NCBI GenBank assembly: GCA_965262985.1
Contig: OZ253576.1
Coordinates: forward strand, 2,057,213 to 2,121,212
Source: Vicinamibacterales bacterium
Lineage (GTDB): Bacteria > Acidobacteriota > Vicinamibacteria > Vicinamibacterales > UBA8438
Reading direction: 5' to 3'
DNA length: 64,000 nt
In this document: one piece after another, positions 1 to 64,000 of the stretch
Layout of the letters: each line of letters starts with the position of its first letter
Numbering within the stretch: position 1 is the first letter of the stretch
The notes under the pieces: model-generated
What the model saw: the letters and a program-made list of their open reading frames with translations, nothing else
What the model was told of the DNA's origin: nothing
Databases searched by the model: none
Translations under genes and position numbers: made by a program

Positions 1-884
1 CGCTGGCGACGCTCGTCGTCAACAAGCTGCGCGGGACCCTGCAGGGCGCGGCCGTGAAGGCGCCGGGCTTCGGTGACCGCCGCAAGGCGATGCTCGGAGA
101 CATCGCGGTACTCACCGGCGGCAAGGCGGTTACCGAGGACCTCGGGCTGAAGCTCGAAAACATCCGGATCGAGGATCTCGGCAAGGCCAAGAAGGTCACC
201 ATCGACAAGGACAACACCACCATCGTCGAGGGTGAAGGCACGCACGCCGCCATCGAAGGTCAGGTCAAACAGATTCGCACGCAGATCGACGAGACCACCT
301 CGGACTACGATCGCGAGAAACTGCAGGAGCGGCTGGCGAAGCTCGTGGGCGGCGTGGCCATCATCAAGGTCGGGGCAGCGACAGAGACCGAGATGAAGGA
401 GAAGAAGGCGCGGGTCGAGGACGCGATGCACGCGACCAAGGCGGCGGTCGAAGAAGGCATCGTGCCCGGCGGCGGCGTGGCCCTGCTGCGCAGCCAGACG
501 GCGCTGGCCGATCTGCACCTCGACGGCGACCGGCAGATCGGCGTGAACATCATCCGGCGCGCGCTTGAGGAGCCGATGCGCTGGATCGCCACCAACGCCG
601 GTGAGGAAGGTTCGATCGTCGTGGCGAAGGTGCGGGAGCTGTCGGTCGAGGAGGAAGGCTTCAATGCGCAGAGTGAAATCTACGAGAACCTGATCACGGC
701 CGGTGTCATCGACCCGACCAAGGTGGTGCGGGCCGCGCTGCAGAATGCCAGCTCGATCGCGTCCTTGCTGCTGACCACCGAGGCCCTCGTCTGCGAGATT
801 CCGGAAGAGAGGAAGGACGCCGGCGGCATGCCTGGCGGCGGCGGAGGCATGGACGGCATGGGCGGCATGGGCGGCATGATGTAG
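1..884 (+). CDS. groEL: Chaperonin GroEL, C-terminal part (5' end lies outside the window)
   Basis: The frame of ORF 54..884 stays open to base 3. Translation reads [40 protein letters not shown]... and ends in the typical Gly-Met tail [13 protein letters not shown]. Confidence 0.97.
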
Positions 885-905
885 GCCACCGCCCGGACAG
901 CACGT

Positions 906-940
906 GGGGGCGCACCGCAACCCGGTGCGCCCCCTTTTTT
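906..940 (+). terminator. Rho-independent terminator downstream of groEL
   Basis: GGGGGCGCACC(G)-loop-(C)GGTGCGCCCCC forms an 11-12 bp GC stem, followed directly by TTTTTT. It starts 22 nt after the groEL stop codon. Confidence 0.85.
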
Positions 941-968
941 CTGCAGACTCGACGGCCGCAGACGACCG

Positions 969-1997
969 TCAACGAAGCGTGAACGTCAGTTCGATGGTGA
1001 CCAGTACCGCCACAGGTTCACCGAAGCGCGTGCCCGGCCTGAAGCGCCACTGCCGCGCCGCAATGATCGCTTCTTCGTCAAGACCGAAATTCGGGTCGAG
1101 CGACCGGATGATCTTGACTTCCCCCACCGTCCCGTCCGCCTCCACCACCGCCTGGATGAGAACCGCACCCTGAATCTTGGCCCGCATTGCCTCTGCGGTG
1201 TACTTTGGTTTGACCTGACGGAGCGACTGTGGCGTCAGGACGCCGTTGCCCGGCTGAAATGCGCCGCCACCCGTACCGCCGCCGGTGCCGGGCCCGAGAC
1301 CGTCGCCAGTCCCCGGTCCGATGCCGCCGCCGGACCCTGTGCCAGCGCCACCGTCGGAGCCGCTTCCCGCCGAATTGAGCGAACGTGCGAGCAACCCCTC
1401 GAGCACGCCGGACGTGGTGCGCGGAGCCGCCGCCAGGGGCACGGCCGACAGACGGACGCTGTGCGATTCGAGCCGCTCTTCCTCAGGCTCGGGTACGACC
1501 TCGGGCGGCGCTTCGACTTCTTCCGGCAGTTCCACCGGCACGGTCAGGTCATCCTCACCCTCGATTTCGACCTCCCGGGGCATCTCGAGCGATTCGTTTC
1601 CACCTCCGCCGCCGCCCCCGCCTGGACCTGGGTCGGGAATCCAGACGATGTCGTAGTTCGTGCGCTCGAGATTGACGACCTCCTCTGAGACCGGCGGAGA
1701 CCGAACGACGAGTACGATCAACGCCAGCGCAAGCGTGTGGCCCGCGAGGGAGGCTCCCAGCGAATTACGGACCCGCCCACGCTGCTGAGCAAGGAACGGT
1801 ACATATGCGGTGCCGCCGTCGGGATGGATGGATAGCCAGCTTCCAGTTGAGAGTGGGCGACCCGCCCGTGTCGACGCGACCCCGTCGCCACGCCGCACCC
1901 TCGTCTCATCGCGCGCTGCGCGACGACGCCGTTCTGGCGGCGTGTACGGCTCAAGGCCAGGCGTAAACCGAATGTGCCCGAGGTTCAAGCCATTCAC
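969..1997 (-). CDS. TonB family energy transducer
   Basis: N-terminal TM segment (HTLALALIVLVV), an acidic Pro/Glu-rich spacer, a Gly-rich linker and a TonB C-terminal domain (KPKYTAEAMRAKIQGAVLIQAVVEADGTVGEVKIIRSLDPNFGLDEEAIIAARQWRFRPG). The start is uncertain: an in-frame GTG at 1898 is an alternative. Confidence 0.8.
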   Translation of the reverse strand: MNGLNLGHIRFTPGLEPYTPPERRRRAARDETRVRRGDGVASTRAGRPLSTGSWLSIHPDGGTAYVPFLAQQRGRVRNSLGASLAGHTLALALIVLVVRSPPVSEEVVNLERTNYDIVWIPDPGPGGGGGGGGNESLEMPREVEIEGEDDLTVPVELPEEVEAPPEVVPEPEEERLESHSVRLSAVPLAAAPRTTSGVLEGLLARSLNSAGSGSDGGAGTGSGGGIGPGTGDGLGPGTGGGTGGGAFQPGNGVLTPQSLRQVKPKYTAEAMRAKIQGAVLIQAVVEADGTVGEVKIIRSLDPNFGLDEEAIIAARQWRFRPGTRFGEPVAVLVTIELTFTLR

Positions 1998-2093
1998 AGG
2001 AAGAGCACTCTCCTCACCTGGTCGGGGTCACCCCGGCGCCGAACATTTCCGTTGCAAGACCGGTACCGACCCAACTCAGGTCTCCCATTTCAG

Positions 2094-2122
2094 AGGATAT
2101 CTCTTAACCTTCATTTTATCAA
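2094..2122 (-). promoter_or_regulatory. Candidate sigma70-type promoter for the tonB-like gene
   Basis: Read on the minus strand: TTGATA, 17 nt, TATCCT. It sits in a locally AT-rich patch of the 237-bp spacer upstream of the gene. Confidence 0.3.
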
Positions 2123-2234
2123 TAGGTTAGAGTACATGGTCAGCCTGCGCCAGAAACGACCGCCGCCGCCGGTCCTGTCCTCGAACGATGGCACATGTGC
2201 TCACATTCGCGACCGGCAACCTGAGGCGAGCCCG

Positions 2235-2693
2235 TTACACCCTCCCCGTCCAGGCCCCGATCGCCGCGTTGCCGCCGCCGTACGCAAACATGACGGTCAA
2301 TGCATCAGCGGCACGCGGATCGCCGTGCACGGCAACCAGCACACCGCCTCGGGCGGTGAGGGTTTCATAGATGAATCCGTCATGCGCTTGAAACCCGGCT
2401 CGCCGCATGGTCGCCGCCACCCCGGCCCGGTCCAGATCCGACGAGGGTCCCTGGAGGGTCCCGACGAGCGGTCCGTGGGCGACGACCGGACCGATTCGGG
2501 CAATGTTCAGTCTGGTGCCTGCGGTCCCGAATGTCCGCTGCAACAGTGCCGACGATTCCGGACTCTCCTTGCTGATCAGCGACAGGGCCTCTGAGGGAAA
2601 CCCTTCGCTCGCGAGTTTCTCGAGCCCGCGCTGCGCCCACCCCGTGTCTTGAAATACGCCAACCGTAATACTTTCTCGCGCTTCGTCGCTCAT
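2235..2693 (-). CDS. Hypothetical protein, possibly a general-stress (YflT/DUF1269-like) domain
   Basis: High GC3 ORF. I prefer the ATG at 2693 (MSDEARESITVGVFQD...), which is preceded by GAGGA. The family assignment is from memory and weak. Confidence 0.6.
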   Translation of the reverse strand: MSDEARESITVGVFQDTGWAQRGLEKLASEGFPSEALSLISKESPESSALLQRTFGTAGTRLNIARIGPVVAHGPLVGTLQGPSSDLDRAGVAATMRRAGFQAHDGFIYETLTARGGVLVAVHGDPRAADALTVMFAYGGGNAAIGAWTGRV

Positions 2694-2841
2694 TCCGATC
2701 CTCGGCGCCACCACCGGCGCAGCCAGCAACCGCCAGTCCCCATGAAGTGGTCGGACACCTCCCCGGCAGCTTCCGTAGTGTATCGACAGATCACCCTCAT
2801 TGGCAAAACCGGCAGACTCGGCGTTGGCCCTGCAACGGCGC

Positions 2842-4788
2842 TCACAGAACGACGCGCTGCTGGCCGATCCGCCGCGTCACACGTTCCCGGTCCAGGTATT
2901 CGAGCAACGGTATGGCGAACTTCCGGCTGACACCGTAGCGGTCCTTGAACGTACCCACATCGATCCGGACCGGATCGGCCGACGTCTTGAGGCCCTGCAC
3001 ATCGTGCTTCAGATGCTCGAGGGCGGCCAGATCGAACACCAGCGGCCCCACCCGAACCACCCGTCTCTGGCGGACCAGCAGCGGCAGCACCCTGTCGAGC
3101 AGGTCCGGATCGCAGCCAAGATGCTCGACGATCGCAGCCGGGGCCGGCGGAGACAACCCGGCTTCCTGTACGAGCGCCAGCACCGCCTCGCTGAGGCGCG
3201 TTTCCTCCTGTGACAACGTGACCTCGTAACCGGCCAGCGCCAGCCGGTCCCTCGCCACGAGACGGCCGGTCCGAACCAGATCGGCCAGTACGGCGTCGAA
3301 CACGGCGCCGCCGGCGTACTTGAAGAGCCGCTCCCGTGCCTCTTCCCGCGGCATGCCCTCGCTGAGAGGGTGTTCGACATGGAATCGGGTGACGAGCGCC
3401 ATGAGACGTTCGCTGACGGTGCCCAACGCCGTGGCGTCGATCACCCGCTCGCCGATGCGCCGAACCGCACCCACTGACGCCAACCGCTCGGCCAGTGCAT
3501 CAGCCGCGCCGGCATTCAGACCGGCCCGCATCCTCAGCGCGGTCATCGAGAGCCCGGTCACTCCCAACTCACCCACAAGCACCCGCACGGCCCCTTCGTG
3601 ACCGCGGTCGCCGGCGCCCGCGGCATCCCCCTGCAACCGCGCCAGCCGGACCCTCGCCGCGGCGGTTCGCACGCCAGCGTGCGGTGGCTGCGGATCGATC
3701 ACCTCTCCCCCGGCAATGGTCAACGGAGGCGAGTACACGCGCAGGATGAAGCGATCCCCACGCGTCACCACGGCCGGAGATTCAAGTCGAATCCTGACGA
3801 ACGCCTGCCCGTTCGGCGGCAACTCGGCCGGCGCGTCCTCGGACGATTCGGCATCGTCAAGACGTGGGCCCAGGGCGACCCGGCCGAGGACCTCACTCGT
3901 CCCGTGATGGAAGCGGACGCGCGCCCCGTGTTTCAGGCGGCGCGCCGACGGCAACAGGCGGAGACGAGCATCGAGACGCCGCGTGGCCTCGAAACATCCT
4001 GGCGACACGGCCGTGTCGCCGCGTGTGATGTCGGCGACGTCGACCCCCGAGAGGTTCGCGGCCACACGCTGTCCCGCCACAGCGACCCGCTGCGACGCGC
4101 CGTGCGCCTGCAACCCCCGAATCTTGACGTCTCGGCCGGCCGGCAGCAGTTGCAACGTCGTATCCACCGAGACCCGACCAGACACGAGAGTGCCCGTCAC
4201 GACGGTACCGAATCCCTTGACCGAAAAGGCCCGATCGATCGGCAGGCGCACCGGACCGCGAGTCTGGCGGCCGCCCGCCTGCTTTGCCATTGCGACCAGG
4301 GCCGCCCGTACGTCGGCCAGCCCCTGGCCCGTTCGTACCGACACCGGTACGACCGCCGCATCGGCGAGAAAGGAGTCCGCCACCAGATCGGCGGTTTCGA
4401 GACGCACCAGCTCCACGGTGTCGGTGTCGACCAGATCCGCCTTGGTCAGTGCGACGACCCCGCGGGTGACACCCAGCAGGCGGCAGATGTCGAAGTGCTC
4501 GCGCGTCTGCGGCATGACCGATTCGTCGGCCGCGATCACCAGCAGCACGCCGTCGATACCACTCGCGCCGGCCAGCATGTTCTTGACGAATCGTTCGTGA
4601 CCCGGCACATCGACGAACGCCAACTGGGTCTCACCGGCATCGAGATGCGCGAACCCCAGGTCGATGGTGATGCCTCGCGACTTCTCCTCCTTGAGCCGGT
4701 CCGGATCGGTTCCGGTCAGCGCCTGCACGAGCGCACTCTTGCCGTGATCGATATGCCCGGCGGTTCCGACGACGACGTATCGCGTCAT
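2842..4788 (-). CDS. selB: Selenocysteine-specific translation elongation factor SelB
   Basis: N-terminal GTPase ([31 protein letters not shown]), EF-Tu-like domains II/III and a long winged-helix C-terminal extension. 648 aa. Confidence 0.92.
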
Positions 4789-4803
4789 GCTGAACCCCGC
4801 GCC

Positions 4804-4969
4804 CTAGCAGCCCGTGGTGGAACCCCGCGTTGCACCGAGATTGGCGCTGCGCCCGCGTGGCAAGGCGCGACGAGGGAGCAAATTGGGGCATTTGTGACCG
4901 AGGAGCAACGCCGCCACGTGGGATGCAGCGCCAATCGAATGCAGTGGGGATTTCACCACGGGCTGCTAG
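4804..4969 (+). repeat. MITE-like palindromic intergenic element, copy A (short form, 166 bp)
   Basis: CTAGCAGCCCGTGGTG...CACCACGGGCTGCTAG forms 16-bp perfect terminal inverted repeats. The whole element folds into one long imperfect hairpin. The core is GACGAGGGAGCAAATTGGGGCATTTGTGACCGAGGAGC. Related copies lie at 39320, 43235, 48345 and 60533. Confidence 0.9.
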
Positions 4970-7230
4970 CTCCGTCCGCGGCCACGGCGGGTCTGGCGCC
5001 CGGCAGCGGCGGGACGTCCTCTGCCGGCCACCCGGTTGCGCCGCGGCCCGCGGTTTCTGTCCGATTCCCGAACGGCGTCGAGAATTTCCACCAACCCCAA
5101 ATCGACGCGGCGCCGCACCGTATCCACCCGCACCACCTGCACCGCCACCGCGTCGCCCAGCCGGTATCGCTTGCGGGTGTTCTCGCCGACGAGCGCATGG
5201 TCCGTGTCGAAAAACCGGTAGTAGTCATCGGCCATGCTCGAGATGTGCACCATCCCTTCCACGAAGTGCTCGATCAGCTCGACGAACAGTCCGAACCCGG
5301 TCACCCCGGTGACGTAGCCGGAGAACTCGTCGCCCACCTTGTCCGCCATGAAGCGCACCTTCTTCCACTGCAGAATCTCCCGCTCGGCGTCCTCCGCTCT
5401 GCGCTCCACCGTGGACGTATGACGTCCGATCTCCGGCAGCTCGTCAGCAAGTTCTTCGATCCGATCCGCCGCCGTGCCACCCTGCCGCCGCTCACGCAGC
5501 AATCGATGCACGACCAGATCCGGATAGCGGCGAATCGGCGACGTGAAGTGCGTGTAGGTTTCTGACGCCAACCCGAAATGCCCGGCGTTCACGGCGGCGT
5601 ACCGCGCCTTTTGCATGGTCCGAAGCATCAGCAGCGCCACCGGCCGTTCCTCGGGCCGTCCATGCAGACGCCGCAGCAGCGCCTGGAAGTGTCGGGGCCG
5701 CACCAGTTCGGGCGACACCCCCAGACCGTATCCCAGGCTGCTCGTGAACGCGTCGAACTCGGCCACCTTGTCCCTGTCCGGCGCCTCATGCACGCGATAC
5801 AGCGCCGGCGCCCCGCTGTCCTGCAAGTAGCGGGCGATGGTTTCGTTGGCCACCAGCATGAACTCCTCGATGATGCGATGAGCCACGTTGCGGTCCGCCG
5901 CGACGATGTCCTCGACCATTCCGGCTTCGTCGAGCACCAACTGGGTCGCCTTGAGGTCGAAGTCGATCGACCCGCGACGCACCCGCCGGTCTCTCAACCG
6001 CCGATACACCGTGTGCATCGACTCGAACATCGGCACGAGCGCGGCGTACTCGCGTGAGGTCTCCGGGTCGCCCCGATTCAGGATGGCGTCGACCGCCGTA
6101 TAGGTCATTCGCGCGGCCGAGCGAATGACTCCGTCGTGCAGTTCGAAGCGCACGACGTCGCCCGTCGGATCGATGTCCATGAGGCACGACTGCACCAGAC
6201 GGTCGACCCCGGGATTCAAGCTGCACAATCCCGTGGCCAGCGGCGTGGGAAACATGTGCAGCGCGCGGTCCGGAAAATACACGGACGTTCCGCGGGTAAA
6301 GGCGCACTCGTCGAGCGCGGTCCCCTCCTTCACGTAGTGCGCCACGTCGGCGATGTGCACGCCCAACCGGATGTGGCCGTCGGACAGCGGCTCGAGGCTG
6401 ACCGCGTCGTCGAAGTCGCGCGCCGTCTCACCATCGATTGTGACCGTCGTATGCGAGCGAAAGTCGGTGCGTCCCCGCAGATCCCCCGCCGTGATCTCGG
6501 TTCCCATCCGCTCGGCCTCCGCGGCGGCGGCGGGATCGTGCGCATCCGGAATCCGGTATTTTCTGAGAATCAACTCCGTGTCGACGCCGGGGTCTTCGAG
6601 AGCGCCCAACACCTCGATGATGTGTCCGATCGGGCCGCGCGCCGGGGTCGGCCACCGATCGATCTCAGCCACGACCATCTGGCCGGACACCGCCCCCGCG
6701 GTCGCACCACTGGCGATCTGAATGTCCATGACCACCCGCGGATCGAACGGCACCACGAATCCAACCCCGCTCTGGTCAATCTCGTAGCGGCCGACGAGAT
6801 CCTGGTTGGCGCGCTCGAGCACCCGCACGATGCGACCCTCGCTGCGCCCCTCGGCGGGTTCGACCCGCACCGTCACCCGATCGTCGTGCATCGCCTGATG
6901 CAGGTTCACGCCGGCCACGAAGATGTCCCTCTCGCCGCGCTCGACCTCATCGTCCGGCGTCACGAACCCGAAACCCCGCGGATTGACCTGGAGACGGCCA
7001 ACCACGAGATTCATCCGATCTGCCAGACCGTACCGTTGTCCACGGATACGGATCATCGCGCCGGCGTCGACAAGCTGCCGGATCTCCCGCCGAAACCGAT
7101 ACCGATCGTTCCGGGTAATGCCGAGCACACGGATGAGCTCCCTGATGGTCGCCGGATGACCCACGCGTTCCCGAATCTGTCCGAGGAGGTCACCGGCCGG
7201 CGCATCGCCCGGTCTGTCGCTGTCAGTCAT
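4966..7230 (-). CDS. rnr: Ribonuclease R (RNB family 3'-5' exoribonuclease)
   Basis: Cold-shock/OB N-terminal region, RNB catalytic domain (TIDGETARDFDDAVS, HFGLASETYTHFTSPIRRYPDLVVHR), S1 domain and a basic Arg/Gly tail. I prefer the ATG at 7230, which overlaps the upstream stop as ATGACTGA. Confidence 0.93.
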   Translation of the reverse strand: MTDSDRPGDAPAGDLLGQIRERVGHPATIRELIRVLGITRNDRYRFRREIRQLVDAGAMIRIRGQRYGLADRMNLVVGRLQVNPRGFGFVTPDDEVERGERDIFVAGVNLHQAMHDDRVTVRVEPAEGRSEGRIVRVLERANQDLVGRYEIDQSGVGFVVPFDPRVVMDIQIASGATAGAVSGQMVVAEIDRWPTPARGPIGHIIEVLGALEDPGVDTELILRKYRIPDAHDPAAAAEAERMGTEITAGDLRGRTDFRSHTTVTIDGETARDFDDAVSLEPLSDGHIRLGVHIADVAHYVKEGTALDECAFTRGTSVYFPDRALHMFPTPLATGLCSLNPGVDRLVQSCLMDIDPTGDVVRFELHDGVIRSAARMTYTAVDAILNRGDPETSREYAALVPMFESMHTVYRRLRDRRVRRGSIDFDLKATQLVLDEAGMVEDIVAADRNVAHRIIEEFMLVANETIARYLQDSGAPALYRVHEAPDRDKVAEFDAFTSSLGYGLGVSPELVRPRHFQALLRRLHGRPEERPVALLMLRTMQKARYAAVNAGHFGLASETYTHFTSPIRRYPDLVVHRLLRERRQGGTAADRIEELADELPEIGRHTSTVERRAEDAEREILQWKKVRFMADKVGDEFSGYVTGVTGFGLFVELIEHFVEGMVHISSMADDYYRFFDTDHALVGENTRKRYRLGDAVAVQVVRVDTVRRRVDLGLVEILDAVRESDRNRGPRRNRVAGRGRPAAAGRQTRRGRGRS

Positions 7231-8494
7231 GCCGCGGCGGAGTGGTCGTGTTGCCGGCGAGCAGAATCTGGAGATCACCCACGTTGGTGCCGCTCGGCCC
7301 GGTCCGTATCAGGTCGCACAGCGGATCGAAGAAGCGGTAGGCGTCATTGTTGTCGAGGTAGTCGTGCGGACCGCCGAGATGCAGCGCCCGCGCCCGTGCC
7401 AGCGTGGTGGAATCCACCAGAGCGCCTGCAGCGTCCGTCGGTCCATCCACCCCGTCGGTGCCCACGCTGGCCAACACGACAGGAGCAGCCTGACGGTCCA
7501 GGCTGGCGGCGGCGGCCAGCGCCAGCTCCTGGTTTCGCCCGCCACGGCCCTTCCCCTGCACCGTGACCGTGGTCTCGCCGGACGACACCACGCAGACGGG
7601 CCCGGACGGACATCCACGCAGGGTCAGGCTGCGAGTTACATGTGCGGCACCGGCCACGCGGGCCTCTCCGGTCAGCGGCGCCTCCATCAACGTCACCGTG
7701 TACCCGAGCCGGCGCGCCTCCGACGCCGCGCCCGCCATGGCCTGCCGGCGACTGCCGATCAGACGGAACGTCGAACGGGCCGCCGCGGGGTGACCCGGTT
7801 TCAAGGTTTCCGGGACCTCCCCGGCGGCGCCGCGCTCCATGACGTCCAGCACGCTTGCCGGCATGCGACGTCGGATAGCTGGGGCGCCGGCGATCGACAA
7901 CGCCTGACGATACGTCGTCCGATCCGGAACGGTCGGTCCAGAACCGATCACCGCCGGATCGTCCTCGACCGGCCCCACCACATCCGAAATGGCCAGTGTC
8001 AGCACGCGCCCGCGGGCGGACAGCGCCAGACGTCCTCCCTTGACCTCTGACAGGTGCTTTCTGACGCAGTTCAGCTCATGAATCGGGACTCCGGCCGACA
8101 GCAGAATCCGCGTGGCGTCAATCTTCTCCTCAAGGGTCAATCCGTCGACCGGCGCGGCCAGCAGCGCCGACGCGCCACCGGACAGCAACACTAGCACACA
8201 CGACGACGGCTCCGACTGCGCGGCGCAGCGCAGTGCAGCGCGGCCCGCCTCGACGCTGCCCGCATCCGGCAACGGATGCCCACCCTGGAGCCACGACATC
8301 CCGGCCGGCACCGGCGCGCTGCGGTCCGGCCCCACCGCGACCCCGCGGGCGACCTGAACGGTGGTCGAGATCAGCAGACCGTCGATCATCCCCGCCGCCG
8401 CCTTTCCCGCCGCAATCAGGGTCGGGGCGGCGCCGATGGCGCTCCGCACCGCCGGGTCGGCGAGCGCAACCTGCATCAGACGCCGCGGCGCCAC
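7223..8494 (-). CDS. Glycerate 2-kinase / hydroxypyruvate reductase-like protein (MOFRL family)
   Basis: GAGKAAAGM, LLSGGASAL, RKHLSEVKGGRL, GETTVTVQGKGRGGRNQELALAAA and VGTDGVDGPTDAAGA motifs. The N-terminus probably extends upstream of the first canonical start (see findings). Confidence 0.85.
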   Translation of the reverse strand: MAPRRLMQVALADPAVRSAIGAAPTLIAAGKAAAGMIDGLLISTTVQVARGVAVGPDRSAPVPAGMSWLQGGHPLPDAGSVEAGRAALRCAAQSEPSSCVLVLLSGGASALLAAPVDGLTLEEKIDATRILLSAGVPIHELNCVRKHLSEVKGGRLALSARGRVLTLAISDVVGPVEDDPAVIGSGPTVPDRTTYRQALSIAGAPAIRRRMPASVLDVMERGAAGEVPETLKPGHPAAARSTFRLIGSRRQAMAGAASEARRLGYTVTLMEAPLTGEARVAGAAHVTRSLTLRGCPSGPVCVVSSGETTVTVQGKGRGGRNQELALAAAASLDRQAAPVVLASVGTDGVDGPTDAAGALVDSTTLARARALHLGGPHDYLDNNDAYRFFDPLCDLIRTGPSGTNVGDLQILLAGNTTTPPRHD

Positions 8495-8576
8495 CGCGGC
8501 GAGCGCAGCACGGACGATCTCGAGAGCGTGGCGGCGAAGGAGCGAAAGAGGCGGAGGTTGAAAGGACAGGAGCAGA

Positions 8577-8897
8577 TCAGTGGGTATTCGCGGGATCAGA
8601 CCAGGCAGACAGCTTTGTCACGCCGTCGAATGTCTGCAGCAACCGGCTGACCACCAGACCGACATCGTCATGTCCCTCGGCGCACAGCTCGTCCACTCGG
8701 ACCATGACACGCCGGAGAGACTCCTCCATCTCGGCAATGGCACACTCGGAATACGCCTCTCGCTGGCGTTCGAGGCATGCCTTGTGCTTGAGGAATTCTT
8801 CCCGGTAGAAATTGGTGAGGATGGTGTGCGTTGTCGGAACCCGGGCCGGGCGTGCGCCGACCTGCAAACGTGCGAGGGTGTGAGTTGTCCGCGACAT
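8577..8897 (-). CDS. Hypothetical protein
   Basis: ORF lying between gatB and the glycerate kinase gene on the same strand. ATG at 8897 (MSRTTHTLARL...). No recognisable family and no clear SD sequence. Confidence 0.4.
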   Translation of the reverse strand: MSRTTHTLARLQVGARPARVPTTHTILTNFYREEFLKHKACLERQREAYSECAIAEMEESLRRVMVRVDELCAEGHDDVGLVVSRLLQTFDGVTKLSAWSDPANTH

Positions 8898-9015
8898 GCG
8901 ATACGAGTTTTCAGTGTATGCCGGCAGCTTCCCCACTGTCAACGACCCGTCTGGCGGCACGCGGACACGAAGAGGACTCGACACCTGGACCCACCGGCGG
9001 CGCACTCGCGCCCCG

Positions 9016-10464
9016 CTACCGATCGGACAGGGCGCGCCGCAGCAGGTCGTTGACCAGCTTCGGGTTCGCGCGGCCGCGCGTGCACCGCATCACTTGTCCC
9101 ACGAGGAACCCGAGTGACCCTTCGTTGCCGGAGCGGAACCGTTCGACCGCATCCGGATGCTCGGTCATGACGTGATCCACCACGGCGGTCAGGGCACCCT
9201 CGTCGCCAATCTGGGACAACCCTTCTTCCCGGACGATCTCCTCCGCCTCGCCGCCGGTTCCGTACATCCGGTCGAACACGTGTTTGGCCACACTCGAGCT
9301 GATCACGCCCGTATCCACCAGCCCGATCAGGCGTCCCAACCGGGCGGGGGTGACGCCGGCGGCATCGATGGCCGCATCCTCGGTCTTCAGACGTCGCGTC
9401 AACTCGCCGGTCACCCAGTTACCCGCCGCCCTGGCATTGCCCGCCACGGCAGCCGTCGCCTCGAAGAAGCGCGTCAGCGCGGCAGACTCGGAAATCTGCG
9501 CTGCATCTGCGGGCGCCACCGCATACTCGCTAACGAGACGCTGTTTCCGCGCGTCGGGCAGTTCCGGCAGCGAGTCGCGCACGGTCGCGACCCAGTCGTC
9601 GGAAACCTCGACCGGTGGCAGATCCGGCTCCGGAAAATAGCGGTAGTCGTGCGCCTCCTCCTTGCTGCGCATCGAGACGGTGCGCCCGGTGGTTTCGTCC
9701 CACAGTCTGGTTTCCTGCACGATTCGCTCGCCAGCGCGGCACCGGTCGGTCTGGCGAACGATCTCGTATTCGAGGGCGCGCTGCAGGAACCGGAACGAGT
9801 TGAGATTCTTCACCTCGACCTTGACCCCCAGCGCCGCCTGACCCTCGGGGCGCACCGACACGTTCGCGTCGCAGCGCAGGCTGCCTTCCTCCATGTTGCC
9901 GTCATTGACACCGATCTCCATAAGGATGGCGCGCAGCCGCGCAAAAAAATCGGCCGCCGCCGACGGTGATCGAAGGTCGGGATGGGTCACGATCTCCACG
10001 AGCGGCACACCACTCCGATTGAAGTCGAGGTAGGAATGTCGGTCGGCGTCACCAGCGCCGACATGAATCGATTTGCCGGCATCTTCCTCCAGATGCACGC
10101 GCAGGACCCGCACCGCACGCGGCCCGTCATCCGCCTCGTAGCGGACCTCGCCATCGGCTGCGACGGGATGCTCGTACTGCGAGATCTGATATCCCTTCGG
10201 CAGATCCGGGTAGAAGTAGTTCTTGCGAGCGAAAATCGAGCGGCGCCGGATCGTGCACCCGAGCGCGAGACCGGCGCGCAACGCGAGTTCCACGACGCGA
10301 CGATTCAGCACCGGCAGCGCGCCCGGCAGCCCGAGGCACACCGCACACACCTGCGAATTCGGCGCAGCGCCGAAGCGGGTCGCGCAACCGCAGAAGATCT
10401 TCGTGTCGGTCAAGAGCTGCGCGTGAATCTCGAGCCCGATGACCGGTTCGAATCCGAAAGGCAT
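9016..10464 (-). CDS. gatB: Asp-tRNA(Asn)/Glu-tRNA(Gln) amidotransferase subunit B
   Basis: MPFGFEPVIGLEIHAQLLTDTKIFCGC... together with the C-terminal GatB/YqeY domain. The ATG at 10464 gives 482 aa. The longer ORF-track N-terminus is Arg/Pro-rich junk. Confidence 0.95.
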   Translation of the reverse strand: MPFGFEPVIGLEIHAQLLTDTKIFCGCATRFGAAPNSQVCAVCLGLPGALPVLNRRVVELALRAGLALGCTIRRRSIFARKNYFYPDLPKGYQISQYEHPVAADGEVRYEADDGPRAVRVLRVHLEEDAGKSIHVGAGDADRHSYLDFNRSGVPLVEIVTHPDLRSPSAAADFFARLRAILMEIGVNDGNMEEGSLRCDANVSVRPEGQAALGVKVEVKNLNSFRFLQRALEYEIVRQTDRCRAGERIVQETRLWDETTGRTVSMRSKEEAHDYRYFPEPDLPPVEVSDDWVATVRDSLPELPDARKQRLVSEYAVAPADAAQISESAALTRFFEATAAVAGNARAAGNWVTGELTRRLKTEDAAIDAAGVTPARLGRLIGLVDTGVISSSVAKHVFDRMYGTGGEAEEIVREEGLSQIGDEGALTAVVDHVMTEHPDAVERFRSGNEGSLGFLVGQVMRCTRGRANPKLVNDLLRRALSDR

Positions 10465-10495
10465 GACAGTGAGCGGTCTGGCCGGCACCCCTCCA

Positions 10496-12103
10496 CTACC
10501 GGAGCGCGGCGCACGGTCCGGCGGCCGCCACCTCTGCACTCGCCGCATCGCTGAAGGCTTCGAAATTCTTCGCGAACATCTCCGCGAGTCCAGCTGCCTG
10601 GGCGTCGTAGTCGGCGGCGTTCGACCAGGTCCGGCGTGGGTGCGGCACGTCGGACGATACGCCGGGGCACCGTACCGGGACCTCGACATTGAACATCGGA
10701 TCGATCTCGTACGGCACATCGTCGAGAGCGCCGGACAGCGCCGCAGCGATCAGCGCACGGGTGTAGCCGATCGGCATTCTCCGGCCCGTGCCGTATGCTC
10801 CGCCGGTCCAGCCGGTATTGACGAGCCACGCCTGCGCCCCATGGGCGGCCAGCCGCTCGCCGAGGAGCGACGCGTACGTCGTCGGCGGCCAGACCATGAA
10901 GGGCGCGCCGAAGCAGGTGCTGAACGTGGCGACCGGTTCGGTCACCCCGCGCTCGGTGCCCGCCACCTTTGCGGTATACCCCGAGAGGAAATGGTACATC
11001 GCCGCGGCTGGCGACAGCCTGGTGATCGGCGGCAGCACGCCGAACGTATCCGCTGTCAGCATGATGACGTTCCCGGGATGTCCCGCCTGTCCGGACGGCA
11101 CGACGCCGTCGATGTACGACAGCGGATACGCCCCGCGCGTGTTCTCCGTCACCGAGTCATCGTCGAAATCGACCTGACGGGTCACCGGATCTACTGCGAC
11201 GTTCTCGAGCACGGTGCCGAACCGGCGCGCCGCCGCATGGATCTGCGGCTCAGCCTCGGCCGACAGCTTGATCATCTTCGCGTAACAGCCGCCCTCGAAG
11301 TTGAATACGCCCCGATCGCACCATCCATGTTCGTCATCACCGATGAGGTGCCGGGTCGGTTCGCTCGATAACGTGGTCTTGCCGGTACCGGACAATCCGA
11401 AGAACAGCGCCACGTCGCCATTCTTGCCGACGTTGGCGGAGCAGTGCATCGGCATCACCCGGCGCAGCGGCAGCAGATAGTTCATGACGGTGAAGACCGA
11501 TTTCTTGATTTCGCCGGCGTACGCCGTGCCACCGATCAGCACCAGTCGCTTCGCGAGATTCAGCAGAACGAAGACCTCTGAATTCGTGCCGTGGAGCGCC
11601 GGGTCGGCGCGGCAGGTCACCGCGTCGATCACGGTCAGCTCCGGACGAAAGTCGTCGAGCCTGGAGCGATCCGTTTCCGTGATGAACATGTAACGCGCGA
11701 ACAGATTGTGCCAGGCCCGTTCGGTGATCACCCGCACCGGCAGCCGATAGGACGGGTCCGCCCCGGCGTAGCAGTCCTGCACGAACAGGTCCTTGCCGCG
11801 CAGATGCTGCGCCACGAGGCGATGCACCGCGTCGAACCGCTCCGCCGCAATCGGACGGTTCACGCCACCCCAGGCAACATTCTTCGCACTCGACGATTCC
11901 TCGACGAGAAAACGGTCCCGGGGTGACCGTCCGGTGTGCGGCCCGGTCCGGCAGACGAGGGGGCCGCCGGCAACGACCGTGCCCTCCCTCCGCGCCACCG
12001 CCTCCTCGTACAACGCCGCCGTCGAGAGATTCCAGAACACCGACGCCGGGTCTTCGATGCCGAGTGTGTCAAGACGCTGATCCGCTGTCACCTGTAACTC
12101 CAT
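10496..12103 (-). CDS. pckA: Phosphoenolpyruvate carboxykinase (ATP)
   Basis: ATP-PEPCK signatures (GLSGTGKTTLS, IGDDEHGW, FNFEGGCYAK). The ATG at 12103 (MELQVTADQRL...) gives 535 aa. Confidence 0.95.
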   Translation of the reverse strand: MELQVTADQRLDTLGIEDPASVFWNLSTAALYEEAVARREGTVVAGGPLVCRTGPHTGRSPRDRFLVEESSSAKNVAWGGVNRPIAAERFDAVHRLVAQHLRGKDLFVQDCYAGADPSYRLPVRVITERAWHNLFARYMFITETDRSRLDDFRPELTVIDAVTCRADPALHGTNSEVFVLLNLAKRLVLIGGTAYAGEIKKSVFTVMNYLLPLRRVMPMHCSANVGKNGDVALFFGLSGTGKTTLSSEPTRHLIGDDEHGWCDRGVFNFEGGCYAKMIKLSAEAEPQIHAAARRFGTVLENVAVDPVTRQVDFDDDSVTENTRGAYPLSYIDGVVPSGQAGHPGNVIMLTADTFGVLPPITRLSPAAAMYHFLSGYTAKVAGTERGVTEPVATFSTCFGAPFMVWPPTTYASLLGERLAAHGAQAWLVNTGWTGGAYGTGRRMPIGYTRALIAAALSGALDDVPYEIDPMFNVEVPVRCPGVSSDVPHPRRTWSNAADYDAQAAGLAEMFAKNFEAFSDAASAEVAAAGPCAALR

Positions 12104-12242
12104 TGTCCGGGTGAATGTTGGCGGGAGACGGGTACCGTCCGAAATGTCGCGCATCGTACGATCCACTCGGAAGCAGGTCAATGTGCTATTGCACGCAGAC
12201 CCGTGCAGCATTCCGGGCAAACGGCCGATAGACACGGTAGCC

Positions 12243-13313
12243 ATGAACCAGTTCACGAACCTGAACCGTCCCGTACCTCCGCTCCGATCGATTCGGTTGG
12301 CGGTCCTGCTCATGCTCGCCGTGCTGACCGTGCGGTGCGGCGGTCGATCGCTGCCGCCGCTCCACACGGCCGACGCGGCACACGCCGATCCCGTGACCCT
12401 GCGCGTGGCGGTGGGCACGGGGACCGACCGTCGGATCCGGACGATACCCCTTGAAGACTATGTCCGCGGGTCAGTCTCGGCCGAGATGCCGTTACGCGAG
12501 TCGGACCCCGCGGTCGCCAAACGGCTGGCCCGGCTTCAGGCGATACTGGCGCGCACCTACGCCCTCGCCAACCGCAGCCGCCACCGCCGCGACGGTTTCG
12601 AGCTCTGCTCGACGACGCATTGCCAGGTATATTCGCCGGCGGACACAGAGCCGCCGGCGACGGCCGATCTCGTGGCCGCCGCCGTCGCCGACACCCGTGG
12701 CATGGTGATCTCCAGCGGCGACGGTCCCATCAACGCCCTGTTCCATGCCGACTGCGGAGGCCGTACGAGTTCGGCCACTGCGGTCTGGGGCGGCCCGGCG
12801 CCGGCTCACCTGTCCGGCGTGCGCGACACCATGTGCCTCACGACCGCCCGTGACGACTGGCGGCTCGAACTCGACCGCGACCATCTCCGTCGAATACTCA
12901 ACACTGCCGGGGATACAGCCGTTGGCGGACGACTCGACGAACTCGCCGTCATTTCCCGTGACGCCGCGGGCAGGGCGACCCGTATCGAACTTGGCGGAAG
13001 CGAGCCCCGAATCGTCCGTGGAGAGCGCCTGCGCGCGGTCATCACGCGGCAACTCGGTGGCCGGGCGTTCCGGAGCACGTTGTTCAGCGTGACCCTGCGG
13101 GACGACACGTTCCAGTTCGTCGGCCGGGGATTCGGACACGGGGTCGGTCTCTGCCAGACCGGAGCCATCATCCGGGCGCGCCGGGGTGCCACGGTCGACG
13201 AAATCCTCGCCCACTACTATCCCGGCACGCGTGTCCGGGTCTTGCCGGCGGCCGCGGCGCCGCGGCGTGCCGTGCCGACACCGGCGCCGCACCCGCGCCC
13301 TCGCGGTGAGTGA
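12243..13313 (+). CDS. SpoIID/LytB domain protein (amidase enhancer family)
   Basis: Signal peptide (MNQFTNLNRPVPPLRSIRLAVLLMLAVLTVRCGG) and SpoIID core motifs (ARTYALANR, CSTTHCQVY, FHADCGGRTSS). Confidence 0.85.
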   Translation: MNQFTNLNRPVPPLRSIRLAVLLMLAVLTVRCGGRSLPPLHTADAAHADPVTLRVAVGTGTDRRIRTIPLEDYVRGSVSAEMPLRESDPAVAKRLARLQAILARTYALANRSRHRRDGFELCSTTHCQVYSPADTEPPATADLVAAAVADTRGMVISSGDGPINALFHADCGGRTSSATAVWGGPAPAHLSGVRDTMCLTTARDDWRLELDRDHLRRILNTAGDTAVGGRLDELAVISRDAAGRATRIELGGSEPRIVRGERLRAVITRQLGGRAFRSTLFSVTLRDDTFQFVGRGFGHGVGLCQTGAIIRARRGATVDEILAHYYPGTRVRVLPAAAAPRRAVPTPAPHPRPRGE

Positions 13314-13400
13314 CCGGCAGCCCACGAGGCGCCGCGGCGATCGATGAAGGCCCATGATCGCAGCCCGTCATCCAGGATGCGCCATCGCCTACACCGCCGG

Positions 13401-13426
13401 TGAACGACCAGACCGGCGGTGTCGTA
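13401..13426 (+). promoter_or_regulatory. Candidate ECF-type autoregulatory promoter
   Basis: TGAAC, 17 nt, CGTA. This resembles ECF promoters (GAAC at -35, CGT at -10). It lies about 60 nt upstream of the sigma factor ORF. The match rests on the pattern alone. Confidence 0.25.
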
Positions 13427-13484
13427 TACGTGTATGATAGTGCTTTGAAGCACTAGCCGTCAGACAACGACATCGGGCCGAACT

Positions 13485-14174
13485 GTGCCACGCTCCATAC
13501 CGACCGACACCGCCTCCCCCGCTGCAGGCCACGAACACGCCGCCATCGAGACCCGTCTCGCGTCGCAGGTCAAGGAATTGATGGGCGCCGGCCGCCGGAC
13601 CGAGGCGGCCGAACTGTTCAACGCCATCATCGATCGACAGCAACGCCGCGCCGCGCGCATCGCCTATCACTATCTGCGCGACCCTGCAGATGTCGACGAA
13701 GTCGTCCAGGATGCCTTTCTCAAGGCGTTCCTGCATCTGCCATCCTTCAGAGAAGATCTGTTTTTCGAATTGTGGTTCACGCGCATCCTGGTCAACGCGT
13801 GTCTCGATCGTCTGAAGGCCAGGACCCGTCGCGCCCGCTGGATGGCGCCGTCCGGCGAGCCGGAGAGTTTCGTCACTGACGGGCCACCCTGCAACGAACC
13901 GTCCCCGGAGGCTGCCCTGCTGGCCAAGGAACGGCGCGCACAGCTCGAATCGGCTATCGACCGCCTGCCGGCTCGTCAGCGCACGGCCATGATTCTCATA
14001 CATCTGGAAGGCCGGCCGGCGCGCGAGGTCAGCGTTGTCATGGGGCTGAGCGAGTCGACCGTCCGTGTCCACCTGTTTCGCGCGGTTCGCAAGCTGCGGG
14101 GCTTCCTCGATCGTGAGGGCTGGATGGTCGGCGCGCGACTGGCTGGAGGAGTTCATGCGCGGCAGCGCGCGTGA
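13485..14174 (+). CDS. ECF (sigma-70 family) RNA polymerase sigma factor
   Basis: Region 2 (IAYHYLRDPADVDEVVQDAFLKAFLHLPSF, WFTRILVNACLDRLK) and region 4 (LPARQRTAMILIHLEGRPAREVSVVMGLSESTVRVHLFRAVRKLR). An alternative ATG start is at 13581. Confidence 0.9.
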   Translation: MPRSIPTDTASPAAGHEHAAIETRLASQVKELMGAGRRTEAAELFNAIIDRQQRRAARIAYHYLRDPADVDEVVQDAFLKAFLHLPSFREDLFFELWFTRILVNACLDRLKARTRRARWMAPSGEPESFVTDGPPCNEPSPEAALLAKERRAQLESAIDRLPARQRTAMILIHLEGRPAREVSVVMGLSESTVRVHLFRAVRKLRGFLDREGWMVGARLAGGVHARQRA

Positions 14175-14217
14175 GCCGTACATCACCTGAACCTGGACGC
14201 ACGACACACCGACGATC

Positions 14218-14940
14218 ATGACTGGACCAGGTTGGTTGCCTCGGCGCAGAGGGTGGCGGGTAGCCAGGAGTCACCTCTCCGAAGATCACCTGTTGGAACT
14301 CGCACTGGACCGCGCGCGCGAATCCGGGTCGAATCAGCGGTCAGCGGAACATCTCCGCTCCTGCAGCCGATGTGAAGACCGCTATCGGGCCCTGGCGGCG
14401 CAACTCGACTCGGTTTCCGCCACCGCGGAGGTCGGATTCGACGCGATCTTCACACCGAGCCGCCTGCAGTCCCAGCGCGATAGAATCACACGTCGCCTGG
14501 CCACGCTCGTCGGAAACGCCCAGCCGGCGCGCGTCCTGACCTTTCCCTTGTCCAGCAGGTCACTGCCGGGTCTGGCCTGGACGCCACGACGGTGGATTCC
14601 AGCGGCGGTCGCGGCTGGCCTGTTGCTTGGCGTCACGGCGGGTCAACTCATCCACCTCCATCCGGCGGGTACCGAACCGCCCGCCGCCAGCAGCGTGGAC
14701 GCCAGATCGTCGGCGGTGGCCGGCAACAACGACACGACGGAGGCGGCCGAGTGGCCGTCGCTCGCCGGCGCCCAGGCCGGCGCCGTACCGCTGGCGCTGG
14801 ATGCGCCAGAACGGCTCATGGCCGAAGATGAATTCCTCGGGATCCTCGATCGCGCACTGACCAGCGTCCAGGTCTCCGAGCTTCAGTCGATTGATGCGCT
14901 CACGCCGCGTGTCCGCGACATCGCTGTCAACATTCGGTGA
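14218..14940 (+). CDS. Putative anti-sigma factor (zinc-finger type, single TM)
   Basis: Lies immediately downstream of the ECF sigma gene. It has an N-terminal HLRSCSRCEDRY (H-x3-C-x2-C) motif, a central TM helix (WIPAAVAAGLLLGVTAGQLI) and an extracytoplasmic C-terminal part. Confidence 0.6.
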   Translation: MTGPGWLPRRRGWRVARSHLSEDHLLELALDRARESGSNQRSAEHLRSCSRCEDRYRALAAQLDSVSATAEVGFDAIFTPSRLQSQRDRITRRLATLVGNAQPARVLTFPLSSRSLPGLAWTPRRWIPAAVAAGLLLGVTAGQLIHLHPAGTEPPAASSVDARSSAVAGNNDTTEAAEWPSLAGAQAGAVPLALDAPERLMAEDEFLGILDRALTSVQVSELQSIDALTPRVRDIAVNIR

Positions 14941-16184
14941 CAATCGGTCCCATTTCCGCCGTCGATTCCGGTACCGCTCCGGCGCAACTGTTCCGCAAGG
15001 GCCTCGCGCTGAAACATGCGGTCGCCGGCAAACTGGCCGCCGACTATCGCAGTGTCCGCATCGAGCAGATCCGCGCCAACGGCTACCAGTGGACGAACGG
15101 ACGCCTGCGTTTCCACCTGGCCCGCGAGTTCGGCTTCTGCTACGGTGTCGACCGTGCCGTCGACTATGCATACCAGACGCGCCGTCGTTTTCCCGACCGG
15201 TCGATCTACCTGACCGGCGAGATCATTCACAATCCCCAGGTCAACAGCCGGCTGCGCGCCGCAGGCGTCCGGTTTCTCGGCGATGCCGGAGCACGATTGG
15301 AGGCGCTCGGCCCGGACGACGTGGTGATACTGCCCGCGTTCGGGGTCACGATCTCGATGCTGGCCCGATTGCAGGACCAGGGCTGCACGGTGATCGACAC
15401 CACCTGCGGATCGGTGCTGAACGTCTGGAAGAACGTGCTCCGCTACGCCCACGATGGATTCACCTCGATCATCCACGGCAAGGCGCAGCACGAGGAGACG
15501 CAGGCCACCGCGTCTCAGGTCCTCAAATATCGAGGAGGACGGTCGCTGGTGGTGCTCGATCGCGAGGAAGCGGGTGTCGTCTGCGACTTCATCCGCCGCG
15601 GCGGCGACGAATCAGCGTTCATGGCACGTTTCAGCGGCGCCACCTCGCCGGATTTCTCGCCGCGCCGCGATCTGGAACGCGTGGGACTTGCCAACCAGAC
15701 CACCATGCTGATGTCCGAATCGCTCGCCATCGGCGATCTCTTCAGGCAGGCCATGGCGGCCAGGTACGGAGAGACCAATCTGGATGCGCACTACCGTGCG
15801 TTCGACACCATTTGCAGCGCGACTCAGGACCGGCAGGATGCCGTGTCGGCGCTGCTGGAGCGCTCGGCGATCGACCTGATGATCGTCATCGGCGGCTACA
15901 ACAGCAGCAACACCAGGAATCTGGCCCGTCTTGCCGCGGAGCGGGTGCCGACGTATCACATCGCCGACGCCAAGTGTCTGACGTCCGGCAGCGAACTGCG
16001 GCACCAGCCCGTGGTCCAGACGCCGGCGCCACGGCGCGGATTCAAGGTGAACGAAGTGCGGACCGCCAACTGGATGCCGCAGGGAACCGTCACCGTCGGA
16101 CTCACCGCCGGCGCGTCGACACCGGACTCGGTTGTTGGACAGGTCATCGACCGCATCGAATCACTTGCAGCCAGCGACGACTGA
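14937..16184 (+). CDS. ispH: 4-hydroxy-3-methylbut-2-enyl diphosphate reductase (long, cyanobacterial/plant-type IspH)
   Basis: GFCYGVDRAV, GEIIHNPQVN, VIDTTCGSV, IIHGKAQHEET, ANQTTM and VIGGYNSSNT motifs. The GTG start overlaps the anti-sigma stop as GTGA. Confidence 0.93.
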   Translation: MTIGPISAVDSGTAPAQLFRKGLALKHAVAGKLAADYRSVRIEQIRANGYQWTNGRLRFHLAREFGFCYGVDRAVDYAYQTRRRFPDRSIYLTGEIIHNPQVNSRLRAAGVRFLGDAGARLEALGPDDVVILPAFGVTISMLARLQDQGCTVIDTTCGSVLNVWKNVLRYAHDGFTSIIHGKAQHEETQATASQVLKYRGGRSLVVLDREEAGVVCDFIRRGGDESAFMARFSGATSPDFSPRRDLERVGLANQTTMLMSESLAIGDLFRQAMAARYGETNLDAHYRAFDTICSATQDRQDAVSALLERSAIDLMIVIGGYNSSNTRNLARLAAERVPTYHIADAKCLTSGSELRHQPVVQTPAPRRGFKVNEVRTANWMPQGTVTVGLTAGASTPDSVVGQVIDRIESLAASDD

Positions 16185-16299
16185 CCAGCGCGCGGCCGCG
16201 AGGGCCTGCCCTGTCCTCTCCCGTGCAGTAAACGTTTACAAGCGTCACGCAGTCTGTGCAGAGGAGGGTGTGGGAACTTATCAGGTTGGAGGAAGACCG

Positions 16300-16743
16300 A
16301 TGCGCTGGTGCTCTATCGCGCTGCTCGGATTTCTGTTCGTGTCTGCCTCGGCGCCGGTCGACGCCAAGAATCAGGGCCGCCGGCCACACCGCTGGTGGCA
16401 ATCCGCCGAGGTCACGCAACTCCTGCAGTTGACCGATGCGCAATCGGCCAGGCTCGATCGGATTTACCAGCGGGCGCTTCCGAAGCTGCGGGAGTCGATG
16501 CGGCGACTCAACGCCGAGGAACGAACCCTGTCTCATCTCGTGGCAGACATGAACGTCGAGGAAATCGACGTCACGAGGCAGATTGACCGAGTCGAGGCGG
16601 CCCGCAGCGAGCTCAGCAAGACCCGCATTCTGATGGTGTTTCGAATGTCCCGGGTCCTGACAGGGACCCAAACAGACCTGCTCGACGAGTGGACGAAGCG
16701 GGACGCGGACACGCTCCGCTCGAATCGCACCCGCGACAAATGA
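16300..16743 (+). CDS. Periplasmic Spy/CpxP-like protein (LTxxQ-motif family)
   Basis: The ATG at 16300 follows GGAGGAAG. Signal peptide MRWCSIALLGFLFVSASAPVDA, an LTDAQSARLDRI motif, and a helical, basic sequence. Confidence 0.7.
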   Translation: MRWCSIALLGFLFVSASAPVDAKNQGRRPHRWWQSAEVTQLLQLTDAQSARLDRIYQRALPKLRESMRRLNAEERTLSHLVADMNVEEIDVTRQIDRVEAARSELSKTRILMVFRMSRVLTGTQTDLLDEWTKRDADTLRSNRTRDK

Positions 16744-16893
16744 CGGTGGCCCCACGAACGACACGTTCATGCGATCGCCTGGAGCATCGAGCCGTCGGGG
16801 AAGAATCGTTCATCGTTCGAGGTCTAACATAGTATCGAAATGATGCATCGGACCCGCGACGCCGCCGATCGGACGCTGAGGAGAGATATCGAG

Positions 16894-18516
16894 ATGTGGA
16901 GTGCAGCCCGCCGTTGTTCGTTCGCCCTGTTCGCCATCGCATTCGTCAGCAGCAGTGCTCTGGCCCAGACAACGGAAACCGACATCGCCAATCTCATCCA
17001 GCAGGCCACTACCCGGCTCGCGGTCATCCAGACACCGGGGACCGGGCCAACCGTCGATCTGACGTTGGAAGAGGCCATCGCCAGAGCGCTCGAACGCAAT
17101 CTCGACCTGGTGGTGCAGCGGCTCAACCCGCAAGTCTTCGATCTGAACCTGGCGCAACAGCTTTCCTTCTATCGACCGTCTGTGAACACGTCGCTGGGTA
17201 ACACCTCTCGAACGAACCCATCGTCGACCCAGCTCGACGGGGGCGAGTCGGTGATCAGCAAGACCGCGACTTTCAACGGCGGAATCAGCCAGCCGGTCCA
17301 GTGGGGCGGTGGCAACTATCAGGTGAACTTCAACAATAACCGCTCGGCCTCCAACAATTTCTTTTCGAGCTTCAATCCCAGCTACCGGTCGACATTCCAG
17401 GCGACCTATACCCAACCGCTCCTGCGAGGGTTCAAGATAGACAACACGCGGCAGCAGATTCAGGTCACACGCATCAACCGGGACATCGCCGACATCGACC
17501 TGCGGCAATCGATTACCAATACCGTCTCGTCGGTGAGCAACGCCTACTGGGATCTGCTCTACGCCACCCAGACTCTCGCGGTACAGCAGCAGGCGCTCGA
17601 TCTCGCTGAAGATCTCGTCCGCGACAACCAGGCGCGGGTGGAGATCGGCACCCTCGCTCCGATTGACATCGTCCAGGCCCAGTCGGAGGCCGCCTCGCGG
17701 CGGCAGGCGCTGGCGCAAGCCGAACAGTCGCTCGCCACGGCCGAACTGGTCTTGAAGCAGCTCATCGTCAACGGCACCGACGACGAGTACTGGACCGCCA
17801 CGCTGAACCCGGTCGATCAGCCGACGATCGAGGCGCAACCGGTCGATCTCGAAGTGGCGATCCGGTCGGCGCTTGACCAGCGAACCGATCTGGCCCGCTC
17901 GCGGCGACAACTCGACATCAACGACATCAATCTGGCCGCGATGCGCAACAATACGCTGCCGGCCGTCGACCTCGTCGGCACCTACCAGTTGCAGGGTCAG
18001 GGCGGCACCCGGTTCTTGCGTTCCGGACTCGGCGGTAGAGTCACCACAGAGATCCCGGGTGGCATCACCGATGCGTTCGATCAACTGTTCGACGCCGAAT
18101 TCCCGGTGTGGACGGTCCAGGTGCAGGTGAGCTATCCGCTGGGCCAGAGTGCCGCGGACGCCGCAGTTGCTCGAGCCCGGCTGCAGACTCAGCAGGTGCA
18201 GGCCCAGCTTCGCCAGCTCCAGCTCCAGGTGGCCACCGAAGTCACCAACGCCGTCGTCCAGATTCAGGCCATTGACCGGCGCATCGAAGCCGCCATCGCG
18301 GCGCGCGAACTGGCCGAGCAACAACTGGACGCGGAGCAAAGCCGTTTCGAAGCCGGGTTAACCACGAACTTCTTCGTCGTGCAGGCCCAACGAGACTTGG
18401 CGACGGCGCAGGACGCCGAACTGCGGGCCATCCTCGACCAGCAGAAGGCGCTCGTCGAACTCGATCGCGTGCAACGGACATCGCTGTCGAACGCGGGAAT
18501 CCAGATCGTGCAGTAA
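16894..18516 (+). CDS. TolC family outer membrane efflux protein
   Basis: Signal peptide, then a duplicated TolC-type repeat (LTLEEAIARALERNLDLV..., QAQLRQLQLQV...). The ATG at 16894 is preceded by GAGGAGAG. Confidence 0.9.
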   Translation: MWSAARRCSFALFAIAFVSSSALAQTTETDIANLIQQATTRLAVIQTPGTGPTVDLTLEEAIARALERNLDLVVQRLNPQVFDLNLAQQLSFYRPSVNTSLGNTSRTNPSSTQLDGGESVISKTATFNGGISQPVQWGGGNYQVNFNNNRSASNNFFSSFNPSYRSTFQATYTQPLLRGFKIDNTRQQIQVTRINRDIADIDLRQSITNTVSSVSNAYWDLLYATQTLAVQQQALDLAEDLVRDNQARVEIGTLAPIDIVQAQSEAASRRQALAQAEQSLATAELVLKQLIVNGTDDEYWTATLNPVDQPTIEAQPVDLEVAIRSALDQRTDLARSRRQLDINDINLAAMRNNTLPAVDLVGTYQLQGQGGTRFLRSGLGGRVTTEIPGGITDAFDQLFDAEFPVWTVQVQVSYPLGQSAADAAVARARLQTQQVQAQLRQLQLQVATEVTNAVVQIQAIDRRIEAAIAARELAEQQLDAEQSRFEAGLTTNFFVVQAQRDLATAQDAELRAILDQQKALVELDRVQRTSLSNAGIQIVQ

Positions 18517-18557
18517 TCGTCAACAGGGACAGTGCAGAATCGTCAACCAAGCGAGGG

Positions 18558-20276
18558 TTGTACCCCATGAAGAAACTGTTCGTCGGCATCGTGCTGATCG
18601 GTGCCGGTATTTCGGCATACGGCTACCTGGGATTCACCACGACGGAATTCGTGCCCGAGGTCAGCACCGTCGATCTGACGCGTGGTGACGTCGTGGACAC
18701 CGTCGGCGCCACTGGCGCACTCGAGGCGGTGACGACCGTCCAGGTCGGCAGTCAGGTCTCCGGCATCATCGAAGCGCTCTACGCCGACTACAACTCGATC
18801 GTCCGCAGGGGCGACGTCATCGCCCGGCTGGAGCCGTCGCTGTTCCAGACCCAGATCGAGCAGGCGCGCGCGAATCTCGTGCGATCCGAAGCGGACGTCG
18901 AGCGTTTGCGAGTCACCCTCGATGACGCGCGGGCCCAGTTGGCGCGCGCCGAGGGTCTGGCGGCCCGATCTCTCATCTCTGCCAGCGAACTTGAGGCGGC
19001 GCAACTCGCCGTGCGGTCGGCGGAGGCGCAGCTCAAGTCGTCCGATGCGAGCGTCATCCAGTCGCAGGCCTCGCTGAACCAGAACGAAGTGAATCTGGGA
19101 CACACCGTGATCACGGCGCCCATCGATGGCATCGTCATCGCCCGTCAGGTGGATGAGGGCCAGACGGTCGCCGCTGGCATGTCGGCGCCGGAACTGTTCA
19201 TCATCGCAGCCGACCTGACGCAAATGCAGGTGATCGCGAACATCGACGAGTCGGATGTCGGACGCATCCGGCCGGGGCAGCCGGTGACCTTCACGGTGGA
19301 CGCGTACGTGGCCGAGGAATTCGACGGAACGGTGTCGCAAATCCGCCTTGAACCGGTCGTCCTGCAGAACGTCGTCACCTATGCGACGGTCATTGACGTA
19401 CCGAACAACGAGCTCAAGCTGAAGCCCGGCATGACCGCAACGGTCACCCTGGAGATCGCGCGGCGTGAAGACGTGCTGCGCGTGCCGAACGCGGCGCTGC
19501 GCTTCAGGCCCACCCCGGACATGTTTGCGGCGCTGAACCAGCCGGTGCCCGAGATTCTGCAACGCGGCGCCAATGGCGCCGACGGCGGACAGAATCGCGC
19601 CAGCGGCGGGGGCCGGGGACGCGGAGGTTTCGGCGGAGGCGCGGGGGGCGGAGATTTCGCCAACATGAGTGAGGCCGACCGGCAGGCGATGCGCGAGCAG
19701 ATGCAAAACATGACGCCGGAGCAGCGGGCCGGGTTTTTCGCGGCTCGCGGCGGCGGGCGCCAGGGCGCCCCGGGCGTTGGGACTCGCCGGCGAGCCAACC
19801 CGAACACGACCGCCGTACCGACCGTCGACCGGGGCGCCTCGACGATCGACGCGCTGTTTGCACCGCTGGAGAGTGTCGAAACCACTGGTCGCGTCTGGGT
19901 CCTCGAGGGTGACATGCTCAAGCCGGTCGATGTGCGGCTCGGCGTGACTGATGGCACCGCCACACAACTGATCGGCGGGCAAAGAGGTCGTGCGCCCGCT
20001 CGCGCGGCCCCCGACCCGCAAATTCGCGGGCTGCGCCAACAGATCGCGATGCTTGAAGATGGGGACGCGCGGCGGAACCTGGAACAGATGCTGGCGCGGC
20101 TCGAAGCGGAACCTGCTCCGCCTCAAGCGACACCGCCGATGGTGGCGTCGTCGGCGCTGCCGGAAGGGGCGCAGCTCGTCACCGGGATCACGACCCTGGA
20201 CGGCGGTCTGGTCGCAGGCTCGTCCGCGGGGGCTCGTTCTCCGCTGATGCCGCAATTCGGGCGCGGCCGCCGGTAG
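18558..20276 (+). CDS. Efflux periplasmic adaptor (HlyD/MacA family) with a Gly/Arg-rich insertion and a long C-terminal extension
   Basis: Lipoyl and beta-barrel motifs (VQVGSQVSGIIEALYADYNSIVRRGDVIARLEP, ITAPIDGIVIARQVDEGQTV, LKPGMTATVTLE). It precedes the MacB-type ABC genes. Confidence 0.88.
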   Translation: MYPMKKLFVGIVLIGAGISAYGYLGFTTTEFVPEVSTVDLTRGDVVDTVGATGALEAVTTVQVGSQVSGIIEALYADYNSIVRRGDVIARLEPSLFQTQIEQARANLVRSEADVERLRVTLDDARAQLARAEGLAARSLISASELEAAQLAVRSAEAQLKSSDASVIQSQASLNQNEVNLGHTVITAPIDGIVIARQVDEGQTVAAGMSAPELFIIAADLTQMQVIANIDESDVGRIRPGQPVTFTVDAYVAEEFDGTVSQIRLEPVVLQNVVTYATVIDVPNNELKLKPGMTATVTLEIARREDVLRVPNAALRFRPTPDMFAALNQPVPEILQRGANGADGGQNRASGGGRGRGGFGGGAGGGDFANMSEADRQAMREQMQNMTPEQRAGFFAARGGGRQGAPGVGTRRRANPNTTAVPTVDRGASTIDALFAPLESVETTGRVWVLEGDMLKPVDVRLGVTDGTATQLIGGQRGRAPARAAPDPQIRGLRQQIAMLEDGDARRNLEQMLARLEAEPAPPQATPPMVASSALPEGAQLVTGITTLDGGLVAGSSAGARSPLMPQFGRGRR

Positions 20277-20288
20277 CGAGCGGAACCG

Positions 20289-21158
20289 ATGGCCACCTCC
20301 ATCTCCGTCCAGAAGCTCACGAAGGTCTACGACCTGGGTGAAGTCAAGGTGCGCGCGTTGCGCGGCGTGTCGACCGACATTCACGAGGGCGAGTTCGTCG
20401 CTGTAATCGGACCGTCCGGGTCAGGCAAGTCGACCTTCATGCACATTCTCGGTTGTCTGGACAGACCCACCACGGGACGCTACATGCTGGATGGCCATGA
20501 CGTCTCCACCCTGTCGAAAAACGCCCTGGCGGCGGTGCGCAACAAGAAGATCGGTTTCGTGTTCCAGGGTTTCAACCTCCTGGCTCGTACTACTGCCATC
20601 GACAACGTCGAGTTGCCCCTGCTCTACGACGGGAACGGCATGCGCGGCAAGGAACGGCATCGCCGGGCAACGGAGGCGCTGGAGTCGGTGGGCCTGACCG
20701 ACCGCGCGAGGCATCTCCCGAATCAACTCTCCGGCGGTCAGCAGCAACGCGTCGCCATTGCACGTGCGCTCATCAACGAGCCGTCGATCCTGCTGGCGGA
20801 CGAGCCGACCGGCAACCTCGATACCCGCACCAGCGTCGAGGTGATGGGTATATTTCAGCGTCTGAACACTGAACGCGGTATCACCGTGCTGCTGATCACC
20901 CACGAACAGGAGATCGCAGAGTACGGCACACGCATCGTCGCGTTCAGAGACGGCAGGATCGTCAGCGACAAGAAGAACACCACACGGCGGATGGCCTCCG
21001 ATCAGCTCGCTGCCCTGCCGCTCGAAGATGACCAGGGCGACGCCGGCGGTCCGCTGCCGAACGGCGCCAATCCGGCAGACAAGCAGCCGCAGGCCGGCGC
21101 AGCGGTCAATCCCCACGATCTCGACCTTCACCGCGATCCAGCGCACCAGATGGAGTGA
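20289..21158 (+). CDS. ABC transporter ATP-binding protein (MacB/LolD type)
   Basis: Walker [10 protein letters not shown], signature [15 protein letters not shown], Walker [13 protein letters not shown], and a C-terminal tail of about 60 aa. Confidence 0.93.
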
Positions 21159-21164
21159 ACGGAC

Positions 21165-22391
21165 ATGTCACTGTTCATGATTTTCCGCGTAGCCCTCAAG
21201 GCCCTTGGCCGCAACAAGATGCGCACAGCCCTCACCATGCTGGGCATGATCATCGGCGTTGCCGCCGTCATCACCATGGTGGCGCTGGGCACCGGCGCAC
21301 AGCAGCAGATCGAAGATCAGGTCCAGGCGGGTGGCACCAATCTCATCATGGTCCGCGCCGGCAACTACAGCCGGGGCGGGGTCAGCAGCGGGATGGGCTC
21401 GTCGCCTCGTCTCACCGTCAAGGATGTCGCCGCGCTGCGCGAACAGGTTCCTGACGCGCAGTATCTGACCGCGAGTGTCAGCACCCGCGATCAGATCATT
21501 GCCCGCGGGCAGAACTGGCAGACCCGCATCGAAGGCACCGACATCGAAATGCCGCTCATCCGGTACTGGGATGTCGCACTAGGGACCTTCTTTACCGCCA
21601 CCGACGTCAGCAGCGCCGCCAAGGTGGCCGTGCTCGGGTCCGTGGTGCGCGACAACCTGTTCGGCGAGGGCGCCGACCCCGTCGGCCAGACGCTCAGGAT
21701 CCGCAACCAGTCGTTCAAGGTCATCGGCGTCATGGCGACGAAAGGCTCCACTGGATTCGGCGAGGATCAGGACGACACCATCTTCGCTCCCTTCACGACG
21801 GTCCAACGCAAGCTCAGGGGACGTGACGGCACCAACATCTCCGGCATCACCATCTCGGCGCGCAACGCGGAACGTATCCCGCAGACGACCATACAAATCG
21901 AAGAAGTCCTGCGCGCTGAACACGAGCTGATTCCGGGCCAGGATAACGACTTCATGGTGCGCACGCAGGACGACATGATGAGCATGCTCACCAGCACGAC
22001 GGAGACGATGACCATGTTCACCCTGGCCATCGCGGTCGTGTCGCTGGTGGTCGGCGGTATCGGCATCATGAACATCATGCTGGTCTCGGTCACCGAGCGC
22101 ACACGCGAGATCGGGCTGCGGATGGCGGTGGGCGCCAAGGGACAGGATGTCCTCTGGCAATTCCTGGTCGAAGCGATGGCGCTCAGTCTGGTGGGCGGCA
22201 TGGTCGGCGTCGGGCTGGGATTCGGTATCTCGGAGGGGCTCACCCAGTTCCTTGCGTGGCCCACGGCGGTCCCGGCGAATGCGGTGGCGATTTCCGTCGG
22301 CTTCGCCGCCTTGATCGGTATCGTGTTCGGTTTCTACCCCGCCTGGAAGGGCGCCCAGCTCGACCCGATCGAATCATTGCGATTCGAGTAG
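21165..22391 (+). CDS. ABC transporter permease (MacB/FtsX family)
   Basis: N-terminal TM helix, a large periplasmic domain and a C-terminal FtsX module (TREIGLRMAVGAKGQDVLWQFLVEA...YPAWKGAQLDPIESLRFE). Confidence 0.92.
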   Translation: MSLFMIFRVALKALGRNKMRTALTMLGMIIGVAAVITMVALGTGAQQQIEDQVQAGGTNLIMVRAGNYSRGGVSSGMGSSPRLTVKDVAALREQVPDAQYLTASVSTRDQIIARGQNWQTRIEGTDIEMPLIRYWDVALGTFFTATDVSSAAKVAVLGSVVRDNLFGEGADPVGQTLRIRNQSFKVIGVMATKGSTGFGEDQDDTIFAPFTTVQRKLRGRDGTNISGITISARNAERIPQTTIQIEEVLRAEHELIPGQDNDFMVRTQDDMMSMLTSTTETMTMFTLAIAVVSLVVGGIGIMNIMLVSVTERTREIGLRMAVGAKGQDVLWQFLVEAMALSLVGGMVGVGLGFGISEGLTQFLAWPTAVPANAVAISVGFAALIGIVFGFYPAWKGAQLDPIESLRFE

Positions 22392-22441
22392 TCTCGCGAA
22401 TCACCAGCCATCACCCGACGCAATCCGGCAAGGAGAACTCC

Positions 22442-22966
22442 ATGAAGCGATTGGTTGTACTGGCTGCGATGCTCGCACTCGTCGGCGCGCCGGCCGCACT
22501 GGTCTCGGCCCAGGGCGTCGATTTATCGGGCACCTGGAATCTCGACCGCGACAGCAGTGTCATCCCGCAGGGCCGGGGCGGCGGCCGCGGCGGGGGTGGC
22601 GGCGGACGAGGGGGCTTCGGCCTGAGGACGGCCGAGACCCTCGTGATCAGCCAGACCGCAGCGAGCATCACGTTCGAGCAACAAGGCGCCAACGGCCAGA
22701 GCCAGACACTGCAGTATGCGCTCGACGGCAGCGAGACGACCATCGATCAGGCGCGCGGCACGCTGACGGTCAACTCCAGGTGGGACGGGGCGACGCTAGT
22801 GACCTCGGGGAACCAGGAGATAGAAACGCAGCGCGGGAACTTCTCGCTCGAGTTGACGGAACGCCGGACCCTCAGCGCGGACGGTCAGACGCTAACGGCC
22901 GAAATCACGCGGACAACACCGGCGGGCGACCGGACCTCCACGCTCGTCTACCGGAAAGCGATGTAG
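22442..22966 (+). CDS. Secreted hypothetical protein with a Gly/Arg tract
   Basis: AAGGAG SD, then ATG at 22442. Signal peptide MKRLVVLAAMLALVGAPAALVSAQG, a GRGGGRGGGGGGRGGFG tract, and a beta-rich remainder. Confidence 0.65.
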   Translation: MKRLVVLAAMLALVGAPAALVSAQGVDLSGTWNLDRDSSVIPQGRGGGRGGGGGGRGGFGLRTAETLVISQTAASITFEQQGANGQSQTLQYALDGSETTIDQARGTLTVNSRWDGATLVTSGNQEIETQRGNFSLELTERRTLSADGQTLTAEITRTTPAGDRTSTLVYRKAM

Positions 22967-23051
22967 GCGCGGCGGCGCGTTCAGCCCTGGCCGGCTGCCG
23001 TGCTGCGGCGCCCACGGTCGGCCGGCGCCGCCGGTTGCATCGGATACTCCC

Positions 23052-23423
23052 CTACTGTGCGGCCCGCGTGGCCGTCCAGTCTCCCCCGCCGTAGCCGCCG
23101 AAATCCATGCTGCCGGCCAGCTTGTCGCCGTCCAGCATCCCCTCCATCGCGATCTCGAAGAAGGCGCCGCCCGTGTCGATCTCGATCGACCATGTCAGTT
23201 TGTTGCCTGACACCGTCCCGCCGTCGAATTCAACGGTCCCTTGATCGCTGATGACCGATCCGCTCAACGACTCGCCATCCTGCGCCAACACCAGAGTGGC
23301 TGAGGTGGAACCCTGGTCGGTGTTGAACGTCATGTTCCAGCGTCCGGATACGTCAGTCTGGGCCGACACGAGCGCCAACGCCATGGCGGCCAGGATCGCT
23401 GTCGTCGCTACTTGGATTCGCAT
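23052..23423 (-). CDS. Secreted hypothetical protein (small beta-rich domain)
   Basis: GAGGAG SD lies 8 nt upstream of the ATG at 23423. Signal peptide MRIQVATTAILAAMALALVSAQ. It shares the post-signal motif D-x-SG-x-WN with the convergent neighbour at 22442..22966. Confidence 0.65.
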   Translation of the reverse strand: MRIQVATTAILAAMALALVSAQTDVSGRWNMTFNTDQGSTSATLVLAQDGESLSGSVISDQGTVEFDGGTVSGNKLTWSIEIDTGGAFFEIAMEGMLDGDKLAGSMDFGGYGGGDWTATRAAQ

Positions 23424-23539
23424 GTTCATCACTCCTCACACTGGGTGGACAGCCATGCCGGCCGCATGGCCACGGGGACGGACGATAGGGCTCATCGCGT
23501 GCCTGACCGGCGCTTGCGCGTGCGATGCCCGCAACACTC

Positions 23540-24043
23540 CTATCGGATCACTTCATCTGGCAGTAACTCGAGCAACGCCGCCACGGTTTGTCCGGAGACC
23601 GGGTCGACCAGCGCAGGTGCGATCTCCGCCAGCGGTCCGAGCACGAATCGGCGAGATCGAAACCGTGGATGAGGCAAGCGTAACACCGGAGTCTCCACTA
23701 TCACGTCTCCGACAAGCACGAGGTCGAGATCGAGCGTCCGCGGCGCAACGGGGCGGGACCGTACACGACCGCGTTCACGCTCGATCTCCAGCAACGCGGC
23801 CAGCAACCGCTCGGGTGTCGCCGACGAACGACCGACGAGCGCACCGTTGAGGTAGAGCGGCGCGTTCGCACCATGTTCCGGCAGGGTTTCGATGAACCGC
23901 GACACGGCGATGTCGGCCAGCAGGGCTCGCAGCCGCTCCACGGCAAATGCCAGGTGCGCCACGCGGTCCCCAAGGTTGCTCCCGAGCGCCACCGCCACGA
24001 CCAGCGCCGGTCGTTCCATTCCGATCTCGCCCGTCTGCGACAC
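23540..24043 (-). CDS. folK: 2-amino-4-hydroxy-6-hydroxymethyldihydropteridine diphosphokinase (HPPK)
   Basis: VALGSNLGDR, RERGRVRSRPVAPRTLDLDLVLVGD and LRLPHPRFRSRRFVLGPLAEIAP motifs. The start may be the internal ATG at 24019. Confidence 0.88.
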   Translation of the reverse strand: MSQTGEIGMERPALVVAVALGSNLGDRVAHLAFAVERLRALLADIAVSRFIETLPEHGANAPLYLNGALVGRSSATPERLLAALLEIERERGRVRSRPVAPRTLDLDLVLVGDVIVETPVLRLPHPRFRSRRFVLGPLAEIAPALVDPVSGQTVAALLELLPDEVIR

Positions 24044-24073
24044 GCATGACGCAGCGGGCCGGCGGGCAAGCGG

Positions 24074-24433
24074 CTACCGTGCGCTCTGCCGCTCCTTGCA
24101 GGTGATGCACACGCGCGTCCAGGGAATCGCGTTCAGCCTCGCCTCGGCCACCGGCTCGCCGCAATCCCGGCAGACGCCGTAGATGCCCCGCTCGATCCGC
24201 CAGAGCGCCTCCTCGATTGCCTGCAGAATCTTGGCGTCGGTCTGCTTCAGCTTGAGCTGGATGTGCACTTCGTTGTTGCCGGTCGCCTGATCGGCGAGGT
24301 CGCCTTGTCGGGTGCTCGTACCCTCGGACATCTGAATCGGCTTCGCACCGGCGCCGGACGACAAGATTTCGGAGCGCTTGTGTAAGAGCGCCTCCCTGTA
24401 TTGCGCCACGTCCATCGAGACTCCTACTGGCAA
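24074..24433 (-). CDS. dksA: DksA/TraR family C4-type zinc-finger transcription factor
   Basis: Coiled-coil region followed by YGVCRDCGEPVAEARLNAIPWTRVCITCKE (CxxC-x17-CxxC). Confidence 0.85.
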   Translation of the reverse strand: MPVGVSMDVAQYREALLHKRSEILSSGAGAKPIQMSEGTSTRQGDLADQATGNNEVHIQLKLKQTDAKILQAIEEALWRIERGIYGVCRDCGEPVAEARLNAIPWTRVCITCKERQSAR

Positions 24434-24520
24434 CCCGTGGCGGAAGTCACGCTCAAGATCGCCCGGTTTCGCGCACTGGCCACGGTGAAATCTCGGGGAT
24501 GATATCAGATATCGCAGGGA

Positions 24521-27061
24521 TCACTCGGCGCGCAGCGTGCCCAACGGTTTCTTCCGAAGGACATCGAGACTCGCAGCCACGCCGACCACCGCGACCACGA
24601 ATGCGGTGATCACCAGCCCGCCCACGTTGACCAGCGGCGCCGGGTTCCAACTGATCTCCAACAGAAAACGGGTCAGTCCCCAGGTCAGCGCCACGGCCCC
24701 GGCCGAACCGATCAGACCCGCCAGTATCCCCAACGTCCCGTACTCGAACAGAAGCATCAGGACGATGGTCCGGGACGTGGCGCCCAGCGTCTTCAAGATC
24801 GCTGTCTCATACAGGCGCTGGTATCTGGTCATGGCCACCGAGCCGATCAGGATCAACACGCCGCTCGCGAGAGCGATGCCACCAACGATCGAGATTGCGA
24901 GCGTGACGAAGGAGAGGATGCGCCTGATGGTGGCGATGACCTCGATCCCATCTATGACGGATACGTTCGGGAATTCCGCGACCAGGTCCCGCTGCAAACG
25001 GGCCCGCGCCAGCGCCTCGGCCGGACCCTGCAGGAACGCGATGAAGCTGTGGGGCGCCTCGTCCAGCACCCCGGGCCGGAAGAGGAACATGAACCCCCCG
25101 CTGCGTGAGTCGTCCCAGTCGACCGTGCGCACGCTGGACACCGTCGCCGATACCTCGCGTCCCAACACGTCGAAGCGGAGCGTGTCGTCGATCTCGAGAT
25201 CGAGCCGATCGCGAACGCTTTCCTCGATCGACACTTCCGCCTGGTCGGACGGGGCTGCGCTCCAGAACGCTCCGGCCACGACGCGTTCGTTCTCCTCGAG
25301 ATACCCGCGGTAGGTCACCGTGTACTCGCGTCCCACCCCCCGCCGTCGCAACGCGCGGGGCCCGTCCAGAGTGGTCCGCACACCGGCGACACCGGTGACC
25401 CTGGCGCGAATCACCGGCAACAGGCTCGCGTCCACACCGGTCTGGTCCGCAATCAGGGCGCGGACCCCGTCGGCCTGATCCTGCTGAATGTCAATCAGGA
25501 ACATGTCCGGCGTGTCTTCGCGGATCTCGAGCGCAAACGCGCTCAGGAGGTTCGCTTGCACGGCCTGAATCCCGATGATGAAGAAGCTGCCAAGGCCGAC
25601 CGCAAGCAGGATGACACGCGTCTGGTTTCCCGGCCGGGCCAGATTGAGAACCGCGTGTCTCACGACGAAACCTGCTCCGGCGCCAAGCGGCTGGATGACG
25701 CGAATCAGACCCTGGCCGGCCAGGTAGAGCAGGACGGCCACGGTCGCGAATCCACCGCATACCCAGATTCCGACCTCCCACGACGATGCCTGCCAACTGG
25801 CCAGCAGCACCAGTCCTACGACCAGCAGTACGACGACCCCTGCCTGTACCCAATCGCGCGCTGGTGTTGTCACGAGCCCCCATCGAAGCAACGCCAGCGG
25901 TTTGATCGCCCGCATCTCGAGCAGTGGTCCCAACGCGAAGAGCAGCGAGACCAGCACGCCGACGCCGAGCCCTTGTGACACTGCCGATGCGGTGAGTCCG
26001 TAGGACAATTCCGTCAACCCCGCCGCGGACGCAGCCTGCTCGGTCAGCGCCGGCGGAATTGTCGCCATGATGCCGCCAGCCAGCACGACGCCGAGCAACG
26101 ATCCGGCCAGACCCATCGCGGCGACCTGCGTCACGTAGATGCCCAGCACCTGCCCGCCGGTGGCCCCGAGACACTTCAGAATGGCGACACTCCGGATGCG
26201 CTGCTGCATGAACACCCGCGTGACGCTCCACACGCCGATGCCGCCCAGCACCACGACGGTGAACCCGATCAGGCTGAGGTAATTCTCGGCGCGCGACAGA
26301 TTCGCGGCGATGCGGTCTTCGGTGCGCCGATACGATCGGATACTGACGAACTCGTCGCGTAACGGCTCACGCAGTGCGTCGATCAGCGGGTCGATTCCGG
26401 CATCGGGCACGCGCAGCAGCAACTGCCGCTCGGCCCGGCTGCCAAGATCGAGCAATCCGGTCGCCAACAGGTCGTCATGGTCGACCAGCACCCGTGGCCC
26501 CAGACTGAAGGCGCCCAGTTGCCCGCCCGGCTCCCGCACGATGACACCCCGAATCTCGAACGTCCCCTGCCCGATGACGATGTCGTCGCCAACGTCAAGA
26601 TCCAGTTGGGCCAGCAGTTCCGGACGCACCAGCGCTCCCCCGCCCGCCAGCAGGCGATGACGGTACGGGCGGCCGTCCTGCAGCACGAATTCCCCATAGA
26701 ACGGAAACGCCGCCTGCACCCCCCGCAACTCGACCACCTTCGCGATGGTCTTCGTTTCGTCCGCCGGGCGCGCCATTGTCGCCATCTCGATCGACGCAGT
26801 ACGCGCGATGCCCGGCTCGGCCGCCACCGCCGCGTCGATCAGCCGCAGGGCCTCTTCGGTCCAGGGCTGGTCCGATTCGACCAGGACGTCGGCCGCGGTC
26901 AGCGCCCGAGTCTCGGACGTCATCGCGACCCCCACGCTCTGGATCACCGAGCGAAGCGCCACGATGGCGCCGACGCCAACTGCCACACAGAGGAAAAAGA
27001 AGGCCAGCCGGCGCCATGACGCCCGCAGTTCGCGACCGACCATGCGAAAGACGAAGGTCAC
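24521..27061 (-). CDS. ABC transporter permease, duplicated FtsX-like (YbbP family)
   Basis: 846 aa with two FtsX modules. Its start overlaps the stop of the upstream ATPase gene. Confidence 0.9.
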   Translation of the reverse strand: MTFVFRMVGRELRASWRRLAFFFLCVAVGVGAIVALRSVIQSVGVAMTSETRALTAADVLVESDQPWTEEALRLIDAAVAAEPGIARTASIEMATMARPADETKTIAKVVELRGVQAAFPFYGEFVLQDGRPYRHRLLAGGGALVRPELLAQLDLDVGDDIVIGQGTFEIRGVIVREPGGQLGAFSLGPRVLVDHDDLLATGLLDLGSRAERQLLLRVPDAGIDPLIDALREPLRDEFVSIRSYRRTEDRIAANLSRAENYLSLIGFTVVVLGGIGVWSVTRVFMQQRIRSVAILKCLGATGGQVLGIYVTQVAAMGLAGSLLGVVLAGGIMATIPPALTEQAASAAGLTELSYGLTASAVSQGLGVGVLVSLLFALGPLLEMRAIKPLALLRWGLVTTPARDWVQAGVVVLLVVGLVLLASWQASSWEVGIWVCGGFATVAVLLYLAGQGLIRVIQPLGAGAGFVVRHAVLNLARPGNQTRVILLAVGLGSFFIIGIQAVQANLLSAFALEIREDTPDMFLIDIQQDQADGVRALIADQTGVDASLLPVIRARVTGVAGVRTTLDGPRALRRRGVGREYTVTYRGYLEENERVVAGAFWSAAPSDQAEVSIEESVRDRLDLEIDDTLRFDVLGREVSATVSSVRTVDWDDSRSGGFMFLFRPGVLDEAPHSFIAFLQGPAEALARARLQRDLVAEFPNVSVIDGIEVIATIRRILSFVTLAISIVGGIALASGVLILIGSVAMTRYQRLYETAILKTLGATSRTIVLMLLFEYGTLGILAGLIGSAGAVALTWGLTRFLLEISWNPAPLVNVGGLVITAFVVAVVGVAASLDVLRKKPLGTLRAE

Positions 27062-27747
27062 CCCGTCACCCCGCCCGCCGCCGTCTCCACCTGCGTCGCC
27101 TTGCCATCGCGCATCTGCAGCATGACGCCGGCCGACGCCGCCAACTCGGCATCGTGGGTGACCAGCACGAGGGTGGTCCCGCGGGTCGTGTTGACGGTGT
27201 GCAGAAGTTCGAATATGTGCCGCCCGTTCGCGCTGTCGAGGTTGCCGGTCGGTTCGTCGGCGAGCAGAATCGGCGGGTCGTTGGCCAGCGCGCGGGCGAT
27301 CGCCACCCGCTGCTGCTCTCCCCCGGACAACTGCGCCGGATAATGGTGGGCGCGGCCTTCGAGGCCGACTTCCGCAAGCAGCGCTGCCGCGCGTGCACCC
27401 GCAGCGGACGCTCCGGCGATCTCCAGCGGGACCAGGACGTTTTCGAAGGCGGTCAGCGACGGCATCAGGTGGAAGAACTGGAATACGAATCCGATCTTGC
27501 GGCCCCTGAGTCTGGCCAGCGCGTCCTCATCAAGCGCCGTGATCTCCTGTCCGTCAATCGCGATCGTCCCTGTGGTCGGCACGTCGAGTCCGGCGATCAA
27601 CCCCAGCAGGGTCGACTTGCCGCTGCCTGACGGGCCGGCGATCGAGAGGAAACGCCCCGCCTCCACGACGAGATCGAGCGGCTGCACAATGGTCAGCGGC
27701 TCACTGCCGCTGACGACGGTTTTCGACACATTGCGCAGTTCGATCAT
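27058..27747 (-). CDS. ABC transporter ATP-binding protein (YbbA/LolD-like)
   Basis: [26 protein letters not shown] and [12 protein letters not shown] motifs. Confidence 0.93.
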   Translation of the reverse strand: MIELRNVSKTVVSGSEPLTIVQPLDLVVEAGRFLSIAGPSGSGKSTLLGLIAGLDVPTTGTIAIDGQEITALDEDALARLRGRKIGFVFQFFHLMPSLTAFENVLVPLEIAGASAAGARAAALLAEVGLEGRAHHYPAQLSGGEQQRVAIARALANDPPILLADEPTGNLDSANGRHIFELLHTVNTTRGTTLVLVTHDAELAASAGVMLQMRDGKATQVETAAGGVTG

Positions 27748-27866
27748 CGTATCGTGTCCAGCCGCCCGCGGCCGGCCGTGGCGGAGTCATGGCGGTCATG
27801 TGTGAGCGGCGACCCGGTCGTCCCGCGATCCCGAAATGCGTGGCAGTTCACAACCGGCGCCCACGT

Positions 27867-28619
27867 CTACCGCGTGGCCGCCGGCAGCACGGATAGCAGG
27901 GGCTGCAGCGCGTCGTAGACCCGATCGGCCACGATCTCGGCCCCGGCAGCGTTGGGGTGGATGCCATCCGATTGATTGAAGGACGGGTCGGCGGCAACCC
28001 CATCGAGCAGAAACGGCATGAGCGTCACGTCAAAGTCGTGCGCCACCTCGCGAAATGCGTCACGAAACTGCGCCGTATAGATCGAGCCGAAATTGGGTGG
28101 CGCCTCCATGCCCGCCAGCAGTACCGCGATACCACGCTCCCTGGCCAATGAGACGATCCGGGACAGATTCTGTTTCATCTGATCGACCGGCAGCCCGCGC
28201 AACCCGTCGTTGCCACCCAACGCCACGATGAGAATACGGACATCCCCTTCCACCGACCACGCCGCCCGACGCCACCCGGCGGCCGACGTATCTCCGGACA
28301 CGCCGGCGTTCACCACCGTCACGTCGTAGCCGTCATGGTGCAGCCGCCGTTGCAGCAACGCCGGATAGGCCTGGTCCTCAGCGAGTCCGAGTCCTGCCGT
28401 CAAGCTGTCTCCCAGCGCCACGAGAAGCGGCCCGCGGTCGGCCGGCGGCGACGCCTGGAAGGTATCGTCCGCTGGCTCGCCCGTTGCGCTGCGTTCGGCA
28501 GCGGATTCGTGCAGAACAGGTTCCGGCGCCGGCTCGCCCCCTGTTCCGCAGGCCGGCGACGCCACCCCAAGCGCGACCGCCAGCAGACCGCGGCCGACGG
28601 CGCCCGAGGCAATGCACAT
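27867..28619 (-). CDS. SGNH/GDSL hydrolase (TesA-like arylesterase/lysophospholipase)
   Basis: Lipoprotein-like signal (MCIASGAVGRGLLAVALGVASPACG), block I ALGDSLTAG, GGNDGL, and a C-terminal DGIHPN. Confidence 0.85.
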   Translation of the reverse strand: MCIASGAVGRGLLAVALGVASPACGTGGEPAPEPVLHESAAERSATGEPADDTFQASPPADRGPLLVALGDSLTAGLGLAEDQAYPALLQRRLHHDGYDVTVVNAGVSGDTSAAGWRRAAWSVEGDVRILIVALGGNDGLRGLPVDQMKQNLSRIVSLARERGIAVLLAGMEAPPNFGSIYTAQFRDAFREVAHDFDVTLMPFLLDGVAADPSFNQSDGIHPNAAGAEIVADRVYDALQPLLSVLPAATR

Positions 28620-28783
28620 CGCCCTATTATGCAACAGCGGTGCGACTCGACGACCGCCGGCGGCCACCGCCAGATTCAGCAGCGATGCGCCGGCGAAGAG
28701 ACCACGCTTGTGTCAGCAAACCCGGCATGTAGAATAGGCTGATCCGGCAGGCGACCCACTGCGGCGTTCGAGGTCCCGTTCAC

Positions 28784-30469
28784 ATGAATGCAACCATTCT
28801 CGCCCTCATCGGTCTCTCGTGCATCTACCTGGGTTATCGGTTCTATTCGAAATTCATCGCCGAGAAGATCTACCAGCTCGACCCGGATTTCGAGACCCCC
28901 GCTCACGCGCAGCGGGACGACATCGACTTTATCCCGACCAACCGGGTCGTGTTGTGGGGCCATCACTTCACCGCGGTGGCCGGCGCCGCGCCGATCATCG
29001 GTCCAGGCATCGCCGTCATCTGGGGATGGCTGCCGGCGTTCATCTGGGTGATCGTCGGCACCATGTTCTTCGCCGGGGTGCACGATTTCGGCGCGGTCTG
29101 GGCCAGTGTCCGGAACCGGGCGCAGTCCGTCGCCTCCCTGAGCGGCGACGTCGTGAGTCCGCGGGCTCGGACATTGTTCGGAATCGTCGTGTTCTTCCTG
29201 CTGATGATGGTCAACGCCGTCTTCGGCGTGGCGATCTCTGATGCCTTTCAGGAAACCCCGAGCAGCGTCATCCCGGCCTGGACCGCGGTTGGCGTCGCGG
29301 TGGTCATCGGTGTCCTTATCTACCGCATGCACGTGCCGATTCTGTGGCCCACCGTCGCCGGCACGGTGGTGCTGTACGCGGTCATCTATCTCGGCGAGGC
29401 GGTGCCGATCGAGTTGACGGCGGGCGCGTTGGGCCTGCCGGTGGGCGCCCAGTGGATCCTCATCCTGTTCCTCTACGCCGGAATCGCGTCCCTGCTGCCG
29501 GTCTGGTTGCTGCTGCAGCCGCGCGACTACATCAACGGCATTCAACTGTTCATCGGACTCGGGCTCCTCTACGGCGCGGTGATGATTGCCAGCCCGTCGA
29601 TCGTGGCGCCGGCCATCAATCCGAACCTGCCCGCCTCGGCGCCGCCGATCTTCCCGCTGCTGTTCGTGACGATTGCCTGCGGGGCCATTTCCGGCTTTCA
29701 TGGCCTGGTCGGTTCCGGCACGACGTCGAAGCAGCTCAACAAGGAGACCGATGCCCGGTTCGTCGGCTATCTCGGTTCGTCCGGCGAAGGCGCGCTCGCG
29801 CTGGTGGCGATCATCGCCGCCACCGCCGGTTTCGCATCGCTGGGCGAGTGGGAAACGATGTACTCCGAATTCGGGAACGGCGGGATGGCGGCCTTCGTCA
29901 CCGGCGGCGCGCGCATCGTGGCAGCCGGTGTCGGCATCTCGACCGAGTTCGCGGCCACCCTGCTCACCGTCATGGCGGTGCTGTTCGCCGGCACCACGAT
30001 GGATGCCGGGGTCCGGCTGCAGCGCTACATCGTGCAAGAGTGGGGCACCATCTACAACATCCCGGTCTTGCAGAACGGCTACGTGGCCACGGTCGCGGCG
30101 GTCGCCGCCTGCCTGCTGCTGGCGTTCGGCGCCGGCGGACCGAGCGGTGAGGGCGGCATGCTCATCTGGCCGCTGTTCGGCACGACCAACCAACTCCTCG
30201 CCGGGCTGACGTTGCTGATCATCTCCGTCATGCTCGTGAAGCTGGGACGGCCGGCCCGCTACACGCTGATCCCGATGATCTTCATCACCACGGCCTCGCT
30301 CGGCGCCGCGCTCGTCCAGCTCAGATCGCTGTACAACGAAGGCGGCATCCTCTATCCGCTGCTCTGGATCGACGTCGTTATCGTCTTCCTGGCGATCTTC
30401 ACCATGCTGGAAGCCGGCTCGGCGTTCATGCGCGAGAAACGGGCGGCCGAGGCGAAAGCGGGCGCCTGA
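28784..30469 (+). CDS. cstA: Carbon starvation protein A (CstA family peptide/pyruvate transporter)
   Basis: YRFYSKFIA, VLWGHHFTAVAGAAPIIGPGIAVIWGWLPA and CGAISGFHGLVGSGTTSKQL motifs. Polytopic membrane protein. Confidence 0.93.
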   Translation: MNATILALIGLSCIYLGYRFYSKFIAEKIYQLDPDFETPAHAQRDDIDFIPTNRVVLWGHHFTAVAGAAPIIGPGIAVIWGWLPAFIWVIVGTMFFAGVHDFGAVWASVRNRAQSVASLSGDVVSPRARTLFGIVVFFLLMMVNAVFGVAISDAFQETPSSVIPAWTAVGVAVVIGVLIYRMHVPILWPTVAGTVVLYAVIYLGEAVPIELTAGALGLPVGAQWILILFLYAGIASLLPVWLLLQPRDYINGIQLFIGLGLLYGAVMIASPSIVAPAINPNLPASAPPIFPLLFVTIACGAISGFHGLVGSGTTSKQLNKETDARFVGYLGSSGEGALALVAIIAATAGFASLGEWETMYSEFGNGGMAAFVTGGARIVAAGVGISTEFAATLLTVMAVLFAGTTMDAGVRLQRYIVQEWGTIYNIPVLQNGYVATVAAVAACLLLAFGAGGPSGEGGMLIWPLFGTTNQLLAGLTLLIISVMLVKLGRPARYTLIPMIFITTASLGAALVQLRSLYNEGGILYPLLWIDVVIVFLAIFTMLEAGSAFMREKRAAEAKAGA

Positions 30470-30492
30470 TCCGCCTCGGCGGTCATACCAGC

Positions 30493-30759
30493 ATGACGGA
30501 GCCCCAGAGCCGGTTCGAGCGCGTGAAGGCGCTGCTCGAAGAGTTCTACGTCGCCCCTCATCGGGGCGCCGTGGCTCGGGCGCGCCGCGACGAAGATGAC
30601 CTGTTCATGCTCTTCGTGTTCGCCGAATTGATGGGTGTCCCCAACCCGGCGGCGTACTACACTCTCGAACTCCAGCCGCTGCTGCTGGAGCGCTTCCACG
30701 ACTGGCATCGCCGTCAGGGGCTCGATCATTCACCGCTCGACGGATTCCGCTGCTGCTGA
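30493..30759 (+). CDS. Small protein ending in Cys-Cys-stop (resembles the family annotated as 'cory-CC-star protein'; assignment from memory)
   Basis: 88 aa, high GC3, C-terminus ...PLDGFRCC followed by the stop codon. It lies 24 nt after cstA and directly upstream of an ArsA-like ATPase gene. Confidence 0.65.
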   Translation: MTEPQSRFERVKALLEEFYVAPHRGAVARARRDEDDLFMLFVFAELMGVPNPAAYYTLELQPLLLERFHDWHRRQGLDHSPLDGFRCC

Positions 30760-30814
30760 CGGCCGGGATGCTCCGCGCCACTTCCCCCTGCACCGATCCC
30801 GAGCGGAGGCTCTC

Positions 30815-31843
30815 GTGGACACGCTGTTGACCCGACCCCTGCTCTTCGTCGGCGGGAAGGGGGGTGTCGGAAAGACCACAACGGCGGCCGCGCTCGCCGT
30901 GGCGGCCGCCAGCCGGAACCGCCGCTGTCTGCTCGTATCGACCGATCCGGCCCACTCGCTCGCCGACCTGTTCGGCCGCACCATCGGCAACCGCGACACC
31001 GCTGTGACGAAGTCGCTGTGGGCCCTCGAGATCGATCCCGATCAGCAGGCTAACGAGCACCTCGCCAGCGTCAAGGCGCGCATGAAGCGGCTCGTGCATC
31101 CTCGTGCGTACGACGAAATCGACCGGCAACTCGATCTTGCGCGGCTGGCCCCCGGAACGATGGAGGCGGCGATGCTGGAACGCGTCGCCGAGGTCATGGC
31201 GCTGGCGGGGACCGAGTACGATCAGGTCATCTTCGACACTGCGCCCAGCGGACATACGGTTCGACTCCTGTCGCTGCCTGAAGTCATGGCGGCCTGGATC
31301 GACGGCCTGCTCGGACACCGGAAACGCTCGGCGCAACTCGGGTCGGCGCTGCGCCACCTGGGTGGAGGACGCGTCAAGGGCGACGACCTGTCGATGCTGG
31401 ACGCGGCGTCGGATCATGACGAAGGCAGCCGCGACGCCCAACTCAGCGAACTGCTCCTGGCACGCCGCCGCAAGTTCGTACGCGCGCGCGAGCGACTGCT
31501 CGATCGTGAGCAGACCTCGTTTCTGCTGGTCGTGAATCCCGACCGCTTGTCGGTCCTCGAAACCATCAAGGCGCACGAGATTCTGACCAGATTCTCCGTG
31601 CCGGTGTGTGGACTCGTCGTCAACCGCGTGCTGCCGGCCGAGGCCGACGGTGCGTTCCTCGAGGCACGGCGCCGGCAGGAATCGCAGTATCTGACGCAGA
31701 TTGACGAGGTGTTCGCGCGCTTGCCGCGCGTGCGGGTGCCGCTGTTGCCCGGCGACGTACGGGACCTCGAGACGCTCGCCCGGCTCGGCCGCACCGTCGC
31801 CGGCCTTGACATCACCAGCGGCCGACCCGCAGCGCCGGCGTAG
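30815..31843 (+). CDS. ArsA/GET3 family ATPase (single-domain)
   Basis: Deviant Walker A GGKGGVGKTT, STDPAHSLAD, and switch II FDTAPSGHTVRLLSLPE. I chose the GTG at 30815, 5 nt after GAGCGGAGG. The longer track ORF (from 30635) overlaps the upstream gene. Confidence 0.88.
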   Translation: MDTLLTRPLLFVGGKGGVGKTTTAAALAVAAASRNRRCLLVSTDPAHSLADLFGRTIGNRDTAVTKSLWALEIDPDQQANEHLASVKARMKRLVHPRAYDEIDRQLDLARLAPGTMEAAMLERVAEVMALAGTEYDQVIFDTAPSGHTVRLLSLPEVMAAWIDGLLGHRKRSAQLGSALRHLGGGRVKGDDLSMLDAASDHDEGSRDAQLSELLLARRRKFVRARERLLDREQTSFLLVVNPDRLSVLETIKAHEILTRFSVPVCGLVVNRVLPAEADGAFLEARRRQESQYLTQIDEVFARLPRVRVPLLPGDVRDLETLARLGRTVAGLDITSGRPAAPA

Positions 31844-31850
31844 CCGCGCG

Positions 31851-33353
<1,503 letters not shown>

Positions 33354-33529
33354 TCCGGTTCTCCCCTCCTCGTGCCGGCCGGCGCCGCGTCCCGCTTCAC
33401 GGACGCGCACCGAACTTCACCGACCAGACATGAAATACTGCCCGTCGGGTGGTCAAGCGATTATCATAACCCGGTTAGCGATACGCCCCGAGCGAGCGTC
33501 CGCGCCACGACCCCGGGGCTGTCAGGACC

Positions 33530-35371
33530 ATGCAGGACGCACACGCCACCCGCCTCCGCAACCGACGGCACTCGATCCTCGCACCGGTGCTGGTCGGATT
33601 GTTCGCAGCCGGGACATCCTCGGCCCAGACCCAAACGGTCGAACCGATCGCCTACACGGTCAGATTTGAGGAACCGCACACCCACTACATGGTGGTCGAC
33701 GCCAGCGTGCCGACCGGCGGGCGGGCCGAAGTCGAACTGATGATGGCCGTCTGGACGCCGGGTTCGTATCTGGTGCGGGAGTTCGCCCGCCACGTCGAGG
33801 CGCTGTCCGCACGCACATCGGACGGCCGGTCGCTGGCGACCCGCAAATCCAGGAAGAACCGCTGGCGCATCGCCACCGGGGGCGCCCCGCGTATCCAGGT
33901 GTCCTACCGGGTCTATGCCAGGGAGATGTCTGTCCGCACGAACTGGATCGACGCGGACTTCGCGATGCTCAATGGCGCCCCGACATTCTTGACCCTGGCG
34001 GACGACGACACCGACCGGCCGCATGATGTCAGGCTGGAGCTGCCCGCGGCGTGGACCGCGAGCCTCACGGCGCTGGCGCCCAGGACCGACCAGGGTCCGC
34101 ACGCCTATCGCGCCGCCGATTTCGACACCCTGGTCGACTCGCCGATCATCGCGGGCAACCCGACCATCTACGAGTTCGAGACCGGCGGCGCGCCGCACGC
34201 GCTGGTCAACGTTGGAGAGTCCGGCGTGTGGCGCGGTCCGGAGTCGGCCGCGGACGTCGAGACCATCGCGAAAGAGACGTATCGGATGTGGGGCGAGCTG
34301 CCGTATGACCGGTATCTCTTCTTCAACATGATCACGGAGGCCGGCGGAGGCCTCGAGCATGCGAGTGCCGCCCTGCTGATGAGCAGCCGGTGGGCCACGA
34401 GTTCAAGGTCCGGCTACCTGCGCTGGTTGTCGCTGGTGAGCCACGAACTCTTTCACGCCTGGAACGGCAAGCGGCTCCGTCCGATCGAACTTGGACCGTT
34501 CGACTACGAGCACGAGGTGCACACGGAAAGTCTGTGGGTCGTCGAAGGCATCACGTCATACTACGACGATCTCCTTGTGCGGCGTGCGGATCTGTCCACG
34601 ACGGACGAGTATCTTGAAGGACTGTCCGACCAGATTCGAGCGTTGCAAGAGACACCCGGCCGCGAGGTGCAAGCGGTCGCGCAGGCCTCCTACGACGCCT
34701 GGATCAAGTACTACCGATCAGACGAGAACTCGCCAAACACGTCGATCAGCTACTACACCAAGGGCGCGGTGATCGGCTTTCTCCTCGACATGCGGATCCG
34801 CGCCGCCACTGGCGGCGCGAAGACTCTGGACGACGTCATGCGGCTGGCCTACGGACGGTTCTCGGGGACGCGAGGCTACACTCCCGGGGACTTTCGGGCC
34901 GCCGCGGAAGACACGGCGGGTGTCGATCACTCGGCCTGGTTCGCGCTGGCGCTCGATTCGACCGACGAACTCGACTACACCGAGGCGCTCGACTGGCTCG
35001 GACTCGAGTTCTCCGCTCCCCCCGAGGACGAGGAACGTGGCTGGATCGGCGTCCGGACGCGGGCCGCGGGCGGCCGTCTGCTGGTCGCCCAGGTGCGGCG
35101 CGACACGCCGGGATTCGACGCGGGCTTCAACGTCGACGACGAAATCCTCGCGATCGGTGACTACCGGGTGCTGCACGGCTCCTGGGACGAGCGGATCGGG
35201 CTCGTCCCGCCAGGATCGGAGGTCTCCGTTCTCGTCGCCCGGCGCGGCGCCTTGCGGCGCCTCACGGTGCAGGTCGGCGCCCGACCTGCCGATCGGTGGA
35301 AGCTGGCGTCCGTGGACGCACCCTCGCCCGCACAGACACGGCAACGCGATGACTGGCTGAGCGGACATTGA
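33530..35371 (+). CDS. M61 family metallopeptidase (glycyl aminopeptidase-like) with a C-terminal PDZ domain
   Basis: Signal peptide, zinc site SHELFHAWNGKRLRP with a downstream E (LWVVEGITSYY), and a PDZ-like C-terminal region (GWIGVRT...DEILAIGD). Confidence 0.88.
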   Translation: MQDAHATRLRNRRHSILAPVLVGLFAAGTSSAQTQTVEPIAYTVRFEEPHTHYMVVDASVPTGGRAEVELMMAVWTPGSYLVREFARHVEALSARTSDGRSLATRKSRKNRWRIATGGAPRIQVSYRVYAREMSVRTNWIDADFAMLNGAPTFLTLADDDTDRPHDVRLELPAAWTASLTALAPRTDQGPHAYRAADFDTLVDSPIIAGNPTIYEFETGGAPHALVNVGESGVWRGPESAADVETIAKETYRMWGELPYDRYLFFNMITEAGGGLEHASAALLMSSRWATSSRSGYLRWLSLVSHELFHAWNGKRLRPIELGPFDYEHEVHTESLWVVEGITSYYDDLLVRRADLSTTDEYLEGLSDQIRALQETPGREVQAVAQASYDAWIKYYRSDENSPNTSISYYTKGAVIGFLLDMRIRAATGGAKTLDDVMRLAYGRFSGTRGYTPGDFRAAAEDTAGVDHSAWFALALDSTDELDYTEALDWLGLEFSAPPEDEERGWIGVRTRAAGGRLLVAQVRRDTPGFDAGFNVDDEILAIGDYRVLHGSWDERIGLVPPGSEVSVLVARRGALRRLTVQVGARPADRWKLASVDAPSPAQTRQRDDWLSGH

Positions 35372-35409
35372 GTTTACCGGCGTGATCGCCGCCAACAGCC
35401 AGAACGCAC

Positions 35410-36198
35410 ATGCACATCAACGCGCGTCGCCGTCAGGCCGCCAGATGGTCCGCCGGACCGATCGCGGCCGCGCTGGCACTGGCGACAGTGTCCTGTACGC
35501 CGTTGGCAGGGGCGACACCCGCCGCGGGTGTATCGCGTGAGCGCCACTCCCAACAGACGCGTCCAGATCGAGGGGATGAACGCATGCGCATGGTCGAACA
35601 GCAGGTGCTGGCTCGCGGCATCACCGATCCGGGAGTCATCGGTGCGATGGTGCGCGTGCCCCGCGAACGATTCGTACCGCTCGAACAGCAACGCTCCGCC
35701 TACGACGACCGCCCGCTGCCCATCGGGTACCGGCAGACCATCTCGCAGCCCTATATCGTGGCCTACATGACCGACGCGCTGCGGTTGGACCCCGGCGCCC
35801 GCGTGCTCGAGATCGGCACCGGCTCAGGCTATCAGGCGGCTGTCCTCGCCGAACTCGCCGCCAAGGTCTATTCCATCGAGATCGTGCCGGCGCTGGCCGA
35901 GCGGGCCAGGGATACGTTGACGGCGCTGGGGTACGCCAACGTCGACGTGCGCCTGGGAGACGGATACGCCGGATGGCCGGATGAGGCGCCGTTTGACGCG
36001 ATTATCGTCACCGCGGCCCCGGACCATGTGCCGCAGCCGCTCATCGAACAGCTCGCGCCTGGCGGGAGGATGATCATCCCGGTTGGACAAGACCGCCAGT
36101 CGTTGACCCTGATCACCCGCACCGCGGAGGGGGTCACGCAGGAACGCATGCTGCGAGTGCTGTTCGTCCCGATGACGGGCGACGCGGAACGGCGATAG
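35410..36198 (+). CDS. pcm: Protein-L-isoaspartate O-methyltransferase (with an N-terminal signal/lipoprotein-like extension)
   Basis: [60 protein letters not shown]. Confidence 0.92.
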
Positions 36199-36217
36199 CG
36201 CACGCCGCCCGGGTCGG

Positions 36218-37291
36218 TTACGAGGCGACGGCTGGCGCAAGCGCGGCGATCGAGATCTGGGCGGCCGTGCGCTCTGCGACATCCAGAAACGCGCGGGCCG
36301 CCGGCGAATCGGGTTCGGAAATCACGATCGGGTGGCCGCTGTCGCCGCCCTCCCTGATTGGCTGATAGATCGGAATGCGTCCGAGGAACGGCACACCCAT
36401 GTCTGCGGCGGCCGCTTCGCCGCCGCCCTTGCCGAAGATGTCGCTCTCGTGGTCACAGCGGGGACAGAGGAAGTGACTCATGTTCTCGACCAGACCGAGT
36501 GTGGGCACGTTGAGTTTGCGGTACATCGCGACGGCCCGGCGCGTATCGGCGACCGACACCGCCTGCGGGGTCGTCACTACGACCGCCCCGGACACCGGCA
36601 CGGTCTGGCTCAAGCTCAGAGCCACGTCACCGGTACCCGGCGGCATGTCGACGACCAGGTAGTCCAACTCGGCCCAGCGCACCTCGCGGAAGAACTGCTG
36701 CACGACGCCGTGCAGCATCGGACCCCGCCAGATGATCGGCGTCTCGTCCTGGGTGAGGAATCCCATGGAGACGACAGGGATGCCGTATTTCTCGGCCGGC
36801 ACGATCTTCTTCCCGTCGGTTTCGAGTTGCGCCCGCACGCCGAGCATCAGTGGAATGTTGGGGCCGTACACGTCGGCGTCGATCATGCCCACCCGACCGC
36901 CGTATTTCGCCAGCGCAATGGCGAGGTTGACCGCCACGGTGCTCTTGCCAACGCCGCCCTTGCCAGCCCCGACCGCGATGATATTCCTGACGCCGGGGAT
37001 CGGGGCTCGACCCGCCTCGGGTGACGCGACCGCGCGCACGTTGGCGGTCATGCCGACCTTGACCCCCGTGACTCCATCAAGCGCCGACACCGCCGCCACC
37101 GCCTGATCGTGCATCTGCTCCTTCACCGGACAGGCCGGGGTGGTCAACTCGATCTCGAACGACACCTCCCCGTTCTCGATGTGCAGTGCCTTCACGAAGC
37201 CGAGGCTGACGATGTCGCGGCCCAGGTCGGGGTCCTGTACGACTCGCAGTGCGTCGAGCACCGCAGTTGATTCGACTGTCCGTGTATTCAT
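36218..37291 (-). CDS. Mrp/NBP35 (ApbC-like) iron-sulfur cluster carrier ATPase
   Basis: N-terminal DUF59-like domain, P-loop GKGGVGKST, the CPRC motif (FLCPRCDHESDIFG), and LGRIP. Confidence 0.93.
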   Translation of the reverse strand: MNTRTVESTAVLDALRVVQDPDLGRDIVSLGFVKALHIENGEVSFEIELTTPACPVKEQMHDQAVAAVSALDGVTGVKVGMTANVRAVASPEAGRAPIPGVRNIIAVGAGKGGVGKSTVAVNLAIALAKYGGRVGMIDADVYGPNIPLMLGVRAQLETDGKKIVPAEKYGIPVVSMGFLTQDETPIIWRGPMLHGVVQQFFREVRWAELDYLVVDMPPGTGDVALSLSQTVPVSGAVVVTTPQAVSVADTRRAVAMYRKLNVPTLGLVENMSHFLCPRCDHESDIFGKGGGEAAAADMGVPFLGRIPIYQPIREGGDSGHPIVISEPDSPAARAFLDVAERTAAQISIAALAPAVAS

Positions 37292-37400
37292 CTCGACATA
37301 TCCTCTGCTGCGCCTGCCCCGGATACACCTGCAGTTCGCGCCGGGCAGCCGCCGTGTTCAGTCTGGTCACGTTGCCGAAACGCCGACAACTCCGACACAC

Positions 37401-38003
37401 CTACTGAATGGAGATGCGTACCTGCACGCGGGTAGCAGGCGCGTAGGGCGGGGTCACGTCGAACCGGAGGCATGTGCCATGCCGTACGCCGGGTGGCACC
37501 ACAAGCTGGAACTGGTGCGGCAGCAATCCGGCGCCGCTCCCCGCGCAGGCACCGCAGGGGTTGAGCCAGATCTCGCCGCGCCCCCCGCACACGGGACAGG
37601 TGTGACGCAGCGACAGGTCCAACGGCGCCAGCACACCGGCATCTGCCTGCCCCGGCGTCAGATGGACCTCGGCCGACACGGGACGCTCAGCCATCGCGCC
37701 GAAGAAGGACGCCCGCATGCGACCGACCAGACTCGAGACCGATGGAAAGTCGATGTCCACTTCGTCGGCGAACGCGGCCTGATACCGGTGGCCATACCGC
37801 GCGTCGGCGCGGTCCTGTTCGATTTCGGCCAGATCTCCAACTGTCGACACCTCGTAGGCCCGATGGCGAGATGACAGGCGGCCTTCCGTTCCGACGTCGC
37901 TCGGGTCTGCACGATACCGCCGCGCCAACTCGCGGTAGGCCCGCCTGATCTCGTTGACGTCCGCCGATGGCGGCAACCCGAAGCTTCGATCGTCCTCGCG
38001 CAT
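37401..38003 (-). CDS. DnaJ-like protein (degenerate J-domain lacking HPD, plus a CxxCxGxG zinc finger)
   Basis: VNEIRRAYRELARRYRADP resembles J-domain helix II, but HPD is replaced. It has CPVCGGRG and CGACAGSG zinc-finger repeats. ATG at 38003. Confidence 0.7.
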   Translation of the reverse strand: MREDDRSFGLPPSADVNEIRRAYRELARRYRADPSDVGTEGRLSSRHRAYEVSTVGDLAEIEQDRADARYGHRYQAAFADEVDIDFPSVSSLVGRMRASFFGAMAERPVSAEVHLTPGQADAGVLAPLDLSLRHTCPVCGGRGEIWLNPCGACAGSGAGLLPHQFQLVVPPGVRHGTCLRFDVTPPYAPATRVQVRISIQ

Positions 38004-38280
38004 TGGCAATCTACGATAGGGGCCGTTCTCCAGCCTTGTCAATAGGGTACCTCGGATGGGAGGGTCGCGCCATGCCGCCGATCCAGGTGCGACGCGGGGT
38101 CCTGCCATGGGCTGCCGGCAGGTCAGCCGGCGTCGAGCGGCGGCAACTGCTCGCGGCGCCGGTCCGCGTCGAGAGACCGCACGTCGAGTCCAGTCTCGCA
38201 CTCGTCACAGAGCAACTCGAAGATCGATCGATCGCTGAGGGTGTTACATCCGTGGCGCGACCAGGGGCAGTTGCGATACG

Positions 38281-38490
38281 ATGCTGGCGGCCATGACGAC
38301 TGACAGGACCGACTTCAAGATCGCGACCGAGTCACGCGGCGCACGCTGGGTCGCGTGGGTAACCACGAACGAGAGCGACACACCGCTCGGTTCGGTGCTG
38401 CTGATGGGCCGGACACAGGCCGAGGCAGAGGCCAACGCGCACGCCTGGGCCGACAAGCTGGCCAGCGACCCCGTGCTGATGCGACTCTGA
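38281..38490 (+). CDS. Small hypothetical protein (HicB/UPF0150-like pattern; inference)
   Basis: 69 aa with high GC3. The pattern FKIATESRGARWVAWV...G.TQAEAEANAHAWADKL fits a beta-beta-beta-alpha antitoxin-like fold. Confidence 0.5.
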   Translation: MLAAMTTDRTDFKIATESRGARWVAWVTTNESDTPLGSVLLMGRTQAEAEANAHAWADKLASDPVLMRL

Positions 38491-38507
38491 CCGGGACGGG
38501 GCCTCGT

Positions 38508-38768
38508 TCACACCTGAACCGCCGCAAACCGGCCGCCCCTGCGATCCGTGGGCAGCAGCGACCCCGCCGTATGGTGGACGGTTGTGCAGTGCGGCCCTTT
38601 CACCTCCAACGCGACGACATCCAGACCGAGCGCTCTGGCGACGTAGCCGCCCGCCACGCACCCGCAGGGCAGGGCTGCGAATTCCCGGAGTTCGAAAAGC
38701 GGCCCCAGTGACGACTGCTCATCCCGTGCTGCCGGCATCGCTCCCCCCAGGTTGGCATGTTGGCTCAT
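38508..38768 (-). CDS. Small hypothetical Cys/His-containing protein
   Basis: 86 aa, moderately high GC3, LPCGCVAGGY...KGPHC. It converges on the 38281 ORF with a 17-bp gap. No SD sequence and no known family. Confidence 0.4.
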   Translation of the reverse strand: MSQHANLGGAMPAARDEQSSLGPLFELREFAALPCGCVAGGYVARALGLDVVALEVKGPHCTTVHHTAGSLLPTDRRGGRFAAVQV

Positions 38769-38967
38769 GTGTGATTAGACGCGGGAGCGCGGCATTTGGT
38801 CCCTCCACACCCGCCGCCTTGTGGAAAACGTGTGGATGATGTGTGCATCGCCTGTGAATCGAATGTCGAATGAAATTTTTTCTGCGCGAGGAAGACGCGC
38901 CATTGCGAGGCGCGCCGCGATGTGCACCCGTCTTCGTCCTTTCCTTCGCTTGGCGACCCTCGGGCAA

Positions 38968-39234
38968 ATGGCTAAGATTTCATACGTCACCTCGGCAACC
39001 CTGACCCCCTGCAGTATCGTGAACGTCCAGCGCATCGAACACGTCATCAACGGCCGCGCCTATCAGATTGAGGCGATGCTTGTCGATCCGGATCGATGGC
39101 GCGCGTATCTGGTCAGTGTTCCCGGCGGCTCGACGGCGCTCATGCCGTTCTACGGCGCGACCCCCGAACTGGCGGTGCAACAGCTCACTGCCTGGCTGAC
39201 TCTGGCCCACCAGGCGCCCACAATTCCGGTATAG
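38968..39234 (+). CDS. Small hypothetical protein, possible paralog of 38281..38490
   Basis: The internal ATG at 38968 gives 88 aa (MAKISYVTSATL...). DRWRAYLVSVPGGSTALMPFYGATPELAVQQLTAWLTL parallels ARWVAWVTT...GRTQAEAEANAHAWADKL. Confidence 0.5.
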   Translation: MAKISYVTSATLTPCSIVNVQRIEHVINGRAYQIEAMLVDPDRWRAYLVSVPGGSTALMPFYGATPELAVQQLTAWLTLAHQAPTIPV

Positions 39235-39319
39235 TACGAACTCGAACGCCGTGGCGCCTCACGTTCGGGCGACAGGCTGACCTGAACCGTACCGGCTCAC
39301 GCGGCGTTGCGCCAATCTC

Positions 39320-39536
39320 ATGGCAGTCCGTGATGAATCCCCGCGTTGCACCGGGATCTGGTCGTCACAATTCCGCGTACGGCCGTTGCAAAGCGCGACG
39401 AGGGAGCAAATTGGGAGATTTGTGACCCCGGCAATCAGAAGCCCAGCGCCGCCCGACGCGGGACAGGGAGCAAATTGGGAAATTTGCGACCGCAGCGCCG
39501 ATCGAATGCAGCGGGGCTTTCACCGCGGGCTGCTCG
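39320..39536 (+). repeat. MITE-like palindromic intergenic element, copy B (long form, two core hairpins, decayed ends)
   Basis: GCAGTCCGTGATGAATCCCCGCGTTGCACCGGG...GACGAGGGAGCAAATTGGGAGATTTGTGACC...CAGGGAGCAAATTGGGAAATTTGCGACCGCAGCGCCGATCGAATGCAGCGGGGCTTTCACCGCGGGCTGC. Confidence 0.85.
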
Positions 39537-40585
39537 GGCTCTCGTTGATCGCGGCACTGTTCTGGACGCCGCTCCAGGAATCAACCGCCGCACAACCGGC
39601 GCGCGTACGCCTGATCACGACCGGCGGCACCATCTCGAACCGGGCGGGAATCCGGCTGTCTCCGCAAGAACTGCTCGCCACGGTGCCGGACCTTGACGAT
39701 CTCGTCGAGGCCGAGGCCGAGGAATTCGCCAATGTCGCAAGCAGCGCGCTGACCCTGGACCAGTGGATGCAACTGTCGCGCCGGATCAACGACCTGTTCC
39801 GGACGGATCGCACACTGGCCGGCATCGTGGTGACGAGCGGCACCGACACGCTGGAGGAATTCGCCTACTTCCTGCACCTGACCGTCAGGGACGCGCGGCC
39901 CGTGGTCGTCGTCGGATCGATGCGCCGTCCCGACACGCTGGCGTATGACGGCGCCGCAAATCTGAGACAGGCGTTGCGCATGGCCGGCGACCCCGGCTCG
40001 CACGGTCGAGGGGTGCTGGTCGTCTTCAATGACGAGATCGACTCGGCGCGCGACGTGACCAAGACCAGCACCTCGCACCTGCAGGCGTTCGAGTCGCGGG
40101 GCTACGGGGTGCTGGGCCACGCTGCCCGCGATCGCATTGTGTATTATCGCCGGTTGGAACGGCGTCACACCGTGACGAGCGAGTTCGACGTCGACCGGAT
40201 TCCCCGCCTTCCGCGGGTGGACATTGTCATGGCGTATCAGGGCGCCTCGGGCGATCTGATCCGCGCCGCGGTGAATCGGGGCGCCGCCGGCATCGTGGTG
40301 GCCGGAGCCGGAGCCGGAGCGACCAGCGCCGGACAGGGCGACGCGATCGCCTATGCATCCGAGCGAGGCGCGGTGGTGGTGATGACGTCACGTACGGGCC
40401 GCGGGCGTATCGTCCCGCGCGGCGCCACGCTGCCCGAACCTGATGACAATCAGGACCTGCCTGCCCGCCGCCAGCGCATCGCAGGCGACGATCTTGCCCC
40501 GGTCAAGGCGCGGGTACTGCTGATGCTCGCACTGACAGTCTCGAAGGACCGTGACGAGATCCAACGGATGTTCGGAGAGTACTGA
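39506..40585 (+). CDS. L-asparaginase (type II-like, probably secreted)
   Basis: LITTGGTISN, SGTDTLEEFAYFL and the rest of the asparaginase core. The ATG at 39506 gives a signal-like N-terminus (MQRGFHRGLLGLSLIAALFW...). That ATG lies inside repeat copy B, so the start is uncertain. Confidence 0.88.
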   Translation: MQRGFHRGLLGLSLIAALFWTPLQESTAAQPARVRLITTGGTISNRAGIRLSPQELLATVPDLDDLVEAEAEEFANVASSALTLDQWMQLSRRINDLFRTDRTLAGIVVTSGTDTLEEFAYFLHLTVRDARPVVVVGSMRRPDTLAYDGAANLRQALRMAGDPGSHGRGVLVVFNDEIDSARDVTKTSTSHLQAFESRGYGVLGHAARDRIVYYRRLERRHTVTSEFDVDRIPRLPRVDIVMAYQGASGDLIRAAVNRGAAGIVVAGAGAGATSAGQGDAIAYASERGAVVVMTSRTGRGRIVPRGATLPEPDDNQDLPARRQRIAGDDLAPVKARVLLMLALTVSKDRDEIQRMFGEY

Positions 40586-40597
40586 CCCGCACCAGCC

Positions 40598-40635
40598 CGG
40601 ACCAGGCAACCACACGGGTTGCCCCGCAGGCGCGG
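40598..40635. repeat. REP-like hairpin unit (single copy of the 37-bp family)
   Basis: GGACCAGGCAACCACACGGGTTGCCCCGCAGG, with stem GGCAACC/GGTTGCC. It sits between the convergent stops at 40585 (+) and 40644 (-). Near-identical units form the tandem array at 51709. Confidence 0.75.
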
Positions 40636-40643
40636 CGGTGCCG

Positions 40644-41717
40644 CTACGCAATGCCGGCGCCAAGGACGCCGACGTACACGGCGTAGAGCGACTGGCTGGC
40701 GGTCATGAACAGGCGGTTGCGTCTGGTGCCGCCGAAGCAGACGTTGGCGCAGCGCTCGGGAAGCCGAATCGCCCCGATCAGGTCGCCGTCCGGCGCCGTA
40801 ACGAGCACTCCATCGCCCGCGCCGGCCCAGACGTTGCCATCGACATCGCACCTGATGCCGTCGGCCGCGACCACGTTCTCGGACCCCGGTGCGTGCAGTT
40901 CCGCATGCCGGCGGCCGCGCGCGAGCCGGGTGCCCTCGACGTCGAAAACGCGAATCTCACGGCCCGACCCGGTATCCGCCACATACAGCCGGCTGTAGTC
41001 AGGTGAGAAGCAGAGACCGTTCGGACCACCCGGCTCATCGGTCACGAGCGTGACCTGGCCGTTCCCCGGATCGACTCGGTATACGGCCGGGGGGGTCTCG
41101 GATTCGGCGCGGAACCCCTCATAGTCACCGCGAATGCCGTAGGGCGGATCGCTGAACCAGATGCCCCCATCCGGATGCACCACGGCGTCGTTCGGCGAAT
41201 TGAGCCGTTTGCCGTCATACCGGTCGGCGATGACGGTGACATCGCCGTTCTGCTCATACCTGGCGACCCGCCGGCCGCCATGCTCGCAGGAGAGCTGGCG
41301 TCCTTCGCGGTCGAACGTGTTGCCGTTGCTGTGACCCGAGGGGCTCCGAAACACCGTGACCCGTCCGTCGTCCTGAATCCATCGGTGCTGGACGTTGTTG
41401 GGGATGTCACTCCAGACCAGATACTGTCCTACCCCGTTCCACGCCGGTCCCTCGGCCCACATGGTGCCGATGTGCAGCCGCCTGATCGGCGTATTGAAGA
41501 GAATGTAGCGGCGAAACCGGGGATCGAGTGCGATGAGATCGGGGTCCGGATAGGGCAACGGGTTCTGCCCGGACCAGTCTCGCGGTGCGTAGGGCGGTAC
41601 TTGCGGCGCCTGCTGCCGCGCCCATGCCGGCGCGGCGATGCTCCCGGCGAATGCCGTGCCAAGAAACGCCCGGCGTGTCCACGCCGAATTCCTGTCGTTC
41701 CGCTGCTGATCCGCCAT
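40644..41717 (-). CDS. SMP-30/gluconolactonase/LRE family protein with a Tat-type signal
   Basis: RRAFLGTAFAGSIAAPAWA twin-arginine signal, six-bladed propeller motifs, NGLCFSPDYSRLYVADTG. ATG at 41717. Confidence 0.85.
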   Translation of the reverse strand: MADQQRNDRNSAWTRRAFLGTAFAGSIAAPAWARQQAPQVPPYAPRDWSGQNPLPYPDPDLIALDPRFRRYILFNTPIRRLHIGTMWAEGPAWNGVGQYLVWSDIPNNVQHRWIQDDGRVTVFRSPSGHSNGNTFDREGRQLSCEHGGRRVARYEQNGDVTVIADRYDGKRLNSPNDAVVHPDGGIWFSDPPYGIRGDYEGFRAESETPPAVYRVDPGNGQVTLVTDEPGGPNGLCFSPDYSRLYVADTGSGREIRVFDVEGTRLARGRRHAELHAPGSENVVAADGIRCDVDGNVWAGAGDGVLVTAPDGDLIGAIRLPERCANVCFGGTRRNRLFMTASQSLYAVYVGVLGAGIA

Positions 41718-41811
41718 GGCTGTCTGTCTCCGGCGCCTCACGTGCGGGGCGCGCCGCGGTGCCTGCCGTCCGCATTCCGGTTCGGAGCGGGGTGGACATG
41801 TCGTCGCACGA

Positions 41812-43179
41812 TCATGGCTGTCCACCGGCCGCGGAAATCCGGTAGAGCTTCGTGGCGGTCCGGATGATCAGGCTGTCGCGCGCAACCGCCGGCGTGGACA
41901 GCGTCATCTCGTCGAGCGAGTTCCGCCCCAGCACCGCGAACTCGGGGCCGGCCTGGATGACGAACGTATCGCCATCCTCGCTCAACACGAAGAGCTTGCC
42001 GTTGTAGGCCCACGGCGACGCGGTGAACAGGGTCCCCGCCGTAATCCGCCGGCGCTGGTAGACCTCCTGTCCGGTGCGTGCGTCATACGCCATCAGGATG
42101 CCCCGATCGAGCAACGTGTAGTGATAGTCGCCGTACACGATGGACGACGGATTGTAGGACCCCAACTGCGGGTGCGACCACACGACGTAGTCGTTGCTGG
42201 TCGATCCCTCGGGCAACGTGATGTCACCGCTGGCGCCGGGACGGATCGCATACACGGGACGATTCTCGTCAGCGACATACCCGGAGTTGATATACAGGAG
42301 CCCGTGGTCGGAGAACGGAGTCGGGATCACGAGGGTCGACATGCCGGTCAGGCGCCAGAGCAGCGTTCCGTCCAGTCCGTAGGACCGGACACCGTTCCGA
42401 CCGGTCGTGACGACCTCGGTCCGCACGTCGTTCTCCCACACGAATGGCGTCGACCAGTTCGATCCCTCGTCCCGGTCGGTCCGCCACAGTTCGTTGCCGG
42501 TCGCGGCGTCGAATGCGGCGACCCACGACTGCTCTTCGTTGTCGTTGACGACATACAACCGGCCGTCGTGCAGCACCGGCGACGACGCCGCGCCCCATTC
42601 GCGACGCGGCAGCCATTCGAAATCGACCGACCAGACCAGCCGGCCGTCGAAATCGACGGCGAACATCCCGATATCCGCCATGTAGACATACACGCGTTCT
42701 CCGTCGGTGACCGGCGTCTCCGATGCGAACGTGCTTTTCTGATGCGTCGGCAATGCGGGAACGGATTCGTGCAAGGTCTGCTCCCAGCGGACCGCGCCGG
42801 TCTCGAAATCGATGTCGTAGAGCACCCATTGCAGCGGCTCGGTCTGCGTGGTGATGTAGGCCGCGGTCATGGCTCCGCCAAGCGACCGCGCACGGTAGTT
42901 CTCAATCGGCTGGATGGGCACTTCCGGCCCGCTGACCGCGGTGGAGGTCAGCACGAACACATGGTCGCCCCAGACGATTGGGGAGGCCCACCCCCGCCCC
43001 GGCATATCGATTTCCCAGGCAACGTTTTCACCCGGACCCCACCTGTCGGGCAACGCCGGATTGTCGGCCACGACCCCGGCGGCCACACCACGGAACTGCG
43101 GCCAGTTGTCCTGAGCGGTCACCGGAGATGCGCTCAACCAGACCAGTCCCAGAGCAAGCAGCGTCAGCCGAATCGTCAT
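41812..43179 (-). CDS. PQQ-like beta-propeller repeat protein (secreted)
   Basis: GGAGAGGAA SD, signal peptide MTIRLTLLALGLVWLSASPVTAQ, the NWPQFRG motif, and repeated W/G propeller blades. Confidence 0.85.
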   Translation of the reverse strand: MTIRLTLLALGLVWLSASPVTAQDNWPQFRGVAAGVVADNPALPDRWGPGENVAWEIDMPGRGWASPIVWGDHVFVLTSTAVSGPEVPIQPIENYRARSLGGAMTAAYITTQTEPLQWVLYDIDFETGAVRWEQTLHESVPALPTHQKSTFASETPVTDGERVYVYMADIGMFAVDFDGRLVWSVDFEWLPRREWGAASSPVLHDGRLYVVNDNEEQSWVAAFDAATGNELWRTDRDEGSNWSTPFVWENDVRTEVVTTGRNGVRSYGLDGTLLWRLTGMSTLVIPTPFSDHGLLYINSGYVADENRPVYAIRPGASGDITLPEGSTSNDYVVWSHPQLGSYNPSSIVYGDYHYTLLDRGILMAYDARTGQEVYQRRRITAGTLFTASPWAYNGKLFVLSEDGDTFVIQAGPEFAVLGRNSLDEMTLSTPAVARDSLIIRTATKLYRISAAGGQP

Positions 43180-43234
43180 TTCCTCTCCTCGAGATCGCCG
43201 GAATCAATCAACACACCGGCGGTTTGGCGGTATT

Positions 43235-43399
43235 CTAGCAGTTCGTGGCAGAACCCCGCGTGCACCGAGCGTAGCGCGGCGCCCGGCTGGCAAGGCGAGA
43301 CGAGGGAGCATATTGGGTATATGCGACCGAGGAGCAACGCCGCCCAGGCGGGATGCCGCGCAGCGCGAATGCCGCGGGGCTTCCGTCACGGACTGCTCG
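43235..43399 (+). repeat. MITE-like palindromic intergenic element, copy C (short form, 165 bp)
   Basis: CTAGCAGTTCGTGGCAGAACCCCGCGTGCACCGAGCG...GACGAGGGAGCATATTGGGTATATGCGACCGAGGAGCAACGCCGCC...GCGAATGCCGCGGGGCTTCCGTCACGGACTGCTCG. Confidence 0.9.
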
Positions 43400-43443
43400 C
43401 AGTTCGTGGTAGAACCCCGCGTGCACCGAGCGCGGCGCGGCGA
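43400..43443 (+). repeat. Partial tandem duplicate of the element's 5' module
   Basis: CAGTTCGTGGTAGAACCCCGCGTGCACCGAGCG repeats positions 43239-43271 almost exactly, immediately after the copy C 3' end. Confidence 0.8.
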
Positions 43444-43460
43444 GAACGACACAGGACCTC

Positions 43461-44585
43461 ATGAACAGACGGATCTCGGGCGCCGCGCTGACGTGCGCCC
43501 TTCTCTCGTTCGGCGCGGCCGGCAATGCGAACGCCCAGCCGCCATCCGATCACTTCGTGCCGTCCCGGCCCGACACGCTGAGTTGGGGCTGGTTTCCCCT
43601 GGACAAACCGCCGGTCCTGACCATCGTGTCCGGTGAGACGGTCCTGGTCGACACGCTCTCTCACGCCGGCTCGACCCAGAATGACCACCCGGCCGTCTCA
43701 CTCGGCGCGTTGGGAGTCGAACCTGACGAGATCCTGAAGGACGTGATCGACTTCTGGGCGTCGCGAGAATCACGCCCACGGGACGGACGCAGCGGGCACG
43801 TCATCACCGGACCAATTGCCATCGCGGGGGCGGAACCTGGCGACATGCTCGAAGTACAGGTGCTCGAGCTGACGATCCGGGCGCCGTACGGCATCAACAA
43901 CACCGGTCCGACGAGCGGCGTGTTCGCACGCGATTACCCGGGGTCGCGCCCCGCCGACAGACCTCGTGACATTGCGAATGCACGCCATCTCATCCGCACC
44001 GGCGCGGTCGACGGCGTCGAGGTCGCCCTGTTCTCCGACGGCGTCCAGGTTCCGCTCGCGCCGTTCATGGGCATCATGGCGGTCGCGCCGACGCCGGTGG
44101 TCGGTGAACCGGGCGTCACCGTACCGGGCGTGCAGGCATCGCGGCCGCCGGGCGCCTTTGGGGGCAACCTGGACGTCAAGGACCTGACCGCCGGCAGTAC
44201 GCTGTATCTGCCGGTCTTCCATCCCGGCGCCCTCTTCTACGTGGGCGACCCGCACGCGGCGCAGGGGGACGGAGAGGTCAGCGGAACCGCCATCGAGCAG
44301 TCCCTGTCCGGCCGCTTCCGTTTCGTGTTGCACAATAACAGGCCGATCAGGATGCCCTGGGCCGAGACCGACACCCACTACATCCTGATGGGCATCGACC
44401 TGGACCTGAACCGCGCACTCCAGCAGGCGGTGGACGAAGTGGTCGCATTCCTGGTGGCGGAGAAGGGGCTCACCCCGACCAAGGCGGTCTCGCTGGCGAG
44501 TATCGCGGTCGACTTTCAGGTGGCGGAAGCGGTCGATCTGACCCAACTCGTGACGGGAAAAATTCCCAAACATATCTTCCGATGA
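43461..44585 (+). CDS. Acetamidase/formamidase family protein (secreted)
   Basis: Signal peptide and FmdA/AmdA motifs (GPIAIAGAEPGDMLEV, GGNLDVKDLTAGSTLYLPVFHPGALFYVGDPHAAQGDGEVSGTAIE). Confidence 0.9.
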   Translation: MNRRISGAALTCALLSFGAAGNANAQPPSDHFVPSRPDTLSWGWFPLDKPPVLTIVSGETVLVDTLSHAGSTQNDHPAVSLGALGVEPDEILKDVIDFWASRESRPRDGRSGHVITGPIAIAGAEPGDMLEVQVLELTIRAPYGINNTGPTSGVFARDYPGSRPADRPRDIANARHLIRTGAVDGVEVALFSDGVQVPLAPFMGIMAVAPTPVVGEPGVTVPGVQASRPPGAFGGNLDVKDLTAGSTLYLPVFHPGALFYVGDPHAAQGDGEVSGTAIEQSLSGRFRFVLHNNRPIRMPWAETDTHYILMGIDLDLNRALQQAVDEVVAFLVAEKGLTPTKAVSLASIAVDFQVAEAVDLTQLVTGKIPKHIFR

Positions 44586-45502
44586 CACGAGCCATGACAC
44601 GAGCAACCACCCTCGGCACGTTACTGGCCGCCGCCCTGATCACGGTCGCGGCGATGGGCGGCATGGCGCAGGAGCAGCACACGGTCACCGTGCAGAGCAT
44701 GGATGTCCGTGAGAATCTCTACGTCATCAGCGGCGGCGGCGGGCACACCGCCGCGCTCGTGACGGAGAACCAAGGGGTCGTCCTTGTCGACACCAAACTC
44801 GCCGGCTGGGGACCGTCGATTCTGACGACGATTCAGGCCATCACCGATCAGCCGGTGACCACGATCATCAACACCCATACCCATGGGGACCATGTGGGCG
44901 GCAACGTCGATTTTCCTGCGACGGTCACGGTCGTCGCTCACGAGCGAGCCGCCGACCGCATGGCCGGCATGGAGGCGTTTGCCGGAGCAGGCGCCGAGTT
45001 TCTGCCGGACCGCACATATTCGAACCGGCTGACGTTGTTCGACGGCCGCGACCAGATCGACCTCTACCACTTCGGCGCGGGCCACACCGACGGAGACACG
45101 GTGGTCGTCTTTCCAGCGCTCGGTACGGCGCATCTGGGCGATCTGTTCGCGTTCATGGGTCCCCCATACATCGATGTGAGCAACGGTGGCAGCGGCGTGG
45201 CGTATCCCGACACCCTCGACCGGATCGTCACCTCGGTGCAAGGTGTCCGGCGGGTGATTCCCGGCCACATCCCTCCGCCTGCGGGCAGCCCGATGCGGGG
45301 CTGGACCACGTGGGAAGACCTGCAGGAGTACGCTCGCTTCAACCGCGAGTTCCTCGACTCGGTGCGCGGGTCACGCGATGCCGGACGCACGGTCGACGAG
45401 GCGGTCGCGGCGCTGGACCTCTGGGAACGGTATCCCGCCTACGACAGGGCCCGGGCCGACGCCAACGTCCAGGCGATCTACGACGAGCTGGGATCCCGAT
45501 GA
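44582..45502 (+). CDS. MBL-fold metallo-hydrolase (secreted)
   Basis: INTHTHGDHVGGN metal site and a signal peptide. Its start overlaps the formamidase stop as ATGA. Confidence 0.88.
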   Translation: MTRAMTRATTLGTLLAAALITVAAMGGMAQEQHTVTVQSMDVRENLYVISGGGGHTAALVTENQGVVLVDTKLAGWGPSILTTIQAITDQPVTTIINTHTHGDHVGGNVDFPATVTVVAHERAADRMAGMEAFAGAGAEFLPDRTYSNRLTLFDGRDQIDLYHFGAGHTDGDTVVVFPALGTAHLGDLFAFMGPPYIDVSNGGSGVAYPDTLDRIVTSVQGVRRVIPGHIPPPAGSPMRGWTTWEDLQEYARFNREFLDSVRGSRDAGRTVDEAVAALDLWERYPAYDRARADANVQAIYDELGSR

Positions 45503-45557
45503 GACGTCAGGCGACCGGGTCGGCCCGGCCGGCGGCATCCGCGACGGTAACGAACAC

Positions 45558-46892
45558 ATGAAGACACCTGCGCACATGATCCGGATAGTGACTGCGAGCG
45601 CCGTCCTGCTCACCCTTGGCGTGTACCCGATGTCCGCCGACGACTGGCCCGAATTCCGTGGCAAGGGTCGGATGGGCGTCTGGGCCGAATCTGACATTCT
45701 CGAGACCTTTCCCAGCGGCGGCCTCACCGTGCGCTGGCGCACACCGATTCATCACGGCTTCTCCGGACCGGCCGTCGCGGACGGCCGCATCTTCGTGACC
45801 GACTTCGAACGTGCGCGCGGGCTCGACGGCATCGAGCGCATTCTGTGCCTGGACGAGGAGACCGGCGACATTCTGTGGACCCAAAGCTGGGAAGCCAGCT
45901 ACCTCGGCATCTCGTGGGATGAGGGTCCTCGCGCCACCCCGACCGTGGACCGCGACCAGGTCTACGCTGTCGGCGCCAGCGGCGTCATGACCGCGCTGCG
46001 GGTCGACACCGGCGAGGTGTTGTGGCGTACACGCTTCGTCGAGGACTGGGGCGCCGAAGTGCCGCAGTGGGGGTTCAGCAGTGCGCCGCTCGTCGACGGC
46101 GACCGTGTCATCACGCTCGTCGGCGGAACACCGGACGCGAAGGTCGTCGCCTTCGACCGGACCACCGGCGCGGAGGTCTGGCGAGCGCTGTCCTCGGTCG
46201 AGTCTGGCGCCGGCGTGGGAACGCCGATCATCACCGAGGCCGGCGGGGTCCGGCAACTCGTGATCTGGCATCCGCTGGCGGTCTCGTCACTCGATCCGGT
46301 CACCGGCGAGGTCTACTGGGAGCAGCCGTTCGAAGTCGGATATGACATGACCGTCGCCACCCCGGTGCGGCAGGGATCGGATCTGTTCGTGACCACGTTC
46401 TACGACGGGCCAATGATGCTGGGCCTCGACAACGACCGGCCGGACGCCGAGATGCGCTGGCGAGGCAACAGCAACAGCGAGATCCTGACCGACGGTCTGC
46501 ACGCGGTGATCGGCACCCCGATCATTCAGGGCGGCTACATCTACGGGTTCGGTTCCTACGGACAGTTGCGTTGCCTGGTCGCCGCCACCGGCGAGCGGGT
46601 GTGGGAAAGCCAGGAAGCGACCGGCGAACGCGCGCGGTGGGCAAGCGCGTTCATGGTGCAGCACGAAGACCGCGTGTTCATCAACAACGACCGCGGCGAT
46701 CTGATCATTGCCAGATTGTCACCGGCGGGCTATGAGGAAATCAGCCGGACGCCGTTGATCGCGCCGACCTCGCGCCCCGGCAACCGCCGCGAACTCAGCT
46801 ACGTCAACTGGTCGCACCCTGCCTACGCCAACCGGCACATCATCGCCAGAAACGACGAGGAGATCATCTCGGCCTCGCTCGCCGCGCGGTGA
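45558..46892 (+). CDS. PQQ-like beta-propeller repeat protein (secreted), paralog of 50038..51384
   Basis: ATG at 45558, a signal peptide, DDWPEFRGKGRMGVW, and C-terminal NWSHPAYANRHIIARNDEEI. By eye it is about half identical to the 50038 gene product. Confidence 0.85.
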   Translation: MKTPAHMIRIVTASAVLLTLGVYPMSADDWPEFRGKGRMGVWAESDILETFPSGGLTVRWRTPIHHGFSGPAVADGRIFVTDFERARGLDGIERILCLDEETGDILWTQSWEASYLGISWDEGPRATPTVDRDQVYAVGASGVMTALRVDTGEVLWRTRFVEDWGAEVPQWGFSSAPLVDGDRVITLVGGTPDAKVVAFDRTTGAEVWRALSSVESGAGVGTPIITEAGGVRQLVIWHPLAVSSLDPVTGEVYWEQPFEVGYDMTVATPVRQGSDLFVTTFYDGPMMLGLDNDRPDAEMRWRGNSNSEILTDGLHAVIGTPIIQGGYIYGFGSYGQLRCLVAATGERVWESQEATGERARWASAFMVQHEDRVFINNDRGDLIIARLSPAGYEEISRTPLIAPTSRPGNRRELSYVNWSHPAYANRHIIARNDEEIISASLAAR

Positions 46893-46927
46893 CGGGACCG
46901 GATGCCGGCCCCGCCGCCTGCACCAGG

Positions 46928-48235
46928 TCAGTCGATGATGGCCTGATACGTCATCGTGGCCATGTCCGGCCGGACGTTCAAATGCGTGTAGGGTCGAATC
47001 TGCTCCATCAGGATGCCGATCAGCTCTTCCTGCGGGTCAACCCAGAAGATGGTACCGAAGGCGCCGCCCCAGTAGTACGACCCTTCGGAGCGCGGGGTGC
47101 CCGAGGGACCGAGATCAGTGACCACGGCGTACCCCAGGCCGAAACCGTAGCCCGGGCCGGCCAGCCAGATCCCCTTGTCGCCGGTATGGTTGGCGGTCAT
47201 CAGTTCGACCGTCTTGCGGCTCAAGAGGCGGATGCCGTCGAGTTCCCCGCCATTCAGCATCATCTGGTGGAACCGGAAATAGTCGCGCGCGGTGGACACC
47301 AGTCCTCCCGCGCCGCTGAAGTAGGTGTGCGGCTCGGCGACGAAGCGGCTCTCGGCGGTAGGCGCTTCCGACAGCTCGATCGTGCCGTCGGCGTTCGGCC
47401 GATACAACGCCGCGAAACGGTCGAGCTTTGATTCCGGCAGGTAGAAATGCGTATCGGTCATGTCGAGCGGCGCAAAGATCCGCTCTTTGAGGAACGCGTC
47501 GAGCGTCTGCCCCGACATCACCTCGACCAGCCGGCCGACCACATCGGTGGCGCGGCCATACTCCCAGTGCTCGCCGGGATGGAAGTTGAGCGGCAGCTTC
47601 GCCAGCCGTTTCAACATGTCGCCCACCGTGTCGCCCGGCTGCCGGTCCGCCGACATGGCGAGGAACTCGGGCTGCGTGATGCCGCGATAGCTGTTCGCCA
47701 ACCCGGCCGTGTGGGTCAGAATCTGTTGCACCGTAATCGGGCCCGCGGCCAGAATCGTCTTGTAGCGTCCGGTCAGCCGCTCCTGCGGAGGCGCCGGTAT
47801 CGCCACCTCCATGTCGGCGAATTCTGGCAGCCACTTCGAGATCGGGTCGCGCAACTGGAACCGTCCCTCTTCGTACATCATCATCAACGCGACCGACGCG
47901 ATCGGCTTGGTCATCGACGCAATTCTGAAAATGCTGTCGTGGGTCATCGGCGCGCCGCTCTCGACGTCCCGCGCGCCCAGGGCCGAAAAGTGCACGACCT
48001 TGCCGCGCCGCGCCACGAGCGCCACCGCCCCGGCAATCTCCTGCCGGTCGATATAGCCCTGGATCACCGCGTCGAGCCGTTCGAGCCGCTCTGACGACAT
48101 GCCGACCGTCTCCGCCTCGGCGGTCGGGACACCATCCATCTCCGGCAGATCGGCGGCCGCCCCACGCAGACCCACCGTTACCGCGATCGCGGCCACCGCG
48201 ACCAACCCGAGCCATTTCGTCATGGACGTGTTCAT
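46928..48235 (-). CDS. Serine hydrolase (beta-lactamase/PBP4-like family, class C type)
   Basis: Signal peptide, the SxxK motif in FRIASMTKPI, and a YxN-type region. ATG at 48235. Confidence 0.88.
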   Translation of the reverse strand: MNTSMTKWLGLVAVAAIAVTVGLRGAAADLPEMDGVPTAEAETVGMSSERLERLDAVIQGYIDRQEIAGAVALVARRGKVVHFSALGARDVESGAPMTHDSIFRIASMTKPIASVALMMMYEEGRFQLRDPISKWLPEFADMEVAIPAPPQERLTGRYKTILAAGPITVQQILTHTAGLANSYRGITQPEFLAMSADRQPGDTVGDMLKRLAKLPLNFHPGEHWEYGRATDVVGRLVEVMSGQTLDAFLKERIFAPLDMTDTHFYLPESKLDRFAALYRPNADGTIELSEAPTAESRFVAEPHTYFSGAGGLVSTARDYFRFHQMMLNGGELDGIRLLSRKTVELMTANHTGDKGIWLAGPGYGFGLGYAVVTDLGPSGTPRSEGSYYWGGAFGTIFWVDPQEELIGILMEQIRPYTHLNVRPDMATMTYQAIID

Positions 48236-48344
48236 GTCATCCTCCCGGACCGCAATTCCAGACACGCGTGGCATCCGAAGCGATGCCTGCAATTATAACG
48301 GCTCTGCCGGCGGTGCCGCCGGCGCCACTCGGACACGGCTCGCC

Positions 48345-48411
48345 GCAGTCCGTGGCGCAGCCGCACGCAACACCGAGCGAATGGCGCGGGGCTGTCACCA
48401 CGAATCGTCAG
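48345..48411 (+). repeat. MITE-like element, copy E (internally deleted mini form, about 67 bp)
   Basis: GCAGTCCGTGGCGCAGCCGCACGCAACACCGAGCGAATGGCGCGGGGCTGTCACCACGAATCGTCAG matches the 5' arm plus the 3' arm of the full copies and lacks the central core. Confidence 0.7.
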
Positions 48412-50036
48412 CCCGTGATGCGGCGACCGCAGCCTCGAGCCATTGCCCAGCCGCCTCCCTCGCCCTCGCGCCAGTAGCGCAGTTGCGGGGGGCCTGGCCG
48501 GGCCGTGTACGCGTCGACCTCTACGAAGCTGTAGCAGGGCGGCAACTGCTCCGGCTGCAGCGCCTCAAGCAGTTCGATGTCAGACGATCCCCGGTCGTTC
48601 CTGAACCGGTCCAGCATCACCGGCGTGACGGTCCGCTGCCAAGCGCCGCCATTGATCACGATCGGGGCGACCGCATCACGTACCGGCGAAAATCCGTCCA
48701 CGACATACCTCCCCCCCGCTTCGACACGCGTGAAGTTGCTCTGCCGGAAGTCGGCGAGATGGGTATGTCCGTGGATGAACACCGCGATCGGCGCCCCGTC
48801 GCCCCGGCGACGCTCCAACTGGCGCTGGAACAACCGGTCGCGCGACTGCCAGAAGTACTCGAACCGCGGTCCGGTCGTCTCTACCGTGCGGGGACATTCC
48901 GCGACCGGCGGACCCAGCGGGTCGATCTGGGTGAGAATCCGCTCGAACCTGCGTCGCGCCCGGCGCACGGCGGCGCGCTGGTCGCAGAGCGCCCTCAACT
49001 CGTCGTCGCTCAGCGCGGTCATCAGCGCGTCGAGTTGGCCGGCGGCGAACGCCTGTGCCGCCAACGGCTGGAGGCGGTCGTCATCCGGCACCGACCCCAC
49101 CAGAAACGCCGCCCCTTCCGCGCGCACCTGGTCGATCCGCCACTCCGGCGGCTGGACGTCGCCACTATCGAGATCCATCCGGAACTGTTGCCACGAAAAC
49201 CGGAACAGCAACTCGCGCAGCAGCACCGGCGCGGCCGCGCCAACATCGTCCGCTCCGGTCGCCGCCAGCGCGAAGCGCAGTCCCGCCGTTTCGTCAGCGA
49301 GGTTGTCGACGACCGGAAACCGCGTCTCGTAGCGGTCGAAGAGCGTCAGGAGCATCTTCCGGTCCGCGGACTGCTCGACGTGCCGGCGACCGGCGTGTTC
49401 GACGAACGGCGCCGGCCACGCCTCGAACCGGTCGGCGCCGGTTCCGATCTGATGACCATGTTCCACGTGGACCAGACCGTCCACCGAGCGCCAGAATCCT
49501 TGCGCCGCAAGCGTGACCCGACCGGCGGCGGCCCCGAAGGCCGCGACCGCGCGGGTCCCCGCCTCTGGAAACAGCAGCGCCGCATCATGCTCACCGGGCA
49601 CCAGCACGACGCGGTTGTCACCGGCGCCCGCGAAGGCGCCGAGGGCGCGCAGCTCGCGCGCATGGGCGTCCAGCACGCGCTCGAGCCTGGCCAGTGCTTC
49701 TGTTTCGGTACACCCGAGGTCCGGTTCCTCATGCGCACAGGGCGTCACGGACATCTGCGCCAGATCAAAGGTGTCCCCGTTGAGAATCAGGTCCGTCGGC
49801 TCGTCCGTCTCGGACGCCAGCGCCTCGAGGAACAGGTCCAGGTCGTCGGCCCACCGGAAGTCTTCGTTGGGAAACCACTCCCCCGCGCTGTCCCGTCCCT
49901 CCCCCATGTGCAGGTCGGACAGCACCACGATGCGCCGGGGTCCTTCCGGGGCAGGCTGCGCACGCGCCGGCGGCGCCAGGCAGGCGCCGAGCATGCCGAC
50001 CAGTCCGAGTGACACGGCGACAGCCGGCGAAAGCAC
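48408..50036 (-). CDS. Metallophosphoesterase family protein (secreted)
   Basis: IVVLSDLHMGEG, NGDTFDL, PGEHD and HGHTH motifs. The GTG at 50036 abuts the upstream stop. An ATG at 50108 would add a twin-arginine-like N-terminus (WRRRRSVLS) but overlaps the upstream gene by 71 nt. Confidence 0.72.
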   Translation of the reverse strand: MLSPAVAVSLGLVGMLGACLAPPARAQPAPEGPRRIVVLSDLHMGEGRDSAGEWFPNEDFRWADDLDLFLEALASETDEPTDLILNGDTFDLAQMSVTPCAHEEPDLGCTETEALARLERVLDAHARELRALGAFAGAGDNRVVLVPGEHDAALLFPEAGTRAVAAFGAAAGRVTLAAQGFWRSVDGLVHVEHGHQIGTGADRFEAWPAPFVEHAGRRHVEQSADRKMLLTLFDRYETRFPVVDNLADETAGLRFALAATGADDVGAAAPVLLRELLFRFSWQQFRMDLDSGDVQPPEWRIDQVRAEGAAFLVGSVPDDDRLQPLAAQAFAAGQLDALMTALSDDELRALCDQRAAVRRARRRFERILTQIDPLGPPVAECPRTVETTGPRFEYFWQSRDRLFQRQLERRRGDGAPIAVFIHGHTHLADFRQSNFTRVEAGGRYVVDGFSPVRDAVAPIVINGGAWQRTVTPVMLDRFRNDRGSSDIELLEALQPEQLPPCYSFVEVDAYTARPGPPQLRYWREGEGGGWAMARGCGRRITG

Positions 50037-50037
50037 G

Positions 50038-51384
50038 CTACGGCGCCTTCGCCAACGAGCGCCGCACGATTTCCCGGTCGTTGCGGGCGACGATGTGGGT
50101 ATTCGCATAGGCGGGATGCGACCAGTTCACGACGTCGCCAGACCGGCGGCGACGCACGTACGGATGGGTCGGCTCGATCAGCCGGGTGCGACTGAGCTCC
50201 CGGTAACCGCCGGGCGACAGCTCGGCGATGACCAGGTCGCCGGTGTCCGTGTTGATGAAATAGCGGTCCTCGTGCCGCACGAAGAACGCGGTCGCCCAGT
50301 TGGTGCGCTCGCCGATCAGGGCGTCGGTCTCCCAGACACGACGCCCGGTCTCGAGTTCGAGGCACCGCAGCAGCCCGTGGCCATCGACGCCGTAGACGTA
50401 GTCACCGTCGATGACCGGCGTGCTGATGACCGAGTTCAGGGTGTTGAAATCGAACCCGTACTCCGGGTCGCTTTCGCCGACCCCTTCCCAGAGCACCCGC
50501 GCTCCGGGGACACGTTCGTCGAGCAACAGCATCCTGGCCCCGCCGTACTGCGACGTGAAAAACAGGTGCGGCCCGCTGCGTACGGCGGTCGCCGGGTTGA
50601 TCCCCATATCGACGATGTGCCGTACCTCCCAGTAGACCTCCCCCGTTTCAGGATTCAACGAGCTGATGTCGCGAGGATGCCAGGCGATGAGCTGCCGTGC
50701 GCCGCCGGCCTCGACGATGATCGGCTGGCTGTAGCCGGGCTCCCAGTCCGACGACAGGGCGCGCCAGATCTCCTCGCCGGTATGTTTGTCGAACGCCATC
50801 ATCTTGGCGTCAGGTTCGCCCCCCACGAGACAGATCAACCGCTCGCCGTCAACCAGCGGTGCGCCGGCCATTCCCCACGACGGGACCGCCGTATTGAAGT
50901 CCTCGGGAAAGTTCTTCTGCCACAGCACCTGTCCATTCTCGACGTGCAACGCCAGCAGATTCCCCATCGCGCCGAGCACGTACACGCGGTCGCCGTCGAC
51001 GGTCGGGGTAGCCCGGGGGCCGATGGCGTATACGAGCTGCAGGCCGGCATAGTCGGTCTCCCACTCCCGCGACCACAACACCTCACCGGTCTGCTCGTCG
51101 AGCGCTAGCGCACGTTCGACCACGGCCGTCGAGCGAGGGTCCGGCCTCCGTGCGTCGGTGATGAACACCCGGCCGCCAGCGACCGCCGGACCCGAATAGC
51201 CGCCATGTATCGGTGTGCGCCACACCACCGGGAGACCTCCGGCGGGGAACGTCTCGAGAAGTCCGGTCTCCGTCAGCACCCCGCGCCGGCCGGCGCCGCG
51301 CCACTCGGGCCAGTCGTTCGCCCGCACCGTCTGGACCAATCCGCACAGGCACAGTACGGCGACCCAACGTGCCATTCGTGTCAT
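50038..51384 (-). CDS. PQQ-like beta-propeller repeat protein (secreted), paralog of 45558..46892
   Basis: MTRMARWVAVLCLCGLVQTVRA signal peptide, NDWPEWRGAGRRGVL, and C-terminal NWSHPAYANTHIVARNDREI. Confidence 0.85.
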   Translation of the reverse strand: MTRMARWVAVLCLCGLVQTVRANDWPEWRGAGRRGVLTETGLLETFPAGGLPVVWRTPIHGGYSGPAVAGGRVFITDARRPDPRSTAVVERALALDEQTGEVLWSREWETDYAGLQLVYAIGPRATPTVDGDRVYVLGAMGNLLALHVENGQVLWQKNFPEDFNTAVPSWGMAGAPLVDGERLICLVGGEPDAKMMAFDKHTGEEIWRALSSDWEPGYSQPIIVEAGGARQLIAWHPRDISSLNPETGEVYWEVRHIVDMGINPATAVRSGPHLFFTSQYGGARMLLLDERVPGARVLWEGVGESDPEYGFDFNTLNSVISTPVIDGDYVYGVDGHGLLRCLELETGRRVWETDALIGERTNWATAFFVRHEDRYFINTDTGDLVIAELSPGGYRELSRTRLIEPTHPYVRRRRSGDVVNWSHPAYANTHIVARNDREIVRRSLAKAP

Positions 51385-51501
51385 CACAGGCGACAGGCCA
51401 TCCGACGGCCGGGGTTCACTCGCCTCAGGCTTCAACTGACGCTTCACGCCTCACGCGGGGCGGAACCGGCACCCGGGGCCATGCGTCCAATCGGGTAGAA
51501 C

Positions 51502-51702
51502 ATGGTCAAATTCCTGCTCTGGTGCGTGCTGTTCGTGCTGTGCTGGCCGATCGCGCTGCTGGCGCTGTTGCTCTACCCCCTGGTCTGGGTATTGCTTCTC
51601 CCCTTCCGTCTGGCCGGAATCGCCGTCGGTGGCGTATTCGCTCTCATCAGGGCGATCATCATGTTGCCGGCCAGGGTGCTCGGCGGCCCGCGCGCGATCT
51701 GA
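51502..51702 (+). CDS. Small hydrophobic membrane protein
   Basis: 66 aa, very high GC3, two predicted TM helices (FLLWCVLFVLCWPIALLALLLYPLVWVLLL, IAVGGVFALIRAIIML). Confidence 0.55.
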   Translation: MVKFLLWCVLFVLCWPIALLALLLYPLVWVLLLPFRLAGIAVGGVFALIRAIIMLPARVLGGPRAI

Positions 51703-51708
51703 CGTTCA

Positions 51709-51832
51709 GGACCGGGCAACCACAAGGGTTGCCCCTACGGAGACGAGACCGGGCAACCACAAGGGTTGCCCCTACGGGGACGGGGTCGCGCAACCACAAG
51801 GGTTGCCCCTACGGGGACGGGGTCGCGCAACC
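51709..51832. repeat. Tandem array (about 3.3 units, 37-bp period) of a double-hairpin repeat
   Basis: GCAAC recurs at 51716, 51753, 51790 and 51827. Unit: GGGCAACCACAAGGGTTGCCCCTACGGGGACGGGGTCGC, with stems GGCAACC/GGTTGCC and CCCC/GGGG. It lies between convergent genes. Confidence 0.92.
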
Positions 51833-51860
51833 CGACCGCATCAAACCAGCCGTCCGGGGC

Positions 51861-54023
51861 CTACTTCGCCAGCGGGTCCGGGCGCAATTGGAACCGGACC
51901 ACCTTGCTGGGCGTCCCCTTGCCGGTTTCGGCGTGGAACGGGGCGCGGGTGCTCCAGGTGGCGAACAACCCTTTGCCCTTCCAACCGGCGTTCGGATCGT
52001 CGATGCGGCCATCCAACCATTTGGTGTAGAACCCCAGCGGATACGGCACCCGCATCACGACCCATTCGCCGTCCTTGAGCGCGAGCAACGCTTCCGACGC
52101 GTTCCCCGTGCTGATCGGCACGTCGCGGCCGAGCCCGAAGGTGTCGAACTGGTCGACCCACGCGTAGTAGCTCCCCTCCGAGCTGCCCGACTCGGTGATG
52201 CCCTTCATCTTCGGCAGCGGCTCTTCGAAGAACGTCCAGCCTTCCGGACAATGCTGTCCCGTGGCCTGCGGGCCGTTGAGCGGTCCGGTACATCTGCTCC
52301 GGTCGAAGCTGGCAAGATGACCGCTGGACAGTGGGGTCCAGACCACTCCGTTCCGGTCGATGTCCATGCCCCGCGGCGAGTACCCCTGCACGGCGGCGCG
52401 CGGGTTGTCCCAGGGCAATTCGAATATCTCCGTAAGACCTGTCTCCGAGGGGTTGCCGCCGGGAACGAACCGCAGGATTGCACCCGGAAACCCGAGAGAG
52501 GAGCCCCACACGGACCCGTCGTTCGGATCGACCGAGACCCCGTAGAAACCGGACCGGATCCGGGTATCCCGTGCCGGGTCGATCGACTCGCCGGGCTCGA
52601 CCCATTCGTCGCGCCGGCCGTTGCCGTTGGTGTCGAGCACCAGCGGACTCCAGCCCTGCGCCAGTTCCTCGTCCCCGGTCTCCAGAAACAGGTTTGTGTT
52701 CAACCAGCCGATCACCTGTCCTCCGCCGCTCGTCCAGAGCGTGTTGTCTTCGTCTTCGGCGAAGATCAAGTGGTGCGTACTGAAACAGGTACCGATAAGG
52801 GTCATCTCCTCGGTCGACGGGTCGTAGACCGCCAGGTGCCGCCCGGCTCTTTCGTTCGGAAACACCCGCGCCGACGGATGATCCGATCCTTCGAGACACA
52901 CCGGCGGGTTGTTTGGCCCGCGTACTCGTGACGTCAACCAGACCCGGGCATCCTGATCCAGCATCGGGTTGTGCACGTTCGCCTGGCTCTCCCAGATGGC
53001 CTCGTCTCCCCAATACGGCGACGGCGCCACGGGCGGACCGGCTGCCAGCGGCGTATCCGGATCACGCACCGGCACCGGAATTTGACGAATGGCGTTCGCG
53101 ACCGGGTCGAGCACCGGCACGTAGTCGGCGCTCGCCTCGAGCGCGCCATAAATCGGACCGTTCGCGTTCACGGTCGGGTTCCGTTTGTCGGTCGACACTT
53201 CGTCATGGAGATACGCCTTCGGATCGGCCCAATCCCACTGTGTGATCACGATGTTGCGCTCGATCCCCCGGGGCCGCGGCGGCGACGGCGGCACCTCGCC
53301 CGCCATGATCCGGCCGGTCCAGTCCGCGTACATCTCGAGCGCGCGCCGGCGTCCCATCCGGTCGAGCGCGCCGCTCATGCTGCCACCGGCCTGACCTGAC
53401 CGGATGCGGCGGTCCCAGGCCTCCACGAGCGAGTCGAACTCGCCCAACTGGGGCGGAATCTCGCGTGTCGCCTTGTTGCCCAGCGCGTGGCAGGCGGTAC
53501 AGCCGCCCGACTTCAGCCCTCGCAGCCATGCCGCCTGACTCGGCACATTCGGCGAGATCCCGTTCCCTTCCGGTCCGGTGCCCGGGAATTCCTCTGGTCC
53601 CGGCACCTCCAGCAGCGAGTACCAGTATCCGGCCGGGTAGTACTGGGCGGCAGTGCGCGCGTCGAGGGCCGGGACGGCGGTCAAGTCGAGTCTGGCGCCG
53701 GGCGACACCCGCTGTCTGGATGAATCGATCAACCCGTAGCCGCGCACCCACACGTCGTAGGTGGCATCCGGCAGGTCAGGCACGAGGTATCGCCCCTGAT
53801 CGTCGGTGACGACCGTGCGGTTGAACCGCGTCTGCAGATCGGTCGTCTCGGCGATGACCCATACCCCCGCCTCCGGACCATTCGGCCCGCTCACGACGCC
53901 ACCGATGTCGTCGCCGTCGATCGCCACTGCCGGCTGCCTGGCCCCGAGACTTGGCGCCAGCAGCGCACAGACGAGCACCCCAATCCCGGCAACGCCGCTC
54001 AACGCCGTGCTGTATCTCGCCAT
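51861..54023 (-). CDS. Large secreted protein with an N-terminal carboxypeptidase-regulatory-like domain and one CxxCH heme c motif
   Basis: Signal peptide, VSGPNGPEAGVWVIAETTDL...DDQGRYLVPDLPDATYDVWVRGYG (CarboxypepD_reg-like), GGCTACHALGNK. 720 aa. Confidence 0.8.
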   Translation of the reverse strand: MARYSTALSGVAGIGVLVCALLAPSLGARQPAVAIDGDDIGGVVSGPNGPEAGVWVIAETTDLQTRFNRTVVTDDQGRYLVPDLPDATYDVWVRGYGLIDSSRQRVSPGARLDLTAVPALDARTAAQYYPAGYWYSLLEVPGPEEFPGTGPEGNGISPNVPSQAAWLRGLKSGGCTACHALGNKATREIPPQLGEFDSLVEAWDRRIRSGQAGGSMSGALDRMGRRRALEMYADWTGRIMAGEVPPSPPRPRGIERNIVITQWDWADPKAYLHDEVSTDKRNPTVNANGPIYGALEASADYVPVLDPVANAIRQIPVPVRDPDTPLAAGPPVAPSPYWGDEAIWESQANVHNPMLDQDARVWLTSRVRGPNNPPVCLEGSDHPSARVFPNERAGRHLAVYDPSTEEMTLIGTCFSTHHLIFAEDEDNTLWTSGGGQVIGWLNTNLFLETGDEELAQGWSPLVLDTNGNGRRDEWVEPGESIDPARDTRIRSGFYGVSVDPNDGSVWGSSLGFPGAILRFVPGGNPSETGLTEIFELPWDNPRAAVQGYSPRGMDIDRNGVVWTPLSSGHLASFDRSRCTGPLNGPQATGQHCPEGWTFFEEPLPKMKGITESGSSEGSYYAWVDQFDTFGLGRDVPISTGNASEALLALKDGEWVVMRVPYPLGFYTKWLDGRIDDPNAGWKGKGLFATWSTRAPFHAETGKGTPSKVVRFQLRPDPLAK

Positions 54024-54163
54024 CGTTCTTCTCCTGGCCGCACATGGCCGGCCTGCGCGATAGGCACGGACGCTTCCGTGCTCCCCTGCGTGATGGTACC
54101 TGCGTGCAGTCTATACGTGCGCAACCGACGGCGCCACCAGCACACCGCATTCCGCCGGCGCGC

Positions 54164-54169
54164 TATAAT
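54164..54169 (+). promoter_or_regulatory. Candidate -10 box (TATAAT)
   Basis: A perfect TATAAT in a high-GC spacer, 65 nt upstream of the TPR gene start. The -35 element is poor. Confidence 0.25.
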
Positions 54170-54233
54170 CGGTCGCCTGTGGAGACCTCGGTCACCGCCC
54201 ACCAGTTCCCAGTCTCACTCCGGAGTGCAACTC

Positions 54234-54941
54234 GTGCCCGCTCGCGATAATGGTCGACGATTCGCCGGCGGGATCCTGCAACGCGCCTTGCCGGCGGCCC
54301 TGTTGGCAGCGTCGCTGGCCTGTCAGAACCAGAGCTGGGAACAGTATATGAATGCAGGCGCCTTTGCCTACCAGGACGAGAACTACGAGGAAGCCGAACA
54401 GTGGTTTCTGTCCGCCGAACAGGCGGCGCTCAGGTTCGACCCTTCGGACCCGCGGCTCGCGGTCACCCTGGGCAATCTGGCCGACCTGTATCACGCCCAG
54501 GCTCGCGACGCCGAAGCGGAATCGTTGTATCACGAGGTGTTGTCTCGCCTCGAACGAATCGACGGCCCCGACTCGCCGCGGGTCGCCCGTTTCGTCGCCG
54601 ACCTGGCAGGATTCTATGCCGTGCTCGACCGGCCTGAAGAGGCGGAACCCCTCTTTCTCCGCGCCCTCGCCACGCTTGACTGGGAGCTCGGACCCGAACA
54701 CCATGACGTTCTCGTCGTTCGCACCCGCCTGGCGGGGATGTATCTCGAATCTGCGCGATATGACGCCGCCGATCCCCTGTATCGCGAGGTGCTCGCGATC
54801 ATGCTGGCGACGACCGGTTCAGACCAGGACCTGCTCTTGACCGTGTTGAGAGAGTACGCACGCCTGCTGCGATCGACAGGACGGGACGAGGAGGCGGCGG
54901 AGATCGAGGCGCGCGCCAGGGAGATTGTCGACGCACTGTGA
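54234..54941 (+). CDS. Tetratricopeptide repeat protein (TPR_12/kinesin-light-chain-like), probable lipoprotein
   Basis: Repeated A-x-x-LY-x-x-L motifs (AESLYHEVLSRLE, AEPLFLRALATLD, ADPLYREVLAIM). The GTG at 54234 is preceded by GGAG. LAASLAC is lipobox-like. Confidence 0.78.
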   Translation: MPARDNGRRFAGGILQRALPAALLAASLACQNQSWEQYMNAGAFAYQDENYEEAEQWFLSAEQAALRFDPSDPRLAVTLGNLADLYHAQARDAEAESLYHEVLSRLERIDGPDSPRVARFVADLAGFYAVLDRPEEAEPLFLRALATLDWELGPEHHDVLVVRTRLAGMYLESARYDAADPLYREVLAIMLATTGSDQDLLLTVLREYARLLRSTGRDEEAAEIEARAREIVDAL

Positions 54942-54953
54942 AGGAGACCCGAG

Positions 54954-56003
54954 ATGAGACGTTGGATCACGCTGCCGGCCGGTCTGCTCCTGCTGGCATC
55001 CCCACTGCAGGCCGCCACGGTCACGACGATCATCGGCACCGGCGCCGCGGGCCTCTCCGATACCCAGGTCGCCAATCCGTACGGCGTGGTCGTCGGTCCT
55101 GACGGCGCCCTCTATTTCTGCGACCTGGACAATCAGCGTATTCGGAGGCTCGACCTGAGCACCGGACGTACCACCACGGTCGCCGGCAACGGCCAGCCGG
55201 GGTACGCCGGCGACGGCGGACCGGCCACGCAGGCCTCCCTGAACATGCCGCATGAGATTCAATTCGATCAGGACGGGCACCTGTTCATCGTCGAGCGCGA
55301 CAGTCACGTGGTGCGCCGCGTCGATGCGAACACCGGCATCATCTCGACCGTGGCGGGAACTGGCGAAGCCGGATTCTCCGGCGACGGGGGTCCCGCCAGC
55401 GCGGCGCAGCTCAGGCAGCCGCACAGCATCGCCTTCGATCCCCGCGGCCGCCTCTTGATCTGCGACATCGGCAACCACCGGATCCGACGTGTCGATCCCG
55501 CCACGGGCGTCATCGAGACCTGGGCAGGCAACGGTGAGCGACAACCGACCCCCGACGGCGCGCCGCTGGCCGGCACCCCGCTCAACGGCCCGCGGGCCAT
55601 GGCGCTCGACCCCGACGGCAGCCTGTATCTCGCGCTTCGCGAGGGTAACGCCATCTACCGTATCGATCTGGCCACCGAGACCCTGCATCACGTCGCGGGC
55701 ACCGGCGAGCGCGGCCACACGGGTGACGGAGGACCGGCCAGACTGGCGACTCTCGGCGGGCCCAAGGGGCTCGCCTACGACAACGGGCGGCTCTACGTCG
55801 CCGACACCGAGAATCACGTCATCCGGATGGTGGATATCGGCACCGGCGTCGTGTCGACCGTGCTGGGCGACGGGGAACGTGGGGACGGGCCGGAGACCGA
55901 TCCGCTCCGGTGCCGGCTCGCACGGCCCCACGGCGTGTTCGTGAACGACACCGGGCTCTACGTGGGCGACAGCGAGGCGCACCGCATCCGACTGCTCAGG
56001 TGA
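54954..56003 (+). CDS. NHL repeat-containing beta-propeller protein (secreted)
   Basis: AAGGAG SD and a signal peptide, followed by six repeats of the type GDGGPA..A.L..P.G.A.D..G.LY.AD..NH.IR. Confidence 0.88.
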   Translation: MRRWITLPAGLLLLASPLQAATVTTIIGTGAAGLSDTQVANPYGVVVGPDGALYFCDLDNQRIRRLDLSTGRTTTVAGNGQPGYAGDGGPATQASLNMPHEIQFDQDGHLFIVERDSHVVRRVDANTGIISTVAGTGEAGFSGDGGPASAAQLRQPHSIAFDPRGRLLICDIGNHRIRRVDPATGVIETWAGNGERQPTPDGAPLAGTPLNGPRAMALDPDGSLYLALREGNAIYRIDLATETLHHVAGTGERGHTGDGGPARLATLGGPKGLAYDNGRLYVADTENHVIRMVDIGTGVVSTVLGDGERGDGPETDPLRCRLARPHGVFVNDTGLYVGDSEAHRIRLLR

Positions 56004-56040
56004 TTGCGGGCAGGCGGGGTACCCTGGGCGACCGAACGTC

Positions 56041-56673
56041 TCAGGGTTGTCGCAGCAGGCGATCCCGGTGAACCACAGCGACTCCGTGCATGTACCCGCC
56101 GACCGCGGCGAAACGATCGGCCGCGGCGAGGAAAATCTGTTCGCGCGCCTGCTCGTGCCGGCCCAGCGCCTCGTGATACAGCCCGAGATACAGGTGGGCA
56201 TAGAAGCGGGCGCGCGGCTCGCCACCGGCGGCCGACAGCAGATCCTGCGGGCGCATCCGACCGGCGAAAACGTCGTAGATCTCACGCATCGGCGCACGTG
56301 GGTCCGGACCGACCGGCAACAGCGCGGCCACCGCGGCGTCTGCCCCGTCGGCGCTGGCGACACACAGAAAATGCCACGCGGCATTCTCCACATCATCGGG
56401 ATTGACCGTGCGGTGCGACTCGAACTGCCGCCGGCAGTCGTCGAACCGGCCGACGTAGTACAACGCGATGCCCCGTTGCCAGAACCCCGGCGCCGCATCC
56501 GGCCGGGCCTGCGCCACCCGATCGAACCCCGTCACCGAGGCCTCCACACGACCCGCCAGGAAATCGGATTCCGCCTGCCGCAAGATCTGCCCTGCCGTCT
56601 GACCGGCCGCCGCACCACACGCTGCCCCAATCAGCACGACCAGCAATGACACGAGCGCCCTCGTCGCAGTCAT
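56041..56673 (-). CDS. Hypothetical secreted/lipoprotein, helical repeat-like
   Basis: ATG at 56673. Signal peptide MTATRALVSLLVVLIGAACG (lipobox-like), then a helical TPR-like sequence. Confidence 0.6.
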   Translation of the reverse strand: MTATRALVSLLVVLIGAACGAAAGQTAGQILRQAESDFLAGRVEASVTGFDRVAQARPDAAPGFWQRGIALYYVGRFDDCRRQFESHRTVNPDDVENAAWHFLCVASADGADAAVAALLPVGPDPRAPMREIYDVFAGRMRPQDLLSAAGGEPRARFYAHLYLGLYHEALGRHEQAREQIFLAAADRFAAVGGYMHGVAVVHRDRLLRQP

Positions 56674-56720
56674 GCATCTCTCCCGCGGACACGTATCGAG
56701 CGCCGCAGTCCGTATCCTCG

Positions 56721-57152
56721 TCACTGCACGTCCACAAGCACGATGTCGAACATCAGGGTGGCGAATGGCGGAATGGTACCCCCTGACCGTTCACCGTACG
56801 CGAGGTTGTGCGGAATCACCAGTCGTCGCGCGCCGCCGACCCGCATCCCGACCACACCGTAATCCCACCCGGCGATCACCTGACCAGCGCCCAGGCGGAA
56901 ACTGACACCGTCCGCTCGTTCGAACTCGACTCCCTTGCCGTCTTCCGCCTGATCGTCATACAGCCATCCAACATAGTCGATCGTCACGAAACTGCCGTTG
57001 ATCGCTTCGGTTCCTGTCCCGATCCTGAGATCGCGGATCGTCAAGGGCGGCACCTGGCTTGGCGCGGTCGGACTGTCCGAGCACCCGCACGTCCCGACCG
57101 TGATCAGCAGCAGCACCACGGCCGTCCCGACACGTTCGCTGCACCACCTCAT
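56721..57152 (-). CDS. FKBP-type peptidyl-prolyl cis-trans isomerase (lipoprotein)
   Basis: Only the C-terminal 143 codons of track ORF 56721..58076 look real: signal VLLLITVGTCGC, then VTIDYVGWL, FRLGAGQVIAGWDYGVVGMRVGGARRLVIPHNLAYG, LMFDIVLVDV. Confidence 0.92.
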   Translation of the reverse strand: MRWCSERVGTAVVLLLITVGTCGCSDSPTAPSQVPPLTIRDLRIGTGTEAINGSFVTIDYVGWLYDDQAEDGKGVEFERADGVSFRLGAGQVIAGWDYGVVGMRVGGARRLVIPHNLAYGERSGGTIPPFATLMFDIVLVDVQ

Positions 57153-57250
57153 GCCACTCTCCATCCCCTTCGCGACCCGGATGTCCACGGTGTCAACAGC
57201 AGAGTATATGAAAATGACGATCGTGCCTGCGCCGTCCACGCACCAGGGGC

Positions 57251-57256
57251 TATAAT
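57251..57256 (+). promoter_or_regulatory. Candidate -10 box (TATAAT)
   Basis: A perfect TATAAT, 71 nt upstream of the ATG at 57327, in the divergent spacer. Confidence 0.25.
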
Positions 57257-57326
57257 TGCCACCGATACACGTGTTCGTTCCCGGCGGGGCCATGCCCCGG
57301 GGGAGCATCATCAAGGAGATACGACG

Positions 57327-57965
57327 ATGAGAATCCTGCAATTGCTCTGCGCCGTCATGCTGATGTGCCTGCTGAACGTCTCGCCGGCGGCCGCGCAGGC
57401 CTCCGAGATGACCTTCTTTCTGACGAGCGTCGGCTCGGGCGACGGCGCCAACCTCGGCGGTCTGGCAGGCGCCGACGCGCGCTGCCAGTCGCTCGCCGCG
57501 GCGGTGGGCGCGGGGGGCAAGACGTGGCGGGCCTATCTCAGCACCACCGGTTCCGGCGGCGTCAACGCGCGTGACCGCATCGGCTCGGGACCCTGGCAGA
57601 ACATCAACGGAGATGTCGTGGCCCGGGACGTCGATCAATTGCACGGCGAGAACAACCTGACGAAGGAGACGGTGCTCAACGAAAACGGCGGGATGACGAA
57701 CGGGCGCGGTGACGAACCGAACTATCACGACATTCTGACCGGTTCCCAACTCGGCGGGACCGCCATGTCCGGCAGTGACGACTCCACCTGCAGCAACTGG
57801 ACGTCGAACGGAACCGGAAGCGCCCTTGTCGGCCATTTCGACCGGGAGGGCGGTGGAGCGAACCCGACCTCCTGGAACTCGGCGCACGGGTCGCGCGGAT
57901 GCGGCCAGACCGACCTCCAGGGCACCGGCGGCAACGGGTATTTCTATTGCTTCGCGGCGAACTAG
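57327..57965 (+). CDS. Secreted Cys-containing protein with an endostatin-like (DUF1554-like) sequence pattern
   Basis: AAGGAG SD and a signal peptide. LGGLAGADARCQSLAAAVGAGGKTWRAYLST and C-terminal CSNWTS...GYFYCFA resemble my recollection of endostatin ([28 protein letters not shown] ... CETWRT...YIVLCIE). Confidence 0.7.
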   Translation: MRILQLLCAVMLMCLLNVSPAAAQASEMTFFLTSVGSGDGANLGGLAGADARCQSLAAAVGAGGKTWRAYLSTTGSGGVNARDRIGSGPWQNINGDVVARDVDQLHGENNLTKETVLNENGGMTNGRGDEPNYHDILTGSQLGGTAMSGSDDSTCSNWTSNGTGSALVGHFDREGGGANPTSWNSAHGSRGCGQTDLQGTGGNGYFYCFAAN

Positions 57966-57986
57966 CGACATTACCCTGAGGTGACA

Positions 57987-58027
57987 GGGCCACGACCGGC
58001 GCTCGCCGCGGCGAGCCGGCGTGGCCC
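57987..58027 (+). terminator. Strong GC hairpin downstream of 57327..57965 (possible terminator or processing site)
   Basis: GGGCCACGACCGGCGCTCGCC-GC-GGCGAGCCGGCGTGGCCC: about 19 bp of pairing with two bulges. It starts 22 nt after the stop codon. There is no T tract. Confidence 0.4.
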
Positions 58028-58051
58028 TCGCCGCCGTCATTCCGCCCCGCC

Positions 58052-60043
58052 ATGACCGGACGACGTGGACATCCACGCGTTCTCTCCCATCGCGCCGGCA
58101 TCGGCGAGACCGCCCCGGGGCCGTGGCGTCACCTCCCGATTGCCCTGCTCCTCATGGCAGCGGCTGCCGCCGGTCTGGCCGCGTTCGCAACGCGCGCCAC
58201 GAGCATTCCCGAACGCGACATCACTCAGCGTCCGATCCAGGTGAACGCAGAGGGCTACGTGTCCTCACAGACCTGCCAGGCCTGTCACCCCGCCGAGTAT
58301 GCAAGCTGGTACGGATCCTTCCATCGGACAATGACACAGGTCGCCACGCCCGAGACGGTGCGCGCCGATTTCGATGGGGTGCGGGTGGACAACACCCACG
58401 GCCGGCCGATGACGCTCGAACGTGACGGTGACGACTTCTGGGCCGAGTTCGACGATCCAGGCTGGGAGGGTCCGCCCGCCGAGCGCCCCCGGATCAGGCG
58501 ACAGGTGGTGATGATCACCGGTTCTCATCATCAGAACATCTACTGGTACGCCACCGGGCATGACCGGGGACTGAACATTCTACCGGCGGCCTATCTCATC
58601 GCAGAGCAGCAATGGGCGCCGCGCAGCGCCGTCGTGCTGCACCCGCCTGGTCAATCCCTGGCGATGCTGAACGGCCACTGGAACGCCGTCTGCATCGCGT
58701 GTCACACCACCCTGGGTAAGACGGCGTTCGATACACCGTTCCGATCAGCGCCGTTCGAATCGCAGGCGATAGACACGACGGTCACCGAGTTCGGCATCGC
58801 CTGCGAGTCCTGCCACGGCCCCGCGCAGGCGCATGTCGAGGCCAATCGGAACCCGCTCAGGCGTTATCAGCTTTATTTCGGCCAGACACAGGATCAGACC
58901 ATCGTATTGCCGACCCGCCTCGACCCCCAGCGCTCGTCCCAGGTCTGCGGCCAGTGCCACAGCGTGTGGGAGTTCTACGATCGCGCCGGCGAGCGCATCG
59001 CCAATCGCGACGGACTGCCCTATCGGCCGGGTGACGAACTTCGGGACACGCGGTTCATCGCCCAGCCATCGATCGACCGCGACTCTCAGGAATTGCGAGC
59101 CTTCGTGGACAGCGATCCAGAGTTCGTGCGGGGTTCGTTCTGGCCGGACGGCATGATTCGGGTGTCGGGCCGCGAGTACAACGGACTCATCGACTCTCCC
59201 TGCTTTCGGCGCGGAACGACGCCGGAACGCACCATGAGTTGTTTGTCATGTCACACGATGCACCAGCCTGCAGATGACCCGCGCCCGGTCAGCGAATGGG
59301 CCGATACGCATCAGGTGGCCGCGGACCGGACTGGCAATGACGCCTGTCTTCAGTGCCACGAACAGATCGGAACCGATCTCACGGCGCACACCCGCCACGA
59401 TGACGGCTCGTCCGGCAGCAGTTGCTACAACTGCCACATGCCGTACACCAGCTTCGGTCTGCTCAAGACGATTCGAAGCCATACGATCAGCAGCCCCGAT
59501 GCGGCCGAAACGATCGCCCACGGTCGGCCAAACGCGTGCAATCTGTGTCACCTGGACAAGACGCTCGGTTGGACCGCCGACCGCCTGAACGAGTGGTACG
59601 GCGCGCCGCCCCCGCCGCTGAGCGACGACGAGCAGCAGGTGGCGGCCGGGCTGCTGTGGATGCTGAAGGGCGACGCCGGACTGCGGGCGATCACTGCACA
59701 GAGCATGGGCTGGACACCGGCCCAGACCGCCTCCGGCACGAGCTGGATGGCGCCGCATCTGGCGGAGGCGCTGGGAGATCCGTACGAGGCGGTGCGCTTC
59801 ATCGCCGCGCGGTCTTTGCGCAGCCTGCCCGGATACGGCGACCTCGAATTCGATTTCGTCGGACCGGAACAGCAACGTATCGAGACCGCCGTACGGCTGC
59901 TGCGTGAATGGAGGAACGCTGCCGGCGCACGCGAGCGGCGCGAACCGGAGCTACTCGTCGACTCGACCGGTGAACTCCGTGTCGACGCGATGCGAGCCCT
60001 GTTCGACCAGCGCGACCGGCGTCCGCTGTTCCTGCGGGAGTGA
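58052..60043 (+). CDS. Membrane-anchored octaheme c-type cytochrome with a C-terminal HEAT-like repeat region
   Basis: Eight CxxCH motifs: CQACH, CIACH, CESCH, CGQCH, CLSCH, CLQCH, CYNCH, CNLCH. N-terminal TM helix (LPIALLLMAAAAAGLAAFA). Confidence 0.88.
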   Translation: MTGRRGHPRVLSHRAGIGETAPGPWRHLPIALLLMAAAAAGLAAFATRATSIPERDITQRPIQVNAEGYVSSQTCQACHPAEYASWYGSFHRTMTQVATPETVRADFDGVRVDNTHGRPMTLERDGDDFWAEFDDPGWEGPPAERPRIRRQVVMITGSHHQNIYWYATGHDRGLNILPAAYLIAEQQWAPRSAVVLHPPGQSLAMLNGHWNAVCIACHTTLGKTAFDTPFRSAPFESQAIDTTVTEFGIACESCHGPAQAHVEANRNPLRRYQLYFGQTQDQTIVLPTRLDPQRSSQVCGQCHSVWEFYDRAGERIANRDGLPYRPGDELRDTRFIAQPSIDRDSQELRAFVDSDPEFVRGSFWPDGMIRVSGREYNGLIDSPCFRRGTTPERTMSCLSCHTMHQPADDPRPVSEWADTHQVAADRTGNDACLQCHEQIGTDLTAHTRHDDGSSGSSCYNCHMPYTSFGLLKTIRSHTISSPDAAETIAHGRPNACNLCHLDKTLGWTADRLNEWYGAPPPPLSDDEQQVAAGLLWMLKGDAGLRAITAQSMGWTPAQTASGTSWMAPHLAEALGDPYEAVRFIAARSLRSLPGYGDLEFDFVGPEQQRIETAVRLLREWRNAAGARERREPELLVDSTGELRVDAMRALFDQRDRRPLFLRE

Positions 60044-60058
60044 CGGGATGACGCCTCG

Positions 60059-60514
60059 ATGAACTACGCCCGGCGCCACCTGCGATTCGGCTGGTGGTCG
60101 TTGCTCGGTTTTCTCCTGCTGGGCCTGACGCTCGAGTTGCTGCACGGCTTCAAGGTCGGATTCTATCTTGACGTGCCCAACGAGACCAGACGTCTCATGT
60201 GGACCCTCGCGCACGCACACGGGGCACTGCTCGGTCTGATCCACATCGCCTTCGGATGCTGTCTGCCGCACTGCACTCGATTCGCGCCGGCGGCGAAAGC
60301 TCGCGCGTCGTGGTGCCTGATCGGTGCGAGCGTGCTGCTGCCGGGCGGTTTCTTTGCAGGCGGTATGCAGATCTACGGCGGAGACCCTGGTCCCGGCATC
60401 CTGCTGGCGCCGGTCGGCGCCGCCTGCCTGCTGATCGCGGTGTTTCTCGTGGCGCGCGCGGCCGCCTCGGTCGAGGTGACAGATGGCACAACCCGGCAGA
60501 CCGGCCGCCGCTAG
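60059..60514 (+). CDS. Four-TM membrane protein with conserved His residues
   Basis: Starts 16 nt after the cytochrome stop. WWSLLGFLLLGLTLELLHG, LMWTLAHAHGALLGLIHIAFG. 151 aa. Confidence 0.65.
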   Translation: MNYARRHLRFGWWSLLGFLLLGLTLELLHGFKVGFYLDVPNETRRLMWTLAHAHGALLGLIHIAFGCCLPHCTRFAPAAKARASWCLIGASVLLPGGFFAGGMQIYGGDPGPGILLAPVGAACLLIAVFLVARAAASVEVTDGTTRQTGRR

Positions 60515-60532
60515 CCGCTCTCCCGGACCGGA

Positions 60533-60766
60533 CTTAGGAGCCCGTGGTGAAACCGCGCGTCGCACCGAGCGTGGCGAGGCGCCCGCGTGGCAAGGCGTGA
60601 CGAGGGAGCATATTGGGCATATGTGACCGAGGAGCCAAGCGGATCGGCAGGCTTTGATGCCGATCCGCAGGCCGTAGCGCTGTCCAGGCGGGGCAGGGAG
60701 CAAATTGGGAAATTTGCGACCGCATCGCCGCGCGAATGCCGCGGGGCTTTCACCACGGACTCCTAG
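60533..60766 (+). repeat. MITE-like palindromic intergenic element, copy D (long form, 234 bp, two cores plus an extra hairpin)
   Basis: CTTAGGAGCCCGTGGTGAAACCGCGCGTCGCACCGAGCG...GACGAGGGAGCATATTGGGCATATGTGACCGAGGAGCC...GCGGATCGGCAGGCTTTGATGCCGATCCGC...CAGGGAGCAAATTGGGAAATTTGCGACC...GGGGCTTTCACCACGGACTCCTAG. Confidence 0.9.
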
Positions 60767-61737
60767 CGAGTCACGGTGATGCTGACGTTTCCGTGCGAGA
60801 TCAGCATGGCGTCGCTGGCAAAGGCCCGCAACGTGTAGACGCCCGGCTCTTCGAACGTGACGGTGGTCTCGAACGTACCCGAGGTCCAACCGTCACCCTC
60901 CATTCCTTCTTCCCACTTCTGATACCCGTAGGGCTCGAACTCGGCGTCCGCGGGCCCGCGAAACACGCGCCAGAGCAGCGACAAGTTGTTCCGTGGGGGG
61001 GTCGGCTTCGAGTACTGCGGGATATTGTCCGGAATGGCCGGAGCGTCGTCCGGCGCCAACAACGTAGGATCGCGTCGCCGGGGCGGCGCGTCCGGATCCC
61101 GCTCCGGTACTGGACTCGGCAGTTCGTCGTCGGTCACCTGCGCCGTCAACGTCACCGGTTGTCCGACCTCGACGGATGTATGACTCACCTCCACGGTCAG
61201 GGTCGGCCACCCGTTGGCGTAGAGTTCGTCGACACCCCGCCCGAACCCGGTGCGGTTGTTCGACGTAATCGTGTTCACGTCGATCTCCCACTCAGGCTGC
61301 AACCAGCCATAGGCGTACTGCGTGCTCCCGTGCGTCGTCAGCTCCCAGACAAGCTCACCGTCCTGCGGAAAATCGGCCGGAACGAGTACCTCGAACTGAT
61401 ACCGGTTCGTGCGCGGATAGAAATAGGTGGACTGCCCGCGATCGGGTTCTCCCGGCGAAAAAAAATTGTCCTCCCCCACCGGCACGTTGGGACGTTCGCC
61501 GTAGTTCCGGTTCAGATAGCCGAAATGGAACCGGTAGCTTCCGTCGTCGTTGCCGGACCATCCTTCGAAGATGGGTTGGATATCCTGCCCCGAATTGAAG
61601 CGCTGCTGCGGCTGCGTCGCGATCGGCACGTCGCGGCGATTGATCTGCGCCGCGGCGCTGCCTGCCCCGCCAAGCAGCAGCATCACTACACCACCGGCGA
61701 GCGCCGCCACAGGCGTCAACCGGCCGACAGACTGCAT
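60763..61737 (-). CDS. Secreted hypothetical protein
   Basis: ATG at 61737, signal peptide (LTPVAALAGGVVMLLLGGAGSAAAQ), high GC3, beta-rich with an Ig-like C-terminal part. The stop TAG lies inside the terminal CTAG of repeat copy D. Confidence 0.7.
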   Translation of the reverse strand: MQSVGRLTPVAALAGGVVMLLLGGAGSAAAQINRRDVPIATQPQQRFNSGQDIQPIFEGWSGNDDGSYRFHFGYLNRNYGERPNVPVGEDNFFSPGEPDRGQSTYFYPRTNRYQFEVLVPADFPQDGELVWELTTHGSTQYAYGWLQPEWEIDVNTITSNNRTGFGRGVDELYANGWPTLTVEVSHTSVEVGQPVTLTAQVTDDELPSPVPERDPDAPPRRRDPTLLAPDDAPAIPDNIPQYSKPTPPRNNLSLLWRVFRGPADAEFEPYGYQKWEEGMEGDGWTSGTFETTVTFEEPGVYTLRAFASDAMLISHGNVSITVTR

Positions 61738-61886
61738 GGTCACGTTCGTATCCCCTTCCGGTCCGGTATCACCAGCGTCGAGACGACCCCGCGCCGCCTG
61801 CTGTGAAAAACCCTCTGCGGAAACCGTCCCGGCTCCCGCAGAGGGTGTGTCGTGCTCTACAACCGCCGCGCCGGAACCATCAACGC

Positions 61887-63149
61887 TCAGTCGTTGTCTG
61901 CTTTCCGGGCCTCGATCTCTGCCGCGTACTCCTCGTCTGACAGATCGTGCCAACTGATCCAGGCAAACGCCATCTCATCGACCGTCCGGCTGCCGCCGCC
62001 GGTCCAGTTCTTCGGGTCGTGGTTGCCCCGATTGGCGCCGGTGTTGTCGTGATAGCTGATGACGTGCAACGTCGTGCCGGCCGGATACACCGGGGTCGCA
62101 TCATTCTCGTAGTTGTAGACGATGTGCCAGTTGAAATCGAAGTTCGCGCAGTTCACCATTTCGGTGGAGCCGTTCGGATAGATCAGCTCCAGGCACTGGC
62201 GGGTGCCCAGGAAGTGCATGTGCGGCTGGAATCCGGTCAACCGGCCCGGCAGATACATCTTCTGATAGCCGTCGTGGCGGGTCACCTGCCCGGCGGGAAT
62301 GTCGAGCTCTCCGGCCTGACCGAGCTGCCGCGAATACAGGATGTGCTCAGGCTCGTATTCCTCGGGATAGAGGACGAGGCCGAGTTCCGTCTGGTCGGTC
62401 ACTTCTTCCCCGACCGAATGGTAGTGGAAGCTGAACCGCACCCGTGAGTCACTCGGGAACAAACGCCCGGTCCCGTCGGGATAGACGTCGGCGTTCTTGC
62501 CAACGGCGTACTCGTTGAGGAACGCATCCCCCGAGCTGTCGTTGAGCGGCGCGTCCTGCTCGGTGACCGCATAGGTCAGGGCATGATGCACGACGCGCAG
62601 GTCGCCGGCCTTGGTCTGGAGCGCCTTGATGTAGCGATCGTCAGGGATTCCCGATGGCACGATGTAGTCGCCCCACCAGTCACCCGCCTCGGACGGCACC
62701 GTGTGCGGCGGCGAGGTGACGATGACGTCCGGCTCAATCGTCCAGGCGCCGAACTCCGGGAATTCGACCGACGGCGGCGCCTCCTCTGGATTGCCCCTCG
62801 GCGCGCCGTTGGCCACCCAGGTGCTGATCGTTGCGATTTCGTCGTTGCTCAACGACCGGTCGTTCTTGAACTCCTGAATGCCAACCTTTGGATCGACATG
62901 CCAGGGGGGCATCTCCCGCGCCTCGACCTTGGTCCGGATCGACCGCGCCCAGGGCCGGGTCTCCTGGTAGCTCATCAGCGACATGGGCGCCATGTTGTTC
63001 GGGCGGTGACAGACCTGGCAAGAGCGCTGGAGAATCGGCTCGATGTCCTTGTGGAACGTCGGATTGTCCGGCACTTCCGCCGAAGCCGGCGCAGGAGCCG
63101 TGACCACCGCAACCGCCAGAAGCAGCAAGACTAGTCTGGCGTATTTCAT
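61887..63149 (-). CDS. Secreted heme c (CxxCH) domain fused to a copper type II monooxygenase-like (PHM/DBH-like) domain
   Basis: GGAGGTGAAGG SD and a signal peptide. Heme site FHKDIEPILQRSCQVCH. The His pattern VVHHALTY ... FHYHSV ... QPHMHFLG ... M resembles the CuH (HH..H) and CuM (HxH..M) sites. Confidence 0.78.
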   Translation of the reverse strand: MKYARLVLLLLAVAVVTAPAPASAEVPDNPTFHKDIEPILQRSCQVCHRPNNMAPMSLMSYQETRPWARSIRTKVEAREMPPWHVDPKVGIQEFKNDRSLSNDEIATISTWVANGAPRGNPEEAPPSVEFPEFGAWTIEPDVIVTSPPHTVPSEAGDWWGDYIVPSGIPDDRYIKALQTKAGDLRVVHHALTYAVTEQDAPLNDSSGDAFLNEYAVGKNADVYPDGTGRLFPSDSRVRFSFHYHSVGEEVTDQTELGLVLYPEEYEPEHILYSRQLGQAGELDIPAGQVTRHDGYQKMYLPGRLTGFQPHMHFLGTRQCLELIYPNGSTEMVNCANFDFNWHIVYNYENDATPVYPAGTTLHVISYHDNTGANRGNHDPKNWTGGGSRTVDEMAFAWISWHDLSDEEYAAEIEARKADND

Positions 63150-63389
63150 ACCTTCACCTCCAGAACATCATTGAACGCGGTGTGCTCGGGATAGACGGGC
63201 ACCCACCGCTGACACGGGCATCTTAGCTGCAATCGCGCCGGTTGTCCATACAGGAACTCGGGAACAGGTTGCATTTGCTCGACAGCTTCCGTCGCGGATG
63301 ACGAACGCCCGCAGCGCCTCCCGGCCCGCTGCACCGCGTCCCGTTCACCAGAATCCGGTTCGCGGCGCCGGTGGCGCCCGGCGCGGGTG

Positions 63390-63429
63390 TGGTACGATCG
63401 GTGGCTGGTGACGCCTGCCGCGTCACCAG
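63390..63429 (+). promoter_or_regulatory. Candidate extended -10 promoter plus a leader hairpin upstream of pntA
   Basis: TGGTACGAT (TGn+TACGAT) at 63390-63398, followed by a 10-bp stem CTGGTGACGC/GCGTCACCAG (63405-63429). It lies 26 nt upstream of the pntA ATG. Confidence 0.25.
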
Positions 63430-63454
63430 CGGTCCTCTCCTCAACAGTACCTGT

Positions 63455-64000
63455 ATGACCGTCGGCATTCCCGCAGAAACATACCCAGGCGAGCGCCGTG
63501 TCGCCACGATTCCGGCCGTCGTGCGGACCTTGACGAAGGCAGGGGTCGAGGTCCTCGTGGAGCGTGGCGCCGGTGTCGCAGCCGGGTTTCCGGACGACGC
63601 CTACGCCGAGGCGGGCTCCCGCCTTGCCGCGGACCGTGCGCAGCTCTTCGCCGACGCAGAGGTGATCCTGCAGGTGCGCGCCCTCGGCGCGAACCCGGTC
63701 GCCGGTCGGGACGACCTCGACCGGCTGCGTACAGGACAGACGGTCATCGGATTCTCGGAGCCGCTGGGTGAACCGGCGGCGGCCCGCGACCTGGCCGCCC
63801 GTGGCGTGACCGCGTTCTCGATGGAACTCATTCCCAGGATCACGCGTGCGCAAAGCATGGACGCGCTGTCTTCGATGGCCACCATCGCCGGATACAAGGC
63901 GGTGTTGCTGGCGGCCGGTACGCTGCCCCGCATGTTTCCCATGCTGATGACCGCGGCCGGCACCATCGCCCCGGCGCGCGTATTCGTGGTCGGTGCGGGG
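63455..64000 (+). CDS. pntA: NAD(P) transhydrogenase subunit alpha, N-terminal part (3' end lies outside the window)
   Basis: My own translation: MTVGIPAETYPGERRVATIPAVVRTLTKAGVEVLVERGAGVAAGFPDDAYAEAG...SMELIPRITRAQSMDALSSMATIAGYKAVLLAA...RVFVVGAG. It is missing from the ORF track because no stop codon falls inside the window. Confidence 0.9.
   Translation, partial: MTVGIPAETYPGERRVATIPAVVRTLTKAGVEVLVERGAGVAAGFPDDAYAEAGSRLAADRAQLFADAEVILQVRALGANPVAGRDDLDRLRTGQTVIGFSEPLGEPAAARDLAARGVTAFSMELIPRITRAQSMDALSSMATIAGYKAVLLAAGTLPRMFPMLMTAAGTIAPARVFVVGAG

Follow-up and report, generated by a model that had tools for sequence, protein, structure and literature searches.

What occupies the spacer between rnr and selB in this member of the Vicinamibacterales, how might it have arrived there, and does its interior do anything besides travel? 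The Vicinamibacterales are abundant soil bacteria, mostly known from metagenome-assembled genomes. In the 64-kb stretch of DNA analyzed here (the window), the rnr-selB spacer is filled by a 166-nt hairpin-forming sequence with relatives at several other places (Table 1). These repeats are very probably small, non-coding mobile elements (MITEs) of the Vicinamibacterales, with ends common to an insertion sequence of the IS5/IS1182 type and a tendency toward CTAG at stop codons. The MITE family is real, mobile and previously uncatalogued, and it belongs to a known kind. One feature that could take it beyond an ordinary MITE is a conserved core with covarying arms.

Table 1. Elements, fragments and neighboring genes in the window.
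Feature	Position	Strand	Description
selB	2842..4788	-	Pfam GTP_EFTU and SelB winged-helix domains
Copy A	4804..4969	+	166-nt short-form MITE; CTAG and 16-nt inverted repeat at each end; fills rnr-selB spacer
Conserved core of copy A	4849..4925	+	Element positions ~46-122; 88-90% column identity
rnr stop codon TAG	4966..4968	-	Inside right-hand CTAG of copy A
rnr (RNase R)	4966..7278	-	ORF; Pfam RNB, CSD2, S1; upstream of selB, same strand
Solo left-arm fragment	38076..38117	-	Found by nhmmer with left-arm profile; opposite orientation
Copy B	39320..39536	+	217-nt long variant; second apical module CAGGGAGCAAATTGGGAAATTTGCGACC; decayed ends ATGG / CTCG
Copy C	43235..43399	+	Short form; same site occupied in sister genome
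Partial second copy, left arm only	43397..43442	+	In tandem with copy C
Copy D	48345..48411	+	Core-less remnant: 13 nt of left inverted repeat and ~40 nt of right arm
Copy E	60533..60766	+	234-nt long variant; TTAG left, CTAG right; -137.7 kcal/mol

Copy A (CTAGCAGCCCGTGGTG...CACCACGGGCTGCTAG, window 4804-4969) scores 184 bits against the covariance model of the family. Its + strand folds into a single near-uninterrupted hairpin (-119 kcal/mol, z -13.9); the fold of the - strand reaches -103 kcal/mol (z -10.8). A preliminary description of this DNA had proposed a hairpin bounded by CTAG on either side and ending in inverted repeats of 16 nt, and sequence and folds confirm it. The same description placed copy A in the rnr-selB spacer with the rnr stop codon inside its right-hand CTAG. 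ORF and Pfam results agree on the stop codon and on the identity of both genes; between the selB ATG and the left end of the element there are 15 nt. A scan of copy A for an intrinsic terminator (U-tract) and for a sigma-70 promoter pattern found neither, and the element is not an intrinsic terminator.

The rnr-selB junction is without copy A in related genomes. In the sister genome OZ244838.1, which has about 95% DNA identity to the window, the spacer is 27 nt (locus L170; SelB 92% identical). In locus L171 it is 17 nt (SelB 74% identical), and in L172 it consists of 206 nt of unrelated sequence. As the site is empty in the closest genome, the insertion of copy A appears recent, and the element would have landed on the rnr stop codon with the stop preserved. 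A near-twin of copy A, 98.8% identical, is present at another locus of the sister genome (L071). The 27-nt spacer of L170 (2974-3000) reads TAG-GACTGCGATAC-GAGCGCAGG and includes GACTGCGATA, in which 10 nt are similar to the right end of the element (GGCTGC-TA). Because of this resemblance the 'empty' site could be a deletion remnant; the spacer could represent an end-mimicking target, or the footprint of an excision or deletion, and not a naive site. Since the spacer of relatives is only 17-27 nt, it is plausible that rnr and selB are co-transcribed, with the hairpin of copy A within the operon. Such a transcript would carry the antisense, weaker-folding strand (that of -103 kcal/mol). In the rnr-selB mRNA the hairpin might mark a processing site, affect stability or block translational coupling.

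Five related elements had been listed for the window, and copies B to E do align to copy A, but two pieces had been missed (38076-38117 and 43397-43442). The core 19-mer, with three mismatches allowed, occurs six times in the window versus 0.02 expected. The apical module is duplicated in the long variants B and E, and copy E carries, along with this second module, an inserted perfect hairpin, GCGGATCGGCAGGC...GCCGATCCGC. Copy C and its orthologue in the sister genome (locus L019) are identical at 126 of 127 shared positions; the sister genome is without 72 nt at this site, corresponding to the outer right arm of C and the tandem left arm. The preliminary description gave copies A and D ends of CTAG or TTAG. 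This is correct for copy A (CTAG), but copy D ends in TCAG, which shares nucleotides with the stop codon (TGA) of a - strand gene, 48408-50108, and the TTAG/CTAG combination belongs to copy E. The claim that all copies have the same orientation is not strictly true, because the solo left arm lies on the opposite strand. Family-wide, the fetched loci divide 57 vs 51 between the two orientations. Element strand is not correlated with local GC skew (p = 0.56), and the same-strand pattern within the window is treated as chance.

A second repeat, unrelated to the MITE, is also found in the window. It is a REP-like hairpin, GGGCAACCACAAGGGTTGCCCCTACGGGGACGGGGTC, with three 37-nt units in tandem at 51713-51832 and a solitary copy at 40604-40624. 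Its stem pattern has 8 strand-wise matches in the window vs 0.07 expected.

The family extends well outside the window. An exact scan with the core 19-mer across 185,579 species genomes gave at least 88 loci among the matches listed, all of them in Vicinamibacterales or Acidobacteriota MAGs. Chromosome OZ244838.1 contributes at least 22 of 80 loci among the matches listed. Core and inverted-repeat patterns had no matches in viral contigs. Profile searches with nhmmer over the window and the 88 loci (746 kb) return 109-136 matches, and the boundaries of 44 full-length copies are sharp, with unrelated sequence on either side. When the index copy of each locus is left out of the count, an additional element turns up about every 23.5 kb of flank; the overall frequency is about one per 10-25 kb. 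The standard element is 158-166 nt long and the long variants 217-234 nt. Neither has coding capacity, and the core occurs as TTGGGGC or TTGGGC, a 1-nt difference that breaks any common reading frame. The element starts with CAGCCCGTGGTGAAA, ends in the inverted complement, and is bounded by CTAG (or CTAA); terminal inverted repeats of CAGCCCGTGGTG(A/G)AA and its complement are present in at least 36 aligned copies. Copies lie almost exclusively between genes, whether these are convergent, divergent or in tandem. Copies from the same genome share one arm subtype, which indicates proliferation within genomes.

The site of copy B is likewise empty in the sister genome. Its locus L019 and window 38005-46222 are syntenic (88-96% identity), and around the site of copy B the flanks are 95-96% identical. 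The empty site reads ...CCTG-ATAG-GGCTCTCG, and the window reads ...CTC-ATGG-(element)-CTCG-GGCTCTCG. The presence/absence patterns look like those of a recently active element. A dispersed, mobile family with terminal inverted repeats had been proposed from the window. It is borne out by more than 100 further copies in related genomes and by the empty sites for A and B in OZ244838.1.

The preliminary description did not recognize the element as a member of a known repeat family, and neither do Rfam or the searchable literature. An Rfam scan of the 64-kb window at the gathering threshold gave no matches. Permissive searches (E up to 10) with copies A and E returned just generic long-hairpin models (plant miRNA precursors), far below gathering scores. 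The literature on Vicinamibacter and Acidobacteria MITEs and on the IS1182 target contained no description of the family. Going by these literature and Rfam searches, it is the first repeat family described for the Vicinamibacterales, and it matters to the assembly, annotation and strain typing of their genomes.

The 64-kb window contains no transposase gene, as noted at the outset. A candidate partner was located with the left-arm profile, which finds two 19-nt ends, inverted and 1.47 kb apart, in locus L073. The insertion sequence at 1054-2525 of that locus, CTAG-CAGCCCGTGGTGAAAG...CTTTCACCACGGGCTG-CTAG, has a single ORF for a transposase of ~465 aa. The protein matches DUF772 (PF05598; 1e-18, 67.5 bits vs a threshold of 23.1) and DDE_Tnp_1 (PF01609; 28.5 bits vs a threshold of 23). 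Its best NCBIfam model is IS1182 (NF033551; 171.8 bits, below the cut-off of 270), the second is IS5 (102 bits, below the cut-off of 140), and otherwise ISNCY is matched. By its domain content the partner belongs to the IS5/IS1182 superfamily. There are at least 580 relatives of the L073 type in metagenomes; of 80 that were fetched (64-83% identity), nearly all keep the ends and the CTAG flanks. The wider transposase family comprises ~8000 clusters at E up to 1e-60, with sources that include Gemmatimonadales, Acidobacteria and Vicinamibacterales. The nearest annotated plasmid relatives are 50-54% identical, for example one on a Sphingobium plasmid (50% identity) with the termini CTAA-CAGGCCGT...GCGCTG-CTAG. 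Among the best 120 of the ~8000 transposase relatives, none is on the source contig or on the OZ244838.1 contig.

The similarity between MITE and insertion sequence covers CTAG and the adjoining 15 nt at the left end, and 19 nt with the CTAG that follows them at the right end, and stops there. With just these outer 15-19 nt in common, the MITE is not a simple internal-deletion derivative of the insertion sequence. The matching ends suggest mobilization in trans by an L073-type transposase. The enzyme would cut the MITE at its ends and insert it at the TA of a CTAG/CTAR site, with duplication of the TA or of the whole tetranucleotide. Two other leads were considered and dropped. A transposase fragment in L031, 70% identical and adjoining a MITE, has no physical link to it as a partner. 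The idea that an ATG and a TGA retained in the core are the start and stop codons of a transposase gene since lost was abandoned because many copies read ATATTCGACC instead.

Two features of the insertion sequences themselves may be recorded here. In L073 (2400-2525) and at the right ends in L089-L168, the transposase ORF continues across the right inverted repeat as far as the flanking TAG, where it stops; the target site therefore supplies the stop codon. In L095, L106, L109, L126 and L148 the left flank holds a ~33-nt mini-hairpin of fused left and right ends (...CGTGGTGAAAGTCTGCACGGGCTGCTAG), after which the copies continue with a diverged end, AGCAGCCCACGGTAACAG.

IS630 transposases prefer CTAG targets, and the element was initially attributed to an IS630-type enzyme on that basis. 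Under that reading it would be a MITE of IS630/Tc1-mariner type, whose transposase targets CTAG and duplicates the TA. The CTAG flanks and the known preference of IS630 agree with this, and unequal flanks fit a TA-only duplication slightly better. Against it, the sole insertion sequence with matching ends, identical over 15-19 nt, encodes DUF772 and DDE_Tnp_1 and has no IS630/Tc1 domain in Pfam or NCBIfam. Those termini recur in nearly all of the 80 relatives fetched, and no IS630-type gene with these ends occurs in ~1 Mb of related sequence. The IS630 attribution is rejected because the transposase found with the matching ends is of the IS5/IS1182 type, and an IS630 origin is now very improbable.

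Spread by a RAYT transposase (HUH, IS200-like) acting on single-stranded hairpins, as for REP/REPIN elements, has equally little chance of being correct. The long-hairpin architecture, the intergenic location of copies and the retention of pairing while sequence turns over would suit such a mechanism. However, REP units are 20-40 nt with a GTAG or CGTC head (PMC3733652), and the present element is 166 nt with CTAG flanks. Its termini are exactly those of a DDE insertion sequence, and its orientation is unlinked to local GC skew.

Most copies have CTAG or CTAA at both ends. Among 39 copies the flanking 4-mer is CTAG in 18 on the left and 14 on the right, where CTAA is common; left and right 4-mers are identical in 11. 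Empty sites have a single tetranucleotide: ATAG in L019 and L170, TTAG in L088 and CTAG in L040. CTAG is palindromic, which makes the duplication length unreadable: a TA (2-bp) duplication, a 4-bp duplication and a part of the inverted repeat are indistinguishable here. Flank pairs of the CTGG/CCAG type look inverted, not direct. Some intact insertion sequences have unequal flanks (TTAG/CTAG in L131, TTAG/CTAA in L135, CTAG/CTAA in L136 and L111), which would fit TA duplication within YTAR slightly better. Precedents exist for both lengths: the direct repeats are 4 bp in ISPse1 of the IS1182 family, whose inverted repeats match at 16/16, and the repeats are 2 bp in the IS427 group of IS5 (PMC3281130).

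In the 746 kb of loci plus window, CTAG is depleted ~7-fold (304 observed vs 2243 expected). The stop codon of a neighboring gene is inside the terminal CTAG/CTAA in 21 of 47 full-length copies (TAG 20 times, TAA twice). It is inferred that CTAG depletion causes this landing on stop codons: the remaining CTAG sites would be largely TAG stops, the element would insert there, and the duplication would preserve the stop codon. The family would in that case be an example of safe-site targeting, in which CTAG specificity in CTAG-depleted genomes sends an element onto stops and duplication restores them. By rough gene calls over the same 746 kb, TAG accounts for 226 of 522 stop codons, unusually high for 66% G+C. 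A different CTAG-bounded insertion, ~190 nt long (CTAGGAGCTTGCGCCGCAGAA...), is present in L044 at 1675-1867 and absent near 1272-1274 of L088, where the empty site is GCC-TTAG-ACGCC; these genomes are 98.6% identical. Several CTAG-targeting MITE families therefore coexist.

The interior of the element is less easily placed. In copy A the core comprises the stem GCGCCCG/CGGGAUGC, which includes a G.U pair and a bulged A; an internal loop rich in purines, where the direct repeat GACGAGGGAGCA / GACCGAGGAGCA lies; and, at the apex, the hairpin CAAAT-TGGGGC-ATTTG. For 43 elements, column identity is 88-90% in the core vs 65-70% in the outer arms, a difference that is partly ascertainment, as the core pattern served as bait. 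About 20 elements from other genomes have the same central ~77-88 nt between arms that are wholly different yet paired, with CTAG or CTAA at the ends. Examples of such alternative arms are CTAGTGTCCCG...CGGGACACTAG and CTAAGTGGTCCCGG...CCGGGGCCACTAA. Core-bearing elements with yet other arms also occur in L171 and L172, which were picked via SelB and not by the core pattern. Across subfamilies, conservation is higher in the core than in the inverted repeats, the reverse of what is predicted for a purely selfish MITE.

Comparison of one more intergenic region illustrates the variety of arms. Between the TonB and GroEL genes, L171 (6885-7049, - strand) and L172 (6994-7169, + strand) have elements with different arms; in L169, from the genome of the window, and in L170 this region is just 84-88 nt and holds no element. 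Ends can also occur without the core. A ~112-nt element in L047 (~908-1021) has CTAGTG...CACTAG ends and no core, and its empty site, with a single CTAG, is found in L040 (~6764-6797). Since core-less elements with CTAGTG ends exist, ends and core combine as separate modules.

Pairing is maintained throughout the element. RNAalifold on 36 copies gives 56 pairs, 21 with compensatory changes. With the covariance model all 43 elements can be aligned over their full length, even where the arms are unrelated. Of the cells in this alignment 94% are paired, compared with 75 ± 0.5% after shuffling and 29-45% in controls that were slid; double changes occur in 48 of 56 pairs, and there are 406 compensatory cells vs 99.5 ± 10.9 when shuffled. 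All these figures lean towards pairing because the structure itself was used to fit the alignment. In 36 of 39 copies the more stable fold is that of the + strand. G.U counts are alike for the two strands (4.5 vs 5.2) and are uninformative on strand-specific selection for an RNA.

These observations can be read in two ways. In one, the element requires its core in cis in order to propagate or be retained, or the core is a functional hairpin cargo. In the other, palindrome-correcting mutation and the repeated acquisition of new ends explain the pattern with no function. In the more specific form of the first, the ~77-nt core would be a functional module under purifying selection, a protein-binding or regulatory RNA or DNA hairpin that several MITE lineages with different ends carry and merely spread. 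As a transcribed RNA it could act in mRNA processing or stability or bind a protein, and as DNA it could be recognized by a protein of the host or of the element; either would be compatible with mobility, with the core as the part under selection. Candidate parts of such a module are the purine-rich loop strands GACGAGGGAGCA / GACCGAGGAGCAAC, the G.U pair with the bulged A, and the covarying apical hairpin. Besides the conservation, the SelB-located elements and the compensated pairs, it is favored by covariation of a 'loop' pair (columns 66:103, CG 21 to UA 10), by conservation of the G.U pair and bulged A, and by the better folding of the + strand. Between co-directional genes there is also a weak excess of sense orientation (25 sense vs 11 antisense, ~p = 0.06 after duplicate removal).

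Several points weigh against a functional core. Quasipalindrome mutagenesis, in which template switching corrects one arm against the other, yields compensatory changes in long DNA palindromes without selection. Compensated pairs can therefore arise with no function, and the bias of a structure-fitted alignment adds to them. Equal G.U counts between strands do not favor an RNA. In three comparisons orthologous copies did not clearly evolve more slowly than their flanks (divergence of 0.8% vs 2.1%, 4.8% vs 2.8% and 1.2% vs 1.5%). Core-less derivatives such as copy D and the L047 element persist, there is no Rfam match, and copy A is antisense to its operon. A functional structured core is doubtful, though considerably less so than the IS630 or REP/REPIN readings. 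If it were true, the elements would be vehicles for structured 'cargo' and not plain selfish DNA. In either case, a conserved core with covarying arms raises the question of what MITE persistence needs besides transposase-binding ends.

As mobile elements these repeats resemble several known systems. The partner is like members of the IS1182 and IS5 families, e.g., ISPse1, in its DUF772 and DDE_Tnp_1 domains, a single ORF of ~465 aa in ~1.47 kb, ~16-nt inverted repeats and a putative 2-4 bp duplication at a CTAR-type site (PMC3281130). It differs in falling below both NCBI cut-offs and in using the flanking TAG as the stop of its ORF. Bacterial MITEs linked to insertion sequences are likewise small, non-coding and multi-copy, with the inverted repeats of the autonomous element and presence/absence polymorphism between close genomes, and their flanking target repeats have a probable counterpart in the CTAG flanks. 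In contrast to these, just the outer 15-19 nt of the present element come from the insertion sequence, its interior is a conserved module that also occurs with other ends, and the whole element, not just the inverted repeats, is self-complementary.

RUP of Streptococcus pneumoniae is a short, hairpin-forming MITE mobilized by IS630 in a CTAG/TA context. The Vicinamibacterales element shares the context and the hairpin, but its partner is of the IS5/IS1182 type, not IS630. ERIC/IRU of the Enterobacteria and the Correia elements of Neisseria are imperfect palindromes of 100-170 nt that lie between genes and are frequently transcribed together with their neighbors. They have a conserved centre, TA insertion, size variants from internal insertions and compensatory stem changes. 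The Vicinamibacterales MITE resembles them in its intergenic palindromic form, conserved centre, size variants and compensatory stem changes, and may do so in co-transcription and TA insertion. It belongs to a different phylum and has no sequence similarity that could be seen, and, unlike ERIC/IRU and Correia, it has an identified matching autonomous insertion sequence and a CTAG target at stop codons.

Follow-up and report, generated by a model that had tools for sequence, protein, structure and literature searches.

A self-complementary repeat between the RNase R and selB genes

The window, by which we mean the whole stretch of 64,000 nucleotides that was analyzed, has a G+C content of 66%. 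Its RNase R gene is most similar to proteins of Vicinamibacterales/Acidobacteriota, the group in which related sequences place the window. Copy A of the repeat described here sits between the stop codon of the RNase R gene (CTA 4966-4968, minus strand) and the start of selB (4788). Further copies, some of them incomplete, lie elsewhere in the window. The features are as follows.

4805..4968, + strand: copy A, a canonical full element with one core; body from G4807 to C4966, left TA at 4805-4806, right TA at 4967-4968
4843..4932, + strand: conserved inner domain of copy A, delimited by invariant or near-invariant alignment columns, pair counts and nhmmer matches of the inner type
4869..4877, + strand: 5' strand of the tandem G·A helix (GA-C-GA-GG-GA), invariant in 43/43 copies
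4878..4895, + strand: apical hairpin of copy A, with 5' arm GCAAAT (4878-4883), loop TGGGGC (4884-4889) and 3' arm ATTTGT (4890-4895); across 102 sampled hairpins, own arms pair at 5.42/6 positions versus 3.80 ± 0.09 when permuted
4896..4906, + strand: 3' strand of the tandem G·A helix (GA-CC-GA-G-GA-GC), followed by the invariant AAC bulge
39323..39533, + strand: copy B, a two-core variant (cores 39401-39427 and 39465-39491) with degenerate flanking TAs (TG, TC)
43236..43397, + strand: copy C, canonical, with one core (43303-43328), between divergent genes
43399..43444, + strand: partial tandem copy, with nothing beyond the left arm and the P2 5' strand; repeat family D11
48345..48409, + strand: coreless remnant, its left and right arms directly joined and the inner domain deleted; families D3 and D5
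60535..60765, + strand: copy D, a two-core variant (cores 60603-60628 and 60695-60721) with flanks tTAg and cTAg, between convergent genes

A canonical copy is a single long imperfect palindrome of about 164 nt, almost wholly self-complementary. From base to tip it is made up of CTAG ends, outer arms of about 37 nt, helices P2-P4, a helix containing tandem G·A pairs and a 6-bp hairpin. Left and right arms are reverse-complementary over 25-35 nt in every subfamily and thus form terminal inverted repeats. The inner domain of copy A comprises P2 (GGCGCTGC/GCAGCGCC), P3, P4, the invariant bulges CAAG and AAC, the G·A helix and the apical hairpin, whose closing pair is a G:T wobble. Its G·A helix reads 5'-C-GA-C-GA-GG-GA / GA-CC-GA-G-GA-G-3', with G facing A in three 2x2 loops, and is nearly invariant across the family in the form 5'-C-GA-N-GA-GG-GA / GA-CC-GA-N'-GA-G-3', where three tandem G·A pairs are kept. 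The predicted folding energy of copy A is -119.7 kcal/mol for the + strand as RNA (z = -12) and -104.5 kcal/mol for the minus strand. The two-core copies B and D carry a second GGGA-hairpin-GACC unit inserted at the bulge between P3 and P2, and copy B lies in frame within the 5' end of a gene (39320..40585). The window also contains a separate, true GTAG REP family (51714-51812), clearly distinct from this repeat.

A first-pass annotation of the window had singled out a 38-nt feature in copy A (4869-4906) as a conserved core hairpin. This feature is the apical stem-loop of a conserved folded module of about 90 nt. Within it, the hairpin itself is a variable cap, and the conserved part is the purine-rich helix beneath, not the stem or loop of the hairpin.

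The core had been described as (G/C)AGGGA-stem-TGGGn(n)-stem-GACC, present once or twice in each full copy, and we recovered exactly this arrangement, with one core in copies A and C and two in copies B and D. The pattern AGGGA-GCANAT-TGGGn(1-4)-ATNTGY-GACC has six matches in the window (4873, 39401, 39465, 43303, 60603 and 60695), all on the + strand, where 100 dinucleotide shuffles of the window give an expectation of 0. The stems were also as reported: GCAAAT/ATTTGT in copy A and core 1 of copy B, GCAAAT/ATTTGC in core 2 of both copy B and copy D, GCATAT/ATATGC in copy C and GCATAT/ATATGT in core 1 of copy D. Double changes were likewise found at the termini (CAGCC..GGCTG in copy A versus GAGCC..GGACTC in copy D) and in an inner stem (GCGCTGC/GCAGCGC in copy A versus GCGCGGC/GCCGCGC in copy C). 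Within the window, the stem change could represent a single event, because copy C and core 1 of copy D are related. Among about 100 copies from relatives, A:T, T:A, G:C and C:G all occur at this position, and the matched A-to-T and T-to-A change is one instance of full covariation. The further statement that the loop always begins with TGGG applies to the clade of the window only; loops of the wider family include CGGGA, CGGCA, TGGGC, GTTT and others.

Distribution of the repeat

Copies were gathered by exact sequence patterns, a procedure that makes the bait parts look more conserved than they are. As an ascertainment control, we used two baits, each constraining different parts of the element. 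A scan with the hairpin pattern, limited to one genome per species, returned at least 90 loci, nearly all of them in metagenome-assembled Vicinamibacterales among the matches listed, and chromosome OZ244838.1 harbors at least 25 copies. A scan of metagenomes with the flanks only (AAGGCGNGANGAGGGA ... GACCGANGAG), which left the hairpin unconstrained, returned at least 120 loci. Overall, we found more than 200 copies, and the repeat is present in Vicinamibacterales and other Acidobacteriota. It is abundant in Vicinamibacterales, a major but little-studied group of soil bacteria. No similar DNA was found in plasmids and viral contigs. Searches of the window and 15 diverse loci against Rfam 15, at gathering as well as permissive thresholds, produced no family match, with just two chance-level matches around copy A (E > 1). 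The literature on repeats of Acidobacteria or Vicinamibacter yielded nothing specific to this repeat.

Base pairing is conserved while sequence varies

The 43 full copies were aligned and folded with RNAalifold, which predicted 49 pairs, 37 of them with compensatory changes. We added the pair at columns 84-99 and scored the resulting 50 pairs, so that the covariation suspected from the window alone is now documented in aligned copies, with double changes in 37/50 pairs. Paired cells made up 94.3% of the alignment at these pairs versus 79.5% in shuffles, and the covariation score was 0.438 versus 0.165; none of 500 shuffles reached the observed value in any of five measures. Control structures slid by 1-3 columns scored about 0.07.

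At the flagged stem position, the genome sample contained GCAAAT/ATTTGT, GCATAT/ATATGY, GCAGAT/ATCTGY and GCACAT/ATGTGT, along with a few mismatched intermediates. The metagenome sample provided 102 distinct hairpins of 16-22 nt, with diverse loops and with stems such as GCATAC/GTATGT, GAATAC/GTATTT, GCGATGCC/GGCATCGT and GCTGAGC/GCTCAGC. The arms of a given hairpin pair with each other at 5.42 of 6 anchored positions, and exchanged arms at 3.80 ± 0.09. Watson-Crick pairs interspersed in the G·A helix also covary (alignment columns 72-110 and 75-107). The isolated pair between the G·A tandems, unconstrained by the bait in the metagenome sample, was G:C in 59 cases, C:G in 36, A:T in 4, T:A in 1 and C:C in 1, i.e. 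Watson-Crick in 100/101 with all four types represented. Since this pair covaries between the tandems, the purine-rich strands face each other in a continuous helix. Covariation therefore spans the hairpin, the whole 70-bp stem and the isolated pair amid G·A pairs. These paired base changes are real evidence of selection on the fold itself, and the flagged hairpin tolerates changes in its stem provided that pairing is kept. A coding function is excluded because the length of the hairpin varies and its stems covary.

Conservation is unevenly distributed along the element. The distance from TA to TA is 161-165 nt in 39/49 copies, across more than 25 unrelated arm families. The outer arms fall into more than 20 families without alignable similarity that nonetheless always pair and keep their length, and they hold 0.1-0.5 bit of information per position beyond the first G. 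Pairwise comparison of all copies gives a difference of 43% for the arms and 9% for the apical domain. Within one species-level lineage, the arms differ by 7.6% and 1113 comparisons of the apical domain yield 0 differences; about half of the apical-domain columns in this divergence comparison lie outside the bait. Not all copies are intact. Many are truncated, coreless or fitted with foreign hairpins at the apical position, among which GTAG-type REP hairpins were found repeatedly at the position of the apical loop. Old or orthologous copies decay; for example, the ortholog of copy C on chromosome OZ244838.1 (locus L023) has lost its 3' arm.

Structural constraints act on one strand

Deviations from Watson-Crick pairing are not symmetric between the strands. 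Paired columns contain 189 G:T or T:G combinations versus 40 A:C or C:A, and three positions are fixed wobbles. In the hairpins of the metagenome sample, we counted 81 G:T versus 15 A:C. The + strand folds better than its complement in 42/43 copies with RNA and DNA parameters alike, and on the opposite strand the G·A tandems would become C·T. A similar picture emerged within one subfamily of a single species-level lineage (six copies of OZ244838.1 and copy A of the window), where 22/27 departures from the consensus keep the pair, 15 of them through G:T on the + strand and 7 through a double change; A:C was seen about twice. The structural constraints apply to the + strand only. Because the deviations are strand-specific, what is selected is the fold of one single strand.

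This asymmetry, together with the retained G·A pairs, rules out arm-to-arm correction as the sole cause of the paired changes. Gene conversion between the arms had been named in the first-pass annotation as the process that might account for them, and the family-wide G·A mismatches and fixed G:T wobbles contradict it.

Insertion polymorphism and target site

Copy A is absent from the orthologous site of a relative whose RNase R is 98% identical (L211). There, RNase R and selB are separated by 15 nt and the site reads ggagCTAGggcg, with a single CTAG, where the window has ggagCTAG[CAGCC...GGCTG]CTAGggcg, the TAG being the stop codon of RNase R. Similarly, copy B is absent from locus L023 of OZ244838.1, which is syntenic with window positions 38005-46222 at 88-96% identity and where the site reads ...cctgaTAgggctctcg... 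Copies are flanked by C|TA|G in about 70-80% of cases (left 40/49, right 36/49), and in 19/36 copies a terminal TAG is the stop codon of a flanking gene. Landing on stop codons and inside the starts of genes, the repeat remodels the ends of genes and leads gene callers astray.

Where the outer bases of a copy differ (tTAg...cTAg, gTAg...cTAa), a duplication of 2 bp (TA) accounts for the junctions better than one of 4 bp. Identical junctions would also come from a duplication-free insertion beside or inside CTAG. According to Table 1 of PMC2577343, which cites Tenzen and Ohtsubo 1991, IS630 duplicates TA in CTAG. IS630-family elements (Pfam DDE_3) with cTAg targets are present in related genomes, one of them exactly in the terminal CTAG of a copy.

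The repeat is small, non-coding and multicopy, has terminal inverted repeats and displays insertion polymorphism at a defined target, all of which characterize MITEs, a class of elements about 100-300 bp long. It is a recently mobile, TA/CTAG-targeting, non-coding bacterial miniature inverted-repeat element. The first-pass annotation suggested that the pattern reflects selection on a secondary structure or a protein-binding hairpin and not simply the decay of a dead transposon. Structural selection is strongly borne out by covariation, a protein partner being putative; the repeat is still a transposon, and a recently mobile one, as the empty sites of copies A and B attest.

Genomic context and search for a partner

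Clustering of neighboring proteins revealed no gene family recurring beside the copies except large housekeeping or paralogous families. A motif search of 1.37 Mb of loci and of the window found no Y1/HUH gene. Long-range inverted repeats around the cores were limited to a class of about 270 nt, and no insertion-sequence type was present among repeated segments longer than 350 bp shared by the loci. Apparent solo arms proved to be truncated copies. Two IS630-family elements (L017 and L077, one insertion sequence being sampled per genome) have the ends AAGCGCTTTTCA and GCGCGTTTTTCA, which are unlike the arms of the co-resident repeats, GTGGAGTGTCC and GTGGACTGTAAC; no transposase with matching ends was found there.

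Several readings of the module as a known signal were tried and rejected. No promoter-like or terminator-like site was found in the element, the terminator scan (GC-rich hairpin followed by a T run) covering copies A and D and adjoining DNA. Sigma-54 promoter and IHF site readings were dropped. A Shine-Dalgarno sequence with start codon does not fit, as the ATG of GGGATGC is replaced in 5/43 copies and lies too far from GAGGAG. The G·A pairs run on into GG:CC with no junction, unlike a hammerhead-like core. The AAC bulge is two Watson-Crick pairs away from the first G·A tandem and the tandems lie in symmetric 2x2 loops, unlike a kink-turn. Finally, a G-quadruplex and pairing with the CCA end of tRNA were rejected because conservation of the loop does not extend to the wider family.

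What maintains the apical module

We consider it probable, with moderate confidence, that the repeat is a miniature TA/CTAG transposon moved in trans, whose apical module serves as a single-strand protein-recognition platform needed for its spread. The element would be mobilized by a TA-cutting transposase. The most economical candidate is one of the IS630/Tc1-mariner type, as these genomes contain insertion sequences of that kind with an identical target. The G·A helix capped by the hairpin would be the recognition platform for a candidate protein, read while the + strand is single-stranded, either as a DNA hairpin extruded during replication or transposition or as RNA. The role of the hairpin itself would be structural, closing and positioning the platform. 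Continued proliferation would require the platform, and lineages losing it would cease to spread. Since the constraint is independent of genomic context and old copies decay, we infer that it acts on propagation.

The identity of the mover is the weaker part of this proposal. A transposase reading terminal sequences would be expected to keep them conserved, and the variable arms (0.1-0.5 bit) count against such a mover. We know of no need of a double-stranded cut-and-paste enzyme for a fold of one strand. We entertain, tentatively, a bolder version in which small repeats are moved or maintained in a new mode: a candidate protein would read the G·A apical module on one single strand, of DNA or RNA, and act about 67-70 nt down an arbitrary stem, at CTAG. 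If so, the "terminal repeats" would matter solely as a ruler-like helix, and the module would be a structured nucleic-acid motif that is both new and widespread and has a dedicated binding protein.

The non-matching IS630 ends, the free sequence of the arms and their fixed length also keep alive a single-strand mechanism of the "peel and paste" kind, which we regard as unlikely. Here, a structure-specific enzyme (HUH/Y1, as for IS200/IS605 and REP/RAYT, or other) would move the + strand DNA hairpin, binding its apical domain and cutting a fixed distance away, where the stem begins. CTAG would serve both as the target and as the element's own 3' end, with no duplication. Strand-specific constraints and a conserved core with arms limited by pairing and length alone would follow naturally, and the junctions are equally compatible with the absence of duplication. 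GTAG-type REP hairpins, which recur in the apical loop position, are known substrates of such enzymes. Orientation gives a mixed answer and is a lead at most. All five window copies are on the + strand (5/5) and orientations cluster along OZ244838.1, with 7 runs versus 12.5 expected (counted by hand), but within 8-kb loci they are mixed (about 8 same, 6 different) and both GC skew and third-position skew of the sampled loci are too noisy for placing the replichores. Moreover, known families moved by HUH/Y1 enzymes are without terminal inverted repeats or TA-flanked ends, the unequal flanks (tTAg / cTAg, gTAg / cTAa) fit a 2-bp TA duplication well, and no Y1/HUH gene was found either in the motif search mentioned above or among the genes beside the copies.

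A host-domesticated RNA element, i.e. a cis stabilizer, processing site or regulator-binding site in mRNAs that is conserved by host function, appears quite improbable to us. The candidate regulators would be RNase III, an L7Ae-like protein or a GGA-binding protein such as CsrA. Copies do lie in untranslated regions, often abutting stop codons. As RNA, the 165-nt hairpin folds very stably, both G:U wobbles and tandem G·A pairs are typical features of motifs in RNA, and Correia and ERIC repeats affect the fate of mRNAs (PMC2229807). However, the copies of this strand-specific module show no preferred orientation towards flanking genes (11 sense, 8 antisense, 13 convergent and 8 divergent, from crude gene calls based on third-position G+C). 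The element lacks a promoter, and no conservation is seen in the arms, where one would have to lie. Old copies are individually prone to decay or to loss of half the element, and presence or absence differs between near-identical genomes.

We hold it very unlikely that the copies are separate genes, each encoding a structured RNA that acts in trans and has the arms as its terminal stem. Variable helices, conserved loops and non-canonical pairs do resemble a structured RNA family, but promoter and terminator are absent, Rfam has no match, copies sit inside coding starts and on stop codons, and insertions are polymorphic at a TA/CTAG target. Least credible of all, and close to negligible, is an origin without structural selection, in which the palindrome arms correct each other by hairpin-templated repair or gene conversion and the core is conserved through the youth of the copies: template switching can homogenize palindromes and copies within one genome are young (arms differing by 7.6%), but correction would erase mismatches and not keep three tandem G·A pairs and fixed G:T wobbles family-wide, a symmetric process would not give an excess of G:T over A:C, and subfamilies with arms saturated by change still have the core in common (9% apical versus 43% arms).

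Comparison with known repeat families

The repeat is no REP, attC site, kink-turn or Rfam family. REP/REPIN-RAYT and IS200/IS605 hairpins resemble it in being recognized on one strand, in mismatches that distinguish the strands, and in being non-autonomous and multicopy. REPs differ by their size of 20-40 nt, their GTAG or CGTC tag and the RAYT gene that they flank, whereas the present core is flanked by GAGGGA and GACC, and no Y1 motif or recurrent neighboring gene was found. IS200/IS605 elements lack inverted termini and TA ends, cause no duplication and insert 3' of a fixed tetranucleotide in one orientation with respect to replication; the present repeat has inverted termini. The presence of CTAG on its left and at its 3' end is compatible with such elements, and its orientation is clustered along the chromosome but locally mixed. 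Integron attC sites share free sequence with conserved structure, a folded single strand and unpaired bases that set strand choice. In contrast to the repeat, they have conserved ends (RYYYAAC/GTTRRRY) and a variable center, and their cassettes lie beside an integrase with no scattered TA insertion; the ends of the repeat are CTAG plus variable sequence and its copies are scattered beside unrelated genes.

IS630/Tc1-mariner elements and their derivatives (RUP and the plant Stowaway) have in common with the repeat the TA within a CTAG target and, probably, the 2-bp duplication (PMC2577343). They differ in that we found no autonomous element sharing the arms or core of the repeat. Stowaway-type elements have conserved 10-bp termini and a variable interior, the reverse of what is seen here.

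The repeat belongs with the TA-flanked bacterial miniature elements, namely Correia/NEMIS in Neisseria, ERIC in enterobacteria and RUP in pneumococcus. These are likewise 100-200 bp long, geneless and present in many intergenic copies, with TA at both termini, one long stem-loop and some copies fused to reading frames (PMC2229807). In those families, the terminal repeats are conserved and internal motifs, such as the IHF site of Correia, are read as double-stranded DNA. In contrast, the present repeat has hypervariable ends and a conserved, strand-specific central module with non-canonical pairs, and many arm families surround its one core. It also contributes a well-supported new motif, three tandem G·A pairs with a variable hairpin cap, in more than 200 natural variants. 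The usual pattern of miniature transposons is inverted, the ends being free and the central fold fixed on one strand only, which makes it testable whether there are bacterial repeats that rely on a single-stranded structure instead of the sequence of their ends.

Orientation and genomic placement of the element

All copies of the element, a TA-flanked mobile repeat of ~164 nt shaped as a hairpin, lie on the + strand in the window (4805, 39323, 43236, 48345 and 60535). On the related Vicinamibacterales chromosome OZ244838.1, which carries at least 25 copies, orientations were clustered among the matches listed: copies between 0.2 and 0.58 Mb are minus, those between 0.69 and 2.05 Mb are plus, and beyond that point most are minus again.

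One insertion lies at a gene start. Copy B (window 39320-39540) is in frame and free of stop codons at the 5' end of a gene whose product looks like a secreted protein. The ancestral ATG of this gene is present at the syntenic locus of OZ244838.1, which lacks copy B, and reads ACG in the window. Given this change and an ATG at 39506, within the 3' arm (outer inverted terminal repeat) of copy B, from which translation would yield MQRGFHRGLLGLSLIAALFW..., the element may have supplied the new start codon.

Among loci fetched from related genomes and metagenomes (L-numbers, each with its own coordinates), L043 (2621-2826) and L045 (6713-6883) hold copies upstream of the same glycosyltransferase-like gene, 75 nt and 10 nt from its start respectively, in two genomes only about 73-78% identical there. 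Either this is an old shared insertion or one intergenic region was hit repeatedly. Regarding contig labelling, the L015 contig, from a genome labelled Chloroflexota, matches the Vicinamibacterales contig of L039 with 99.9% identity across 748 bp; judged from this identity, the label is probably a binning error rather than a sign of a second phylum with the element.

Insertions and expansions within the element

Tandem hairpin units of ~20 nt (GCAGAATTCAGCG...) enlarge the interior of some copies, the largest element reaching 390 nt, and the element is thus a scaffold for other small palindromes.

Copies with an interior expanded by GCAGAATTCAGCG... units
L065 6250-6500
L043 2740-2800

Metagenome loci (L121, L145, L156, L158, L184, L192, L201 and others) contain a class of ~243-278 nt whose arms, among the matches listed, are of the same kind as those of the element. 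In its members a single inner domain in sense orientation is accompanied by a short CCCTCCGGG hairpin and by a second domain copy, inverted and diverged, that is devoid of the G·A motif (the tandem G·A helix beneath the apical hairpin). Two folds are possible, a Y or a single 135-bp hairpin.

Two IS630-family insertion sequences were also found, both with an A-run frameshift site and a TA duplication within cTAg; their ends read GCGCGTTTTTCA or AAGCGCTTTTCA. That of L077 is inserted in the terminal CTAG of an element copy.

IS630-family insertion sequences (~1 kb, Pfam DDE_3)
L077 6292-7317
L017 about 6706-7720

In several copies of OZ244838.1, a GTAG-tagged REP hairpin, single or in tandem, occupies the position of the apical hairpin, the variable stem-loop capping the conserved inner domain.

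REP hairpin at the apical position
L061 ~700-830
L065 6155-6544
L066 837-915 and 7163-7300
L078 1254-1436
L083 ~5200-5400

This shared position, together with the junction ...GGTTGCCCTGTTCGTCAGCCGGAGCAAC seen repeatedly in such copies, suggests that REP hairpins insert preferentially in the apical loop, a target that is perhaps single-stranded.

Other repeats of the window

Long inverted repeats with 70-72% identity (45640-46882 and 50051-51317) probably reflect a pair of paralogous genes that have diverged and are oppositely oriented. The GTAG REP hairpins also occur in the window, where convergent genes flank their array.

GTAG-tagged REP hairpins (GTAGGGGCAACCCTTGTGGTTGCCC) in the window
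51714-51812 (-), array of three 37-nt units in tandem
40603-40648, further occurrence

These hairpins are a repeat family separate from the element and of the classical REP type.

Follow-up and report, generated by a model that had tools for sequence, protein, structure and literature searches.

A conserved three-gene operon for a CstA-family carrier, a CC-tailed DUF7990 protein and a Get3/ArsA-like ATPase in a Vicinamibacterales bacterium

The operons that most resemble the locus analyzed here are the cstA-cstX-arsA operons of Castillo and Saier, which encode ArsA homologs of their clusters 14-18 and for which those authors proposed that the ATPase energizes CstA via a CstX linker of about 90 aa (PMC2963123; Int J Microbiol 2010:187373). 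The gene association has thus been in print since 2010 and the linker model is not new; what our analysis offers is a sharper hypothesis, not a discovery. Our additions are a small protein-ATPase pair that occurs without CstA, a higher constraint on the small protein where CstA is present, a clade-specific helix, a basic residue (R/K) before the terminal Cys-Cys, and the lack of any conserved cysteine in the ATPase. Beyond the 2010 paper, our search of the literature on cory-CC-star, DUF7990 and bacterial CstX found nothing. CstA-family carriers are widespread, and it is mainly through them that enterobacteria take up pyruvate. In E. coli, the small gene ybdD is needed for CstA-dependent pyruvate uptake, the single knockouts being equivalent to the double knockouts (PMC5847655), and E. 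coli CstA and BtsT are proton-driven carriers that operate without any ATPase (PMC7730263), so that energization by ATP is not demanded by the CstA fold. CstA-family carriers rely on very small CC-tailed proteins; DUF466 and DUF7990 are both listed as families of unknown function, and the bacterial single-domain Get3/ArsA-like ATPases also lack an established function.

The window, by which we mean the whole 64,000-nucleotide stretch that was analyzed, contains cstA (28784-30469, 561 aa), a small ORF (30493-30759, 88 aa, C-terminus ...LDGFRCC-stop), which we call cstX, and a gene for a single-domain Get3/ArsA-like ATPase (30815-31843, 342 aa), together forming one plus-strand unit with minus-strand genes on both sides. 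The gaps are 23 nt between cstA and cstX and 55 nt between cstX and the ATPase gene, so the distances of 24 and 56 nt given in the first-pass annotation were correct to within one base. The program-made list of ORFs starts the ATPase gene at a GTG at 30635, overlapping cstX; this is not the real start, since homology begins only at about residue 61-70 of that translation. The onset of homology together with a GGAGG ribosome-binding site read from the sequence at 30805-30809, 5 nt upstream of the GTG at 30815, places the start at the latter position. Regulatory RNA, promoter and terminator signals around the operon did not rise above chance. The gene sizes of 561, 88 and 342 aa compare well with the CstA homolog, the approximately 90-aa CstX and the single-domain ArsA homolog of about 330 aa in the operons of Castillo and Saier, whose clusters 17 and 18 include Idiomarina, Alcanivorax, Pseudomonas stutzeri and Chromohalobacter; our triad loci fall in the same genera or family. 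On the basis of gene order, size and taxa, we infer that their CstX is DUF7990. The CC terminus and its parallel in YbdD are not noted in their paper.

The cstA product belongs to the CstA family (TC 2.A.114), matching Pfam PF02554 with 440.6 bits (cutoff 27). Its score of 220 bits to NF011590, the equivalog model for the E. coli-type pyruvate/H+ symporter, lies far below the cutoff of 1188; aligned with E. coli CstA over 566 columns it shows 31% identity, and it is 140 aa shorter (561 vs 701 aa), lacking the N-terminal extra helix, a central insertion of about 60 aa and a C-terminal insertion. The substrate of the predicted transporter is therefore not fixed as pyruvate. We found no solved structure for the CstA family.

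To ask how far the arrangement extends, we consider a CstA-linked sample of 80 species genomes, which spans at least four phyla and covers Acidobacteriota, Gemmatimonadota, Gamma- and Alphaproteobacteria and one Mycobacteriaceae MAG. CstA lies directly upstream of the small gene at all 80 loci and the ATPase directly downstream at all 79 testable loci, so the first-pass proposal that the three genes belong together is borne out by their co-conservation, and cstA-cstX-ATPase is a genuine and strongly conserved operon of three genes. Adjacency without functional meaning, in which the three genes would be syntenic neighbors with independent roles, is strongly disfavored and we regard it as highly improbable: order and orientation are kept at 79/79 testable loci across these phyla while the flanking genes vary, the intergenic gaps are short, and the CstA, CstX and ArsA trees of Castillo and Saier co-evolve (PMC2963123).

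A sister clade shows which part of the triad is the more basic. Here the DUF7990-ATPase pair is kept and CstA is found at 0/68 loci, which contradicts the statement of Castillo and Saier that cstX never occurs without cstA and identifies the pair as the core module. The ATPase gene is immediately 3′ of the small gene in essentially all DUF7990 loci examined, including 80 CstA-less loci and six singletons, and the small protein seems to have the ATPase, not CstA, as its primary partner. When the ORFs around the 80 CstA-less loci were clustered, no third conserved gene emerged, only lineage-specific neighbors, and in particular no conserved transporter neighbor of the pair was found in that clade. 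Because the pair is found where neither CstA nor another transporter is a conserved neighbor, the basic function of DUF7990 and its ATPase is not transport coupling as such.

The small ORF is not a chance reading frame, since its product matches the NCBIfam model NF041419 (cory-CC-star) at 127.1 bits (E = 2e-37, model positions 2-80 of 80; curated cutoff 80 bits) and has 751 homologs in the database; homologs carry PF25952 (DUF7990). The first-pass annotation had brought up the cory-CC-star name and made its reading depend on homologs with a conserved CC terminus; such homologs exist, the terminal CC being present in 119 of the best 120 of the 751 and CC-stop in all 160 fetched loci (80 CstA-linked and 80 CstA-less). 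The CC pair, encoded here by the codons for C87 and C88 at 30751-30756 and preceded by R86, is the sole strictly invariant feature across the DUF7990 family. In the AlphaFold2 model (mean pLDDT 85.5), residues 4-46 and 52-74 form helices and the tail, residues 75-88, is unstructured. The maximal Kyte-Doolittle average over 19 residues is 1.34, under the usual threshold of 1.6 for a transmembrane helix, so the single transmembrane segment scored for CstX by Castillo and Saier is not supported here. The protein is best explained as soluble, a helical hairpin from which a flexible arm ending in Arg-Cys-Cys extends at the C-terminus; this description forms part of the tentative overall reading given below.

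The same annotation had stated that YbdD/YjiX (DUF466) end in RCC and had remarked that the body of the small protein does not obviously resemble YbdD, and both points hold. The C-terminus of E. coli YbdD is ...GGARCC and an R/K-C-C end is present in 25/25 aligned DUF466 proteins. The small protein has no match to DUF466 (PF04328) at E <= 1 in hmmscan, and hhalign of the two families gives a probability of 11-23%, owed to the tail alone, which falls to 0.4% after removal of the last three columns. Homology between DUF7990 and YbdD/DUF466, considered as a candidate, is ruled out by hmmscan and the two hhalign runs including this tail-trimmed control. Both are small cytoplasmic proteins with a helical body and an unstructured tail ending in R/K-C-C-COOH, encoded directly 3′ of a CstA-family gene; in contrast to cstX, YbdD has three short helices instead of two long ones and works without an ATPase partner, and no sequence homology is detectable between the two. 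The position of cstX after cstA and its RCC tail are thus a functional resemblance to YbdD only and do not make it a member of that family. DUF466 genes were absent from the 160 loci, and no YbdD-like or other CC-tailed ORF was found after a second CstA paralog or elsewhere in the loci.

The ATPase scores 267 bits against TIGR00345 (TRC40/GET3/ArsA, cutoff 135) and 236 bits against PF02374. The deviant Walker A motif GGKGGVGKTT (P-loop, residues 13-22, 30851-30880) and DTAPSGHT (residues 141-148, 31235-31258), both of which had been picked out at first reading, are present and are invariant in 131 orthologs. A comparable system is the arsenite pump ArsA-ArsB(-ArsD), where the ATPase, of the same family and also with a deviant Walker A, is likewise encoded with a secondary carrier. 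The accessory protein ArsD, small and with vicinal cysteines, serves the ArsA ATPase. However, ArsA is a two-domain protein with three metalloid-binding cysteines, whereas the present ATPase has one domain and no conserved cysteine (its only two, C38 and C265, are both variable, and counterparts of ArsA C113/C172/C422 are absent), CstA is unrelated to ArsB, ArsR is absent here, and the score of 153 bits to the arsenical pump-driving ArsA model TIGR04291 is well under the cutoff of 650.

The best solved relatives of the ATPase are archaeal Get3 (3zq6, E = 2.6e-60; 3ug6) and Chlamydomonas ARSA1 (5zme), single-domain ATPases of the homodimer type. This kinship with archaeal and eukaryotic Get3/TRC40 would fit a Get3-like role as chaperone or targeting factor dedicated to the small protein, its client: the ATPase would hold the moderately hydrophobic helix (LFMLFVFAELMGV) of the small protein and deliver the latter to a membrane partner, here CstA, so that it would be a YbdD-like transporter subunit. 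The two proteins are inseparable even without CstA, as a chaperone and its client might be, and the hydrophobic stretch is the one scored as a transmembrane segment in the 2010 study (PMC2963123). That stretch, however, is central rather than C-terminal and its hydropathy is under the transmembrane threshold; the partner is not a tail-anchored protein; the ATPase segments corresponding to the Get3 client-binding helical subdomain are 30-36% charged and about 25% hydrophobic; the CXXC zinc motif of Get3 is absent; and a chaperone-client pair alone leaves the invariant CC tail unexplained. We consider this explanation unlikely.

The CC tail itself suggests another reading, in which the vicinal cysteines and the nearby H-x-W-H motif (H69-D-W71-H72 in helix 2, 30697-30708) would form a redox-active or soft-metal-binding swinging arm that captures, senses or passes on a thiol-reactive substrate on the cytoplasmic side of CstA while the ATPase drives the cycle. 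Arms of this kind are known from mercuric reductase (MerA), which has a C-terminal CC, from ArsD with its vicinal Cys pairs and from thioredoxin reductase (TrxR) with its Cys-Sec tail. The strict invariance of CC in a tail that is modeled as unstructured is in keeping with such an arm, as is the motif in helix 2, which belongs to the core common to all DUF7990 clades: H69 and W71 are conserved in at least 90% of 64 diverse members, and H-x-W-H is invariant in both the CstA-linked and the CstA-less alignments. The CstA orthologs offer possible counterparts, two cysteines and three histidines (C299, C443, H60, H61 and H306) that are invariant in 74 sequences and shared with E. coli as C335, C525, H91, H92 and H342. 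The unrelated DUF466 partners of CstA share the tail, and some of them are Cys-Sec selenoproteins (10.1101/2022.07.06.499078). In one DUF7990 gene an in-frame TGA stands in the place of the first Cys codon; a sequencing error may account for this single case, and the hairpin that follows the TGA is not significant (z = -1.19). Against the arm stands the ATPase, which has no conserved Cys or His to which the CC tail could pass a metal or a disulfide, except the family-wide histidines of DPAHS and DTAPxGH. The loci also lack ars, mer and redox genes and any metal regulator, and pyruvate, the known substrate of the family, requires no thiol chemistry. We consider a thiol, redox or metal arm unlikely.

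The reading that we favor, though only tentatively, is that the operon encodes a transport module in which CstX is an adaptor coupling the ATPase to CstA. CstA would be the membrane carrier, of a family that imports pyruvate and possibly peptides, in E. coli by means of the proton gradient; DUF7990/CstX would be an obligate partner of the Get3/ArsA-type ATPase, and the pair would have been recruited to CstA in the CstA-linked clade. Helix 2 and the CC tail, conserved throughout the family, may carry the function shared with the ATPase, and the clade-specific N-terminal helix may contact the transporter. Binding and hydrolysis of ATP by the ATPase dimer could then gate, regulate or energize CstA, by analogy with ArsA, which turns the ArsB carrier into an ATP-driven pump. 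The physical contacts, the assignment of surfaces to partners and an effect of ATP on transport are all inferences. Within the CstA-linked clade, at an ATPase identity of 40-50%, identity reaches 63% for CstA and 79% for the DUF7990 core, which makes the small protein the most conserved of the three gene products; at equal ATPase divergence in the CstA-less clade, identity of the DUF7990 core reaches only 64%. The small protein is thus under tighter sequence constraint where CstA is present. Higher conservation in the CstA-linked clade could also have other causes. Residues 17-38 in the first helix (EFYVAPHRGAVARARRDEDDLF, 30541-30606) are specific to the CstA-linked clade: conservation within the clade is 0.86 and consensus identity with the CstA-less clade only 23%, as against 67% in helix 2 and 57% in the tail. 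This block is a candidate CstA-facing surface.

A broader possibility, which we hold to be rather doubtful, is that the unrelated families DUF466/YbdD and DUF7990/CstX independently gained an identical flexible (R/K)-Cys-Cys-COOH arm for work with CstA-family transporters, the DUF7990-ATPase pair being an autonomous machine of two proteins, widespread in soil bacteria without a transporter, that one lineage plugged into CstA. If so, the CC arm would be a thiol-based tool of general use on the cytoplasmic side of transporters, of which selenocysteine variants may exist, and bacterial Get3-like ATPases would have a dedicated small-protein partner and not tail-anchored clients. The triad is present in the cultivable genera Halomonas, Idiomarina, Chromohalobacter, Stutzerimonas and Alcanivorax, and because the three players sit in one operon there, the role of the CC tail, the control of a CstA carrier by ATP and the binding partners of bacterial Get3 proteins are directly testable.

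The residue before CC differs between the two large clades, being R or K at all 80 CstA-linked loci and non-basic at 79 of the 80 CstA-less loci. Even so (80/80 vs 1/80 in the large clades), we rejected a basic residue before CC as a strict marker of linkage to CstA, the exceptions being P0243, which has an ACC tail and is fused to the N-terminus of CstA, and L167, which has an RCC tail and follows the end of an upstream ORF that is not CstA.

The plus-strand cstA gene (28784–30469; 561 aa; Pfam CstA, 440 bits) is followed after 23 nt by an 88-aa ORF (30493–30759, plus strand) whose product ends in SPLDGFRCC and then, across a 55-nt gap, by a plus-strand gene for a 342-aa ATPase with a GTG start (30815–31843). 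This triad is flanked on both sides by minus-strand genes, for a GDSL lipase upstream (27867–28667) and an AdoHcy hydrolase downstream (31851–33410). A mechanical ORF list had started the ATPase at GTG 30635, within the small ORF. Since matches to the family profiles begin only at residue ~61–70 of the resulting protein, and the GTG at 30815 has a GGAGG box before it (30805–30809, plus strand), the gene is placed at 30815–31843. The small ORF is a genuine gene and not a chance one. It matches the NCBIfam model NF041419, the 'cory-CC-star protein' that the first-pass annotation had named, with 127 bits (E = 2e-37) where the cutoff is 80. The ATPase carries the motifs GGKGGVGKTT and DTAPSGHT and scores 267 bits against TIGR00345 (GET3/ArsA/TRC40; cutoff 135). 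Its closest solved relatives are archaeal Get3 (3zq6, 3ug6) and Chlamydomonas ARSA1, then E. coli ArsA and eukaryotic Get3. A further deviant-Walker-A P-loop protein, an Mrp/NUBPL-type Fe-S carrier ATPase, is encoded 4.4 kb downstream of the triad (36218–37291, minus strand); it is a housekeeping gene that in other genomes shows no tie to the triad.

With one genome scanned per species, a relative of the small protein was found in at least 586 species. The best 80 loci were kept, and they come from Vicinamibacterales, Longimicrobiales/Gemmatimonas, Halomonas and relatives, Idiomarina, Pseudomonas/Halopseudomonas, Alcanivorax, Marinomonas, a Rhodospirillaceae MAG and a Mycobacteriaceae MAG. By tblastn, a cstA-type gene ends directly upstream of the small gene in all 80, and, with the correct reading frame used, the ATPase starts directly downstream in 79; the sole exception is a contig that stops 69 nt past the small gene (L040). 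These counts give good support to the 'functional triad' proposed from the sequence, as a conserved gene unit, and mere synteny without functional meaning is effectively excluded. The nearest loci to ours are in Vicinamibacterales genomes, with CstA 90% identical, which makes it almost certain that the window belongs to this acidobacteriotal order. In 17 Vicinamibacterales loci (L012, L014–L017, L019, L022–L025, L028, L034, L035, L037, L063, L067, L074) a second CstA paralogue, ~42% identical, lies after the ATPase, ~1–3 kb past the small gene, giving the order cstA1-cstX-ATPase-cstA2. No CC-tailed ORF follows this paralogue in any of the 17, and the window lacks the second copy.

The triad is real and the interpretation given in the first-pass annotation stands, but this kind of system has already been described, and both small-protein families discussed here are already curated. 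In their study of ArsA homologues, Castillo and Saier (2010; PMC2963123) reported that the single-domain members of ~330 aa, their clusters 14–18, are encoded in bacteria and archaea with cstA and a ~90-aa gene named cstX, and that the CstA, CstX and ArsA homologue trees co-evolve. Their clusters 17 and 18 contain Chromohalobacter, Idiomarina, Alcanivorax and Pseudomonas stutzeri, and our triad loci belong to these genera or their family. Because gene order, size and taxa agree, we equate CstX with DUF7990/cory-CC-star, by these features and not by sequence comparison. The locus in the window is an ordinary member of this system. Neither the CC terminus nor YbdD is mentioned in the 2010 paper, and we found no subsequent publication on this CstX, cory-CC-star or DUF7990. 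The interesting question is the function of the triad. To this our analysis adds that the ATPase–DUF7990 pair is autonomous, that the small protein is under stronger constraint where CstA is present, that its N-terminal helix is clade-specific, and that a basic-Cys-Cys tail is common to DUF7990 and an unrelated family.

Castillo and Saier stated that cstX never occurs without cstA (PMC2963123). This is contradicted by a metagenome scan for which the 'PCC' subclade of DUF7990 served as seed and which gave 80 loci with CstA in 0 of the 68 that could be tested. Wherever the sequence suffices, the ATPase lies directly downstream of the DUF7990 gene (67 of 74 by a strict non-overlap criterion; in most of the remainder its match overlaps the end of the small gene), and clustering of all ORFs revealed no other universally conserved neighbour in these loci. 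The ATPase also follows DUF7990 in singletons from other subclades (L082–L085, L166, L167, L169, L170), whose upstream genes vary (methyltransferase, GST, unrelated ORFs), with an apparent CstA C-terminus only in L170. These loci show that the constant partner of the small protein is the ATPase. The CstA-less loci L086–L165, on soil and sediment contigs, have PCC, SCC, ACC or GCC tails, and in 32 of them a convergent gene with a BadF/BadG-like kinase fold, assigned by eye only, follows the ATPase.

A word-indexed search returned 751 homologues of the small protein, which bear Pfam PF25952 (DUF7990); 119 of the best 120 end in CC. The family is compact: when 1.84 billion cluster representatives were all scanned with the HMM, only 155 clusters reached E <= 0.001. 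Within the window's clade, mean column identity is 66% across phyla, with 35 invariant positions, and G48, P52, P62, H69, W71 and G76 are near-invariant among 64 diverse members selected for a CC ending. Other subclades terminate in PCC, SCC, GCC, FCC or CSCCC. Among divergent members (P0281, P0325, P0328), some have expanded tails (PCSCCC and PCGCC), and a few very distant, probably archaeal ones lack CC and terminate in QYHF or DYDLDA without any cysteine. An AlphaFold2 model built with the alignment (mean pLDDT 85.5) has long helices at 4–46 and 52–74 and an unstructured CC-bearing tail at 75–88; neither sequence comparison nor Foldseek finds a solved structure like it. We read the protein as soluble because its Kyte-Doolittle maximum (19-residue window) is 1.34, below the usual membrane-helix value of 1.6. 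A Get3-style relation, in which the ATPase would chaperone the small protein as its client, is a less likely reading, weakened by this hydrophobic stretch being non-terminal and sub-threshold, and by the charge (30–36%) of the ATPase segments that match the Get3 client-binding subdomain.

At equal ATPase divergence (40–60% identity), the 70-residue DUF7990 core is 79–82% identical in the CstA-linked clade versus 64% in the CstA-less clade, and in the former it is more conserved than CstA itself (63% at 40–50% ATPase identity). The two clade consensuses agree at 67% of positions in helix 2, at 57% in the tail and at only 23% over residues 17–38 of helix 1, although the CstA-linked clade itself strongly conserves this last block (EFYxAPYRGAxARARRDEDD). 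This pattern suggests that the function in common with the ATPase resides in helix 2 and the tail, and that the first helix makes a contact particular to the clade, for which CstA is the simplest candidate. We tentatively favour a refined form of Castillo and Saier's adaptor model, in which soluble CstX would bind the ATPase dimer and, in the CstA-linked clade, dock it onto CstA, where ATP binding or hydrolysis could gate or energise the carrier, in the manner of ArsA with ArsB. In E. coli, CstA and BtsT are driven by protons (PMC7730263).

The first-pass annotation had also stated that E. coli YbdD ends in RCC and that the body of the small protein does not obviously resemble it, and both points hold. 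In E. coli, a gap of 182 nt separates cstA from ybdD, whose 65-aa product ends in GGARCC; all 25 DUF466 members examined end in R/K-C-C. The small protein has no Pfam DUF466 match, hhalign gives a probability of homology between the families of 11–23% and only 0.4% with the last three columns removed, and none of the 160 loci contains a DUF466 gene. The resemblance is one of design, not of demonstrable ancestry: a small helical body (in YbdD three short helices and an unstructured tail, mean pLDDT 72), a flexible basic-Cys-Cys arm and a place after cstA. Hwang et al. (PMC5847655) found that ybdD deletion lowers pyruvate uptake as cstA deletion does, the double mutant being no worse than the single mutants. 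The R-C-C end of YbdD/YjiX, and a Lys-Cys-Sec version in Campylobacter, were noted in a preprint by the families' curator (10.1101/2022.07.06.499078). As in YbdD-type proteins, R (72) or K (8) precedes CC in all 80 CstA-linked loci, while P, S, A, G or T does so in 79 of 80 CstA-less loci. Because exceptions occur elsewhere (ACC in P0243, RCC in L167), the basic residue marks a trend, not a strict rule.

The invariant CC, the Sec variants in DUF466 and one DUF7990 gene with a TGA would fit a thiol, redox or metal arm that acts on the transported substrate or senses redox state. This reading, too, is less likely, weakened in that the ATPase lacks an acceptor cysteine and no metal or redox genes lie nearby. 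All 131 ATPase orthologues, drawn from the two clades, keep the nucleotide-binding and switch motifs unchanged, and no cysteine is conserved among them; unlike Get3 the ATPase has no CXXC motif, and unlike ArsA no equivalent of the metalloid cysteines. Both the thiol arm and the chaperone relation are compatible with the adaptor model. CstA of the window shares 31% identity with its E. coli counterpart, three of whose insertions it lacks. Its invariant C299 (in TIACGAISGFH), C443, H60, H61 and H306, all common to E. coli CstA, are candidates for contact or chemistry with the CC tails. A glutathione S-transferase gene directly upstream of an HCC-tailed DUF7990–ATPase pair (L169:22–690) is, as a single case, a possible hint of thiol chemistry. 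The TGA-containing DUF7990 gene, on a metagenome contig (L168:470–553; P0273), reads GFR-TGA-TGC-TGA, with the in-frame TGA at the first tail cysteine and a GC-rich hairpin, not significant (z = -1.19), following 9 nt later. This single example may represent a Sec-Cys tail mirroring the Cys-Sec tail reported for DUF466, or a sequencing error.

Follow-up and report, generated by a model that had tools for sequence, protein, structure and literature searches.

Correia elements of Neisseria are TA-duplicating palindromic MITEs that form a hairpin in transcripts and are found close to gene ends. Open reading frames of bacterial MITEs fused to the 5′ ends of chromosomal genes have been described for the BOX and RUP elements of Streptococcus pneumoniae and for BRE of Bordetella (Delihas 2011, PMC3184786), and RPE, BOX, RUP and BRE repeats occur in frame at gene 5′ or 3′ ends or inside genes (PMC3184786). 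As cited in the same paper, REP2 repeats of Neisseria carry a promoter along with a ribosome-binding site plus ATG upstream of genes (Morelle et al. 2003), and Rickettsia palindromic elements (RPE) lie in frame within protein-coding genes (Ogata et al. 2000). Fusion of a repeat to the 5′ end of a gene is already known, and the case described here is the same kind of event. The window, i.e. the whole 64,000-nt stretch of DNA analysed, is from a Vicinamibacterales bacterium (GCA_965262985.1, OZ253576.1:2057213-2121212). Our explanation of the locus, to which we assign a probability of roughly 0.8, is that insertion of a MITE cut off the old start of an asparaginase gene and that an arm of the element now supplies start codon and signal-peptide n-region.

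The window family resembles Correia elements in size (~100–160 bp), long inverted-repeat ends, TA duplication, transcript hairpin and location near gene ends; it differs in that the candidate parent encodes a DUF772 + DDE_Tnp_1 transposase (IS5/IS1182-like) and in that promoter function was not detected. With BOX, RUP and BRE it shares small size, lack of autonomy, inverted-repeat ends and in-frame fusion to a host gene at the 5′ end. Both the family and the clade of its hosts (Vicinamibacterales) differ, and the case stands out by the part apparently donated, a start codon and signal-peptide n-region, and by the completeness of its allelic series, in which empty, single, tandem and recombined alleles resolve the event stepwise and the old start is readable as a relic. 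REP2, as far as it is summarised in the paper cited above, is similarly a dispersed repeat giving a translational start to a downstream ORF. It is presented there with its own promoter and ribosome-binding site and without terminal inverted repeats, whereas the window element has terminal inverted repeats and a TA duplication, and neither a Shine-Dalgarno sequence within 20 nt of its ATG nor a consensus promoter was found. Likeness to RPE, again as summarised there, lies in being palindromic and in frame inside coding genes, the window family unit being 162 bp or 54 codons; RPE are internal insertions whereas the window element replaces an N-terminus, and relatedness in sequence is not to be expected.

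The gene concerned encodes a type II-like L-asparaginase (39506-40585, + strand; 359 aa plus stop codon), identified by Pfam and NCBIfam. Matches to PF00710 (E = 2.4e-53) and PF17763 (E = 1.1e-28) were both above thresholds, with the Asparaginase N domain beginning at residue 33 when counted from the ATG at 39506, and the best NCBIfam model was TIGR00520 (type II), at 294.5 bits short of its cut-off of 314.3. The exact 359-aa product is a publicly annotated protein (P0121). A first-pass annotation of this DNA had placed ATG 39506 in frame with the asparaginase, and the ORF read from it does end at 40585. Homologs number in thousands; among the best 120 listed, 118 carry ~22–111 residues (typically ~35) before a conserved PRVRLITTGGTISN motif, the motif search giving no match in the remaining two. 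Nearly all of these leaders read as signal peptides, typically MWRRTLPLGLSLIVGLL...AVAAE|LPRV. Orthologs had been proposed as a test, the adverse outcome being an unrelated, conserved N-terminus starting downstream of 39536; the leaders of these 118 are the opposite outcome. The window protein is homologous to its orthologs from GLSLIAALFW on, with only the first 10 residues (MQRGFHRGLL) unrelated, and these are exactly the residues coded by the element arm plus TA.

A small conserved gene (38821-39234, + strand; ...AHQAPTIPV* in the window) lies upstream and was syntenic with the asparaginase in all loci examined. It ends ...AHQ(A/S)PTIPV*, has no Pfam match, is on the same strand and directly precedes the asparaginase in every Vicinamibacterales locus examined, thereby anchoring the orthology of the intergenic region. 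The two genes may be co-transcribed.

A single repeat family is represented in the window by five copies (A–E), all on the + strand, and its core motif gave 0 matches in 100 shuffles. Copy A (4807-4966), 160 bp long and flanked by TA at either end, is of the canonical form and folds as a single whole-element hairpin; a 168-nt stretch of this copy was predicted to form one near-perfect hairpin of -119.7 kcal/mol (z = -12.2). Repeat family search also identified copy C (43238-43396), followed by a tandem partial 5′ arm (43399-43442), copy D (60537-60763), a double-core form also found by nhmmer, and copy E (~48345-48409), a remnant with arms only. The arms of the copies are terminal inverted repeats of ~30 nt.

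Copy B (39323-39533) is a composite MITE of 211 nt, delimited by a split nhmmer match and by alignment with the tandem allele of a related genome (L001). Its 5′ terminal inverted repeat (39323-39357, + strand, family D5) pairs with the 3′ arm (39492-39533, + strand, family D3), and between them lie core 1 (39402-39427, + strand), a hairpin GGGAGCAAATTGGGAGATTTGTGACC, and core 2 (39466-39491, + strand, family D6), GGGAGCAAATTGGGAAATTTGCGACC. The 3′ arm holds a conserved CGAATG whose ATG (39506-39508, + strand) is the putative present start of the asparaginase; CGAATGCAGCGGGGCTTTCACCGCGGGCTGCTCG, at 39503-39536, occurs once in the window. The first-pass annotation had reported this ATG as conserved in all five copies, the second core of copy B as identical to that of copy D, and the ends of copy B as ATGG and CTCG in place of CTAG. 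All three observations hold: CGAATG is invariant across the five window copies, 39466-39491 matches 60696-60721, and the ends read as reported. In related genomes the ATG is missing from 8 of 93 arms, and so is present in most. The element proper is GCAG...CTGC between duplicated TA, and the CTAG ends represent the TA duplication plus a preferred C/G context, so that the apparently decayed ends of copy B are decayed TA copies. At the left target-site duplication (39321-39322) L001 and L100 have TA where the window has TG; at the right one (39534-39535) L100 has TA, and both the window and L001 have TC. The two nhmmer pieces of copy B cover model positions 3-122 and 71-168; element 1 of the tandem found in relatives is represented by positions ~39323-39463 and the 3′ portion of its element 2 by ~39458-39533, these parts meeting at a common GCGGGA.

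Central hairpin cores were located in the window at 4874-4899, 39402-39427, 39466-39491, 43304-43329, 60604-60629 and 60696-60721. Paired changes were seen in this hairpin, GCAAAT...ATTTGC (A, B and second core of D) versus GCATAT...ATATGC (C and first core of D), and the terminal arms likewise change in matched pairs (GCAG..CTGC versus GGAG..CTCC). Such changes could mean either that subfamilies arose as palindromes or that the hairpin is under selection. Searched at gathering thresholds, Rfam gave no match to a structured RNA in the whole window and only chance-level matches around copies A and B (E >= 0.56), and no tRNA or tmRNA genes were detected in the window.

The copy B family, abundant in genomes of Vicinamibacterales (Acidobacteriota), consists of palindromic, non-autonomous MITEs with TA target-site duplications: terminal inverted repeats are present, the target-site duplication is evident from empty/filled comparison, the elements are small and without a transposase gene, and copies are many and dispersed. 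The canonical element of 160 bp amounts, with the 2-bp TA duplication, to 162 bp or 54 codons. A core-motif scan of one genome per species located at least 88 loci among the matches listed, all in Vicinamibacterales, Vicinamibacteraceae or Acidobacteria MAGs and more than 20 of them in one 5.8-Mb genome, and a profile built from the window copies gave 161 nhmmer matches in the window and collected loci. The modal length of 160 bp was found in 35 of 56 full-length copies, with ends GCAG...CTGC; TA was present at the left end of 34 of the 56 and at the right end of 35. The left TA is mostly preceded by C and the right one mostly followed by G, so that many copies appear to end in CTAG.

A candidate parent IS of 1462 bp (L081:1061-2522) has TA on either side, perfect 17-bp terminal inverted repeats (GCAGCCCGTGGTGAAAG) identical to the repeat ends, and a 485-aa DUF772 + DDE_Tnp_1 transposase as its product. 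The best NCBIfam models for this transposase were IS1182 (171.8 bits, cut-off 270) and IS5 (102 bits, cut-off 140). Derivation of the MITE from IS630/Tc1-mariner was rejected, both models being sub-threshold and neither of them IS630, and the TA duplication and CTAG preference resemble IS630 superficially. The matching terminal inverted repeats, TA duplication and this IS, represented by one copy, make an IS5/IS1182-like element a plausible parent of the MITE. Two of thirteen arm pairs lying 0.4–4 kb apart, L081 and L022, were inspected; the L022 pair encloses ordinary genes. A limited literature search that included MITE terms and Acidobacteria found no paper on this MITE family, which is apparently undescribed so far; Vicinamibacterales, in which the family and its candidate IS5/IS1182-like parent are pointed out here, are a soil clade that has been little studied.

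Empty, single, tandem and window alleles of the insertion site were all observed inside one 90%-identity protein cluster. The empty site (L097, L098 and L099) reads ...accgacacATG CGG CGT TGT ACA CAC CTG A-TA-GGG CTC TCG TTG ATC and encodes the N-terminus MRRCTHLIGLSLI (protein P0127). Comparison with orthologs in genomes lacking the element, one of the checks proposed earlier, places the start of the empty-site gene in L097 and L099 at this ancestral sequence. The single-element allele (L100 and L101) reads ...ggctcACG CGG CGT TGC GCC GAC CTC A-TA-[GCAGTCC...CGAATGCAGCGGGGCTTTCGCCACGGGCTGC]-TA-GGG CTC TCG, with N-terminus MQRGFRHGLLGLSLI and, in L100, a perfect TA duplication. The tandem allele (L001 and L002) consists of a first element, then TA, then a double-core second element ending TC, with N-terminus MQRGFHRGLLGLSLI. 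The window allele corresponds to the tandem without the stretch between two GCGGGA repeats and has the same N-terminus, MQRGFHRGLLGLSLI; as a deletion derivative of the tandem it accounts for the double core of copy B as well as for its odd ends. In one empty-site locus (L099:2968-3041, an OZ244838-like genome) the protein P0126 is annotated from a TTG 13 codons downstream (MIAALFW...); the canonical ATG (MRRCTHLIGLSLI) is intact there, and the annotated P0126 lacks a signal peptide.

Directly before copy B, four-state alignment with the empty sites of L097 and L099 identified a relic of the ancestral start and n-region (39299-39322, + strand). The window reads ACG CGG CGT TGC GCC AAT CTC ATG where the empty allele reads ATG CGG CGT TGT ACA CAC CTG ATA (M R R C T H L I). 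The relic keeps the frame of the ORF but lacks a start codon, the old ATG being ACG in all filled alleles (39299-39301 in the window), and its last codon holds the left TA duplication, decayed to TG. The insertion point splits codon 8 of the signal peptide, at the border of charged n-region and hydrophobic core. ATG 39320, from which a mechanical ORF of 421 aa extends, is the mutated codon 8; it was rejected as the ancestral start on the grounds that it aligns with ATA in that codon and is ATA in L001 and L100. The N-terminus of a 76% identical ortholog (L003, MRHRG...) was also considered as a decayed element arm and dismissed: there was no nhmmer element match there, and its 63-nt intergenic sequence can be aligned to the unique flank found in canonical orthologs (..gcgaatcATG versus ..acggaatcATG). 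Coding sequence divergence was lowest between L001 and L100 (dS 0.014), with the window farther away (dS 0.12–0.13). Despite the closeness of L001 and L100, the window and L001 have the second element's arm in common; either this element was lost from L100, or recombination moved alleles between lineages.

Comparison with ortholog N-termini delimits a putative Sec signal peptide of 30 aa at 39506-39595 (+ strand). The leader read from ATG 39506 has arginines at positions 3 and 7, a 12-residue core LLGLSLIAALFW and a T-A-A|Q site, i.e. a positive n-region, a hydrophobic core within the 7–15 residue range and small residues at -3/-1, and its layout is that of the ortholog leaders. The element contributes the n-region MQRGFHRG as well as h-region residues one and two; GLSLIAALFW and TPLQESTAA|Q are ancestral. 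The first-pass annotation had regarded translation from 39506 as giving a plausible Sec signal, and both the basic n-region and the hydrophobic core it invoked are readable in the sequence; we infer that translation initiates at 39506 and that the product carries a Sec-type signal peptide, with export predicted. Its further suggestion, that part of a repeat has been co-opted as coding sequence, gains support from the allelic states, the orthologs and the pattern of purifying selection. Both gene-proximal arms show a His to Arg change (FHRG and FRHG) relative to the family consensus FHHG. Selection for the extra arginine in such arms was considered and rejected, 13 of 55 unrelated arms also carrying Arg there (p ~0.06, not significant).

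Of the in-frame starts common to the filled alleles, only the arm ATG, located 10 codons before GLSLI, gives a signal peptide; other upstream in-frame GTG, TTG and ATG codons vary between alleles and would add 28–115 mostly acidic or neutral residues. Judged from sequence, initiation at ATG 39506 is the best-supported reading and is probably correct. No Shine-Dalgarno-like sequence was found within 20 nt before 39506. The ancestral start is likewise without one, and its absence at 39506 is therefore no evidence against use. If the whole element is transcribed, the AUG at 39506 lies in the long terminal stem of the predicted fold, and opening positions -15 to +15 is predicted to cost 22–28 kcal/mol in filled alleles versus 9.4 in the empty allele. 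A consensus-type scan of 38700-39700 detected no sigma-70-like promoter, and consensus scans detected neither promoter nor terminator in or near the element. Location of the AUG in the terminal stem suggests that initiation at 39506 may have low efficiency, or may depend on RNA processing or on an internal promoter.

Initiation downstream, at TTG 39545 (M-IAALFWTPLQ...), would yield an enzyme without signal peptide and hence cytoplasmic. This codon is in frame and present in all alleles, and it is the start in the public annotation of three cluster members (P0126, P0128 and P0129), but P0126 derives from L099, an empty site with the canonical ATG intact, so that at least the P0126 call is gene-caller noise. 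The choice of start by a gene caller is no evidence; in one annotation the downstream TTG was selected even for a genome with the empty site. Starting at 39545 would leave six hydrophobic residues and no charged n-region, against the leaders present before PRVRLITTGGTISN in 118 of the 120 best orthologs, and the c-region and TAA|Q site are still conserved between filled alleles. TTG 39545 is also without a Shine-Dalgarno sequence, and we consider a start there unlikely. Read-through from a start in or before the element is very unlikely in our view. The in-frame starts upstream of 39506 (ATG 39320, TTG 39386 and GTG 39422) would give N-terminal extensions of 28–62 aa, and such read-through fits a frame that is open from 39281 across the whole element and the in-frame read-through of this element family in other asparaginase orthologs. 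These candidates sit at different positions between alleles, however, ATG 39320 being ATA in L001 and L100, and the extensions are long, acidic or neutral, unlike a Sec n-region. GTG 39422 lies ~15–19 nt downstream of GGGAG in core 1, but this is beyond typical Shine-Dalgarno spacing and GGGAG is missing from L100.

Sequestration of the AUG in a strong predicted hairpin, the lack of a Shine-Dalgarno sequence at 39506 and the chance of 1 in 3 that an insertion falls in frame speak for inactivation of the gene, or at least of its export, by the insertion, with a decaying ORF and an in-frame ATG by coincidence. Against this, dN/dS among filled alleles is ~0.21 (dS 0.12–0.13) and the asparaginase contains no frameshift and no stop in five filled genomes, indicating that the gene has been under constraint since insertion. 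The arm-coded residues moreover stay in frame through the second insertion and the deletion, and inactivation appears extremely unlikely.

Comparison of the alleles shows that one copy of the element inserted, in a forebear of the window genome, into the asparaginase at the TA within codon 8 (ATA), separating MRRCTHLI, with the original start and n-region, from what follows in the gene. The old ATG later decayed to ACG, a second element was added in tandem, and in the window lineage the tandem pair collapsed by deletion to the present double-core copy. Orientation and phase of the element put the conserved 3′-arm ATG in frame. Under the preferred reading, in which this ATG at 39506 replaced the start cut off by insertion, translation from it would fuse MQRGFHRGLL, coded by the arm plus TA, to ancestral GLSLIAALFWTPLQESTAA|Q, producing a Sec-type signal peptide with two n-region arginines. 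At the level of sequence comparison, the insertion, the target duplication, the loss of the old start, the in-frame ATG and continued purifying selection are all documented by the alleles. The locus offers rare resolution, in that close relatives preserve every intermediate step by which a mobile element rewrote the gene's 5′ end, with the dead original start codon still legible beside the apparent new one. It indicates that a signal-peptide n-region can be swapped for unrelated element-coded residues while purifying selection continues. For annotation, failure to recognise the element results in starts 13 codons too late or 62 too early, and the predicted location of the enzyme changes accordingly.

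The element was also found in other coding sequences. At L038:6303-6478 (minus strand) it lies at codon 5 of the signal peptide of a TonB-dependent receptor, in the same orientation and phase as in the window asparaginase, the site reading ATG CGT AGA GAG C-CA-[element]-TG-GGG TCG GTC CTG... Orthologs of this receptor begin MRRMIGSILVS..., with the empty site ATG CGC AGA ATG ATT GGG TCG. The arm ATG, a candidate start, would give MQQGFCHGLLGSVLVSAVVAAAPAQA|QE; the old ATG (MRRE..) is intact upstream and the arm has lost the arginine. In asparaginase orthologs L005, L006 and L008 an element in the opposite orientation lies between the hydrophobic core and the cleavage site (L005:6058-6245, L006:6058-6300 and L008:6060-6160; proteins P0046, P0040 and P0044, respectively), with junctions ..gtactcc-TA-GCAGCC...TTGC-TG-GCGgtcgcc. 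These copies have decayed to +58, +76 and +27 codons, respectively, and are in frame and open in all three. Copies thus lie inside ORFs at L005, L006, L008 and L038. Three more proteins read through the element (P0024, P0045 and P0055), and the called starts of P0030, P0037, P0047 and P0057 appear to fall inside the insertion.

Of 56 copies, 41 have a length that becomes divisible by three when 2 is added. Among 35 canonical copies, TA at codon positions 2-3 leaves an open frame in 18 for the + orientation and in 28 for the - orientation, and with TA at positions 1-2 a TAG stop arises every time. Three independent events involve signal peptides, namely those in this asparaginase, in the TonB-dependent receptor and in the c-region of another asparaginase lineage. 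It is conceivable but doubtful that the arm (Met, basic residue, ...GLL) is a portable N-terminus and that its features and those of the unit (54 codons, open with TA at codon positions 2-3) were shaped by selection on the element, in which case (C/A)TAG insertions in signal-peptide regions may regenerate a working signal peptide or an in-frame extension and so spare the gene. If true, this would allow repeated colonisation of the 5′ ends of exported-protein genes by the element.

Copies A, D and E each supply, at the right junction, a final base that together with TA reads as the stop codon of a convergent minus-strand gene: TAG of RNase R (4966-7278) at 4966-4968 for copy A, TAG of a 396-aa ORF (60763-61953) at 60763-60765 for copy D, and TGA of a 566-aa metallophosphoesterase-like ORF (48408-50108) at 48408-48410 for copy E. 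Among 88 collected junctions, the junction TAG ends an open frame of at least 100 codons at 43, compared with 26–27 of 88 for the other two frames. These observations suggest that the element often inserts into CTAG where TAG is a stop codon, the stop being regenerated by the G...C ends of the element.

A separate short repeat, CGGGCAACCACAAGGGTTGCCCC, is present as three tandem units with a 37-nt period at 51713-51832, and one related copy (family D4) is located at 40603-40648, just past the asparaginase stop codon. This repeat has the appearance of a stem-loop (GGGCAACC...GGTTGCCC).
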